64,000 bases of DNA from Podarcis muralis. Its lineage: Eukaryota. The DNA lies in NCBI RefSeq assembly GCF_964188315.1, contig NC_135666.1, positions 25,978,001-26,042,000 on the forward strand. The letters run 5' to 3'. The notes under the pieces are model-generated. The model worked only from the letters and a program-made list of their open reading frames with translations, ran no database searches and was not told where the DNA came from. Shown in pieces: positions 1-64,000 of the stretch; within the stretch, counting starts at the first letter, position 1; each line of letters starts with the position of its first letter. A program made the translations under genes and the position numbers.

Positions 1-242
1 AGTAGAGTGCTAATTACTTCTGTTCTCTTGGGCAGAAATAAGTTGAGTCCTTTCAGAAAGCGAAGACAGATGTGACAATTTAAGAGCAGCCAAAGAGGTT
101 CATTGGTGTTTCCCTTCCAAGGCAGGCCCCAGTAAGAAAATTAAAACAGTTGTGTTTATCTTCAGAGAGCTTCGATTTGAATGGGGATAACCTGTTGGTT
201 ACAGGTAGCCTATTGGTTAGTGCCTGTGACGTCACCACATGC

Positions 243-911
243 CCGGGGTTGGGAACCATTTTTCAGCCGAAGGGTTGCATTCTGTTGGAGGATGCCTTCC
301 ATGGGTTGCATGCCTATGGGCTGAAGCCAAACATGGGCATCACCAGAGGCAGAAGTGGGCAGTGCAATGTACCATACTTTCCCATGTATTCCATGATTTT
401 TTACTCTAAATTAATGTTTAAAAATGGGGGTTGTCTTATACATAGATAGTGCATAGGCGGACGGGTGATTGGTTGCAGCTACGAGCTGCAGCTTGTCAGC
501 GGTGATTTGGTGGGTGATTGGTGGCTGCGGGAAAGGCTGCTGTGGATTGGCTGCTGCTGCGGTAAGTGGGTGGTTGATTTGTTGGTGTGGCAATGGCTGC
601 TGTGGATTGGCTGCTGCTGCAACAATTGGACGTGGTGAACAGGCAGGCGCTTGTTTGCTTTTGCAACACGAGTGATTGTCAGTGTTTATCTGTCGGGTTA
701 GTGATTTTCTGCATTCCCCCAAATAAAGCTCAACAACTTCAGCCATCTCCCCCTATTTTCTTAAATTTGAGTCCCCAAATTTACAATATTTACAAATATA
801 CACGGAAAATATGGTATGTGGCTGTTGCCTTTTGCACAGTAGCCATGCAAAAGCCAGAGGTTTCTACATACCAGGTGCGGGATGGCCTGGGCTGAGGTTC
901 CCTAACACCTG
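243..911. mobile_element. hAT-type MITE interrupted by a nested Tc1/mariner MITE
   Basis: Degenerate TIRs CCGGGGTTGGGAACC (243) and AGGTTCCCTAACACCTG (to 911). Flanking 8-mers CCACATGC / TTACATGC match 6/8 (decayed TSD). Confidence 0.55.
372..814. mobile_element. Tc1/mariner (Tigger/pogo-like) MITE
   Basis: TIRs CCATACTTTCCCATGTAT / ATATACACGGAAAATATGG flanked by TA on both sides (370-371, 815-816). Internal exact 26-bp repeat at 535-560 and 595-620. Confidence 0.65.
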
Positions 912-2563
912 TTACATGCCTTTCCTCCTCCAAATCCAGGAACCGTTTGACAACTGCTCTTTAAATGTTTGTGAGTGCCTTCTGTAAGGTGATGTACGCA
1001 TCAGGAGTGAGCGACATTTTTGCTACTGAGGGCTGCGTACCCTCAAAGGAGAACTGTCTGGGGGCAGAGCCATGGCAGGCAGGGCTGGTCTCCCACAAAT
1101 GCTTTCTCTCTTAAGATCATCATTACAGCACACTCTTTGACTCCCACACCTGCCGTGATCCATCCATCCATTTGCACACACATCAATTGCGCACATACAC
1201 AAACCCACAAAAGGGACATTTTTGGATGCCTTTTTGACACACAGATCCAAGTTGAATTCACACTTTCGAAGAGCCCAACTCTCCCTGCCTGTGTGTAGAC
1301 AAGTGAGGCTATGGGACCAGAATCTGTGAAAGTCCATCTTAAATGAAAGGCACCATTCACTATCTTTCCTTCTTGAGGGCTGCTAGGGGCCTGAGAAGCT
1401 GCCAAGTCAGATGTTTGGTCTTATCTAACTCAGTACTGTTGACGCTGACTATCAGCAACTCTCCAGGGTTTGAGGCAGGCATCTTTCTGATCCCTGTCTG
1501 GAATTGCATACCTTCCAAGTGCCCCGTTCAAAATGGGACATCCCATTCTTTCATGCGAGATCTCGGCAGCCATTTTGGATGTTGTAATCTTGCGCGCTCT
1601 CATGGTGCGCTCCCCTCAAAAAAGCGCTTTTGGGGGAGGGGCAAGAGCAATGTGCGGGTCATGTGACTCACCTGGGAGCACGTCCTGGAAGACACATGTC
1701 CCAATTTGGGGCTTGAAAAAGTTGGACAGTACGGAATTGTCAGGGGTTGAACCTATGACCTTCTGCGTGCAAAGTAGTTTCTCCACCACTGAGCTATGTC
1801 CCTTATGAAATACTAAAACCCCAATATGGAGACCACTAACTGTTTCACATGATACACATAACATTTGAAAGATTCTTATTCCCTGCACTGGCCCAGAGAC
1901 ATGCAGACTCTGCAATCTAGCATTGTGTATCCACCATCTGGGGATGGTGGCTGTGTTGATTTGCAAGTGTGGCATGTATAGACAACAGCACCCAGCAGGG
2001 GTAAGAAACTTTTATTTAATTGTTATGCCCACTGCATGGAGAACATGCTCTGACAGTCTCCCCAAAGGGGAACCTTCCATTTCAATCAGAAGCACAAACA
2101 TCACCACTGAAATTAATATGGAAGTGAAAAAGGTACTTATCCTACTGCCATTGGAAAAGGTAAATTATTCTCACCCACTTCTGCAAAGCTCTTGGGCACG
2201 GCAAACAATTTATTTTGTCCTAAAGCTCAACTCCGTTGCAATAGTTGTACACAGACAATGCAACTTTGCTAGCAACTTGGCTTCACTCCGTAGATATTTT
2301 CTCTTCGAATCTGTAGTGAAAGAGCAGATAATGCAAAAAATAAATATGTAAATCTTATTTTTCCTTCCAAAAAAGAAAAGACAGATATATTATTTAATTC
2401 TCTTCAAAGTGTCAAGCCTTCCTTAAGCATGAATGAAAGATTGGGCCTCTGTGCAGGTGTTTGAAATCAGGAGTAATCTTGCCATCTAAAAGCCATTCAT
2501 TTTGCCAACAGGATACATTCTGGATTGACCCTTGACCTCCCTGCTGGTGTTCTTTTGTTACAG

Positions 2564-2656
2564 GCCTTGCGCGTGCTGAGCTGCGATTACAAGATGGAAA
2601 ATGAAACTAGAATGGTGATTTGTGACCTTGGGAACCCCATGGCAGCTGGAACAAAT
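2564..2656 (+). CDS. ITGA8: Integrin alpha-8, coding exon (human exon 21 equivalent), [31 protein letters not shown]
   Basis: cag|GCC acceptor, AAT|gtaag donor, 93 nt. Matches recalled human [31 protein letters not shown]. Confidence 0.96.
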
Positions 2657-3599
2657 GTAAGACAACACCAGAAACGTTTGCTGATTTTTATCAAATTGAA
2701 TTGTTTGGGGGAGTTAATGGAAAACTGCCTCAATTAGGGGAATTTGTGTCAATAAGAAGCAGCTTAAAAAATAGATATATTTGGCCAGGAAATGGTTCGT
2801 ATAATAGAAGACAGCATTACATTATATTTTAAAAAAGATAATAGTCTGATTGGTTAACTTATTTATGAACCAGGCCACAATCCATTTGAAGTAATCAGCT
2901 CATATTCTGGCAAATTAATTGTACCTGAGTACTTAAGTGCACACTTGTCTGATTGCTTTCACTGAGATTTAGACTCCAGTCCTATCCATTTGCCTGATAA
3001 TAAACCCATTGAACTCTAAGCCTCACTTAATACTGTACATTGTATAATCCTTGACAATGCAATCCTTTACATGTCTATTCAGAAGACATGTGAAAAATGG
3101 CACTGTCAAGGATTATTCCAACATACTCTGGCTTACATCACTTCTGAACAATTACTGAATGTAGGTACATACATCTGATTCGGAAAGGAATGTCTCCACT
3201 AAGGACAATTCACTTGAGAATTTCCACGGTCTGATTATATTATTTGTTTTGTGATGGGTGGAAACACTAAAATACGTTACTCTTGATTGTTATCATGGTT
3301 TTGTTGACATCAGAGTCATCTGAATCACAACTAACATTAGAAGTGCATTTATTTGCAAACAAAAATATGAGTGGAAAAAGCAGCAATTGCTGGTACCCCC
3401 TTGGTATTTTCTGTGATGGGATGGACTTTAAGATCATTATATATGACTGTTGTTGATGTTGTTGTTGTTGTTGTTTTGCTTGAAATGCCAGGGGATATAT
3501 AGATAATTCAAGCAAACTTAATTGCATGTGTTAAAACATGAAAGTGTGTTCACCTATATTTATGGCATTGGGGGAAAATCTATTGATGGATAAGTTCCA

Positions 3600-3925
3600 G
3601 AGAACTGATTATTGGGTTGATTGGAACAGGTCCCCTATGAGGATGGGGTTTTTGTCAATTAAAAAATAGGTGTGTAGGGGGTGGGGAGATGATAGAAGTG
3701 TGCAAAGTTTTTACGCCTTCTCTCATAGTGCTGGAACCTGCAGCTATCCTATGTTGGAAGACTCAGGGCAGCCAAAAGAAGTGTTTCTCCACACAGAGCA
3801 TAGCTAAACTGTTGAATTAACTGCAGACGCTGTAACAACGGCCACCAAATTGGACAGCTTTAAAAGGGGGATAATGAAAATTCATGTAGGATAAAGGCTA
3901 TTAATTGTCATTAGTCCTGATGGCT
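3600..3925 (+). mobile_element. Decayed CR1 LINE 3' fragment
   Basis: Resembles CR1 ORF2 C-terminus/3'UTR (GGGGAGATGATAGAAG..., GCCACCAAATTGGACAGCTTTAAAAGGGG..., TTAGTCCTGATGGCT). Heavily mutated, boundaries approximate. Confidence 0.55.
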
Positions 3926-3984
3926 GTTTACCACATTCACTGTTGTGGGCAGTGTGCCTCTGAATAACGCTTGCTGGGAATTGC

Positions 3985-4161
3985 AAATTGAAATACTTTA
4001 TTGTCACTTGTACAACTTGTATATAGTGAGATTACACAAGCCCCCCCCCAGCTCTCTAAGTCTTAATCCCCCTCGTTTACTGACACACACACACCAAACC
4101 CGAAAGTCACTTGCCCTGTTGTTATCTTATCATTCAGCAGCCTAACAGCCCACAGATAGAA
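3985..4161 (-). mobile_element. Rex1/Babar LINE, extreme 3' end (piece downstream of the hAT insertion)
   Basis: Minus strand encodes FYLWAVRLLND, the RT C-terminal (NSF)YPxAxRLLN motif, then a 3'UTR ending GTGACAATAAAGTATTTC. Confidence 0.8.
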
Positions 4162-4224
4162 CAGTGTTTCCCAACCAGTGTTCCGCGGCACACTAGTGTG
4201 CCGCGAGACGTTGCCTGGTGTGCC

Positions 4225-5200
4225 GTGGGAGGGAGGCGGGCGAGTCAGGCGGTGAGAGGCGGGGCGGCGGCGGCGAGGAGAGGCCGCCCAGCGCGGGGCT
4301 CTCCCCGTCTGCCTGCCTGGCTGCCTGCGTGGCGCTGACGTCACGGGGCTGTAACGTGCCCCACATAGGCACACGCGGGGCAGCGAGCGAGCTCCCTCCC
4401 ACATCCCATCGCCGGCTCTGCACCAGGCGGTAGAGCTCGGCGAAGTCGCCGCGCTGGAAGGCCAGCAGCGCGCGCGCCTTGGCCAGGCTCTCGCCCGCCT
4501 GCGCCTCCAGGCACGGCGCCTCGGCGTCGGGCGGCAGCGAGCCCAGGAAGCGGCCCAGCCGGCCGGGGTCGCCCGCCTGCAGCAGCGCCTCGCACCCGCA
4601 CGAGACCTGCTCCGCCGAGAAGCGCGGCGAGCGCGGAGGATCGGGCGTGGCAGAGGCCAGCCCCGCGCTTGGAGAGGACGCAGCAGCCGTCGCCAAACCC
4701 GATCCTCCTCCTCCTGCTCCGCCGCCGTCCTCTGGCTCTCGGCCGGGAGGAGCCTGCGGCGACGGGGCGGGCGCCGAAGTTGGCGCGCCTCCTCGGCAGC
4801 GCCTTCGTCCTCCTCCTCCTGCCTCTGCTCTCCTCCGGCGGCGGGGGCGCGCCGCCCTCCCCGGCCGGGGGGCTCGGCGGGGCCCGCGGGGAAGGAGGCC
4901 ATGTTCGCAGCGCGCGGGATCGCGGCCCCCCTCGCCCGCCTCCGGCCCACTCCCCTCCCCCTGCGCGCTGCCCTAGCTGTGCGGGTCTCCTCCCCCTGCA
5001 CCGCCGTCCCCTTTCCACATCCTAGGAGCCGCGGTCCGCCTACCGCCCCCGGGCCGCGGCGCGGCTCCCAGCCCGGGCTGGCCTCCGCCTCCTGGGACGC
5101 GCGCCCACCCCCGCGGCCCCCCAAACTTCGGAGCAACTCTCCAGACGCTCCTCCCCCGCCTCGGTCTCCCTCCTTTCCACTTCTCTTCCCCCCTTCCTTC
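4225..5200. promoter_or_regulatory. Ectopic CpG-island-like block inside the hAT cargo, with a palindromic CRE (TGACGTCA 4336-4343) and GC box (GGGGCGG 4261-4267)
   Basis: Very high GC and CpG density compared with the CpG-poor flanking intron. Motifs read directly from the sequence; activity unknown. Confidence 0.6.
4412..4902 (-). pseudogene. SIX5: SIX5 exon-1 fragment (N-terminus plus N-terminal part of the SIX domain), frameshifted and truncated, no homeodomain
   Basis: ATG at 4902 (AACATGG) gives MASFPAGPAEPP...EEARQL, resembling human MATLPAEPSAGP...EEARQL. A different frame at 4621-4412 gives FSAEQVSCGCEALLQAGDPGRLGRFLGSLPP...KARALLAFQRGDFAELYRLVQSR, resembling human SIX5 FSPEQVACVCEALLQAGHAGRLSRFLGALPP...RARALVAFQRGEYAELYRLLESR. 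LLQAG and FQRGE are SIX5-type rather than SIX4-type. Confidence 0.9.
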
Positions 5201-5766
5201 CCTCTTTCTTTCTCTTTCTCTCCCACCCGCCTTTCCTTCTATTAACTTTCCTTTCCCCTCCCTTCGTCCTTCCTACTTTTACTCCTGGGCTCCTCCCCCC
5301 TTTGCGCAGCCACAAATCAATCTCTCTCTCTTTTTTCCCCTCTCTCTCTTCTTTGCTCAGACGCAAAAAAGCGCCGCTTTTTGGAAATCCGGACTGCTGT
5401 CCCCGCTGAAACGATACTTTGAAAAAGGAAGAACCCACTGGCTCTTATTTCTGTTTAAAGCAGTAGATCCCGAACTCTTTTGGCCCACTGCCCCCTTGGT
5501 TCCACATCCCCCAGTGTCCCCTATGCTTACTCTATAGAAAGCATTACAGGGGTTAACGTGGCTCGCTAAGGAAGATATTAATAGAATTCTGCATTTGGGG
5601 GGAGACCCTAACAGTCATCTACCATTACCTTCTATGCTGTTACTATTTTTTATTTTTTTTTTACATAAGTAAAAAGTGACCTTTCCCCATCTGGCATGGT
5701 GGTGTGCCTCGAGATTTTTTTCATGAAACAAGTGTGCCTTTGCCCAAAAAAGGTTGGGAAACACTG

Positions 5767-6215
5767 AGATAGAAGCTGTTCTTTACCTTCTTGGTGCGAC
5801 TAATCATGCTTCTATATCTTCTGCCTGAGGGCAGGAGATCAAGAAAGTGCCAGCCAGGGTGTGAATCATCCCTGAGAATTTTCCTCACTCTCCTGAGGCA
5901 ACGTTCTTCCGCTATTTCATCCAGCAGATTCACGGGACAGCCCATAATATCTTGTGCTGTATTCACCACCCACTGTAAGCACTTCCTATCAGTATATGTC
6001 AAACCAGTGTACCACACCGTGATGCAGTATGAAAGGACACTTTCTATTGTTGACCGGTAGAAGGAGATCATCAGATGTTGATTGACATCGTTCTTCCGCA
6101 ATACTCTGAGGAGATGGAGTCTCTGTTGGGCTTTCTTAACCACCTGGGTTGTATTTATTTACCAAGTAAGGTCTTCACTGAGATAAACTCCTAGGAATTT
6201 AAAGGAAGATTTAAA
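5767..6215 (-). mobile_element. Rex1/Babar LINE reverse-transcriptase C-terminal fragment (5'-truncated, in-frame stop at 6159-6161)
   Basis: [34 protein letters not shown]...FYRSTIESVLSYCITVWY...LLPSGRRYRS...KNSFY, typical of Rex1/Babar RT. Confidence 0.88.
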
Positions 6216-6592
6216 TGGGGGAGAGTGCTGTTGTATTCGGGTCCTGATATCAGGCTTTCCATAATTATATGGTTGATTACTGCAATAACAGGATGCTGGA
6301 CTAAATGGGCCTTTGATCTGACCCCAAAGGGCTCTTTTTATGTTCCCACTTACTAAACTGAGTAAAACGCTGTGCGTTAGTCTCTGTGGAGTTTTATTGG
6401 TGGCATATGTGAACCTCATTTGCCTCTTATTACCAGGAGTGTCAAGGACCAAAAGCCACCTTTAAAAACTGTTGCCACACAGAGGCGTCATCTGCTACTC
6501 ATTAGTACCTTACAACAGGAGTGTAATTTTGTTCTATGTAAAGTCTCAAAGTGAGGCTCATGTGTTGATCATCAGGACTGTAGTGCATATTA

Positions 6593-6726
6593 CCTGTATA
6601 GGGAAGCCTTTTAGTATGTAATGTTTTATTGTGTTTTTATATATGTTGGAAGCTGCCCAGAGTGGCTGGGGCAACTCAGTTAGATGGGCAGGGTACAAAT
6701 AAAAAAGTAAAAATAAAATAAAATAA

Positions 6727-6775
<49 letters not shown>

Positions 6776-7080
6776 TTTCCCCAGCCACTCTGGGCAGCTC
6801 CCAACAGAATATTAAAAACACAATAAAACATCAAACATTAAAAACTTCCCTAAACAGGGCTGCCTTCAGAAGTCTTCTAAAAGTCAGATAGTTGTTTATT
6901 TCCTTGACATCTGATGAGAGTGTTCCACAGGGCGAGCACCACTACTGAGAAGACCCTCTGCCTGGTTCCCTCACTTCTCGCAGTGAGGGGACTGCTGGAA
7001 GGCCCTCAGAGCTGGACCGTAAGTGTCTGGGCTGGATGATGGGGGTAGAGACACTTCTTCAGGTATACTGGTCCAAGGCC
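6593..7080. mobile_element. Two L2-type LINE 3' ends arranged tail-to-tail around a (TA)n tract
   Basis: + copy about 6593-6730 (GCTGCCCAGAGTGGCTGGGG...GGGCAGGGTACAAATAAA), (TA)n 6731-6772, - copy about 6774-7080 (CCCCAGCCACTCTGGGCAGCTCCCAAC...). Family assignment recalled. Confidence 0.7.
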
Positions 7081-7499
7081 CAGTTATTATTATTACCTAA
7101 GTTATGACTTTTGGGCAGGTGCATTAAAAATATAAGAGCTTGTTGGAACAGGCCAGAGCCCTGTCTAGTCCAGTATCCTGTTCTCATAGAAGCCAACCAG
7201 ATGCCTAAGTGAAGCCTATAAGGATATGAGGACAATTTTTCATTCTCCCTTCTAATTGTATACAGCAAGTCTGGCAATCTTATTTCTTTATGGAAAAGAA
7301 TACCTATTAGCTCTTTATGTAGATGAGCAGGGAGTGGGCAACCACAGTTTGAAGAATTATTTGCACCCCTATACATTGGTATACCTTGCATTTCCAAATG
7401 GCACCATCTAGGGCCAATTTAGACCATCTGAGGGCTATCGCCTTTAAATGTAGTGCAGTCAAATGCTCACAGTTCTAATTAGTGAATTTTGACTCCTAG

Positions 7500-7579
7500 T
7501 TTTCTACAGGCATCCGGTTTACTGTTCAGCGTTTTGAAAATGCCGAATTCAGCATCCAGTTTGAACTGCAAGTGAGAAG
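7500..7579 (+). CDS. ITGA8: Integrin alpha-8 exon (22), FSTGIRFTVQRFENAEFSIQFELQVR-S
   Basis: tag|TTT acceptor, AG|gtaag donor, 80 nt, phase 0 to 2. Homologous to YSLGLRFAVPRLEKTNMSINFDLQIRS. Confidence 0.93.
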
Positions 7580-8967
7580 GTAAGCTGTGATCCAGGAGAC
7601 TCAATCTGAGTATTGAAAAGCGTATGGAGCTGAAAGAGGAAGTAGGAAAGAGTGCTACTTTCCTAACTTCCTCCTTTAGCCATACGTAGTTTTCAAGGGA
7701 GAAAAAGGTAATCACATTCACCACCTCATGACCAAGTTGCTGGTGGGTGTGTGCATGTTAAAGGCTTTAGGAGCACCAAGAAAAACCTCAAGGGTACCGT
7801 TAAGGTGCCATGCTGGTAATTTCTGCTCTATAGTGTGTATTTAGCAGAGGGGTAAGAAATAAAATTTCTTTTTCTTACCTTGAAAGGGTAGGAAAGCCTC
7901 CAAAAGATAGTTTCTTTCCTCCAGAGATTCTCCATCATTCTCAGCAGTAACAAAGGAATGGTCAAAGCAAAGTTTACAAAGCAGAAGGCGGTTTATTACT
8001 AGTCCAGTCCACATGTCCATGAATTTGGTGCAGTTGCTACAGAAGGAAAGATTACTGGATAAGAGACATATGTCATGGGGCTTTTCCAAAGAGCAGCTAT
8101 CATCACTCTAGATGTCTTTCCTAACCACATCACAAGATCAGTCTTCAGAAGTCCTGAGTTTTGTTGCATTACTGGAACATGTAATCTGATTACTATCATA
8201 GTAAATATATTTTCATGTTGATATAATAATATATAGGTACTTGAAGTAGAAATGAGACATATTTCTTTATTTAATTAAATGTGTGCCTCTTTTGTTAGCA
8301 TTTTTAAAACTTGTGAAATCAGCCTGTATGAGTAGTCAGGAGTGTGGTTAGAGCTGTGATTTCTCTCTACACAAAGTAACTCTGGAATAAACTGGTAGAT
8401 TACAAAGATTACAAAGCATGTGGTATATTACAAAGACTGAAGCTAATGCAACAGGTGATTTTTCCAGGTGTTCTGCTTGCCAGCTCGGTGGTGCATAGAC
8501 CCTCTGGAAATATTTCTATACTCTTCAAAGTATGGCACAAATGCTCTCTCTCTTATTTCTAATATTTCTTCCTTTTCATTGAGGAATGATAATCGCTACT
8601 CCTTGATCCATGTCACCTCTCTTAGCAATTGACCAATAATGTTGGAAGGAAGGTTTTATAACCTATATCCTATTTTGGGTAGGTTATTATTAGGATATTG
8701 GGAGAAGAATGTGGAGGAAGAACCACTTCCTTCAGAGTTATCAATATACATGTGACGTTTCCTTGTTTCATGAAGACCCAGGCCTTATCTGTTATTCCAA
8801 TGGCCCCAGACAGTTGGGTGCATCTTCCACTACCCTGCTCCATCTCTCAAAGAGAGAATTGTTAATTTGATAAGTGCTATAGCCCTGAGCACGATAGGCT
8901 TAAGCAAAAAATGCTTTCAGGTTTATATATGTGAAACATAATTAACCTTTGCACAAATTTCTTTTAG

Positions 8968-9048
8968 TTCCAACAAGGTTAATCCCAACAGTAATCTGGT
9001 TGACCTTCAGATCAACATAAGTGCAGTAGCTCAAGTACAGGTCAGAGG
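8968..9048 (+). CDS. ITGA8: Integrin alpha-8 exon (23), S-SNKVNPNSNLVDLQINISAVAQVQVR-G
   Basis: ttttag|T acceptor, GG|gtaag donor, 81 nt, phase 2 to 2. Confidence 0.96.
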
Positions 9049-12000
9049 GTAAGTACATTTTGTATTCAGGCTGGACATTTTAAAAAGAACCTAACCATAA
9101 CTGTTTGCTTAGCTTACTGTGAGTGGGCAATAGTTAGGCCACAATGTTGATTGGTTCAAAAATGGGATTGGGCTCAAAAGCAAGCTGGTCCTACCATTAA
9201 GTAGAATGAGTCATATATCGGTTGCAGGTGCTGGAGTGAGGTGGAAGGAAAAGCAACCTACAATTCTTCCTGAGCTATTCTCATCTGTTAGATGACAGAT
9301 CTGTGTGTGTCACTTGGTCCTACCTGTGCCTAGACTGCTCTGTGCCCCCTCAAGCTCACCTGCCACCCTCGGATGTGTTGAAGAACACTGTCCCATTGCC
9401 AGTGTGGATCGTAGGAGCCAACTTGTAGGGACCGAGGGGTCTTTGGCCCTCCCAATAAAATATTTGAGGGGACCAACCACCCACCCTCCCACCTCCAAGT
9501 TGATGGGCATTGCCATTCAAATGGTGTGTGTGCACCGCATCATGTGATCAGTTATGCAGGGCAGGGCTTACCTGCCCCTCCCCGCAATACTTTGTTCGAG
9601 TTGGCGCCCCTGGTCCAGTCTAGTCATCTTCTGTACATGGATTGCGGGGTTCGTTTGCACCCTTCTGTCCTTTGCCTCAGGCACCAAAAAGTCTCAGGCT
9701 AGCCCTGCTCAATAGAACTTTCTCATTCGGAATTTCCACTGATTACTCATTCTGCCAAGAACAATTCCTCATACAAAAAAGTCCAATGCGCAGGAGCTTG
9801 AAGTTCTGACCCTACCACATCATACAAATGGGCAGGTTGTATATTTGCGACTAGGTGTATTAACTTCGTTATGGGGATTAAAAACTTACTGTGCTTTGTA
9901 TATTTGTCCCCCTTCCCTCTGTCTAACTTTGAGCTACATGACAGATGGCACAATGTGCCCCTCTCCATATCTATTGTGGTTGTTTCTGCACATTTGGTTT
10001 AGCACTGGGCATTAGTGCTTCCTTCGCATTCAGAATCCCTACACTAGGAACTCTAGAAAATGTTTTTAAAAGTTAGAGAGAATGGAGCTGGCGGACCCAC
10101 GGCTTTTGTTTTCTTAATCGAGTTTAGATGTGGATCATAGCCCAGAGAGCTCCACCAGGTTGCCCAAGGGCTTCTGTGCACTCAGCGGTACTCCCTGGGA
10201 GCAACATTCCCACACAGTCTCACAAATTGCTCTTGAAAGCTCTCCAAGTTTCCAAACCAGTTCACATTGCACCATGGAGAACACTTCTTCGTGGAAATAT
10301 GGCCAAAGGTCCACACGACACATGGAACTAATTGAGCAATTCACTGGAGAGTGGCCAGTTTCCTTAATAAAATATCAGCAATCTTAAGTATACTTTTATC
10401 AAACGCGTGCATATTCCTATGCATCTACTTCGAGTCAAGTGCCTAAATGTAAACATCTGTTGCTAAGAAGGAGGCAGGTGAAGAAATAAAAAGAATAGTA
10501 CAGGATGTTAAAATCCTATGGCTGGACATAGCCAGTCTTAGCCATAACTCTGCGGCTTCTAAAAGTGCATCCTGCCTTTGCAGGACTTGGGAACATCACA
10601 TAACATGGAAACGTCTCATGATCTTCAAAGGGTATTAAAATGGATGCTGTTTATGAAATAATACATCTTTGGCTGGACAAACACATCTTAAACTTTCCTT
10701 CCTTCCTTTGCTTCTTACAAAGCAATTTCCCTTTAAAATTAAATGTTTACTAAAATTCTTGCTGTTATCTATTCAATTTATATACTGCCCTTTATCAAAA
10801 GAGCCCTGGATGGTGTACGACAATAAGAACACATTGCAGAGCATCAGTAATAAAAAACATAAGGAAAAGCATAACAACAGACATCACCATAATAAAATAA
10901 CCGTAATGTTTCCTTATCGTTAATCATGGGTATATTTAAATGGATATATTGTAATTTTTGCAGTCTGTTTCCTTGCATTGCTATTAACTATTTAGAAAGA
11001 CTGTTGAAGCATGTTCTCTATAAACTGAGAGGTGCCCCCCTCAAGCTGAACAAACAGGCATTTGTGTGAAGATGGAGCGGTGGTCTCTTTGGAAGGACCC
11101 TGTGATTAATTTCATGCACAATTGCCTCTTCCTTAAAGCCTGGAGATTCATGCCGTAATGAGAAACCCAACATTCCTAATATTCCTCTCTGCCATACCAA
11201 GAGCCTTGGCAAGCTGTTGTATCATTATGGGGAGGCAGAACGCAAGGAAGCCCTACTAGGCAGTATCTATACATTCATCCCGTTCCCTCTTTCTTTATTC
11301 CCTCAAACATGGATGCTGGGTAACTAGGACTGAAGCTTGGCTGTGGTGGAGAAGCTCACATACAGGAAAGGGGATTTTGGGGGGTGCAATGAGGAGGAGG
11401 TAGGCTGAACCTTGTCAGCATCTACCAAACCATAAGGCTGCTTCTCACAGCAATTGAGTTTGCTGCAGTTACATAGGTGTTTTCCATAATAAACACATTA
11501 TTATTTATTATTCCCACAATAAACATATCTGACATTCAGATGTACTGTCAAACCAAGGTTTTGGTTCTACAGGAATGGAACCTAATGGACCTTTGGTTTC
11601 AGGTTCTTTCTCCTCCTATTGCATTATGCAATCTCCTCCACACCCCCTCTTGCTGATTCGTGGCAAACCATAGATTACCATGTTTACCCCTGTTCGATCC
11701 TGGTTTACTAGGCCAAATTACAATCAGTTTTGAGTCTAGTATGCCTCTTGCCAATGTATGTAGTTCTCTACAGCTCTCTTCTTAGCCTCACAGCAATGCT
11801 GCACAAAGGATCAGGCTAAGAGAGACAGTGACCAGCACAAGGGTGTCCAGCAAGTTTCCAGGCTCAAGAGGAATTTGAACATATGTCTCCCTTGTTCTAG
11901 ATTAGGGATAAGGAACCAGTGGCTCTCCAGGAGCTGTTGGACTACAGCTCCCATCAGCCCCTGCCAGCAAAACAAGGGGTTATGGGAGTTGCAGTCTAAC

Positions 12001-12646
12001 GAAATTAGCCATATGTGTTCACCGTTCCTGTTCTAGGCCGACACCCTAAACCAGGGGTGGGGAACTGGATCTGGTAGCAGGCCAGATTCTTCCTTCCCTC
12101 ACCACTTGTGGGTCAACTTTGAGAGGTGGGCAGTGCCAACCACCTGTCATTCATCTGACACCATTATGGCTTCATATGGCAACTTGAAAGGGGCTCCTTT
12201 TGAAGTCCACTTCAATACAAAACTGCTTGCAAATGGACTTTCAAAGGCAATGTCTCACCGATCAGCTAATGGGCACTAAGAGGCATCACTTTGAAGTGTG
12301 TTTCAAATAGTTTTCAATGCAAACTGCTGCAAACTGACTTTTAAGTGATGGCAGCCACGCCTTTGCTTGCCTCTCACCTGACATCACATATGACATCAAG
12401 GGTGGGGCAGGCGGGCATGGTTTGGGGAAAATAACCATTTGCTAAACACAATACCATGCTCCCACACTTTTAAAAAAGCTACATGGGCATCTGACGGTAT
12501 ATGCTCATAGAAAAATTCCCACATGCTTGCAGTCAATTTCTAGTTGTTATCATACATAACCATTGTTTTCTTAAATCAGATTTAATGTTTTCCAATTGTA
12601 TAACAGACAATTGATCAGATAGGGCTGTGCTATTGTACCATTTCAG

Positions 12647-12752
12647 AGTCTCCCATCCTCCACAAATCATTTTGCCAATTCATAACTGGGAACCAAAAGA
12701 TGAACCTACTAAAGAAGATGAGATTGGACCTTTGGTGGAACACATATACCAG
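12647..12752 (+). CDS. ITGA8: Integrin alpha-8 exon (24), [36 protein letters not shown]
   Basis: tttcag|A acceptor, CAG|gtaaat donor, 106 nt. Near-identical to human [35 protein letters not shown]. Confidence 0.97.
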
Positions 12753-13793
12753 GTAAATATGCATATACAAATGAACCATTGACTTCCAAGGGATTTGTTG
12801 GTATAATGTTCCCCAGACAAACCGTGAAATTATTCTTTGCCAGCGTTTGGGTTCTAGATTTTGGCCAGCCAGCAACATTTTGCATGCAGCAATGCTGAGT
12901 GAACTTCTGAGCTGTTTGTGAGACGTGCCTCTGTCAGTTTCAAGCACAGCCACCACGAAACCCACAAAAAGTGAAGTTGCCTTGGCAAGATTGAAATTGA
13001 CAGAACTGTATGTGGAACCAGATGATACACACATGTTTGTCAAGAGGTATCCGGTATTAATAACAGGAAATTATATTAGAATAAATGTTGTTTTTAAGCA
13101 TGAAAAGCATGCCTTTGAACATCACACATAAACACACCTATTAAAAAACTCTTTCCCCACTTCTTGAAACCTGAAAAGGAGTCAGTCCACTCTGGGTCAT
13201 CTTCCAACCAAATTAACCTGAACATGGGTGAGATTTCCTCACCCTTCACAATGCTCCTGCCCCAGATATGGCCACATTCAGCTGGGAACTAGAAGTTTCA
13301 ATAGAACTCAATTGGGCATTAGGGAGTGAGGAGAGCTCTAGAATGGGAACACAGAGCCTGTGACTCTCCAGATGTTTCCAGACTCCAACTCCCATCATTC
13401 CTGACCACCAGCTTAGCTCTCAATTGGGAAAAGAATGACCCAGCTGTGTTTACACAGCCAGAGTTGAAAGGAGGAGCCAGCAAGAAAGTCGTTTGGCGCA
13501 AAAGCTACATAACAGGCCAAGAGAATTTATAGGCTGTGAGCAATTACCCAGGAGAAAGTTGGCATGCCATGAAGAGAGCTGTGAGGACATAGGATTGCTA
13601 GGTAGAATCAAGTGCATGGCAAGAGAATTCAGCTGGTTTTGGCTTCTGTCGCCACACCATTGCAACCTGGCAACCAGCACCAGAAAACATTGGGAAGGGA
13701 AGGGGCAGAATTGATGTGAATGAACAAGCTGTATCTTGGGCTGCAGGATTCCAGTTCAATTTATTCTCCTCTTTGTGTGTGTCTACTCCATAG

Positions 13794-13952
13794 CTGCAGA
13801 ACATTGGGCCAAGTGCCATCAATGATACAGTCTTGTATGTGGAATGGCCAGTTCTGAGCAGAAAGGAATTCCTTCTTTACATCCTTCACATTCAGACACA
13901 TGGACCACTGCAATGTCAAACAAGCTCTGCAATCAATAGTTTGGAAATAAAG
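13794..13952 (+). CDS. ITGA8: Integrin alpha-8 exon (25), LQNIGPSAINDTVLYVEWPVLSRKEFLLYILHIQTHGPLQCQTSSAINSLEIK
   Basis: ccatag|CTG acceptor, AAG|gtaggg donor, 159 nt, phase 0-0. Confidence 0.96.
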
Positions 13953-15391
13953 GTAGGGGACTTACATGGAGTTTCTTGGTTCACCTATATGGAGCAACTG
14001 TTTATTTTCTCAAACTTCCAACCAGGACTCTGCAATCGTCATCTGAGGCCCTTCTTTGTTTGCCTCCTCCACAGGAGGTCTGGAAGATGGCAACACGAGA
14101 AGGGGCCTTTTCTGCAGTGGCTCCCAGTTTGTAGAATGCTCTCCCCAGGAAGGCTCACTTGGCACCTTCATTACATATCTTTAGGTGCCAGGCAAGAACA
14201 TTCCTCTTCTTTCCAGGCCCTTGGCTAATTAAATAATTCACCTAATTCCCCCTTTCTAAAACAATATGTGAGCTAAAACATAGCCATTTTTTGAAATACA
14301 AAAGCTTCTCTGAATTTTGCAACACAGTTCTCAAGCCAAGCAACATGCATAAAAATGCATGTATTGGTGAAAATAACATGCACAAATGTATTAGGGAGGA
14401 AATGCATACAAAAAACGTGTGTATTAGGCAAAATTGCATACAAAAAAAAATGTATATTAGGAGAAATTAACACTTTAATGCTGATGAAGTTTCATTTATT
14501 AGTTTCATTTATTTATTTAATTTCTATACTGCATTATATTTTCAAGAAAAATCCCAAAGCGGTTTACAGCATATTGAATCAATAAGACATAAATAAAACA
14601 ATCTGAAGAAAGACAAATATAGAGTATACAGTCAAAGCAACATAACAGAAAACAAAAAAATTATCTTAAAGATTTCATAATAAAACATTACAAAGGAGCT
14701 CAACTACAGAATATATATTTAACATAGTAGGGCTGCGTGAGTGTGGGCCCCGCTCCCTAGGCCAGGTGGAAAAGGCCTTGTGGGGGAGCGGCCTTCACAC
14801 CTTATAGCCGGGCGATGATCCTCCGGCCTCATGAGAACTTTTTTCCAAAAATAATTGCAAAGTGATGTGGAAATGTGGAGAACTGAATTTAAAATTCAAA
14901 AAAATGAGAAACTCAGAGAAACTGCCCCTCCCTCCCTGTCACATGAAGCAGGTCTTTGCCTCTCTCTCTTTACTTCCCCCAACTATGCCTTTTTCTTTCT
15001 GCTTTTCTTTCTGTCATGTGTGATGTGTTCTAAACTGTATTATTATCTTCATTGCTCTCCCACGAGATCTTTCCAGTTGTTTGTTTCCTGGAGTAATACC
15101 AGGATCACTTTTATTGCCAGCATTGTCATATGAGCTGTATAATGTTTTGCTTTAATTTGTTCAGCCCTGGTGAAAAATTGCACATTTATTCTAGTCGCAC
15201 GACTCGCATCAGAATACAATTTCTCTCTGCTTCTTCCAAAGTTGACGTCCTCCTTATGTTGCAGAGAAGCAAAAAAAAAAATGAGACTAAAATAATTTTA
15301 TTGCAATTATGAACAAAAAATTGATATTTGGAGCCATTCATCCAAAGGTCCCCCACCCCACATTGCAGTGCGAAAGTCCTCAGTTGGAATA

Positions 15392-15696
15392 CAGTGGTGC
15401 CCCACAAGACGAATGCCTCGCAAGACGGAAAACTCGCTAGACGAAAGGGTTTTCCGTTTTTTGAGTCGTTCTGCTAGACGAATTTCCCTATGGGATTGCT
15501 TCGCAAGACGAAACGTCTTGCGAGTTCTTGCGAGTTTGTTTCCTTTTTCTTAAAGCCGCTAAGCCGTTAATAGCTGCTAAGCCGCTAAGCCACTAATAGC
15601 TGCTAAGCCGCTAATAGCCGTGCTTCGCAAGACGAAAAAACCGCAAGACGAAGAGACTCGCAGAACAGATTAATTTCGTCTTGTGAGGCACCACTG
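15392..15696. mobile_element. Tc1/mariner-type MITE (CAGTGGTGCC TIR family)
   Basis: TA|CAGTGGTGCCCCACAAGACG...CGTCTTGTGAGGCACCACTG|TA, with internal GCAAGACGAA and TAAGCCGC repeats. Same family as 58672-58958, in opposite orientation. Confidence 0.88.
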
Positions 15697-16127
15697 TAAT
15701 TCATTTCCCAGAAAGTAAACACACACACACTCAACCTGATCCTGATCATACCAGAAGTATTTACTGGTACCAAAAAATAATAACAACTACCCACAAGATT
15801 TCTAGAAATCAGTAGTAAATTTCTGCCTGGATGAAAATAAATGGAACCCTAGGCTCAGGAGTTTAATTAAAGCAAAATATCATCATGAAAGTTAATCAGA
15901 TGGCAAAAGAAACAAACCAATCCTGTTGTCTAGTCTTTAAAACAAAATATTTTACTGTATCCTTCCTGGCTGTAGTTAATCCTCTTGCTAGTAGAAGAGG
16001 GCAAAGTATCAGCTCTCAGGGTAGAGCTGTTAAACGAAAAGAAGAAAAGTCAATAGCAAACCCAAGATCTCTGTTAGAGAGCAATAGCAGAGTTATGTTC
16101 ACAGCTCTTTCTTCTTTCCCTTTGCAG

Positions 16128-16250
16128 TTTGCTGTCCCAGAGGACACTCCGGAACTCGCTGCTTTCTTACGCAACTCTTCCATTCCCCACTATGTTGGAC
16201 GGAGGGAAGCCAAAGTGGTGGACTATCAAAAGAACTCTGCAAAAGTTCTG
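16128..16250 (+). CDS. ITGA8: Integrin alpha-8 exon (26), FAVPEDTPELAAFLRNSSIPHYVGRREAKVVDYQKNSAKVL (heavy/light chain cleavage region)
   Basis: ttgcag|TTT acceptor, CTG|gtgag donor, 123 nt. PEDTPEL.AFLRNS.IPH conserved. Confidence 0.96.
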
Positions 16251-19200
16251 GTGAGATGGATGAAAGTTATAGTGCCGCACACTGAGGACTTTTGGGTGCA
16301 GTCTTAAGGATGAGTGGGGGGCTGTTGTTATTCTTGTGTTGGTATGACCAGTGACAACTGCACTTCCCTTCATGTTTGGGGGAGTATGCTGTGAGCTTTA
16401 ACTGCCTGTTCTTACACGGAGAAAGAACCAGAAGCAGAAACACTTATGTAATAGTTTATGGCCTACCACATATAACTACAGCTTGTCTGAAGGAATGTCT
16501 GGCAATTGAGCACACGGATCTGCAGTCCCGATGACCAATTTTTAAATGGTCAAATAAATATGAAATTTCTGACAGTAACCCAAAGGTGGTGGACACCATG
16601 CGCTCTTAGAGATACTGTTGCTTCCCAAAATCATCTAAATAAAACAAAACAATCTAAATATAATAATTTCACATATTGCCCAGGCTTCCCTCATTTTCAG
16701 GGATTTTGAAGGAGGGTCCTGCAAATTCTCGGCACCTTTAGCAAACTGCAGCTTCCAGGATTCTTTGGGGAAGCCATGACTGTTTAAAGTGGTACGATAC
16801 CGCATTAAAGGTATAGTGCAGACGGGGCCACACTAAGGAACCCTCTTCAGATCTTCCCACTTGCAACAGGAAGGTCATGGTGAAATGGGCATGGCCAGTG
16901 CGCATCCATCCATCCTCCTCCCCAGTTTGAGCTGTCACGTATTATTTTTTGAACACTAGGACAGCTGCCAACAAGAAACTCTGCTTATTTGTTTACCAGT
17001 TCTTCCAGATTTTTTTTTAAAAGACCAACATTTAAGTTTTCATTTTATTTTTTCTTGAAGCTTAATTTCTTTCATTTGTGGGGGAGGGCAGATGAGTTGT
17101 CCTCCCCTCAAATTTTAGGATGGGTGTGTTTTTTCACTCCCCCTTAGGTTTTGTTTTTTTCGTTCTGCAAAGCTTGAGATTGCACCAAGTCTACTGGTCC
17201 CTTGTGCCATTTTGGCTGCATAGAGTTTGTCACTCACCCCTGAATTTTGCAAATAGAGGGAATGATTTGGAGCAGGATTCAGATTATGCATGGGGAGGGG
17301 GGGGGGAGAGCTCAACAACTCTTCCATCCAGATTCTCACTGTTTGAAATATGGCAACCCTAGGAAAGAAATTCAAGAGAAAAATCTGAAATCAGTTATTG
17401 TTTTAATTTGGCAGTATGAAAATCTTCTTACGGTTATCTTGGTTTTTTATTCTAATTGCCAGAGACAAACTAAAATGTATTCTAAATTCCATGGAGACCA
17501 CCTTTTGTAAAATATTACCGCTCAGCCGTAAAAACTGTTTAATGCCTCATTATCTGTTATCTCCCACAATGACTGGCCTGCCTGTTTGCCAGTACAGATT
17601 CAACAACTGCAAATGCTTAGCCCCAATGTTAACTGTGTGTGGGATCTGCATTTTATATAGTAAAAACAAACAGAACCAGATCTTTTATTCAGTAGTTTGC
17701 TCCAACTACTATTGTGCTTGGATTTAGCCTGACAGCATTTGGTACTGTGTCTCTTTCTCATGTCATCTTTTGGATAGTGTAGAAGAGAGATGATTAAAGG
17801 GAGAGAAGAACACACTATTTATCTTGTGCTGCTTACACTGGTCTCAGCATCCCCCTGCCGTACTCACTCAGGGGCTCTCATGACAGCCTGCCTTGGTTTC
17901 TTGGGCAAGGAATGCCCCCCGTACACAATTCCATTGTGCACATCCTGGAACATCCCCCAGCATGGAGGGAGAACAAACATATTGAACTGCTCAAAACCTT
18001 GTGTGATATTAAAGTCCATGGATTGCAGCCCATGGCTGGGATTCAGAAAATCTACTTCTGGCAAGCCACAGGGTTTGCCTTAGCATAGTAGAATTTTTGA
18101 CATATTTCCCCCTCTAACAGCAAGCTCAGTGCCAAACGGTGTTTGGAATGGAGGGGAGTTTCAAAAGCAGAGTTACCATATGGAAGGTGGAGGGCAGGAA
18201 GGGTCTTATGTTTCTATGGGGGGGTGTTAAAACCCCTGTGAGTGCAGAAAAGTAATTGCAAGGTTCTTTGGATCCTGGGCTTATAAGTTCATCCAGTTCC
18301 TGCAATATTAACAAAAAAATCAACCTTAGAATGCAAATTACATACATCTGAAAAAAACCCTGGAATATCTGCTGAAGCCTTTCATTATGTGACTCTTTCT
18401 TTCATCTAGTGTGATTATGAATTGAAAAAATAATGCATACCTTGCTTGCTCCTACAAGACAGAGAGATAAACAAATCAAGCTAGATTAAAGAGTGATTAA
18501 ATAAGAGAAACTAAACAAACATGTCCTCTAAAACATTGCCTTTCAGTAAATTCTGTATAATCAAGGCCCTGCTGAGGAAGTGGATGGGAGCTGAGAAAAC
18601 ACAAGTTGAGAAAACACAATCTCTCATTCAGTTCTCATGGAGAACTGAACGTTTATGTAGCGTCACGTAATTTTCTGTACAAATTTAACTTTGCACCGCC
18701 ATTTAGGGAGTTCACAATCCAAAGCATCCAGTTCCTCTCTTAAGATACAATTGTGCGGAAAGAGCATCATTACACAGAAATGCAGGGCCCCTCGAGACTG
18801 TTGTTTTATTGCGGGTGTATTCTGTGACATGTTCTTGATGCAATGATACTGCGTTAGTGGTGGGTTTATTCTGCTTCTGCGGTTCTTCTCCAGTGCTACC
18901 ACATTATTGCTGTCCGGACCTGCTGTAAAGCAGGACCAAACCGAAAACAGAACATTTGTGGGGTATAAAAAGTTAAGGGATTTCAGCAAGACATTACAGG
19001 AGATGCACTGGTTGGAAATGAAGCAGTGTGACTCCCCAAAAATCTTTGCAGGTGCAAACAATTAGTTCGCATATGACCTCTCCTATAGCATCATGATTGT
19101 GCAATAAAAAAGATGCCTGGAGGAGCTCTAACATTAAAGTGTCAATTTCAGTGTTGGGGGAGTCAGGGATAACATAAAAGCTCTACAACTTGGTGTTTAT

Positions 19201-19837
19201 TGTGCCATAATATATGTATGTATGTTGCAGGTGTCTTCCTTTGTGCCCTTCAATTGATCCTCACTTCCAGCTGATCAGCTCTCAGTGTCACTAACTAACC
19301 TCGATGCTGATAATTCTTATCATAAACCTCATCAGTAGTCTTAGCTTAACTAAGCCAATTAGATGACCCATCCATGTATGTTTCATGATTTCCACACACA
19401 AGGTTTTCACCCAAGGGGTGCATTAGAGTCCACCATAATGGAGACCCCACTAAAATTCAACCCCAAGTAAAATTCAAATATGTTGTTTCCTCAATTTTAA
19501 AGTTTACATGGGATTTTAGTTAAATAACAAAAATGAAACCATGAGAGTATTGTGTTGAATGAAATCTGCTAATTCTCCACTGCGGAAACCTAGGTTCTAC
19601 ACAAGTGTCTCCAAGGAAACATAGATTCAATTCTTATGACTATATATGCGTTTTAAGTAATTCCTTTTTATTTTTTATTTAATAAAAAAACAACACACAA
19701 ATTCAGTATACTTTTCCTTTCCAAAAATGAAAATCCATCTTGCTGGGAATACACATGGCATGCAGGACACACTGTTTGTTAATGCATTTGTCTAGATCCC
19801 AAAAGATAGTTAGAATGCCGTATTGTTTCCTGTACAG

Positions 19838-19951
19838 AATTGCACAAATGTGGAGTGCTTGATGATAACTTGTTCAGTGGGACTCTTAGAAAGAGGGAAA
19901 AGTGCTGCACTGAAAATACGGTCTCGTTTGTGGGCTTCAACATTTCTACAG
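19838..19951 (+). CDS. ITGA8: Integrin alpha-8 exon (27), NCTNVECLMITCSVGLLERGKSAALKIRSRLWASTFLQ
   Basis: gtacag|AAT acceptor, CAG|gtaag donor, 114 nt. Confidence 0.97.
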
Positions 19952-22900
19952 GTAAGAAAATGCAAACTAAAATATTGGGAAATGTTTCAGTTTTGTGTAT
20001 TGTATGTGTATTATGTACTGCAAAATGAAGCTTCCCTCTGGCTTCTGAAATCATAGCTTCAGGCTGCTTGCAGATTAGAGTAGGAAAACCTGCAGCCCTC
20101 CACATGGCTGAGGCTGATGGGAGCTGTAGTGCAACACCATCTGGAGAGCAATAGGTTCCCCATCCTTTCCCTGGACCTGAATGACACTAGAAATCTCATC
20201 TCCTCCAATCAAACCCCAATTCAAGTGTGTAAAGGCGAAAGTGAACTTCAAAACACCAGTCTTCCCTTCTGTGTGCAGCTTGGCTTGCTCCATGCCAGAG
20301 GGCCAAGTCTCAAGCTTGGGGTACATTTCCTATCTCAGTTTTTAGCATTATCTGTAAAACAATGCATGCCTCTTTTGTATGTGCCACATTTCAACTTTCT
20401 AACCAATGCTGAAATACCTTTGGGAATCCCTTTCATTCCAAGGTGAGACAGTCAATTGTCTCACTTACACATTCTGCTAGTAACAAGCTGCTCTGGGTTG
20501 TGCCATTCGGAAACCTTTGAAGTTTTAGATGGTGTGGGCACAACTTAACTGTTAGGGGAATACAATCTCAGCCCCACCTTTTGAGAGAAATGTTTACGAA
20601 TTCTCCACTAGACTTTTCCTGTAAACAGCATGCTAGGACATACTCTTTTTTATATATATACTCAGCATGCTAGGACATACTCAGTGTAACGTGTGACGCT
20701 GCCTTGAAATTATTGGGGAAAGGCAAGTGACCCTTATTTCCAGTTATCCACTGGATCTCATTGATCCTCAGAAAAGATTCAGGGACCAGTAATAGATGCT
20801 GTGGTGGTCTGGTGGTGCTCACCTGCCCTCTCAACAGCTAAGCCTCTGAAGTGGGCAGGGAGGTCAGCATGGTGCAAACACCACCAGCAGTGCCAATCTG
20901 GCACTCTTGCTGGTGCATTTGCACTGCGCTCATCTCACCAGTGCACCCCTTCTCCTCTCAGTAAGCAGCAGTGACTCAGCTGTTGGGAGTTCAGGTGAGT
21001 ACCGCCATACCAAAGCATCCACTACTGGCAGAGACCTGTGTCATACAGGTAGATCCAGCAGCAACATTCCTTTTGAGGCAGCCAGAATTGCCCTCATCTG
21101 CATAAGCTGAAATGCTTCAGGGATCACATAACTTGAAAGAATATATCCGAGTCCTCCAAATTTGCCTTACACAGTTGCCTGTCTAACCAGCTATCTGTGC
21201 AAAATGTCTGATAATGGAATTTTAAAAAGAGAAGCACTTTTCTTCTTCTTCAAACAACCCTATGTCGTTCAGTATGACATGAAACAAAATAATGGAACAG
21301 CAGCTTCTCCTTCCAGATACAAAAGTGTAATCCTGCTGAGTATTTAATCCATTGTGATTTATTTTTTTGGAATAAAGAACACATGTTTCATTTCAAAGAG
21401 TGAATAAATTATATAGATTTTTTTAAAACAATATTGAATGACTTTCTAACTTTCTGAAATATTAAAGTGACATCTGCCTCACTGCAAGTTGTAGTCTGCC
21501 GCCTTAAAGCCTAAAATGTTATCACAAACTGCAGTAATATGAAGCGAGATGATTAAACATGTTTGGGTAAACAAGCAGCCTAGGGTCTCCCAATGAGCCA
21601 ACAAAGATAATGAAGGCAGTTGAATCAGAGCCAAGAAAGGACAGGACAGTTTCTGGCTTTCCTTCAAAGCTTGAATGCAAACAAGAACATATGTTAAATT
21701 TTGTAGTCAGCCTTGCTGAACCAGCAAATCACCAATTGCCTAATTCATACAAAAAAAGAAATAGCCTTATTTGGAAAGACTACATTGTGTTTCCACTATG
21801 ACTTCTATTAGCTTTCCATTTATGTAATTTATGACACATCTAATGTGTTTATAAAATAAACTCTAGTCAAAGAGGCAAACTGTACTTTGCATGCAAACAT
21901 ATGGGTCAATGCCCTGAACAGCAACTTGAGGAAGCTGTGATTTTGAATAGGGAAGCAGCAGGAGGAGGGATATTTAATATTTTATCCACCCCCTACATTT
22001 CAGAGCTTCTTTCAGGGAGATTTGGAGTTGAGAAGATATGGAGAAGGACATGATAAGGCAACTCCTTCAACATTCAAAAGAGCAGCTCCAGAAACTGCTT
22101 TTCTGAACATAAATCATTGGTGTAGTTTGTCCCTAACTTGTTTGACGCTGTTCTACCTTTTACAAACAACATTTGTGTGCAATGATCTCTCACAATGCAA
22201 TTTTTGAAATAATAATCTTGGAGTGAAGTATTGCTTATATTACATGGCATTTGTTCAGGGTCATTTTCTTGGTTCCTACTAGTTGGATCTCAAGCTGGGA
22301 AGGAGTGCTAATGAATTCCCAAAGTGTGTGTTTAAATGGCAACAGCACATTTCTCACTTTCCTCCACCTAAATATGCCAGACATCAGAGGAAATGAGGTG
22401 TAACCTCTCCCTCTTTTCAGTGAAGCAGGACTAACATTATTACAATAACATGACCAGAAAATGTTGTTTCACAGTGTGCTTCAGTTTGGGGAGCAAAGTT
22501 CAGAACTACCACAAGGCCTCAATAAAGGAACATGGATTTTTGTCCCTTATAAGAAGGTTGATGGTGTTGCTGGATCAGGCCAAGGGATCTAGTGCACCTT
22601 CCTGTTCTCACTGTGGCCAAACCAGAAGCCTCTTGGAAGCAGGATCCAAGGCCAATAGCACTCTCTCCACTTGCAATTCCAAGCAACTTGTATTCCCTCC
22701 TGAAAGGGACGGCTTTCCCTCAAACATAACTCAGCAAGATGAAGTTCTCTGGGGCTGGCTCTTCTGGTGTAGGAGCCAATATAGTTTCAAAGGTTGGAAC
22801 ATCACTCAGATCCTCTTGAGAGGAAAATAGGAACCCTACTTGATGCAGTCAACTGTTCCAACTGGCTAAAATAACGTCTTTTCTTCCTCCTCTTTCAACA

Positions 22901-23510
22901 TTCCCACCTGCAAGCCAGATGCATGTTTCTCTCGCTTTCTCTCTCTCTTTTGTCCTTATATGCCTTGCTTGGCCTGTATCTGTTCGAGTGGGTTATTGAC
23001 TTCTGCTGTTGTGCCTCATTGGGACCAAAGCAGGCACCATCATCCATCAACATGCCTACCAAGAACTCGTTAAATTGTTTTTCACTACTTAGGTGGGCCA
23101 GGAGGTTGATGTGCTTTCCAAATTACCTCTGCATGAGTCTGGCCAGTATGCAGGCAGTTACTGTTCTCAGCGTGCGTTGGAAGTGCTTAACTCTTTTGAA
23201 TCCAGGCACCCATGTGTTTTTCATTTGCCAAAACTCTAAGGGTCAGAATTTTCAACACCTCAATAGAAGGTATATGTTTGAACATACCTAGGCTAGGGTG
23301 TTGGTCCTCCTGAGGGTGATAAAGATACGAGTGCAACTGTAAGCGGAGACCATGAAGCTCTCTAGATCGCTGAACCACTGGAACATAACTCTGTGATCAC
23401 GGTGCCGAAGAGGGTGGGAAGAAACACGTTTTATATTTGTTCTAGCAACATGCTACCCATTAATACATGGGTAAGGGCAACTGCCCCTGCTTCAACACAG
23501 TTTATGCTAC

Positions 23511-23612
23511 AGGTGGGTTGGTTACAGCATGACGCTGATTAACACCAAGGTTGCAGGTTTGATTCCTGTAAGGAACAGCTGCCTATTCCACCTCTATGAT
23601 TCTTTTATTCTG
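23511..23612 (+). mobile_element. Decayed tRNA-derived SINE with CR1-like tail
   Basis: Box A/B-like GGTTGGTTACAGC...GGTTTGATTCC followed by CTCTATGATTCT tail. Not a foldable tRNA. Confidence 0.55.
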
Positions 23613-23798
23613 TGATACTAGGTCCTGCCTACTCAATGTCCGCGCATTTAGTGCAAACATCTGCAATGAGGCATCTGCTTGCATTCAGCTGAATACATGC
23701 ACGCAGAGGTAGATTTAGGGCATCACAACCAGTTCCTCCCCCCTCACAGGGCACCGAGCCAAGAGGGCACCTTGCTGCCTCCTTCCCAAAGTCTAGTA

Positions 23799-24029
23799 CA
23801 GTGGTACCTGAGGTTACAAACACTTCGGGTTACAAACGCTTCAGGTTACAGACTCCGCTAACCCGGAAGTAGTACCTCAGGTTAAGAACGTTACCTCAGG
23901 ATGAGTACAGAAATCGCTCGGTGGCAGCGGGAGGCCCCATTAACTAAAGTGGTACCTCAGGTTAAGAACAGTTTCAGGTTAAGAACGGACCTCCGGAACG
24001 AATTAAGTTCTTAACCAGAGGTACCACTG
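23799..24029 (+). mobile_element. Tc1/mariner-type MITE (CAGTGGTACCTC TIR family)
   Basis: TA|CAGTGGTACC...GGTACCACTG|TA, with internal CAGGTTAAGAAC repeats. Confidence 0.9.
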
Positions 24030-24240
24030 TATGCACTTCAGGAAGGAGGCATGAGGGCTCTGACAAGGTCCTAGAATCCTCCTTCCTTCTTCCCAAAGCC
24101 TAGTTAGCACTTGCCCAGCTTTGGGAAGCAGATGGGAGGACTTCCAACATATATGAAAATATTAAAGAACTTCCCTATACAGGGCTGCCTTCAGATGTCT
24201 TCTAAAGGTTATCTTACCTGGCTTGGGGGTCGCATAACTC

Positions 24241-24380
24241 CATACCCTCCAATAATATTTCTCTGATGAAAATAAGGCATCCTAAGGAAAAGCGGGACAT
24301 TCTGGGATCAAATCAGAAACCGAGACGGCTTCTGTAAATCCAGGACTGTCCCTGGAAAACAGGGACACTTGGAGGGTCTG
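24241..24380. mobile_element. Short TIR MITE (hAT-like) joined to an L2-type tail
   Basis: CATACCCTCCAA...TTGGAGGGTCTG inverted termini. Confidence 0.6.
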
Positions 24381-25148
24381 AAATTGGATATTGAAATGAG
24401 ACATTGTACCACCCCCCCTCCCACTTTCCATTCAGTGATCGAAATTGAATTCCAGAGTACGTCTTGGAGCTTAAGAAGCAACTGAGAGGATGCAGTAGCC
24501 CAAGGCACAGTTCAACTTTATAAAAAAAAAAAGTCCTGGCAGATGTTAATCCCCAGGAAATACCATGTGGTGGAGTTACTGCTAGTAAAGCAGACCCATC
24601 ATCGAAAGAGAACATACACTGCAGTGATTTTTTATTATTATTTTTTAAGTTGACGTATGTACTGTAGAGGGTCTTTGGAAATGGCTAATTCCCTTAACTG
24701 CTCATCCATCAGTTAGACACTGTGGGGTATCGCTTCACGGTCTGATAATGTCAAATTAATGAGGAAGACAGGATATGCTCTTCGTTCAAAATCTCTCTAT
24801 AAATTGCATGCAGTGCTGTATGTTTAGTAGCTTGTTTGGAAGTGAGCAGATGAGCATATAACGCTCCCTGGGGTTGGAGGTGCTGAATTGCTTAATGTAA
24901 GCTTTGGAATGAACACACTGCAGAATTTGGAAAAAGTGGAAAGGCAGAATCTTTATAGGATCTTATAGCCAAGATTTTAATGCTGCACTAGGCTCTTTGA
25001 AGACTGCCATATTCATATACATTCATTAAACAGCCTTTCTTCATTCTTCAAATAGCTAATTCTTGGTCAAATAAAATTTCTGTTTTAAGAGTTTTAGCCA
25101 AATTGCTCCCCAAAGGAAATACAGCAGAACTAATAAATTTATATTATG

Positions 25149-25185
<37 letters not shown>

Positions 25186-26946
25186 TTCCCCAGCCACTCT
25201 GTGCGGCTTCCAGCAAAATATAAAAACATGATAAAACGTCAAAACTTCCTGATACAGGGCTGCCTTCAGATGTCTTCTAAAAGTTGTATATAGTTGTTTA
25301 TGCAATGGTATATAGAGGGTAACCAATCAGAATGGAAAACTTGTGTATAAAATGATTAGGGGGTTGTTAAAGGGGGGAATACCCTATCCTTTTTGGCCAA
25401 AAAGTAGACTTTTAAGTTGAAGTCAAGTAATTAATAGAGCTCCTTAAGGACAAGTGTGTGAGACCCATTTTATATTTTTGGGAATGGAAGTACAAGGGAA
25501 GTAGGAGTACATTGATGACATTTGCTGATAACCCCAAGTAGGGAGGCAGTATTATTACTACAGATGGAGGTCAAGAAATTATACAGGGCAAATGGGACGA
25601 CCTCCTGAACCCAAGTAATAGAAATGGAATGAGACTGAACAGCGCAAAAATGTTATGGTCATACACTTGGGGAATAATATTAAACATGTTTGAGATCATC
25701 TGGGGATTCAGTAGCTGTAAACAACAGAGAAGGGGAAAGATCTAAGAAAGAGATACACAAAAACATTGTAGGAGGTCATGTATTGGAATGGGAACTGTTG
25801 TTTTAGGTTGAAACCTCGTGGTTACAGAATGGACCAAACCTGGGAATCACAGGATGGTCTCTGATTTATAAGTTACAATGCTGACATTATATTTGTAAAA
25901 ACACTGGGGTCTGGTGGGATTATCAAAATTGCTCTTTGCTTCCTGACAAACCATCAGAAAGCCTGGAAATTTGGTACATACATAACCCCAAATATACTGA
26001 TTCCTAGAAAAAAATAAAATAAAAACTGGACCTTTGTAGCTCTCTCTGGGATATTCAAGGTGCACTCCCAAACAACGAAGCTATTGCCACACCACCTAGG
26101 CAGCTGAAATTTGGCCTTTTGACAATTGCGAAAGGGAAAACAATGTAGAAGACAGTTTTGGTTCAGCATTGTCTACGATCCATTCCTGACATATACTGTC
26201 GTATGGATGGGAGACGATGCTACACTGAAGCAGAGTATTTCACAGCCACCCCTCCTGGATCACCCTGTCCTTCCCCAGGTCTAGACAGCTTCTCTTTGTT
26301 ATTTCTTTGGCCCCAAAATGTTTGGAAACCACTGATGTTGCCGACACTTAAATTCAGTGAAAGTTGCTTAGCTGGCTTCTTGTTACTAAAATGAAAGCAA
26401 AGAATTCGCTCTCAGCTTTGGGGAACAATGACACATTTCTCAAAAGCACATGCCCCTTCAAATGAGAGTGTGGTTTGTGTAAGGCCCGCCTTCCAGTGCA
26501 AAGGTCAGGGATTAGTGTACTCATAAATCCTCTTCGCTGATGAGAGATAACATAACTTAAGGAGGCCTGCTCTGAACAGCAGCTGCAATGGCAGAAAGTA
26601 GCCCTAACATAATGGGGTGGGGGTGAGCAAGCTTATGCTGCCGGAAATTCCAAAGAATATAAACATTTTGCACTGGTGAGATGAGAATGCTGGCCTCACT
26701 GAAAATGTTATAACACAACGAGCCCCTGAATCTGTTGGTTGTGGAGCAGAGAAGGGAGATCCTCCTTCAAAACAAAGGAGAGTAAGGTGGGCAATGAAGT
26801 CTCAGAACTGGAGTTTTGCCAAAGCTGAAACCAAGATATGATCTGATAACAAAACAGGAAATGCTGTGCGTTCTGAATTACGTTCCCGTCATCTAAAATG
26901 CATCCAAAAGTAGGGAGTATTGTGTTTGTTTTTGATCAGAAGTATA

Positions 26947-27175
26947 CAGTGGTACCTCAGGTTACAAACGCTTCAGGTTACAAATGCTTCAGGTTACAGA
27001 CTCCGCTAAGCTCGGGTTAAGAACTTTGCTTCAGGATGAGAACAGAAATCGTGCAGCAATGGTGCAGCAACAATGGGAGGCCCCATTAGCTAAAGTGGTA
27101 CCGCAGGTTAAGAACAGTTTCAGGTTAAGAACGGACCTCCGGAATGAATTAAGTTCTTAACCAAAGGTACCACTG
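26947..27175 (+). mobile_element. Tc1/mariner-type MITE (CAGTGGTACCTC family)
   Basis: TIRs with TA TSD; colinear with 23799-24029. Confidence 0.9.
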
Positions 27176-28505
27176 TACTTTCAGAAGAATAGAAACCGAG
27201 GTTTCTTCTTCTCCCACACCCTTTTAAAGTTACCAAGTAAACTTCATCATGAGCCTGTTGTGATTTTAATTGTCATGAAAGCGAGATTTCCATGTGGATT
27301 CAGCCAAAAACTGTGTTTGGATCGTATTGTTAGGATAATTCAGATGCTGTGCCAATTCATTCCTCGGCCACTCAACAAGTCTGTGAGCTGCTGGTGCCAA
27401 ACTATGGAGCAGCTTTTGAGAATGAAACCCTTGCAGTCCAATCCTATACATGTCTGAGCAGAAAAGAGCCCCACTGAGTTCAGTGGAATTTACTCCAAGG
27501 AAAGTGTGTATAGGAGGGATGGGGGATGTGCTACTGTCCAGATATTCCTGGGCTCCAACTCCCATCAGACGCAGCCAGCATGTCCAATGGTCAGGGTTTG
27601 TGAGAGTTGTAGTACAACAATATTTGGAGGACTGCAGGATCTCCATCACAGGTGGAAGAGGTTCCGGATTATCCCTCTATAAGCCATAAGGATTTACCTG
27701 GATGCTCAGGAGGAAGGGTGGGAAATAAATTAAATAAATAACCAAAATGTTCCTTTCAGTTTCTGAATGAAATTGGGAAATATATCATACAGAACATCCC
27801 TGAAAAGAATCTCGTTTCAAGAAACATTGGAAGCTTTAGAACAGGGCCGAGGAAACTGGCCCTCCAGATGTACTTGGACTACAACTCCCATCAACCTTGA
27901 CCATTGGCCATGTGGGGCTGATGGGAGTTGGAGTCTAGCAAAATCTGGAGGGCTCCAGGCTGGCAAAGGCTGATGTACACTATGTGTGTTGATTGAAAGA
28001 AAGATGGCTATAGACTTGGTTTGTATGATCAAATCCTGGATTAATCATCCTGGCATACATTTCCTTCTCTCCTAACCCCCTTTGCACAAGGCGGAAAAAC
28101 AAACTAAGAAGCTGCAGTTAACCATAGCTTCTTGTTAGGTGCTAATTTAGAACTATGGTTTATGGTATCCAAACAAGCCAGGATTCATAAGGCAAACATT
28201 CGTTCAAGTGGGGAAATAAACCAGGAAGCCACTGTGAACCATAGCTTCCCACTCTGTGCACACCAGGAAACTATTGTTAACGACTTCCAAACAAGCCTGG
28301 ACATAAGTCATGATTTACATGGAACTCGTGCATAGCCTAGCTTGTTATGAAGCCACAATTTGTGCAAGTGCAGCTATTCTGGGGAACATGGTATAGCATG
28401 TGTATATACTATTTCTACAACATGAGAAGGGAGATCAAACTGATAACTCAGACTAATCAAAACATTATTTGAAAACCTCTGTCTGTATTTCTTTTTTTGT
28501 TCCAG

Positions 28506-28607
28506 AGGAAAAATGACCACTACTCTCTTTCCGTCAATGTGTCATTCGAAGTGAAGAAGATGCCATACAAAGTTCAGCCAACAAAACTCCCTGAAGGAAG
28601 CATAGCA
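28506..28607 (+). CDS. ITGA8: Integrin alpha-8 exon (28), RKNDHYSLSVNVSFEVKKMPYKVQPTKLPEGSIA
   Basis: ttccag|AGG acceptor, GCA|gtgagt donor, 102 nt. Confidence 0.97.
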
Positions 28608-29514
28608 GTGAGTAGCACAGAAAACAAATAACACACTGATGCAAAACACGTGCATTGTTTGGTCATCCTGGTTGCTGCTGTATGAAATATTTATAGATGG
28701 GAAATCCAAGATAAGTCCTTCCTGCGTTTCTTGTACAGGTCCATCCTTTGAGTACTATTTAAAGGTTATTTGTGTGAGAGAATTTAAAATAAACTGTAAC
28801 GTTTGCTATGCAGCTGAGTTTCTGAAATAATGATGCTCAGAAGGGGGAATGGGTTAATTTAGACAGAACTCAGTCCATGCAGTTAGAGAATGGGAACCTG
28901 CGGCGATTGTCTGTAGGGCTAGGGCAAGCATGGCGTACCTGCAGCCCTCCAGATGTTGCTGGACTGCCACTCCCACCATCCCCAACCATTGGCCATGGTG
29001 GCTGGGCCTGATGGGAGCCAACAGAAAGTGAAGGGGCACAGGTCCGCCAGCCCTACAGCAGGGAGGCCAAACAACTGCGGCTGTCTGCTGCCATTTACCA
29101 CAAGATTAGGCCTTTTGGAAAGGGTAAGATTACTCCAGAACGACAGAGTTCTGCTTGTAGTCCTAGGCTTCTATGATTGATTTATGTGTTCATGCTAAAT
29201 ACGGTTTGACCCATCTTTACTCAGTTATATTGAGGCAGAAGTCTCATTTCCTGTTTCTGCTTGGAAAAGGAATCAGTGGAGGGGGGGGGGGTGATCAGCA
29301 AGCCAACCTCAGCTCTTCCTAGTTTCATGCCTCCCAACCTGCTAACTTTATATTGTTGTTTCCTCATGGGCTCTCTTGTGCTTTCTATATAAGACACAGG
29401 ACTCTGATATAATTCTTGCACTGCACACAAATAAACATATTTCAGATAATATATATTTCATATATATTCATATATTAAAGATATGACTTAGACCTATGTG
29501 AAATATTCAGGGTA

Positions 29515-29739
29515 CAGTGGTACCTCAGGTTACATACGCTTCAGGTTACACACGCTTCAGGTTACACACTCCGCTAATCCAGAAATAGTGCTTCAGGTAA
29601 AGAACTTTGCTTCAGGATAAGAACAGAAATCGTGCTCTGGCGGCGCGGCAGCAGCAGGAGGCCCCATTAGCTAAAGTGGTGCTTCAGGTTAAGAACGGAC
29701 CTCCGGAATGAATTAAGTACTTAACCTGAGGTACCACTG
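29515..29739 (+). mobile_element. Tc1/mariner-type MITE (CAGTGGTACCTC family)
   Basis: TIRs with TA TSD; colinear with the other copies. Confidence 0.9.
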
Positions 29740-30560
29740 TATTTTCATTTTCCTTCAGTTATTAAGCGGTTACAGAAAAATATTACTGTATAAGTCTTTT
29801 TTTATATTAAAAGAAAAGTGATTAAGAAGAAATAAAAATGATTGCGCACACTAAACAAGAGTGGTTTCCCCCATACAGCAGGACTAGCACCATAATGAGA
29901 AAAGTATATGCAGATGGGGAGGAGTTCAGCCAATAGGCAGGAATTTTTGACTAGCTCATGGCTGGCTTCTCTCTTTGATGCCTACTGTACTGGGATGATT
30001 TACCTTTAGGCTCCAAAGGAGAACGTTTTGATCCTTGATATTCATTGCTCATCCAAAGAGGTTCAAAGATACCACAATCAAAGATAAATCCCGGCTCTTT
30101 CTGCTTCCCCGCACCCACCCACCTTGCATGTGTTTTGTAGCAGAAACACATGTTACTCAAAATGGCTGCTACGTACTGTCTCCCAGCTGTTCAATTGCGC
30201 TCTGCCACAGGTGATCGCCTGCTGTTCTCAACAGGTCTCTGATGATATACTGAATAATCAGATAAGCATTTTTACAGTACTACTTGAGAATGAAGCATAT
30301 TATTCCACAGAGCTGATTTGCTGCCAGATGCCCAAAACAGCAACTGTAAACTCTTGAAAAATGATAGCGCTTTTATGTCCTCCTAAATCTGGCCATTGGC
30401 AGTGGAGGTTTGCCAACCCTGCAGCTTGATGTGCTGTAGGCAGAAGTTCTTTTGAAGTTTCTCTTAGCAATACTTTCCCCCCTGAAGTCAGACAGTCCTG
30501 GATTCAGTGTTTGTCTAGGAGGATTTATTCGGAAGGCCAAGAGTCGAAGTAAGTACAAAA

Positions 30561-30840
30561 TTTGGAAATTCATTAACACTTCAACGTTATCATTCAGAAT
30601 GATGATCCTATCCATGTGAAGTTTTGCTAATGTTTTTACAGAATCATGGTTCAGAAATTGCCTTGAATTTGGCAATTCATTAAAGCTTCAACATTATTGT
30701 CATTCAGATTGATAATCATCATCATATTTGTTTGAAGTTTAGCTACTTATAACGTGCTTACAGAATCATGGTTAAGAACTCGCCTTGACTTTGGAAATTC
30801 ATTAAAGCTTCAACATTATCATCCTCCAGAATGATGACCA
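30561..30840. repeat. Degenerate tandem repeat, about 2.5 units of about 110-120 bp
   Basis: TTTGG(A/C)AATTCATTAA..CTTCAAC.TTAT recurs at about 30561, 30668 and 30790. ACAGAATCATGGTT.AGAA.T.GCCTTGA occurs twice. Confidence 0.8.
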
Positions 30841-30850
30841 TATATACTTG

Positions 30851-30851
<1 letters not shown>

Positions 30852-30890
<39 letters not shown>
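30852..30890. repeat. (TATC)n microsatellite; other microsatellites: (AAT)n about 25152-25184, (CT)n about 36509-36556 and 58524-58560, (TG)n about 51385-51420
   Basis: Read directly from the sequence. Confidence 0.95.
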
Positions 30891-30891
<1 letters not shown>

Positions 30892-31782
30892 AATCATCTA
30901 TCTATTTATTTGCTACTTACGCTGTGCTTATTGTTTTGGTGTATGGAGTATTGGTGATGGCCATGACAAGGTTGTTATCCTGAAATACATGAACAAGAAG
31001 CTCCAGTTTTCCGTCAACCAACCTTGCTATCTTGTGTCATTCACAAGGCACCACTTATCTGCAGAAAAATTCTACGCTGTAGAGAAAACAGCCCTGCTAT
31101 TGTTTGTATGACCCCTTGATGAATGTAAATGAGTCAGGAGCCAAGAACTGATCTTGTCAGGGGTTGTTGACTCCCTTTCAACTCACTTCAACCTAGACCA
31201 CCCCTTGCGACATAAAACCAGAAGCTGACATTAATTAATTCAGGGCCTGTTGTCCCAGGATAAAAGTGTAATAAGATTCTTCCTAAATCATACCAAAGGC
31301 CCAACTTGTCCAACATTCCCCCCCCCCCCAACACTGGTCCTCCAGATGTTTCTGGGAAGCTCCCAAACAGGGCAGGAAGGCAATTTCCCTCCCCTGTAGT
31401 CTCCAGGAAGGTATTCCAAGGTATATTGTCTGTGGACTTGGAAGTTCAGCTAGCTGTCATATCTCTGCATGTTTCTGTCTCGTGCATGAATGTGTTCATT
31501 GCATGCATTATGGATTACACGCGGTTATGTGCCAGAAGAGACCTGCTTTGTCAGACCAATCTAGTCCTGCATCCTGTTCCCCTTAGTGGCCAGCCCCTTG
31601 TCTGTGACAGTGATAGGGAACCTCTGGCCCTCCAGGCATTGAGCTGCATCTCCCATCATCCCTGACCATTGGACATGGACTCTGGAGGGAGAAGGTGCAC
31701 CACCAATGGTCTATGGAAAACCCAAACAGGAAATCGGGGCCATAGCCCTCTACCACTGTTGTTCCCCAGTGGCTGGTACAAA

Positions 31783-31945
31783 TGAACATAGAGAGCTGCT
31801 TCAGACTGAGTCAGGTCAGTGGTCCATCTAGCTCAGTATTGTCCACACTGACTGGCAGAGATTCTCTGGGGTTTGAGGTAGGAAGTCTTTCCCAGCCCTA
31901 CCTGAAAATGCTAGAGACTTGGGACCTCCTGCATACAAAGCAGAG
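31783..31945 (-). mobile_element. tRNA-derived squamate SINE (Squam2/AnolisSINE2-like)
   Basis: AACATAGAGAGCTGC...GGTCCATCTAGCTCAGTATTGTCCACACTGACTGGCAG...GGGACCTCCTGCATACAAAGC. Related copies at about 34215-34345 and 46620-46793. Family name recalled. Confidence 0.6.
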
Positions 31946-32890
31946 TTTTCAATATAATCAGACTAGATTTAAGCAATTGCCATTTAGGGAAGAAGATAGA
32001 GGATGATCTTGAAATACTATCATCATAGTCAACCGAAAGCAAAGTCCAAAGTAAAATATTTCATTTCCTCTGATTTTTAGTAGGATTTTTAAAATGCAGT
32101 TAACTTTCTATGGATTGTGCCCTTATATTATCTTGAACAAATTCTTAGTCAATGAAGAAAGGGGGGAGAAATGTACTTGAATCATGTAACTGGTATCTCC
32201 TGGTGTGCTATTGGCATAGTGTGTGAACACTTGAACCCTAGCCAGGTTTAAATCCTCTGGGTAGAATTCAGTACTAGGCCTACCTCAGAACAGACTCGTT
32301 GAAATGGATGAACACAACTAAGTTAAATTCATTCATTTCGATAGGTCTTCTCTAAGTAAAAGTTAAATTCTACCCTCTCTCTGATGTGATGCTTCTACAG
32401 AATCAATGTTCAGGCACATTTCTTTTAAACATGTTTGCTCTCCCTGCAAAGTATACTTATACAAGGGAGTTATAATATGCAAACACACCATGTCAATATT
32501 AATTCTGAGTCTAAACTCAGGGGAGCTTTTATCTACTACTTTAGGCCCTTTTTCAAAAAAGAAAAAAAAATGGCAAATGTTTGCCTGAGAGGAACATGCA
32601 GAACAATTAAAGAGTAATTTGTTATCTTTCAACCCCTCTAAGCAGAAATGATTAAAGATCAGAGAAAGGGGCTGTTATACACACAAGCACCAATTTCACT
32701 ACAATAATAGCTCATATACTGTAAGCCTAAAGCTACTGTAACTCTGTGATAGATAAGTCAGAATTTGGCCATTCAGATGCCATTTACCACAAAATGATAA
32801 TCGGTGAGGATTCGAGAAGTGTATTGAATCTGCAAAGTTTTTTCTACAATGGCTATCTGTATATATATTTGTGCTTCATAGCAGTTAGCC

Positions 32891-33027
32891 CAGGCATCCC
32901 CAAACTCAGCCTTCCAGCTGTTTTGGGACTACAACTCCCATCATCCCTAGCCAACAGGACCAGTGGTCAGGGATGATGGGAGTTGTAGTCCCAAAACAGC
33001 TGGAGGGCCGAGTTTGGGGGTGCCTTG
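32891..33027. mobile_element. Nearly fully palindromic hAT-like MITE
   Basis: CAGGCATCCCCAAACTC...GGGACTACAACTCCCATCATCCCT / AGGGATGATGGGAGTTGTAGTCCC...GAGTTTGGGGGTGCCT. Decayed relatives at about 11920, 27550, 27850, 28930, 40040 and 55390. Confidence 0.82.
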
Positions 33028-33067
33028 CTTAGCCCCTGCAGGAAGCGTCAGAAGGCCGCTAAAAGTA

Positions 33068-33267
33068 CAGTCATACCTCGGGTTGAAGTAGTTGAAGAGC
33101 ATGTTACTTCCAGGTTTTGCCACTCGCGCATGCGCAGACGCTCAAAATGACGTCACGTGCATGTGCGGAAGTGGTGAATCACGGCACACCCAGACTCAGG
33201 TTGCGTTCGCTTCAGGATGCGAACGGGGCTCCTGAGTGGATCCCATTCGCATCCAGGGGTACCACTG
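33068..33267. mobile_element. Tc1/mariner-type MITE
   Basis: TA|CAGTCATACCTCGGGTTG...CCAGGGGTACCACTG|TA. Confidence 0.8.
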
Positions 33268-34352
33268 TAATGCTGTTAAAACTAGCCTTCATCTATGCAT
33301 CACCTGGAGCAGTGTGGTTGCAACCAGAAATATATATACACAGTCCTCCAAGTGTGGTTGCACCACAGATTTACCTAATGGCATTATGATATTGGCAGTT
33401 TTGTTTCTGATTCCTTTCCTAACGATCCTTAACATGGAATCTGCCTTTTTCACAGCCGTCCGCACATTGGGTTGATGTCTTCATTGAGCTATCTACTATT
33501 GACACCAAGGTCTCATTCCTAGTCGTTCACCACCAGTTCAGAGTAGACAGTATTAGATGAGCTGGACAATAGTCTGACCATTTCAAAGCAGCTTCTAGCT
33601 CCCATGCAACTGATATTGTGGAAAACGTGTGCCCTCTCCAGAATAACCCTTCTTACCTCAATAGAGAAATGTTCTCCTAAGCATAAGGAGCTCTTTGGCC
33701 ATGTGAGGCAGGCAGTCTGTGTCACAAGGGCTCTGCCAGAAACACCATATGATGTGCATTAAAAGCTCCACAGCTGCATCACTGACCACCTTGGATAAAA
33801 GGATGGGCAAAGGAATATCAGTTGAGCAACTTCATTCCTATCTCTCAAGAGTTTCTCTGTCCTTTGCATTGCCTCCCACCCTCCGCAATAAAAAAGTTGC
33901 TAAAAGAGATAAAGCACTTCTGAACTGGCATTAGGCTCACAGCCTTGTCTTAAATCTAAAACCACATGAGAAAATAGTGGAGCCATCCAAGTTGAAGAAC
34001 GAACACCTACATGAAGTCATAAATAAAATGCTCTTTGGGAATAGCGGGTGGTCCAGTTGGCAGACGCTTCTGTCTCTTTGCCCGTAGTTCGATGCAACCA
34101 TCTTTCTACGAATGCCAGTAGTTTCCCAATCATAAAGGCATATCTCTGTGCTAAGTGAAAGGGGGTTTTAACACATTTCTCCAGATTGGGGTACGACACC
34201 ACTTTCAATAGAGGTGGGGAAAGACCATAGATCAGTGCTAGAGTAAATGCTTGGCATTCCTGTCTTAAACCCTGGGGAGACTCTGCAGGTCAGTGTTGAC
34301 AGGACTGGACTAGAGTGACCAATGGTCTGACTCGGTTTAAAGACATCAGTAT

Positions 34353-34994
34353 AAGGTTCTGCACTTAAGCAGGAAGAACCAGCTGCACCAATATAAGATG
34401 GGGGACACCTGGATGGCCATGTGAAAAGGATCTAGGGGTCTTAGTGGACCAAAAACTTAACATGAGTCAACAGTGTGATGCAGCAGCAAAAAAAATCCCT
34501 AATGCTATTCTAGGCTGCATCAACGGAAGTATAGTGTCCCGATCAAGGGAAGTAATAGTACTGCTCTATTCTGCCTTGGTCAGACACACCTGGAATACGG
34601 TGTCCAGTTCTGGGCAGCACAATTTAAGAAGGATGTAGGCAAGCTGGAGCGTGTGCAGAGGAGGGCAATAAAGATGATCAAGGGACTGGAAACCAGCCTT
34701 ATGAGGAACGGTTGAAGAAGCTGGGTTTGTTTAGCCTGGAAAAGAGGAGTATCTCAAGGGCTGTCACAAGTTACAAGAAATGAGATTCCGACTAAACATC
34801 AGGAAGAACTTGCTGACAATAACAGCTGTTCAAGGGTGGAACAGATTCCTTTGAGAGGTTGTAGAGTCTCATTCATTCACGGTTTTTAAGCAGAGGTTGG
34901 AGGGCCATTTGCCATGGATGCTTTAGTTGAGATTCCTGCATTGCAGGGGTTGGACTAGATGACCCTTGGGATCCTTTTTCTTTGATTCTATGAT
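34353..34994 (+). mobile_element. CR1 LINE 3' fragment
   Basis: Encodes KVLHL...[44 protein letters not shown] and ends in the GATTCTATGAT CR1 tail. Confidence 0.92.
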
Positions 34995-36506
34995 GAGGCA
35001 GCTTCCTATGTTCCTCCTGCTGTACTGCATGCAATGTGCACAGGTCAGTGACTTTGCTGGTATATGGCGTGGCTCCTCACTTCATGTGTTTCCCCGTGAC
35101 AAGGATTATTAGCAAAAAATATTTTAGCTAGTATAGGTTATTTTCTACTTGCCCTTTATCTAACCAGACCCCAGGGTGGTTTATACAGTCCATAAAGTGC
35201 AGCACCTCATAAAATACAGCATGAAAATCTAAAATCAACATTAAAACATTATACATAGCAGAAGGCTTCAAGCGTCTCCATAGCGTCTATGTTGATATGG
35301 TTCCCATTATCACTTCTTCTAAACAGTGAACAGAAATGCCTTTAGCTAGCATAAAGAAGTCAGCAGCAAGGAGGACAATTGTTGGAATTGCCCCTTTCTT
35401 TAATACATATTATAAACCCAAATATGCCTGGCCACCATCTTGCCTTACAAGATGAAATCTGATTTTCTCATGCAAAATAGGGTCATTTTATCAGAACATC
35501 TTCTCTCTCTCCTTTAAGAAAGTATCCCCAGTCTTCAAGGTAGTGGAGAAAAACCTGAACATGTGCATGTTCCGAAAACTGCAGAAAATAATGAAGGCCA
35601 GGAAGCCCCAAGTTACGTAAGAGAAAAGGTTTGAGAGCCACGCATGGGAAGTCCAGGTGCAAAAATCTGTTCTCATTCATAAAGATCACTGCATGGGTGG
35701 CCTTAGACACAATGGCATGTCTCGGCCTAAGCCACCTTGCAGAGCCCTGGTTCAGAACAATAAAATGCCTTGTGGCTCACAACATTCTGTAGAAATGCCA
35801 CACAGACCATCACAATAAAAATAATTATTCTACTCTAGGTGGTACATTCAGCAACCATGAAATGAACATTAATCCCCTGAGGAGAAATTCAATTCAGATT
35901 GCATTGAGAGCCAAACCTTCCTGATTCACATTTTCCAAAACAATATATGAACCAAAACACAAGCATCCTTTGAGATTTACACTGAATTTTGCAATGCAGC
36001 TCATCAGCCATTTAACGTGTATGAAGATGCATATACTACAGTAAAGGGTGCATAAAAATGCATATACTGTATAAGTGAGAATAATGTACAAAAAAGCATT
36101 GTATTGGGGGATAATTATTTGCACAAATGTGTACATTAGGTAAAATTGCAGGCGCGGATTGCGAACTCTGCAGGTTGTGAACGTGCATCCCGCACGGATC
36201 ACGTTCGCAACCCGAGCATCCACTGTATCTCTAAACTATAGCCTTTCCAGGGTGGCTTACATTTAATACCAAATATACAGTTTTATCAGTTCCAAAAAAA
36301 TGAAAACATTCAATTAAGTTTACAATAAAACAATCAGTTTAAATAAACCCAATGGAGTCACCAACAAAAGCTTCGACAGCAATATATACAATAAAACATT
36401 TCCGTTAACAGCCAGTGAAAACAGATGGCTTTAAAAAAAAAAAAAGCTTTCTTTAAAATCTGGAGCCAACCATATTTCCCTGAATGGTTTGGAGAAAGTT
36501 GATAGA

Positions 36507-36559
<53 letters not shown>

Positions 36560-38282
36560 AGAATACTAGAACCTGAGGTTATCCAATGAAGTCGATCGTG
36601 AGACGATTCAGGGTTCTTCATATAGCACAGAGTTAAAACTATGGAAGCCACTATCACAATATGCAGTAATGGCTGCCAATCTAGGTGGTTTTAAAAGGGG
36701 ATTGGATAAAGTCATGGAAACTGATGTTATTGATGGCTTCAAGGCATGGTGACTATATTCTCTCTTGTAGAAGGTGCCTCTTCACCTCAATTTGTGCTCT
36801 GCTTGTGTATTTGTAAATAAAGCAAACATGACAACGACCCCTTAGGTCAGTGGAGGGGGGGGCTGTTTAGGGAAGTTTTTAATGTTTGATGTTTTGTTCT
36901 GTTTTTAATCTGTTGGGAGCCACTCAGAGTGGCTGGGGAAACCCAGCCAGATGGGCGGGGGTATAAATAATAAATTATTATTATATTATTGCAAATGAGG
37001 CCCACCAGGCCTCCTCGTTTGGCCTGACAGACCATTTTGGCCAAGCCATGTCTGCCTGTCCTGCACCTGGCATCATAAATGACATTTGGGGGGCGGAGTC
37101 AGAATAGCTAAGTCTGGGCTGAGAAGGGATTTGCTGCACCTGGTTGCTATGGCTTCAGGCAAAACTGTGGTAGGTAAGCAGCCCCACCCACTTGACCCAC
37201 AAGGGGTGGGAGAAATAAGGATCACCAGCTGGGCCCAGTTCCTCATCCTTGCATCTCCACTGTTTTCTCATCCAACGGGAACTAAACCCACTAGGGCCTC
37301 CCTTGAAACTGCTTGCCACTTGAGAAATGGGGAATGGTTACATGCTTAAGAGCACTACTAAGATGTCTGGCACTGTAACAAAGAGCATAAATATCTGCTG
37401 AGCGAGATCTGTCCTGGAGGAGAGAAAAATCCTTGCTTCTGTTCTCTGGCCAAGTTGGTCCCAGATGTTGTAATGTCTGTAGCATCCACATCCTGCAACC
37501 TTCCGCACTAGTTCATTTGTCTCCTTGACTGAGAGTTCTGTGTAGAGGATTGCTGCAAATGAGAGCCATTGACCTTTTCCCCCACTCATCCTGCCCTTAT
37601 GTTTCCATGCCAGCTAGAGAGCATTATTGAGGAACACAAGGAAAGTCATTGAAAAATATTTATTAGCTAATTAAAATGAGCCCCTTCTACCACGACCACT
37701 GAACTTACTGACCTAGGAAGCCTCCACAGTTAATATTCAGTGCTCAAAAGCAACTAGAAAAGTGAGCTATTTAAATTCACATTGCACCATATATTTTAGG
37801 GTTGCCATATTTCAAAAAGTGAAAATCTGGACAGAAAAGTTGAGCTTTATTACCCCTGTTATGAGCTGACATACATCTGGGCATTTCAACTGCTTTTCAA
37901 AAATTCTGCCCAGACACCATTTTCAACAGACAAATCCCAGACCTATGTCAGCCCTTATAGATTTAGATGTCTTGGGGGTTGGGTATTTGACTTTCTCTGA
38001 AATGCTTACTACCTTTGACCAGTAAGTTGGGGTGCTTTATTTTCAATATTTACAATGTGCCTATCTCAGTTTCTGGCTACACTTAAAAGCTCTTGTCTCT
38101 ATGTAATCAGAATGCAACAGGCCCAATTGGGTAAATCTTTGAAATGGCTGTCAGTTATGTGTCTCTCTGTATTAGCATTTAAACCTACGGTATCTAGGTC
38201 TTTGATCAGGAGTAATGGGGTGGTGGATCTCAAGTATTCTTCTGCTCTCAGGAAAATAGTAAACTGATGTCCCCTTTCTCAT

Positions 38283-38595
38283 AAGGTAAAGGTAAAGGGA
38301 CCCCTGACCATTAGGTCCAGTCGTGACCGACTCTGGGGTTGCGGTGCTCATCTCGCTTTACTGGCCGAGGGAGCCGGCGTACAGCTTCCGGGTCATGTGA
38401 CCAGCATGACAAACCGCTTCTGGCGAACCAGAGCAGCGCACAGAAACACCTGCCAGAGCAGTACCTATTTATCTACTTGCACTTGACATGCTTTCGAACT
38501 GCTAGGTTGGCAGGAGCAGGGACCGAGCAACGGGAGCTCACCCCGTCATGGGGATTTGAACCGCCGACCTTCTGATCGGCAAGTCCTAGGCTCTG
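38283..38595 (-). mobile_element. Sauria SINE (lacertid type), 5'-truncated
   Basis: (ACCTTT)n tail reads AAGGTAAAGGTAAAGG on +. Body GGGACCCCTGACCATTAGGTCCAGTCGTG...GAACCGCCGACCTTCTGATCGGCAAG. Confidence 0.92.
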
Positions 38596-40546
38596 ATGCC
38601 ACCTGCTCCTCTTAAATGATCCCTGGCACTGATTTCTACCATTCGCCTTTCCACTCATTCCCAGCCTTCAGTGCGTTCAATCCTCTATTCACACCTGAAG
38701 AATAGATTTATTTTTTATTTAATTTTTGTACTGGAAAACCCAGAGAACTGTTTTGTTGGAAGCAAGAGATTGTAGAGAGTTTGGGCATGAATCATTGTTG
38801 ATAGGTGATTTTAAGTACTGTCATGAACTGCCACCCACTGCCCCATATGGTAAGCTGCAGTATGGCAATTGGGGGAAAGTGGCTGATTCAGAAAGGCACA
38901 TACTAATGAAGAGCAAATGCAGGTTGCTTTAGAGAAAGGATGAGTTGGTGGTTTTCCAAACGGGGAGACCAGGAGATGAGGAAAACAGAGTGGACAAAGC
39001 TCAAGGAGTAGCACTGACTTGGAAGCGATTTCTCAGCTTAGAAACTGCTGACATTGCAGACCTCACCTATAGTCAGAGCTACGTGCTCTGGAGTCCATTG
39101 TAGGTCACCAGTCTGACCGCAGGAAAGATCCACGGGCCAACATAGCAAGCATGCATTCAAAATCCCTAGTGGCACTTGCATCTATAGTATACACACAATA
39201 GGAAGTCTGTGTTCAAATTCCAGTTAACACACCATTAATCTGAATGGGCAACATCGGAGTTCAGCAGAACCATAAACCTCAGATGGATGGAAACTGGGTA
39301 TTTCATATATACATCTACCGAAAGAGAGCTTTAGAATGTTGGAAAATGTGCAGGATTAGAAATATATATAATTTGACTTTGCTGGAAAGCACATAATTTT
39401 CCTCTGGAGACCCAGTAAAGCCAAACCTTAAGTATATTTCAAAAGCTTCGTAAGATCTATTTATTTGGTCCAGCTTTTGTGGTCAGGGCTAAGCCAGAAT
39501 GTAGGGGAATGGTGTTAATACATTTTATATTTCTGTTGAACTTCAAGTTATTTTTATATGTGATGTGTTGTAAAAGACTTGTTACCTGCCATTTTACAAA
39601 GTGTACTAGACGGTCTTTAAAAATGACAGCCAATGCTTTTTCAAAGTGGGGGGAGGAAAGCTAATGTTACCCTTTTCATGTTATTCCTGTAATGAGAAGA
39701 CTGAGTGCTTTTGTCTTAGGCGTTTTGTCCAGCAGCATATTGCCCAAGGTATGTAGCTGTGTCAGCTGACTAGAGACCACAATGTCTAATACAAATCATA
39801 GCAATGTTGACATTCGTTTTTGCTTACTCCATTGCCTATACAGGCTCAGATTTATTTGGTTTAAGCTATAATATAAATTTAAACCTGTTTAACTGTAGCA
39901 AACCTAGGTCTTGTGGTTTTCTGAGTTCAGCTGACATATAGCATTTAGGTAGATAGCCAAGTACAAAATACATGTACCTGTATTTCTACATGTGTCTGCT
40001 TCAAAGTGACTTGGCAAGCCAGGCCTCTCCTATATGGTCCCTTCCAGGTGTTGTTGGACTCCCAGCTTCCATTAGTCTCAGCCAGCATGACCAATGGCCA
40101 GGAGTAATGGGAGATGCAGGTCATCAAAGCATCAGGATGGCCGTAGGTTGGGAAAGGCTAATACAAGCATAGAACCTTAAGTGCAGAATGATGCTGAGAA
40201 TCCTTGATAAGTTGAGGCTCCTGTTCCCCACACAAGCTACAGTTTGGAGGTGAAGCCATGGCAGTAAAACCAAACTGAGACTCGGTGTGATGTAGTGGTC
40301 AAAGTGCTGAGCTTTGATCTGCTGCTTAGCAACAATTAAAGCTTACTGGGAGGGCTTGGACAAGTCACCATCTTTCAACCTACCCCACAGGGTTGTTTAC
40401 TCTTATCCTACCTCATGCCTCCAGCAAACTTTGAGGGGAACCAAGGTCTCCTAGCCACTCTCAAGAGCCTTAACAGACTACTGTTCCAAGGATTCTTTGG
40501 GGGAAGCCATGACTGTTTAAAGTGGTATGATACTACTTTAAATGTA

Positions 40547-40785
40547 CAGTGGTACCTCGGGTTAAGTACTTAATTCATTCCGGAGGTCCGTACTTAACCT
40601 GAAACTTTTCCTAACCTGAAGCACCACTTTAGCTAATGGGGCCTCCTGCTGCCGCCGCGGCGCCAGAGCATTTCTGTTCTCATCCTGAAGCAAAGTTCTT
40701 AACCCAAGGTACTACTTCTGGGTTAGCGGAGTCTGTAACCTGAAGTGTATGTAACCTGAAGCGTATGTAACCCGAGGTACCACTG
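40547..40785 (-). mobile_element. Tc1/mariner-type MITE (CAGTGGTACCTC family), inverted relative to 23799/26947/29515
   Basis: TIRs with TA TSD; internal sequence is the reverse complement of the other copies. Confidence 0.9.
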
Positions 40786-41083
40786 TATAGGTTTTTCTCA
40801 AAGTGGGCCTATTAAAATCAATAGGTGTGGCTACCTCATGTCCATTAATTTCATTGGGCCTACTTAGTTATATAAAACATAGTTCTGTACCACTCACTAG
40901 AACTGCAAGAACTTAAATTTTGTGAAGTTCTGGCAGATACTGTATGCTGAGTTTTTAAAACAGCGGCCTTACGAATACACCATTAGTTTCTAATTCTGCA
41001 TATATAATCACTTTCAGGTTGTATTATAACTCATCTTCATTTTGCCCTTTCATCTTTTTTTCCCTTCTCATCTTCCATTTCAG

Positions 41084-41206
41084 ACCAAAACATCTGTTAT
41101 TTGGGCTACGCCAAACATTTCCTTTATAATCCCGCTGTGGGTTATAATATTAGCCATACTCCTTGGACTGCTGGTTTTGGCTATGTTGACCTTAGCATTG
41201 TGGAAG
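41084..41206 (+). CDS. ITGA8: Integrin alpha-8 exon (29), transmembrane exon, TKTSVIWATPNISFIIPLWVIILAILLGLLVLAMLTLALWK
   Basis: tttcag|ACC acceptor, AAG|gtatgt donor, 123 nt. Near-identical to the human alpha-8 TM segment. Confidence 0.98.
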
Positions 41207-41934
41207 GTATGTAATGTAATGGTGTTAAACTAGAGAAGATGATACCAAAACGAAATGGGGAGGTGGGGGTGGTGGAATGTGTGATCTTCTGAGCAAAATA
41301 ATCATGGACATACGAGATGGGTGTGTTATTTATTTTGGATCACTGACATGTTTGTGTTTCTGACCTTTCAAAAGAGGTGGCTTGTTTGCATTATTGAAGG
41401 CTAGTTAGAAGTGAGCAGTGAGAGATTGGCTGCGATTCCCAAGGCCTATGATCTTCTTTTGTCTGGGGAATTTAGATTTCGGCAGCATGCTGCAATGAAG
41501 CATCTCTAGGTTTGTTTCTCCCAAAGTACCTCAAGGAATTCTCTTTTGAAACGTGACCGGGCACCCCCTTCAGAGGAAAAGAAATGTTATCTTTTTAAGG
41601 CTGCAAGTGATTTTATTTTAATATTGGTAGGCTCTGTTTGATGTTTTTACTACATCGCTAAAGTCTTGCAATCTCTGAGTCACTAGCAGTTTACAAGTTT
41701 TTGTTTCAGGGACTTGGAAACAATTGACTTCAAAGTACTTAAAACTATGTCTCTGATGTGTAGACGTTGTTTTTAATTCCAGCTTGATGGGTGCCATTTC
41801 CCACGGTGGTCTATATCATGCCTATTACTGACCATGTTGAGTTCTGAGTCCTCATCCAATGTTTTCCCAGTTATTTCATCTTCCTCTTTCCTTCCGTCTT
41901 TCCCCCTTGGTAAGCACCACTGAAACAGGCCTCT

Positions 41935-42700
41935 GTAAGAGCTTATAGGGAGCCTGCTGATGCATCTGGTCTAGCATCATGTTCTCACAGTAGCCAATCA
42001 GATTCCTGTAAGAAGCCTGCAACAGCACTCTGCCTACCAGCAGTTTCCAGCAACTGATATTCAGACGCTTTACTGCCTCTGACCGTGGAGGTAGAACACA
42101 GTCATCATGGCTAGTAGCCATTGATAGCCTCTTCCTCCATGAATTTGTCTCATCCTCTTTTGAAGCTATCCATCACTGCCTCCTATAGGAGCATCGCTTT
42201 ACACTTGTTTACATTGAATCGCATTTGCCATTTTACTGCCTATTCACTCTGCGAATGGTCCTTTTGGAAATCTTTGCCATTTCTTTTTGTTTAAACAACC
42301 TAGAACCATTTAGTATCATTAGCAAACTTTGCCACCTCACTGCTCACTCCTAACTCTAGATCGTTTTTTAGCTAAAAAGTGCAGGTCCCGATTCATGGTA
42401 GACACCGGTTTCTACATCTCTGCATTCAGAGAACTGCCCATTTATTCCTGCTGTCTGCTCCTTAACCAGATCTTGATCCACAATAGGGTCAAGATTCGCC
42501 TCTTATTCCAGGAGTCTTTGGTGAGCTACCTTATTGAAAGATTTTTGAAAGTCCAGATACGTTGTGTCAATCAACCAGATCACCTCTATCTATGTACTTG
42601 TTGACACTCTCAAAGAACTCTAACCGTTTCATGAAACAGGACTTGTCCTTGCAGATACGCGCTGGCTCTGCTTAGCAAGACTTATTCTTCTACAGGCTTG
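41935..42700 (-). mobile_element. Decayed CR1 LINE (RT region and 3' tail, internally deleted)
   Basis: TTAGCAAACTTTGCCACCTC (FADDTKL region on minus), GAAAGTCCAGATAC, and tail GCTAGTAGCCATTGATAGCC. Boundaries approximate. Confidence 0.8.
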
Positions 42701-45528
42701 GTTATTTTATCTTTAAGAATACCATAGATACCACATACCAAAATTGTGTGTAACTAAATTAACTTTAGATGTTTATTCATTTTATTTGCTACATTTATAT
42801 CCCACCTTTCTTCCAACAAGCTCAAGGCAGGATCCCATAATTCTCCCCTTTCTTGTTTTATCCCCAAAACAATCCTGTGAGAAAATCCAGAAAGCCATCT
42901 GGTTTGGACATACTTTAACACCATGATAACACCGTATATCAAGTGCAGTAATTTAAATCAAGGCCATTTAAATGGTTACTTAAATCCCCAAGAAGAAGAA
43001 GAAAACCTTAGTAATTGATTCAAAATCACATTTCCCATTTTATTACTAATGCATTTCTTGAGCAAGAGTGCATGCTAATTGAATGCTACGAATATTAAAA
43101 TATATTGGTTGGCAACTAAACAGGACTTTTATCTTGCTAAGATCATAACCCAAAGTTTCTGTCATGTAGCCCACTACATGCCTTTTGCACTACAGAGTGA
43201 TGTCTGTTTAGCATGAATTTAATAGATATATTTTTTTATTATTTGTACGTGTGCAAGGACACTAAGCAAATCGTTTCATGGAAGACATGGGCCATAATTC
43301 TGCAGAGTTAAGTGTGCTAGACTGTGCCCTGAACTTTTTAGAAGCAAAGCTGACAAGTATTGTGTCAAACAGTAATGAGATGAAATGTAAATATTCATGT
43401 TGTTTGGTAGATAAGAGTGATGAATATTCATAACTTGCAACAATAATAAATGCCGTACATGGTTTATTTTCTCATATTTATAATGCTTGACCTCAGAAGT
43501 CAAATCTTGTTCCCCAGGGTTTCCCGTTAACATAGAATAGCAAGTTTAATGCAGAAATGAAATTGTTTGACAGAGGGTCATACATTTGGTTTTGAACCGT
43601 TTTTTAAAAACAACAACAAGCCTAATACAATACAGTTAAAATAAACAATCTGAAACATCTGATTTAAAATAAAATAAATATTTATCTACCTTACCACTTG
43701 TTTCATGTCCGTTTCAAACTTCTTTGTTCCCTTCCATCTTTTTAAAGTTTGACATTAAAAATGTAGAAAATGCTCAGGAACTCTCACATTGACTTTTGGC
43801 TTCTGAAATAAATCATGTCAGTTCCAAGGTATCAGGTTGGCAGTTCAGCAAGGAAATCCTCCATACATGGCAGATAGGCCTGTATAAAATCTGACCAGAT
43901 CCTGCCAAAGCTTCGTTTCCCCTCTGTTTTTGCAGGAAGACACCAAAAACAGGAGCTCTGTGGAGCCCCTGGCACACATGTTGGGTGGGCTTGTTTTCTT
44001 CTTGGAGGGTCACAAGTTGGCCGGGCTTGGCACAGTAACTCAGAAGAACAGAGCAAGCGTGCTTCTTGTTCCTATTAATCCTTCCAAAAGATAATTTCAA
44101 AAACTGCCATGCAGAGATTTAATATTTTAAAAATGCATTCCATTCCTTTATATCATCTCTGTTTGAACTTAAAAGCTCCCCAAAGGATGGTGCAGATAAT
44201 CAAATCCAGTCGCTTAGACTAGTAAGTCAAGCAGGTGAGAGGCTTTTGCCCAACACCAAACTCTTGTCATTTCGTCATCTACCCCACACTTACATCTTGC
44301 CTCTGAGAACAGGTCAACTTCAGGACAGGTCAACCACAGTGCAAGTTTGTATGACATGGCAAGGGAACAGATAAGACTCGGCAGAGCACTCGCCAACTGT
44401 TCTGATCTACCCCACTAGATGATTCATGGCTCACAGCTGTGAAGGTTTGCAGACTAGAGCACAGATGCTGAACACCTGGTTTCCACCAGCACCAGCAACA
44501 CTTGCTCCACGGTCACCATCACAGAACCAAAGGTGGTTGGCATTCCAAAGATGAAGAACTACAGAGTTGCCATTTCCCCAGGGTATCTTTGTCCCAGGGT
44601 ATCTTCCAGCAGCCTTGTCAATACATCACTGCAGCAACATCTGGAATAGCATGGGAGGCTTAGGGCGTATTCAGATAAATAGCTGAAGTTATAAATGATG
44701 CCAAGGTGGGTCAATTAATTTTTGCTCAGAAGGCTGTTCATTGTTGTGAAAGACACAGCTCAGTCTTCACTCAAAAGCAAGCTGTGAGAATGAATAAGAT
44801 TGCAGAATTCCAAGGGGCTTATGACTTAGCAGGCTGAGTCCATATAACTATGACATTGCAGGACATTCAAGCAGCCCTTTTGCTGCTGCTGCTGCTGCTT
44901 TTTTAAACAATATCACCTTGTAGTGGCTTCTCCATTTCAGTTTCCACCTTGACTGTTTGTTCAAATGAATTCGCTTTTTAACTGAGTTTCCAAGGTGCAA
45001 ACTCAATAGCCTTTAGTCCAGAATAGCTTGATTGAGCTCAGTGGCTGTGAGCAATTCATGCCACACCAGATTTTCCCCCTGAAACATTTCGTTTCAGTGA
45101 TTGCTCCTACAGGCAGTCCCGACTGCTTTTGGGGGGGCTATTCAATCTCATGCTGCACTTAGCCAATCACACAAATTTGTGGAGGCATTTAAAAACAGCT
45201 TCTGCGTGGTATAATTCTATATGCAGCCAGTGGGGGAGCAAGGGGTTTAATGTTTGGAATCCCTGGATATTTGGTTGTGAGATCTTTTTAAGGCTTGAAA
45301 ACTTCTCAGAACCAGGTAACCAAGCTGGTTTGTTTGTTTTTAATACAGAGATGGTTGATTAAAATTTAAGGCAAAAGCACTGCCAATGCATATATATTTC
45401 CTCTACATGTTTATACAGGTGTATGACACCAAGCCATAATGTCTGAGTCTGAGGGCAGGACCTGAAAAAGGGAGAAAAGATGGTTGCTTTGCCAACTTGC
45501 CTACACATGACTCTTTGTTTTGTTCCAG

Positions 45529-45615
45529 TGCGGCTTCTTTGACAGAGCAAGGCCCCCTCGAGATGACATGGCTGACAGGGTGCAACTGACAAGTGACAAG
45601 ACTACTGACACATAG
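45529..45615 (+). CDS. ITGA8: Integrin alpha-8 last coding exon (30), CGFFDRARPPRDDMADRVQLTSDKTTDT*
   Basis: ttccag|TGC acceptor, TAG stop at 45613-45615. KCGFFDR (not GFFKR) is characteristic of alpha-8. Confidence 0.98.
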   Translation, partial: CGFFDRARPPRDDMADRVQLTSDKTTDT

Positions 45616-48459
45616 GAAGAGGAGAGTGGTCCTGGTCAAGAGCAGAAAAGTACAACAGATTCCACTTACCAGGAACTTTCTTGCCAAGATGTGGTCGTAA
45701 TCCAAACTATGCAGAGTTCTACGCATTCACTACATAAATGACCTTAGAAGGGAAGACAAGAACAATGATCACTGCCTCAAAAACATAACCAGCTGATGAG
45801 CAGCAAAAAGAGAGAGAGAGAGTTTTATTTAAACAAAGGATCACTTGAGTCATTCACACGTGGACGGCATTAGAAGCACTCCTGTAGTCTGGACCATGTG
45901 GTGGCGAATCGCCTGGCTTAAAGACAAAATGTTCAAACTCTACTGTATCATGGCATAATGTTGTGGTGACTCCCTAAGGATAGGAATTTCTATGAAACTC
46001 TGGCTCAGGGAGACAAGCAATATTGTTGGTACTGTGAAAGTACTTCTGACAAGCAAAAGTAGCCTTCTAAAACACTTTCCATAAGCGAGGCACAATTATT
46101 TATTTTTCCATCTTTTTGTAGGCTGGGCATCCTAACCAAAATAGGCTCTGAAGTTTTATACTGATGGTAACATTACTTTGCATGTAAATAGAGTGGATGT
46201 ATCCTGCACATTCCATATACCAGTTATAAGAGTCGGAACGGAAGCAAAAGTATATATTATTTTATAGGATGGAGTGTATGATAAAGAACTGCAGAATCAC
46301 AGGCCTGGGAAGTGACCCTGAAGATTATAGTTCAACCCTGAACCCTAAGAAACATGACATAGTATCTTCCATTTATTTAATCGCCCCACACCGTGGACAT
46401 AGCAGATTAAGGTTATCCACTATATCATGATTGCCAAGCAAAGAGAAGTCTGGCATCCCATGTTAGAGACACAGAGTGCAATCCTATACTCAATTGAAAG
46501 TCTGGAACTTACTCCCAACAAAGCCTATATAGGATTGCAGCCTAATTGTAGAAAAGACAGTAGTAAATTGTACATACTCAAGTAATACAATCCAGTTACT
46601 GCTAGTAAGGTGAAATAAGAGGGGCAATGGCTCAATGACAGGGCACTTGCTTTGCATGCAGAAGGTCCCTGACATTTGCATTTAGGGCTGGGAGTGTCCC
46701 CTGTCTGAAAATCTGGAGAATTGCCATTTATCACTGTAGATGATACTGGGCTCGATGGGCCAATTGTCTGACTGGGCAGCTTCCTGTGATCCTAAGCCAC
46801 ATACAATAAGGTGAGGCAAAGCGGAAAAAATCAGCTGGCCAACCTGATTTGGGAGAAAACATCCAATGTAAATTAAACGAAATCAGTTAAGCCTTTGCTG
46901 CAAAACAAACCCCGTTCACCAAGCCTTCTTAAGGAAAGTTCAGCTTGGGCTCACTAGCGCAAGTGAGCTTCCAACATTCAGCATCTGCTTCCAATTGAGA
47001 CAACCACTGATGATTCAAAGTGAAGAAGATGTAAAGTGAAACAAAACCTCCCCTAATCCTAGTGTGGCACATCTGTATAACAGATTAAAAATTACCTTTA
47101 TAAATGTATCCAGATCTAGTTTGAAACCAACGTAAGGGTCATGTCTTTCTTTTTTTGCTCCCAAAGCTTTCCTAAGGAAGTTCCATACTATTGGATTTTT
47201 AGCAAACCATTTGGAGACACTTGGACTTTTAACAACCCAATCCAGCAAGTCTCTTTTTTAACATGAGAGCTGCGGTGCATGTGTAGGGAACTCCTGCACA
47301 TGGAATGGTTTCCCATTAATTTCAATGGAGAGGGCTAATCTGTGTGCATTCCTTTTCATGTGTGGAAACTAGCAGGGTGCCACTGAGAGTAATGGGGTCA
47401 TGGCTCATGGAGGAGCACCATGTACACACCTGGTTTCTGAATTGCAATTATCTTTTTTATTATTATCCACAGTTGACTTTTGTTTTCCTGTTGTCTCTTA
47501 CAAATTTATCTAGCATTAGTCCTGTTCAGACTAGTTTAGGCCCAGTAATTTCAGCAGGATGATCATTGGACCTAATCCAGGAAGATTTCCAAGGTGTTCC
47601 TGTAAACATGAGCTTTCATAATAGGCACCAATCCATTGGAATGGCTGGACCAGATTAGCTTCCACTCATGATGAACCTTGCTTAAAACTGAATGCACTGG
47701 GATAAATTGTTTTTTAAAATATATCTGCATGAGGTTTTGAACTTCCTGTACCTTCTATACTCATATCCTTTCAATCCACAAGTAAAATTCTCAATGTAAA
47801 TGTGCTGAAAAGTACTAACACTGCTCACTTTCTTCCCTTCTCCCTGCCTGGCTTGTTGAAGTCATGTTTAGCACCCTATGACCCAGGTTCAATCGTTCCC
47901 ATTATCCTAATTGTTGCCTTGCCAAAACCCAAACTACTATTGCCAAAGACTGGGAAGAACAAATGGACAATTGGCTTCTGAATCCCTCGTCCAATTAACT
48001 GTTGAGCTATGTTTTTACAGAGAACCATTCAGAGGGCAGGGATCAGTTCTTGGTTGAAACAAGGCAGGACAGTGAAGATGGGGGCTTCCTCTTGCTACAA
48101 CCATTTTTACTTCTCTTATGCACTCATAAGATGCAGAGGTTGACTGCCTCAGGTATCAAAACCATGCTGCAGATTTCTACCCCCTTGCCAGCTTATTCAC
48201 ATAGCCACCCTTGGAAAAGAGGTGAGTTGTATCTCTTTTCTAAATGCTGAATTATTGACTTAAACCCATAGTTTATCCAGAATGGTGGCTTGGCTGAACA
48301 CCTACACATCAACTACAGATGGATGAAACATCATTAGGAAATGTGGATGATATATATTTTTTCTATGTGCAATACTTTATATTATCTATGTACCTGGCGC
48401 ATGTTTACACTGGCATTTGTGATTCTCTGAAAACTTTTGAATATATTGATTAACAACCA

Positions 48460-48465
48460 AATAAA
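48460..48465 (+). terminator. Probable ITGA8 polyadenylation signal (3'UTR about 2.85 kb)
   Basis: AATAAA preceded by AU-rich UTR-like sequence and followed by U/GU-rich sequence (GCTTTGTTAGCATGTGTTT). Not confirmed by transcript data. Confidence 0.5.
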
Positions 48466-51381
48466 AAAATAACTTCCCTGCCTTACTTTCAGGCTTTGTT
48501 AGCATGTGTTTAAAATGTTTTCAGTTTAATATGGGTCCTCTGATGCCACAAGATGTACTAACACAATGGAACTGGCTCATTGCTTCCCTATTACCATGGG
48601 AATTTTACAAGGGCTGTCCTATGGATTTCTTACATAGGCTGATCCCATTCATTTCAATAGAGAAGGCAGGTCCTTTGCACATCCTACAAATCTGCTCCTC
48701 TATTTAAATGAATGGAATCAACACAGTGCAAGAAAGCAACTGGGCATTCATTGAAGCACCCAGAGCAATTGGGATTGAAATGAACTTGCATTTGATTCAA
48801 TAGGGATCAACAATATATTAGTAACTCATTTTTCTTTTCTTAAGTTCAAATCACCACATTTCTGCATCAGTTGCATGGGGGAAGTCACAAATATTTGTCA
48901 GTGATTAAGTGTGCATTTTTTCCTTATTCACACATTTTTGCAAGTGGCATTGTGCTATGTTATTTTCACAAATGTACACAGTTTTGTGTCCAATTTGTGT
49001 ACACTTTCCCCTGATATATGCAATGTAGTAGACATTTTTAATTGGGCAAACTCAATGCAAGATTCAGAGCATTTCCAGAAATGAGAGCTGCATTTCTATT
49101 CAAATGCTGTTTTAGGAAACCTCAGTTAGGAAGATGCACATTAAAAGGCAAACCCAAGCAAAATTTCCCTCACATCCCTAGTTCCTAGTTTATTTGAATG
49201 AAGAGCAGTAATGGGAAGCTACAGAAATGGAAACAAGCACATCAGTCACGACTAGCTTGGCTGAAGTCCATTGGCTGCAGCTGCACAGTGTCACAGGAAG
49301 GCAAGTGAGAGGCGCATGAGCTGACATTGTTTACTTTCAGATCTCTAGTCCTTGGCATATTACACTCCCTCACCGAAGCCTTGTAGCTTTTCTGCTGTCA
49401 AGGGCTGCAGCTTTTTAGCAGTTTCCTTAGATTTGTTGATATAAATCAGAAACTGAAAGCTCAGAAATGCTATGTCTATGTGAAGGTATGGGTATGACCA
49501 GGTCTTCATTTGAGGTTGGTTCTCAGACCAAAGTTAATATACCAGAATGCAATCCTAGAAACGTGTGTATCAGTTGAGGAGGTTGCGCATGTTTGAGGTT
49601 TCCTTTGTCACACGTGACTACCAAGGGTCATAACCAAGTAGGTTCTACTCAGAGCAGACCCATTGAAATTATTAGTATTAAATTTATTACCCACCCTTCA
49701 TCAACAGGTCCCAGGGCAAGTTACAGCAAAATTAAAACCAGTCAAAACAGATTACAATCACTGGAATGGGGTGAAAACACACATCTCAGGGATCAAAGGC
49801 CTAGGTAAAGGATTGTGTCTTTAGCATTTGCTAAAAGCTGTACGGTGAAGAAGCCAAATGCACTTGTGTGTGTATTCCACAACTTAAGGGCAGCCAAAGA
49901 GAATGTTATCTCAGGCACCCTCACCCTCAAGTCTGACAGAGGTGGACCTACCAAGAGAGCCCCATCTGCTGATCTTAACTTGCAGGAAGGTCTGTAAGGA
50001 AGGACTTGGTCTTTCAGCTGTTAGGGCCAAAGTGTCAGGCTGCTGCCAGCGACTCCTGGCTGGTTGCCCAGGAGTAGACAAAGACAAGGAAATGTTTCTT
50101 ACTGTCCACTTTTTATTCAGTATTTACAGAGAGAGGCTATAGAATCCAGCCTCTTGGATAATGGCATTGTCCCAAGTGAATGTCCACCTCTGTCTCCCCC
50201 ACTTTCTCATCCATCAATCTCATTGTCTCTCCTACAGATGCTGCTAAGTGCCCTCTGTCTTTGAGCTCTTTGCTCTTCTACTTTCAAGGCTCACCAGGTT
50301 CTGGGAGATGGAAGGTCTAGAATGCTTTCTAAAGACACTGTGTCCATCAGCTGTCACCCCCCTGGTGCTTCCTCCTCCTCCTCCTCCTCTCCCATTATTT
50401 CCCAAGTTTCCCCCTCATCTGCCTCTGAGCTGTGACCTCCCTCAAACCCCTGTTGTAAATCTAAACTGTCTTCCTCTTCCTCCTCACTGGAAGGGTCAAG
50501 CTGGGGAGGTGGTCTCCACCATTTCTCCTCTACCCAGGCCCTAACACTTAAGTCATTAGGATGAAAGTGAGTTCCTTGAACTGAACACAGAAACAAATGA
50601 GCAGCCAAATTAATGGGTCCACTCTCAGCAGAATCAACATTGGATCCAACCTGTTGTGAAGGTCAGCAGAAGGGATTAAGCAGGGGAAGGTTAAAAGCAG
50701 TGTAGGTCAGAGGATAGTGGAGGCTGCATCTGAGTGGCACCACAGAGCACTTTGGGACTCCCTTCTTATACAGCCCTGTGCAGATCCTGTTTCACCTCTG
50801 TCAATCCAAAAATTCCTCCAAGGCTCAAGATTCAGGTTTTGTTCAAATCCAATTCTCACAAAAATGGTGCCCCAATGCCTCTGGAATCTGCTGAGAAAGG
50901 CTATCCCACCTCGGGATCTGGATGCATACAAATGAAGGTGTATAACGCCAGAGCTAGCAAGTCGTAAGCTTTACAAACTGTTTACTCATTCATTTTCTTG
51001 CAACTGCCGTTGCCAGATACACCAGCATCTGGGAACCGCTATAAAGCTTGTCTTAAAACTCAACGATCAACAGGACAACAGAGAGTCCTAAACAGACGGT
51101 CGTAGCAAGCCTTCTTTTCTGCAAAAAAGAAAAAGAAAAAAATTGCTTGACATACTGCCTCAAGATATTGTTTATGAGCGAGTTCTTTATTTATGCTTGC
51201 TGGCAAACATCCATGTTGTAATGCAGTCTGAAGTTAGTGCCTCTTGACAATATAAAGTCTTGACTTTAGCTTATGCCGGCGCCATGATGTGACACAGCAG
51301 GAATGTTTTTAATATCTAAGGACTGGTGCTTGTTTTGACTGACTTCGTATTGTATTGCAGAGACATCGCTGTTCTGTGTTG

Positions 51382-51424
<43 letters not shown>

Positions 51425-51927
51425 CGCAAAAAAGAGAAGCTGATTCAGAGAAAGAATTTAGGTAGGGATCAAATTCAACACTCAATTCACCCCACTGTAT
51501 TCCATAGGAAATAACTACCCTACACCTTATCAGAGTAAGGAGCATTACACTCATAGTCTGTCTCCCAGCCCCCATTCAAACAAGGATATATCAATGCAGT
51601 GTTGCTTTGCCGGAAAGACTCTTCTCCCGAGACCAAGAAAACTGATAAATCCACTGGAGATTATTATAATAATTCAGAGTTTCCTTTTTTACTAATTAGC
51701 TTTCACCCCATTGAAATTATAGTTAAACCTAAACAATGCTGGTTTACCCAGTAAGCAAACTAAGCACGCGCTTAGGGCAACAGCAAAGTTGGGGCACACA
51801 CAGAAAAATAAGAAACAATTTTTTGAAAGAATTTTGTAATCCAAAAATTTAGAAAGCTGCTATTTTAATTTCAGCATATGTGTGAGTTTTGTGTCATTTA
51901 GAAAAAAAAACTTATTTTACTGTTTAG

Positions 51928-51976
<49 letters not shown>

Positions 51977-52024
51977 GGTTTTGGTGTCCTCGGGTATCTT
52001 CCCGTGTAAAAGTTGGGGTGTCTA

Positions 52025-52066
52025 GGCGACGTTTCGACGAGGTCTCACTCGTCATCTTCAGGCTGG
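52025..52066 (-). ncRNA. Mirror copy of the hammerhead-like motif in the inverted Penelope arm
   Basis: Reverse complement of 54261-54302. Confidence 0.6.
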
Positions 52067-52987
52067 TGCTTTCGGCTTCTTGTTACTGGAACAGAGCAGG
52101 ATCTCAGTGTTTGAGTTCCTATAAATACTGTTGAGGAGGTGTGGCCTCCTATGTTCTGGGCAGAGAGGGAGTTCCCAGGCTAGTGTGCCTTTTCTTCTTT
52201 TGTTCCTTAATTGCTTGAGGGATATCTTGAGTGATTTCTTGAGTGATATCCTGAGTACCACTTAGGTGGGTCATTAGGTGTGGATTAGTTGTTAAAGCCT
52301 TTGTGTCTTGACCTCTTGAACTTTGTGAAGAGTTTTTCTGAGAAGATGGGTGTACTACATTTAGTTGTGCTCTGGCTTGGCTTCGTGTATAGGGGCGAGC
52401 TGTGGTTTTGTGGCCTGTGCCAGCCAGATCTGTGTAGGGATTGCAGGGGGGTGCAGCATCCGGAGGTGCCACCATGGTTTGGCTACTGGATGGTGTCTGT
52501 AATTTATCTGTGGAGAGGGTCTGGGTTTGGGTCTGGTGTGGTTGATTGGTGATGGCGTTCTGTGTGCCTCTGGATCTGGTGTCAGTTTTTGTGGGGAGGG
52601 CTAATTTCCAGATGTCTGGCAAGCGGGATGTGTCGTCACGCTTGTTCATGTTGTGAGGGTGTTTCTCTATCTCGATGGCTTCCATGATTATTCTCTTGTG
52701 GTGATGTTCCATGTTAGAGAGCAATTTGGAATCTGCAAAATTAATTTCGTGTCCTGTTTCTTTCATGTGTTGGAAGAGAGAGGAAGTTTTTTCTTCTTTT
52801 TTGACGGCATTCTTGTGTTCTGCGATACGTGCATTTATTCGTCTGTTTGTTTGTCCAATGTACGTGGCTGGGCAGACTTTGCAGGGTATTTCATAGACCC
52901 CTTGGTTTTCCAACTGGATTTTATCCTTGGGGTTTCTGAGGATGTTGGCTATTTTTTGGTCTACATTCTGAGGATGTTGGCTATTTT

Positions 52988-54178
52988 TTGGTCTACAAAA
53001 AACCTGATGGCTCCCTAGGACACACTATCTACCGGAAAAAAACACACACCAACCGCTACTTACATGCACAATCACACCACCACCCTGCACAAATAAACTC
53101 CGTAGCCAAGACTCTCATCTCCAGAACCAAACGCCTGGCTGACAAAGACCACTTGACAACTGAGTTACAGAATCTCTCAAATGTGTTAATTGCCAATGGA
53201 TACCAGCAAAACAGGGTTACGAAGCTAATCCAAAAAGAAACACCCCCCAAAAACCAAGACACAGAAGAAAACAATGGCATGGCCCTCCTTCCTTATATCA
53301 AGGGCACTACAGATAAAATTAGCAAAATCCTCCATAAACACAATATCAAAACAGCCTTTTGCGCCAACCAAAAAATAGCCAACATCCTCAGAAACCCCAA
53401 GGATAAAATCCAGTTGGAAAACCAAGGGGTCTATGAAATACCCTGCAAAGTCTGCCCAGCCACGTACATTGGACAAACAAACAGACGAATAAATGCACGT
53501 ATCGCAGAACACAAGAATGCCGTCAAAAAAGAAGAAAAAACTTCCTCTCTCTTCCAACACATGAAAGAAACAGGACACGAAATTAATTTTGCAGATTCCA
53601 AATTGCTCTCTAACATGGAACATCACCACAAGAGAATAATCATGGAAGCCATCGAGATAGAGAAACACCCTCACAACATGAACAAGCGTGACGACACATC
53701 CCGCTTGCCAGACATCTGGAAATTAGCCCTCCCCACAAAAACTGACACCAGATCCAGAGGCACACAGAACGCCATCACCAATCAACCACACCAGACCCAA
53801 ACCCAGACCCTCTCCACAGATAAATTACAGACACCATCCAGTAGCCAAACCATGGTGGCACCTCCGGATGCTGCACCCCCCTGCAATCCCTACACAGATC
53901 TGGCTGGCACAGGCCACAAAACCACAGCTCGCCCCTATACACGAAGCCAAGCCAGAGCACAACTAAATGTAGTACACCCATCTTCTCAGAAAAACTCTTC
54001 ACAAAGTTCAAGAGGTCAAGACACAAAGGCTTTAACAACTAATCCACACCTAATGACCCACCTAAGTGGTACTCAGGATATCACTCAAGAAATCACTCAA
54101 GATATCCCTCAAGCAATTAAGGAACAAAAGAAGAAAAGGCACACTAGCCTGGGAACTCCCTCTCTGCCCAGAACATAG
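52988..54178 (+). CDS. Penelope ORF C-terminal part: RT thumb, His-rich linker, GIY-YIG endonuclease, low-complexity tail (5'-truncated, no catalytic RT core)
   Basis: YRKKTHTNRYLH...SHHHP, LPYIKG, GVYEIPCKVCPATYIGQTNR...RIAEH, H.INF, EAIEI, N.RDD. Uninterrupted for 396 codons. Confidence 0.93.
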   Translation: MVYKKPDGSLGHTIYRKKTHTNRYLHAQSHHHPAQINSVAKTLISRTKRLADKDHLTTELQNLSNVLIANGYQQNRVTKLIQKETPPKNQDTEENNGMALLPYIKGTTDKISKILHKHNIKTAFCANQKIANILRNPKDKIQLENQGVYEIPCKVCPATYIGQTNRRINARIAEHKNAVKKEEKTSSLFQHMKETGHEINFADSKLLSNMEHHHKRIIMEAIEIEKHPHNMNKRDDTSRLPDIWKLALPTKTDTRSRGTQNAITNQPHQTQTQTLSTDKLQTPSSSQTMVAPPDAAPPCNPYTDLAGTGHKTTARPYTRSQARAQLNVVHPSSQKNSSQSSRGQDTKALTTNPHLMTHLSGTQDITQEITQDIPQAIKEQKKKRHTSLGTPSLPRT

Positions 54179-54260
54179 GAGGCCACACCTCCTCAACAGT
54201 ATTTATAGGAACTCAAACACTGAGATCCTGCTCTGTTCCAGTAACAAGAAGCCGAAAGCA

Positions 54261-54302
54261 CCAGCCTGAAGATGACGAGTGAGACCTCGTCGAAACGTCG
54301 CC
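54261..54302 (+). ncRNA. Minimal type-I hammerhead-ribozyme-like motif in the Penelope pseudo-LTR
   Basis: CTGAAGA (54266-72), T, stem II GACGAG/CTCGTC with loop TGAGAC, GAAA (54292-95), then C-GTC (helix III reduced to palindromic ACGT). Stem I is weak. Confidence 0.62.
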
Positions 54303-54381
54303 TAGACACCCCAACTTTTACACGGGAAGATACCCGAGGACACCAAAACCTGCATTCCTGTACCCGTGAAAATCTACGAAA

Positions 54382-54428
<47 letters not shown>

Positions 54429-56041
54429 TGCATGCGCGGGGGGGGGGGCACCATAACCTTTTTTCAGAGTTTATGGCTTCTAAAGGTCTTAATGCAGCCC
54501 TGAACCCGAGGCATCATTGACTTTAAAGAGGATTTAGAACAGCACAAAAGGCAGGTATGAGTTACAGATATTTGGTAGTGATGTGTTTGAAGAGTAAGAT
54601 CTGGGAAGTTGAAATAACATAAAGGTAGTAACTGCATATCACTTCCACTTTTAAGCACCAAATACTTGCCTGGGGCAGACTTTTTAATTTCTGGATGCAT
54701 CATTGTTACCCCAAAAGATCGTTACTGATGATTTCTCAGCCTGTTGTAACAAGTAATTTAAAAAGTGGCTGTTTTTGTTTTTAAACTGTTCATTTTTGCC
54801 CCACTAAAAAACAACTGTTATTACTGATGTAATATAGCAAACAAACTTAATGAACTAGGTGTATTATTAAGAGGCATCGAGACTGGAATTGGACATCATT
54901 CCTTAATCTTCTGTAAGGTCTGTTTATTCCATTAACATCAGCCTGAAACCAGCTAAACTCGTATTTCAATGCAAACATTAAGAAATTTCAGTGCCATCAG
55001 ATAATTGTTTCCCAAGCTGTTGTGTAAAGCCTGCCAGGTGGGTGGGAGCCATTAATATTCAATAAACCTCCTTTCCACTTCAGATCCATGGGTCCTATTG
55101 GGACCTGCCCTGCACTCCTATTAAAGGACATTATTTTTCAGGAAGTTGGTATCACATGTGGAGCTTGCCTACAAAGTCTTCTTCAGGAACAGAAATAACT
55201 GCACTTTTGAAATTGTTTTTGGTTAGCCAGTATGTTATACTTGTTTCCTATGGTTGAATAAATGGCTGCAACGCTCCAGCAAAGGGCTTAGAGAAAATAT
55301 AGTGGGGTCAAATAAGTACTTCAATTGCAAGAACAGGGAGGTATGCACATGATGAGAAAATCAGCCATTATATAGGTCATGAATGGGAAACCAAAGGCTC
55401 TCCATAATGTTTTGGACTACAACTCCCATCAACCATTGCCAGCATGGCCAGGGGTCAGGGATCTTGAGAAATGGAAACCCAACAACTTTAAATAATAATT
55501 TTATTATTTTATTATTTAGATAATAAAATTGACTGGGTTGCCCCAGCCACTCTGGGTGGCTTCCAGCAAAATATAAAAACACAATAAAACATCAAACTTT
55601 GAAAGAACCATGCCTTGATAGTTGTTTGGATGCTGTGGATGTTAAACAACTCTGCCCAAATGAGAAAATCTGCAAGGTACAAGCCTTGCACTGATAGGCC
55701 GGAGTGGCTCAAGTAACACTCCCTGACTTCTGTAAGAGGTTCCAGTTCCAGCTGCTCTGCAGCCCAAGATCTGGTTATGAAGGCAGAAGTATTTAAGCCA
55801 AAGCTGGGTAGCTTTCTATCTCCAAGGGATGCTATACTTGTAACTGCATCGGGGCCACTGACAGAGGGGGGTAGAAGGAATTCAAAAGTACCAGGCCCAA
55901 TGCTAGCAGGGACTCGAGGCGCTTCACTTTTTAAAAAAGGAAGTGAATCAGAGACATCTAATGAAAGTTATAAAACAATATGTGAGATATCACTAAGGCT
56001 TTGGCACTCCGTGGGCAGCACCGTTGTTAATCAGGGACATA

Positions 56042-56738
56042 CCGTATTTTTTGCCCTATAGGATGCACTTTTCCCCCTCCAAAAATGTAGGGGAAATCTG
56101 GGTGCGTCCTATGGGGCGAATACAGGCTTTCGCTGAAGCTTGGAGAGCAAGAGGGGTCGGTGCGCACCGACCCCTCTAGCTCTCCAGGCTTCAGGAAGAC
56201 ATCCGCAGCCTAGGCAGCCCTGCGGGAGGTCCCGCAGGGTTGTCTAGGCTGCGGATAGCAGCCTGCCACCCGGCGGGCGGGGCACCCTGAAGCAGAGCGC
56301 CCCTCGCGCAGGGCATACTTCCGCAGCATGGGGAGCCCTGCAGGAGTTCCCCGCAGGGCTCCCCGCGCTGCGGATAGCAGCCTGCCACCCGGCAGGCGGG
56401 GCGCCCTGAAGCAGAGCACCCCTCGCGCCGGGCATACATCCGCGGCGTGGGGAGCCCTGCAGGAGTTCCCCGCAGGGCTCCCCACGCTGCGGATAGCACC
56501 CTGCTTCAGGCACCCTGCTTCAGGGCGCCCCTCGCGCCAGGCAGACATCGGCCAGCCCCACAAGCTCGGGGGACAGCAGGGAGGTGCAGTGCCGCCATCC
56601 CGCTGTTCCGCGACCTGGTTTGGTTTCCCCGACCTGCTTTTGGGGGGGAAATAAAGGGGGGTAAATTTCCTTTATTTCCCCCCAAAAAAACTAGATGCGT
56701 CCTATTAGATGGAGCGTCCTATGGGACCAAAAATACGG
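56042..56738. mobile_element. Tc1/mariner (Tigger/pogo-like) MITE with GC-rich, hairpin-rich, tandemly repeated interior
   Basis: TA|CCGTATTTTTTGCCCTATAGGA...TCCTATGGGACCAAAAATACGG|TA. Internal unit of about 119 bp repeated more than twice. Confidence 0.88.
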
Positions 56739-58517
56739 TACCTAAGAGTTGGTTGAGTCTGCCCAACCACCTCTCGACCCTGATTTGGGGTGTCTCGGAG
56801 CCTGCCCACCCATCCACACACTCTCCTTGCCAAGGGCTCAAGGGACGAAGGGACACCAATACAGCTCCTTACCAAGAGTACAAGGGAGCTTAGGTAGGCC
56901 TCTGTTGCTAAGGTCACTTAATCACTGTTGCTAAGCAATCAGAGCCCCACCTGGGACTCAGGAGAGGCCCTTTGCAAAGCAGCAGGAGAAGCTAAATGGA
57001 GGAGAGCATGATGGTAAGTTTGCTTGTGTCCCCATTATTTCATTTACACAATGTGCTGCCTTTAAAGAATAAAACAAAACTGGCTGGGTTTGGTAGGTTT
57101 TACTGAGAAGTAACTCGCTTTGAAAATAAATGAGGGTTTTCCTCAGAAAGAAATGGAATATTACAGTCCCCCACCTGCTGAGCTTCCATGTTCCCCACAC
57201 AGCCACTACTGGTCTGTTTGTCTTAACTGGGATGCTATTTGTTAATATGCAGTAACCATAAAGCAAAAATATAAAATACAAAATGTCTCCACAAATGCAG
57301 CCACAAAATATCTGGACATCTCAAAGCTGCTGCAAGTTAAAATGACTATTGACTGTGTTTGAACACAATAATTTCTTTTTGTTTATCAAGGTTGACAAAG
57401 TGTTTCAAATATATATTTCTGAGAGTTGTGAAACTGCACATATTTGCTTATTGTATATTTGAATCTTTATTTTCCTCCCAGAGCTCAAGGTTGTGTATTT
57501 TATTATCTCCATTCCCCTATTTTATCTTCACAACAGCCCTGTGGGTTGGTAGTTCAGACACCAAAGCTGTGAAACTGAACGTGCTTTTTTGCTTGTTGTT
57601 ATTTATCAGCATTGGAAAACCTTTTGTTTTGCTGCAAATATCAGGACTAAGAAACGCTGCAGTTAAAGCAAGGAGGCTGCTCTTCTGGCTTACCTTACAT
57701 GATCTGTGAATGACATTACATAAGAATATAAGAAAACTCTGGTGGACCAGGCCAATGGCCCATTTAGCCAAGCTTCCTGTCTTCACATTGACCAACCAGA
57801 TGCCTGAGAAGCCTGTAAGCAGAACCTGAAAGCAATAACACCCTCCCCTCCTCTAGTTTCTAGCAACTGGTTTTCAGAAATATACCTCCTCTGATGGTGG
57901 GAGCAGAGCACGGCCTTCGTGGCTCATAGCCTCTGATAGGCTTTTCCTCTACAAATTTGTCTAATCCTCCATTAAAGACATTCAAGTTGGACTGAAACAG
58001 ACCCAAACAGTTAGATGAACCAATGGTCTGGGTCAGTACTAGGCAGCTTCTTATGTTCCTGGTATTTGTTCAAAAGGAGCTCCCAAATAATTGTTTTAAG
58101 AACACAAGAAGAGCCTGCTGCATCAGGCCAGCGGCTCATTTAGTCCAGCATCCTTGTTCTCATAGAGGCCAGCCAAATGTCTGTGGGAAGCACAAGATTT
58201 AGTACAATGCTGCTAAAAGGCCACTCAGTTCCATAACACATGGTAGCAGCCTGTTGATGGGCGCTTCCCCCTAACACACACACACCTGAACCAAAAGGGA
58301 TCATAAATGAACCCGTTGGGAAAAGTTAGGTGCTTCCATACAAAATAACAGAGTTCCCATCTTAAGATAAGAATGCAAGTGCATGGAAGCCTCTGAACCC
58401 ACAAGAACTCTACATAAGAGTGATGTTCTTGATAGATGGTTACTTCCTTCCCATCAGTGGAAATTGACAGCTGCAGCTATAACCTTTTCAGCACTCCTCT
58501 TTCAATGGGAAACGGGG

Positions 58518-58563
<46 letters not shown>

Positions 58564-58671
58564 TACGGAGCTATTCAAGATTAGGAGGCTTTGTGGGCAA
58601 AATGGGGCAGTGGCTTGGGGAGCATTCTTTTGGGGGGATCACACATGGGGAGAAAAGGGGGGAACCATCTA

Positions 58672-58958
58672 CAGTGGTGCCTCGCAAGACGAAATTAATC
58701 CGTTCCGCGAGTCTCTTCGTCTTGCGGTTTTTTCGTCTTGCGAAGCACGGCTATTAGCGGCTTAGCGGCTATTAACGGCTTAGCGGCTTAGCGGCTATTA
58801 ATGGCTTAGCGGCTTTAAGAAAAAACTCGCAAGACGTTTCATCTTGCGAAGCAAGCCCATAGGGAAATTCGTCTTGCGGAACGACTCAAAAAACGGAAAA
58901 CCCTTTCGTCTAGCGAGTTTTTCGTCTTGTGAGGCATTCGTCTTGCAGGGCACCACTG
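58672..58958. mobile_element. Tc1/mariner-type MITE (CAGTGGTGCC family), inverted relative to 15392-15696
   Basis: TA|CAGTGGTGCCTCGCAAGACG...GGGCACCACTG|TA. Confidence 0.9.
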
Positions 58959-59539
58959 TAATTCTCTACTCTGACGTTGATCGGCACCTGCCAAAACCTT
59001 TTTCCATGCTTTTATTATTTTTAAGGAGAATAATCTTGTAATAAGGGGGGTGGGGGGCTACATCTGGAGAGAGTTAAATGCTGTGGCTTTGAGACAGCTG
59101 GAATGCCGGCAACACGGAAGCTCCTTGTATACAGCGATGTTGTTTTCTTCGGGGAGATTGCAGAAAGGAGCCGCTTCGTTTCAGTGAAGCCAGATCTTGT
59201 GGAAATTCCATTGGCGAGTATGTGAGAGCGTGGCAGAGTACAAATCTGCTTTCGTTGGTCCCCTGGTGCATCTTCTTTGAGTTCCAGTTCTGCCACGTGC
59301 CACTGCTACGTTGCCCATGAAGAACGGATGTGAGGGTGGGGGTGGGGATATGGAATTAAACAATCCAACTGATTTTAATTAGGCTGAAATAATAAACTAT
59401 CATCCTTCAAATCAAGAATGATGGATACACTCAAGCTGCGTGGAGAAAGTTGTATTCAGCCTGCTTGAAGGAGCCATGTTAGAATGGTCTCCTTACTCTC
59501 CCCCCAAAACAATCACCTTTCCTACATACCTAAGGGATC

Positions 59540-59740
59540 CCAATAATCATGTGTGTGATCATTTTCCTCCAAGGAGCTCAAGGGCATACAGGGTTCTCCT
59601 CTCTGCATTTTATCCTCACAACCCTGTGAGGTAGATTTGGTTTTTGAAATACAATGACTGGCCCAAAGTCACCTCATGTGTGGTTTTGAACTCTGGTCTC
59701 CCAGCTCCTAGTCCAACACCCTAACCATTACACTGAACTG
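59540..59740 (-). mobile_element. Decayed CORE/MIR-like SINE
   Basis: TTTTATCCTCACAACCCTGTGAGGTAG...TGACTGGCCCAAAGTCACC...CTAACCATTACAC. Similar remnants at about 11808, 40270, 42790 and 57440. Confidence 0.65.
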
Positions 59741-60161
59741 TGTAGGAACAGCAGCAGTGCATGCATGCAGCGGTGTCTTGCCAGTGGTGGTGATGTGCTC
59801 ATTGGGAAGGAAATGAAGCAGCAGCATGGTGTGAGGGACTGTGGGGTGTTTGCAGCCCAATAAGTGCAAATGCCTGTGGACTGCTACCCTGAAGCTCCCC
59901 CAACTTCGCTATTGCTGCCTCCCCATATCCCAGCCCTATTCTGATTAGCACAGCACCACCGCCAGAGGCGTGTCACTGTCTCCTCCTCTCCCTCCACACA
60001 AAAAAACCTAAGAGGAAAAATATTAACTGGGCAGGGGACAATCCCAAACTGTCCCAGTGAGGACTGAGCATGCAAAGTGGGCAATGACTGCTGAGCATCT
60101 GTTCCAGAGGAGCAGAAAACTAGGGATAGGGCAAACTGAATGGAGTATCCTAATGTTATGT

Positions 60162-60466
60162 GTTGTTGTTGTTTAGTCGTTTAGTCATGTCCGACTCTTC
60201 GTGACCCCATGGACCAGAGTATGCCAGGCACCTCTGTCCTCCACTACCTCCCGCAGTTTTGTCAAACTCATGCTGGTAACCTCAAAAACACTATCCAACC
60301 ATCTCGTCCTCTGTCGCCCCCTTCTCCTTGTGCCCTCCATTTTTCCCAGCATCAGTGTCTTCTCCAGGGAGTCTTCTCTTCTCATGAGGTGGCCAAAGTA
60401 CTGGAGCCTCAGCTTCACGATCTGTCCTTCCAGTGAGCACTCAGGGCTGATTGGAAGGCTGATTGG
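60162..60466 (-). mobile_element. BovB (RTE) LINE 3' end with 10-bp TSD
   Basis: Encodes KLRLQYFGHLMRREDSLEKTLMLGKMEGTRRRGRQRTRWLD...WHTLVHGVTKSRT. (CAA)n tail. TSD AATGTTATGT at 60152-60161 and 60467-60476. Confidence 0.93.
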
Positions 60467-60468
60467 AA

Positions 60469-60800
60469 TGTTATGTACTGAGTTGAATAGGATCCAAAAT
60501 GCAGCAGTCTGATTGGTCCTAGAATAATAGGATTCAGAATGTAGCAGTCTGATTGGTCCTAGAAAAATAGGATTCAGAATGTAGCAGTCTGATTGGTCCT
60601 AGAACAATAGGATTCAGAATGCAGCAGTCTGATTGGTCCACAGGAGCCACCCAATCCAGCTCCAGGTGGAAGTGAATCTGCAACCTGATTGGCCTACGGG
60701 AGAATCCTGGAATTAGCCAATCACGTGGGGCCCATTATGTAAATAATGTATATAAAGCAGACATTCTGGGGGAACTTCCATTCCTCCTCACCACTATGAG
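60469..60800 (+). mobile_element. LTR-like fragment (U3-like) with a 40-bp tandem array of CCAAT boxes and a TATA box; 3' end missing
   Basis: Starts TGTTATG. Four 40-bp units at about 60486-60639, each containing GATTGG. Then GCCAATCACGTG and TATATAAAG at about 60749. Truncated at CCACTATGAG. Confidence 0.6.
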
Positions 60801-62589
60801 GTACCTGGCAAGAACCTTGAATGGGAATAGTCCACACTGTAATGTTTTGTTCTCTGCGTGTGGGTCTTTACGTGGCTCAAATGGCAAAAACATCCTGTAC
60901 AAAAAAGGACTTCCATGTTTATTTCTGAGTATAAGATACTGAAAATGTGTCACAGGAAATGGGGATTGCTTTGATTAGGAATGAGAGAGAAAGTTCACAT
61001 TTAAAGGCAAACATAGCTAATTCACACTATACAAAGCAGTAGACAAAGTGAAATACAGTACAAATACACACTTCTCAGCATTCTTCAAATGCAGTTCTCC
61101 TGCAAAGTAGTGTGTAAGTACAGAAATGCACATACTAGTGCCAAGTTTGTGTACATATGCATATATTAGTGAACATGGCAAACTAAAGTGCCTTAGGGTA
61201 GGGCAAGCTGCATACCAAAATGTGTGTATCAGGATAAATTTGCACTAAAATGCTAGTAGATTTTCATGAAACCGTTGTAGAAATGTAGAAAACTGGGGGG
61301 AAAAGACTAGGCAAATGAGAACCTGAGAGAACTGAAACTGGGAGAAACTGAGAGAACTGGGAGCAGAGCACAGCCTTTGTGGCTCGTAGCCTCTGTGATG
61401 CCCTGCTTATATGCACCCTTAGACATCTGGATGGCTGGTGTTGGAAACAGGACAATGGGCTAGATAAACCCTTGATCTGTTTCAGCAAGGAGCATCTCGA
61501 TCAGGCTCACCATCCTCTCTCCACCACTCAGAAATCTGGAAACACCGATAACTAGCAAAACCAAAGGAGAAAAGCAACCCCAAAAGTGACCTAAATTGAA
61601 ATTCACATTTTGGAGACGGAGTGGACGCACAGAGGCCGCCTGTGTGATAACCATCGTCTCAGGAACACACAACCTCGCAAAACATTAAAGCCCTGGCAAG
61701 TGTTTTAAGTGATCTGCTCAATAAATGTGAACATCCTGGCCCACAATTATTTCCATAGGAAAATATTATTTGGCCAGAGGGAGGGGGTGGGGGAAACAGC
61801 CCTCGGGGATAAATATTGTTGGGTTGGAACAGGCCAGAAGGTAATCAGATATTTTATCAGGAGACAAGAAGATGGCAAAAGTTCACCCTCCCAGATGCTT
61901 GTAGGAAAGGGATTGTGCTCGCTAAATAATCCCAAATGGCTCCAGCAAGCCACATTCCATAGGGTGGGAGTGGGGAACCTCAGGCCTGGGGAGCAAATGC
62001 TGCCCCCCCCAGGCCTCTCTGTCTGGACTTCAGGACTCCCCTGAGCCATACCGCTCACCAGCTCTGCTCAGTCTCCTCTCCTGGGTCTTTGGCTGGCTGA
62101 GGTGTGTCCCTGAACTCTAATAAAGCCTCTTGCTTGCGTGGATGGGAGACAGATCTACAACTATAAACAATTTTCAGAAGCTAGGCTTCCAGTCCCCATC
62201 CACTGCTGGAATGCAGCCCCCAGAAGGTTGCTCACTAGGGAATGTGGCAATTGGGCTGTAGAAAAAGCTCTCCATCCCTGCCCTATGGAAATATGGAAAC
62301 CCTTGAACCTCACATTTATTTATTTAATTAAGCATTTCAAAATAGAAGCATACAGGTTCCACGTGGAATTCTTTGCATGCAGGTCAACAGAGAGGCCTCA
62401 TCCTCAATGCAGGGCGCAGCTGAGTTTATCTGAGATAAACGAAGCTTCCCACGGAGGCCGCATCATCCAGGAGCAAAAGATTGCTTGCTCTAAGGCCATA
62501 GCCTGAAATGCATTTTCCTGCTGCTCTGCTGGCATTATCCCTGATGGTGCAGATAGGAAAATGGAAACCCTTGTGCGTTGTTTTTTTCT

Positions 62590-63386
62590 GGAGGCAGTGT
62601 TAGTAAATTTCAAAAATCCCACTTGTGGAGAGATCCGTGACTTGGAGCATGGGAGGCAGATTGAGAGTATATGGGTGAAAATTTTAGGAGGGGGAAACAA
62701 CTGTAACCTTACTGTGGGTGTCTGCTATAGACCCCCAAGCCAGACTGAAGACTTGGATGGTGCCTTCCTAGAGCAGATTACCAAACAATTAAAAAGGAGG
62801 GATTTAATAGTCATGAGAGACTTCAGGTACCCTGATATCTGTTGCAACTCTGCCAAGAATGTAAGGTCCAACAAATTCCTCAGTTGCCTCACTGACTATT
62901 TCATTTCCCAGAATTTGGAAGAAGCAACAAGGGGGTCATCTCTCTGGGACATGGTCCTCACTAATGAGAGGAACTGATTGACAAAGTGAAAGTACTGGGA
63001 ACCTTGGGAGGAAGCAATTTTGCTCTCTTGGATTTCGTTATACAGAGGCAAGGGGAAGTTGAGTGTAGTCAGACATGCACTCTGGACTTTAAGAAATTAT
63101 TTCAAAAAAAGTTTAAGGAACTACTGGGTGAGATCCCATGGTCAGAAATACTCAAAGAGAAGGGATGGAGGCTTCTTAAAGGTGAAATGTTGAAGGCACG
63201 AAGGCAGGCAATCCCAAGAAGAAAGAAAAGTAGGAAGCACCTAAAGAAACTGGTGTGGCTACATAAGGAGCTTACAGACGAGCTGAGATGTAAAAATGTC
63301 ATGTATAAGAAACGGAAGTATATACACAAGCAGCCAACACTTGCAAGGAGAAGGGTTCCCTTGCAGCTCTACAATTCTATGATTCT
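62590..63386 (+). mobile_element. CR1 LINE: ORF2 endonuclease-domain fragment joined directly to the 3' tail
   Basis: IESIWVKI...VGVCYRPPSQ...FLEQI...DFRYPDIC...NKFLSCL...VLTN, then LGGSNFALLDF. Tail CTCTACAATTCTATGATTCT at about 63367-63386. Confidence 0.85.
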
Positions 63387-64000
63387 TTGTGAGTCTGCCG
63401 TATATCTCTCTGAACACAGCTGTACCCAGGAAGAAGGCTCTACTCAGGAGGAGGAAAAGACCCACCTTCAACCAATTACCCATCAGAAGACCAGGTAGAG
63501 GAGGAGCTGCTTAAGCCTTACAGTCTCATGTAGACCTTTTATTGGGGCTGGATTAAAAGCTCTTAATGGAAAATCCCATTGGCTCTACAGTGCCATCTGG
63601 CGTCGCATGATTATAACGCAGTTATAATGATATAATTGATGAGCGTAGATGAGTCTCGGGTTAACAGCTCTCCTCCAACAGCCATTAAAAGGTGGGGTAT
63701 GTATGTATGTATGTATGTATGAGTAAATAAATAAAGAACATTGTTATTTTAAAAAACAATACTTTGAGTTCCAGACCAGGGTGGCACAGACGTGCCTTTC
63801 CAGGTTCAGCCTGAAGGCATGCGTGCTGATATAGATTGCCAAAGTCCTCATCCGCTTGTGTCAACATACTTGGCTTCAACCATTGCCTGTTGAAGCTTGG
63901 CTATTGTCCTTCCCCAAATCTGCAAAGCCTTCCTCCATCATCTGGTCATCAAAATCCATCTTTTCCAGAGTTGGGCGGAATCCCTATTCCGTAACTGAAC

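Follow-up and report, generated by a model that had tools for sequence, protein, structure and literature searches.

DNA transposons that carry pieces of host genes are already known from animals as Pack-TIRs. A survey of 100 animal genomes found 370 of them, 4 multicopy, and three copies of the frog element Pack-hAT-N8_XT; captures were nearly always single-copy and in many cases did not depend on transposition, and multicopy Pack-TIRs were attributed to transposition after capture (Tan et al. 2021, PMC8277862). The main text of that survey contains none of the words "lizard," "Anolis" and "reptile." The element described here lies in a 64-kb window of Podarcis muralis DNA, the whole stretch analyzed, and its interior (4411-5621) derives from an identifiable non-TE parent locus, SIX5, the property that defines a Pack-TIR. 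Like Pack-hAT-N8_XT of Xenopus tropicalis, it is a non-autonomous hAT element with intact TIRs and TSD that carries a 5′ piece of a host gene. However, its sequence depth suggests a copy number in the tens to hundreds rather than three, and its cargo is 1.2 kb long, with a CpG-island promoter and a start codon. In Drosophila melanogaster, Ssk-FB4 was captured once and transposed repeatedly, leaving distinct TSDs, and fork stalling with template switching was proposed as the mechanism (Tan et al. 2021). We propose the same order, one capture followed by repeated transposition, for the SIX5 element, but Ssk-FB4 carries a nearly complete, protein-making gene, whereas the SIX5 cargo is truncated and frameshifted.

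Rice Pack-MULEs are DNA transposons that acquire gene fragments and then amplify them (PMC5861414). The SIX5 element has likewise taken up a gene fragment and appears to have multiplied it, although Pack-MULEs are plant elements of the Mutator superfamily with long TIRs and a 9-10-bp TSD. GC-rich 5′ ends are favored by rice Pack-MULEs. Helitron-amplified gene fragments are known from vesper bats (PMC4224331). There, too, a vertebrate DNA transposon reportedly carried the promoter and first exon of a host gene to numerous loci. The SIX5 element would likewise disperse a host promoter and gene start, but Helitrons are rolling-circle elements without TIRs or TSD that capture by read-through. Squamate genomes contain SPIN-like MITEs, short non-autonomous derivatives present in thousands of copies (Novick et al. 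2011, PMC3014272); neither "captured" nor "host gene" occurs in that article. The Anolis elements SPIN_AC, SPIN_NA1_AC, hAT-N1_AC and hAT-N3_AC described there have a TIR and a central-TA 8-bp TSD like those of the SIX5 element, whose kinship with squamate SPIN elements is judged from its ends alone. Literature searches returned nothing specific on hAT gene capture in lacertids or Podarcis.

Ends and insertion site of the element

The mobile element spans 4162-5766 (1605 bp). The perfect 15-bp TIRs, the perfect 8-bp TSD and the subterminal GGCACAC motifs that a sequence-only reading of this locus had reported were all recovered at these limits (Table 1). Only two matches to the TIR with up to 2 mismatches occur in the 64 kb, both at the ends of the element, against 0.24 expected. 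The element's 395 non-SIX5 bp hold 6 of the window's 16 copies of GGCACAC/GTGTGCC (about 0.1 expected at the window rate of 0.25/kb), and the 22-bp palindrome at 4184-4205 in the left arm is perfect. These repeats are putative transposase-binding sites of the hAT type. The left arm also has a GC-rich part with TGACGTCA at 4336-4343, and GC content is 73-80% over 4200-5100. No transposase was found: SIX1_SD was the sole Pfam domain when two minus-strand translations of the cargo, 4193-4696 and 4697-4902, were scanned, and the ORFs listed for the element are translations of GC-rich sequence. Therefore, the element is non-autonomous.

Table 1. Coordinates of the element and of its surroundings in the window
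Feature	Position	Strand	Description
Integrin-alpha exon, Ig-like domain 2	2555-2659	+	Pfam Integrin_A_Ig_2, 7.7e-7; integrin alpha-V structures, 5e-8; upstream of element
Host LINE 3′ fragment, 5′-truncated	3942-6400	-	ORF split by element
Left TSD AGATAGAA	4154-4161		Identical to 5767-5774; central TA fits nnnTAnnn
Left TIR CAGTGTTTCCCAACC	4162-4176	+	15 bp; starts with CAGTG, the hAT terminal motif YARNG
Left backbone arm	4177-4410		Non-SIX5; GGCACAC/GTGTGCC at 4187, 4196, 4218, 4368
SIX5 coding fragment	4411-4902	-	ATG at 4900-4902, N-terminal region, part of SIX (SD) domain
10-bp deletion between direct repeats	4775-4785	-	10 bases fewer than L001:10128
SIX5 upstream sequence	4903-5621	-	Promoter/5′UTR CpG island and distal AT-richer part; L001:9276-10000, 39 substitutions
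Right backbone arm	5622-5751		Non-SIX5; GTGTGCC at 5702 and 5732
Right TIR	5752-5766	-	Reverse complement of CAGTGTTTCCCAACC, 15/15 complementary
Right TSD AGATAGAA	5767-5774		8/8 match to left copy
Last coding integrin-alpha exon	45511-45612	+	…CGFFDRARPP… then stop; Pfam Integrin_alpha cytoplasmic region, 2e-4

The terminal motif YARNG was defined for hAT elements in PMC3014272. The TIR of the element agrees with the first 15 bases of Anolis hAT-N3_AC (CAGTGGTTCCCAACCT) at 14 of 15 positions and with those of SPIN (CAGYGGTTCTCAACCT) at 13 of 15. A TSD of the form nnnTAnnn is the mark of Buster elements, to which SPIN belongs. The SPIN consensus is NYYTARRN, 8 bp with a central TA (Novick et al. 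2011, PMC3014272). The TSD found here is compatible with the Buster form, as one copy where a consensus needs many. On the evidence of this one TSD and the likeness of the TIRs, the ends resemble those of SPIN-type (Buster-clade) hAT elements of lizards, in keeping with the Buster-type affinity suggested earlier.

The element interrupts a LINE fragment that matches Pfam ALKBH8_N (1.4e-13) and has a repeat depth of approximately 2,000x single-copy; we take its tail to be Rex1/Babar-like. When the element was excised in silico, joining 4161 to 5775, the sequence became continuous (...SGRRYRSMISRTKKVKNSFYLWAVRLLNDK...) and the reading frame of the LINE was restored. This restoration, together with TIRs and a TSD that bound the cargo, bears out the proposal that the SIX5 fragment arrived by transposition. 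Genomic contigs also contained uninterrupted paralogous copies of the LINE, seen as joints from 4153 to 5767 and as a loose end GCTGTTCTTTACC after 4161. These joints were considered as empty-site alleles, but their shorter side has 20-60 letters and the LINE has about 2,000 copies, and we read them as paralogues. Short-read contigs of both genomic runs, X1 and X4, end in the LINE flanks, and neither junction of the 4162-5766 insertion was bridged.

Integrin-alpha exons flank the element on both sides, and a transmembrane exon of the same gene lies within 41030-41230. The element is therefore intronic, as had been proposed, with its cargo antisense to the integrin gene. The host gene appears to be ITGA8-like; the name ITGA8 follows from the GFFDR tail, which we take to be that of ITGA8.

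The SIX5 cargo

The SIX5-derived core comprises 1211 bp on the minus strand (4411-5621) and corresponds to L001:9276-10517 in the native Podarcis raffonei SIX5 locus, with 95.8% identity over 1204 aligned columns; as this reference is a congener, part of the 4.2% difference is species divergence. In native coordinates the cargo consists of 725 bp of upstream sequence and the first 517 coding bases, with 11 substitutions relative to bases 1-517 of the P. raffonei CDS. The coding fragment breaks off at 4411 in mid-exon 1, midway through the SIX domain, and it matches positions 1-70 of the 113 in Pfam SIX1_SD (4412-4621, E 4.7e-13) and the SIX1 structure 4egc (6e-13). Its best protein matches are SIX5 from squamates, turtles and mammals, with no better match to a non-SIX protein, and its product is nearly identical to native lacertid SIX5 as far as ...LVQSR. 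The identification of the cargo as the 5′ end of SIX5 was thus upheld by alignment to the native promoter and exon 1. Its extent had been put at about 1.3 kb of non-transposon sequence, which is too long because 4177-4410 and 5622-5751 belong to the transposon backbone; neither arm matches the P. raffonei SIX5 locus.

The ATG at 4902 and some 70 codons of the SIX domain are both present, as first read, but they are not joined in one frame, because a 10-bp deletion near 4775-4785 shifts the frame after the 42nd codon. P. muralis gene model P0001 and native SIX5 read ARQLLPTSAP at this site, and the undeleted form was in no genomic contig placed at 4775-4785. No open frame holds a complete SIX domain and a homeodomain. 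Therefore, with the homeodomain missing, the SIX domain truncated and the frame shifted, the cargo cannot make SIX5.

Native SIX5 is present in P. muralis and Zootoca as well, as judged by protein comparison. We also considered whether the cargo simply lies at this native locus. The window is an integrin-alpha gene, and the cargo is the only non-repeat similarity that it shares with the P. raffonei SIX5 locus, the rest being dispersed repeats. The TIR was not found in the 30-kb native locus of P. raffonei, so there is no sign there of a resident hAT element beside the parent gene.

The CpG observed/expected ratio of the whole SIX5 piece is 0.92, compared with 0.94 at the native locus, and CpG transitions account for 9 of the 50 substitutions between the two. 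These values hint at little germ-line methylation and lend some support to an additional claim, that the dispersed SIX5 islands function as promoters or antisense units or as a source of SIX5-directed small RNAs. However, the cargo is covered by 0-12 RNA reads with all copies summed, and RNA contigs (X15) are nearly lacking at 4477-5546. In addition, all three RNA reads at the diagnostic deletion site carry the extra GAAGTTGGCA and are thus undeleted, as in native SIX5. We consider a function of this kind improbable.

Copy number and proposed origin

Multiplicity was assessed from contigs of X1 and X4, which come from different studies. Single contigs across the joint between SIX5 and backbone at 4411 have a word depth of 32-39x single-copy (3434 vs. 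a single-copy flank of 107 in X1; 675 vs. 17.5 in X4), and a 313-nt contig over 5353-5649 has a depth of 2045 vs. 17.5. Summed over contigs, depth is about 60-1250x single-copy across the cargo, a measure that, by the tool's own warning, should not be read as copy number and that differs several-fold between X1 and X4. Summed depth is far higher at the ends of the element: approximately 18,000-24,000x at 4156-4262, falling to 750-800x at 4370-4476, and approximately 1200-1600x at 5547-5653, rising to 8,000-20,000x at 5654-5760. In the left part, other family members diverge at 4225, 4287, 4332 and 4414, as marked by loose ends; on the right, loose ends lie at 5621 and 5696. The arms are a transposon backbone common to many more copies than the cargo. 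A joint from 4353 to 5696, present in 72 RNA reads, was considered as the backbone without cargo; at a DNA depth of just about 0.7-4x single-copy, it represents one or a few short relatives that are expressed, rather than the main form of the family.

At sites 4909, 5421 and 5559 the family consensus, at 117-400x single-copy depth, differs from the 4162-5766 copy. Gene model P0001 has the same chimeric joint as this copy but a different flank, which is absent from the window. That P0001 is merely a spliced gene model is conceivable, but the 10-bp indel and several substitutions inside it point to another copy. The two also have in common a derived V>G change (SCGCEALL) that none of the three native lacertid SIX5 proteins in the comparison has; the same breakpoint and the same derived change argue for a single capture. 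The composite sequence was found under three further organism labels (B, C and D), which hold 0.75-0.85 of the words of 5480-5751, equal to organism A. Neither P0001 nor the 167-aa chimeric ORF, used as protein queries, led to additional lacertid models of the element. The suggestion of a mobile lizard family therefore gains support from word depth in the contigs, from a second gene model and from the other organism labels, and the loaded element appears to have spread to roughly a hundred or more sites. Although the kind of element is known, such a copy number is unusual for a gene-carrying DNA transposon of a vertebrate.

We favor, with a probability of roughly 0.8, the view that this is a non-autonomous SPIN-like hAT copy whose interior was replaced by 1211 bp of SIX5, most likely captured once, and which has reached on the order of 10^2 sites. 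The backbone would have been a hAT element of approximately 0.4 kb, and the segment that replaced its interior would have been copied from the lizard's own SIX5. This was most likely a single event, and template switching during double-strand repair of an excision gap or during replication is a likely route. Since both TIRs and the subterminal GGCACAC motifs were kept, the loaded element could be moved by a transposase encoded elsewhere. Such mobilization in trans, probably by a transposase of the Buster clade, would have carried it to its roughly 10^2 sites; the 4162-5766 copy would have landed in the LINE fragment of the ITGA8-like intron, making the 8-bp duplication.

Three other accounts of the locus were weighed against this one. 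The element may be a low-copy Pack-hAT of 2-10 copies, its high depth coming from foreign GC-rich low-complexity contigs placed at 90% likeness. Much of the cargo is 75-80% GC, and both the tool's warning about summed depth and the disagreement between X1 and X4 would fit this account. Nevertheless, long single contigs with 0-2 mismatches reach 32-117x, including the non-repetitive 5353-5649 and the unique chimeric joint, and we regard the low-copy account as unlikely. A resident hAT element of the intron could also have had an internal break filled with SIX5 in place, without transposition. Although animal Pack-TIRs arise in this way more often than in any other (just 4 of 370 being multicopy; Tan et al. 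2021), it is very unlikely for an element whose chimeric joint is many times single-copy and recurs both in a differently flanked gene model and under other organism labels. The GC-rich 5′ ends of genes are easily mis-assembled, but the view that SIX5 is present here as an artefact of assembly, a segmental duplicate or a retrocopy can be dismissed almost entirely, given the exact TIRs and TSD as boundaries, the LINE frame restored by excision, the 725 bp upstream of the ATG, a mid-exon stop without poly(A), and the recurrence of the joint in independent runs.

Implications for lacertid genomes

A loaded element multiplied approximately a hundred-fold in a vertebrate would depart from the mostly single-copy captures of the 100-genome survey, and its load includes the CpG-island promoter and start codon of a developmental gene. 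Copies of the element contaminate gene annotation, one being present in UniProt as a SIX-domain protein (A0A670I980), and they will interfere with the mapping of reads at SIX5. As a natural experiment, such a family would bear on how DNA transposons acquire host DNA, on whether dispersed promoter islands stay unmethylated, and on whether new transcripts or small RNAs arise against the parent gene. More tentatively, and at somewhat less than an even chance, lacertids may carry a SPIN-like hAT lineage, still young, in which CpG-island gene 5′ ends are captured again and again, each amplified to tens to hundreds of copies. If true, such a lineage of recurrent capture would be a vertebrate counterpart of the rice Pack-MULEs, scattering unmethylated promoter islands.

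Ends of the element and its insertion site

The DNA at 4162-5766 is a 1605-bp element without a transposase that is bounded by terminal inverted repeats (TIRs) and a target-site duplication (TSD), carries a contiguous promoter and partial first exon, and is present in many copies, their number being estimated from depth. Perfect 15-bp TIRs, a perfect 8-bp TSD, a 22-bp palindrome and subterminal GGCACAC motifs had been claimed by the sequence-only reading, and all four were confirmed. A search of the 64-kb window for the TIR, allowing up to 2 mismatches, returned 2 matches only, the two element ends (0.24 expected from shuffles). The 22-nt palindrome (4184-4205) is perfect, and 6 of the window's 16 GGCACAC/GTGTGCC heptamers lie within the element's 395 bp of non-cargo. 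GC content is 73-80% over 4200-5100 compared to ~40% in the flanks.

Boundaries of the element and integrin exons in the window
Feature	Position	Strand	Description
Left TSD	4154-4161		octamer AGATAGAA, outside the TIR
Left TIR	4162-4176		CAGTGTTTCCCAACC (15 nt)
Right TIR	5752-5766		exact reverse complement of CAGTGTTTCCCAACC
Right TSD	5767-5774		octamer AGATAGAA, identical to the left copy
Integrin-alpha exon, Ig-like domain 2	2555-2659	+	closest solved chains alpha-V
Integrin transmembrane exon	within 41030-41230
Integrin cytoplasmic exon	45511-45612		CGFFDRARPP...stop

On the minus strand, the flanks of the element are a LINE 3' fragment, whose tail Pfam names ALKBH8_N (1.4e-13) and whose C-terminus is presumably of the Rex1/Babar-like type. 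In-silico excision of the element plus one octamer, which joins 4161 to 5775, gave an unbroken ...SGRRYRSMISRTKKVKNSFYLWAVRLLNDK... reading. Many uninterrupted paralogues of this LINE are found in contigs of two genomic runs; past 4161 they run on as GCTGTTCTTTACC..., the window sequence at 5775, and their joints from 4153 to 5767 have 8 ambiguous letters, equivalent to the single-octamer form. Given the TIRs, the TSD and the restored LINE frame, transposition is the only reasonable route, in support of the earlier claim that the SIX5 fragment arrived in this way. Neither junction of the window insertion was bridged in independent reads. The interrupted fragment itself (3942-4161 and 5775-6400) belongs to a family at ~2,000-2,700x single-copy word depth (that of unique flanks in the same run) in genomic contigs, also represented among RNA contigs.

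Since integrin exons lie on both sides, the element sits in an intron, with the SIX5 segment running antisense to the host gene, probably ITGA8 to judge from GFFDR with this tail. Farther along the window, two ORFs at 52149-52913 (minus) and 52988-54178 (plus) have 254 residues in common and contain a GIY-YIG-like motif (YEIPCKVCPATYIGQTNRR...), which indicates a Penelope-like element duplicated in inverted orientation. A GC-rich tandem repeat (56199-56504; 119-bp unit, 2.6 copies, 88% matches) lies ~10 kb past the integrin gene's last coding exon.

The SIX5 cargo

The minus-strand ORF at 4193-4696 matches positions 1-70 of the 113 in Pfam SIX1_SD (4.7e-13), as well as the SIX1 crystal structure. 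An exhaustive protein search placed the peptide with SIX5, at 86% identity to Varanus and tuatara, 71% to the snake protein XP_070620829 (with the N-terminal MASFPA... region covered) and 68% to marsupial SIX5. Near-identity to native lacertid SIX5 (Podarcis raffonei, P. muralis and Zootoca) extends as far as ...AELYRLVQSR, beyond which the native proteins continue as PFGAPHH... whereas the element has unrelated sequence.

For the cargo alignment we used the native SIX5 locus of the congener P. raffonei (L001, with SIX5 at 10001-20412). Window positions 5621 to 4411 align with L001 9276-10517 in one block of 1204 columns, 95.8% identical to this congeneric reference, with nine indels and 50 substitutions (39 across the 725 bases upstream, 11 across the 517 that are coding); outside the cargo, the window and L001 share short dispersed repeats only. 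The SIX5-derived cargo is therefore 1211 bp (4411-5621), smaller than the ~1.3 kb of non-transposon cargo first proposed. Judged by this alignment, it corresponds to the SIX5 promoter/5'UTR followed by coding bases 1-517 and stops midway through exon 1. The claimed content (SIX5 upstream/5'UTR, an ATG at 4902 and ~70 SIX codons) thus stands, but the ATG does not share the frame of the SIX domain because one of the nine indels, near 4775-4785, has removed 10 bp between direct repeats.

L001 also contains, on the strand of SIX5, another gene that encodes both a SIX domain and a homeodomain (29671-30412); it starts ~9.3 kb downstream of SIX5. A SINE-like dispersed repeat of ~250 bp (L001 8993-9250) stops ~26 bp short of the captured segment's distal end, and the window has at least four copies of this repeat (23797-24032, 26945-27177, 29513-29742 and 40537-40790).

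Copy number and other members of the family

The contigs aligned to the window came from two genomic runs, X1 and X4, that belong to separate studies.

Depth over the element; summed word depth does not equal copy number
Region	X1	X4
Unique flanks (single copy)	107 and 66	17.5 and 13
Terminal ~100 bp, each end (summed)	0.9-1.9 million	0.35-0.42 million
Inner arms 4370-4476, 5547-5653	~800-1600x single copy	~740-1230x single copy
SIX5 cargo (summed)	26,000-134,000	1,100-8,200

The ends reach, in order of magnitude, 10^4 times single-copy depth; for the cargo, the multiple is ~250-1250 in X1 and ~60-470 in X4. Because of the limit on summed depth, we relied on single long contigs. The chimeric joint at 4411 is crossed by a 154-nt X1 contig (4386-4539, 0 mismatches; depth 3434, 32x single copy) and by its X4 counterpart (depth 675, 39x), and a 313-nt X4 contig on non-repetitive 5353-5649 has a depth of 2045 (117x). 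At 4909, 5421 and 5559, essentially all aligned contigs, at 117-400x single-copy depth, differ from the window copy; this copy thus belongs to a larger set, from which it has diverged slightly. Loose contig ends at 4414 and 5621 mark family members with the arms but without the SIX5 piece.

The 380-residue Podarcis muralis gene model A0A670I980 (UniProt) is 98% identical to the window copy over 120 residues spanning the SIX5/backbone joint. They also share a V>G change, which does not occur in the native SIX5 of any of the three lacertids compared. The model continues across the TIR into a tail (SKEQNILHSTHPLTHQD) that the window does not encode. When 5480-5751, a stretch across the cargo/arm joint, was searched against sequencing runs, three more organism labels (B, C and D) matched at 0.75-0.85 of sampled words, the range among runs of organism A. 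Together with the contig depths over the joint, these matches and the gene model support the guess of a mobile family.

The 10-bp deletion is absent from A0A670I980, native SIX5 proteins and 3 of 3 RNA reads, all with the undeleted form (ARQLLPTSAP), which is in no genomic contig aligned there; the three reads, a tiny sample, probably derive from the native gene. In the raw RNA run, more than 100 reads per bin fall at the hAT ends and 0-12 per bin on the cargo, all copies summed; RNA contigs are almost absent over 4477-5546. Position 4353 is joined to 5696 in 72 RNA reads, which have 52 start points, and in a small number of DNA contigs of low depth; somewhere in the genome there is strong transcription of a short cargo-less relative of the element. 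The CpG observed/expected ratio is 0.92 in the cargo versus 0.94 at the native locus; of the 50 cargo substitutions, only 9 are CpG transitions. This retention fits either youth or a lack of germ-line methylation.

Transposon class and origin

No transposase was found: a Pfam scan of two cargo translations gave SIX1_SD only, and the element's ORFs are translated GC-rich sequence. Nor did an autonomous partner emerge. The TIR matches the first 15 bases of Anolis hAT-N3_AC at 14 and of SPIN at 13, two families with the TSD NYYTARRN in Anolis (Novick et al. 2011, PMC3014272). SPIN is a Buster element, and nnnTAnnn is the Buster TSD consensus. We infer that the mobilising transposase would be of SPIN/Buster type. 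Since SPIN-type hATs are noted for horizontal transfer, a link between the lizard element and the insect MITE hAT2_NA of Manduca sexta is possible. Over its first 14 nt (4162-4175), the lizard TIR equals the one reported for hAT2_NA (CAGTGTTTCCCAAC, 8-bp TSD; PMC3845634).

Depth estimates suggest a backbone of ~0.4 kb (4162-4410 and 5622-5766) with ~10^3 copies, part of a family that numbers ~10^4 ends. One backbone would have exchanged its middle for SIX5 sequence, and the loaded form would then have reached some 10^2 copies, a figure also estimated from depth. Capture may have occurred by template switching, either while the gap left by excision was being repaired or where a fork had stalled (FoSTeST, the model of Tan et al. 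2021 for multicopy Pack-TIRs; PMC8277862). Microhomology at the cargo joints is at most 1 nt. Later mobilisation may have been in trans, by a SPIN/Buster-type transposase.

Amplification of a promoter and first exon by a vertebrate DNA transposon has already been demonstrated for bat Helitrons, so the concept is not new. Among animals, 370 Pack-TIRs were reported in 100 genomes, 208 of them hAT, and only 4 of the 370 were multicopy, the frog case having three copies; 'lizard', 'Anolis' and 'reptile' are absent as words from the main text of that study (Tan et al. 2021, PMC8277862). The element described here belongs to the same kind, but it stands out by its apparent copy number, as estimated from depth, and by a cargo that comprises the CpG island and start codon of a developmental regulator.
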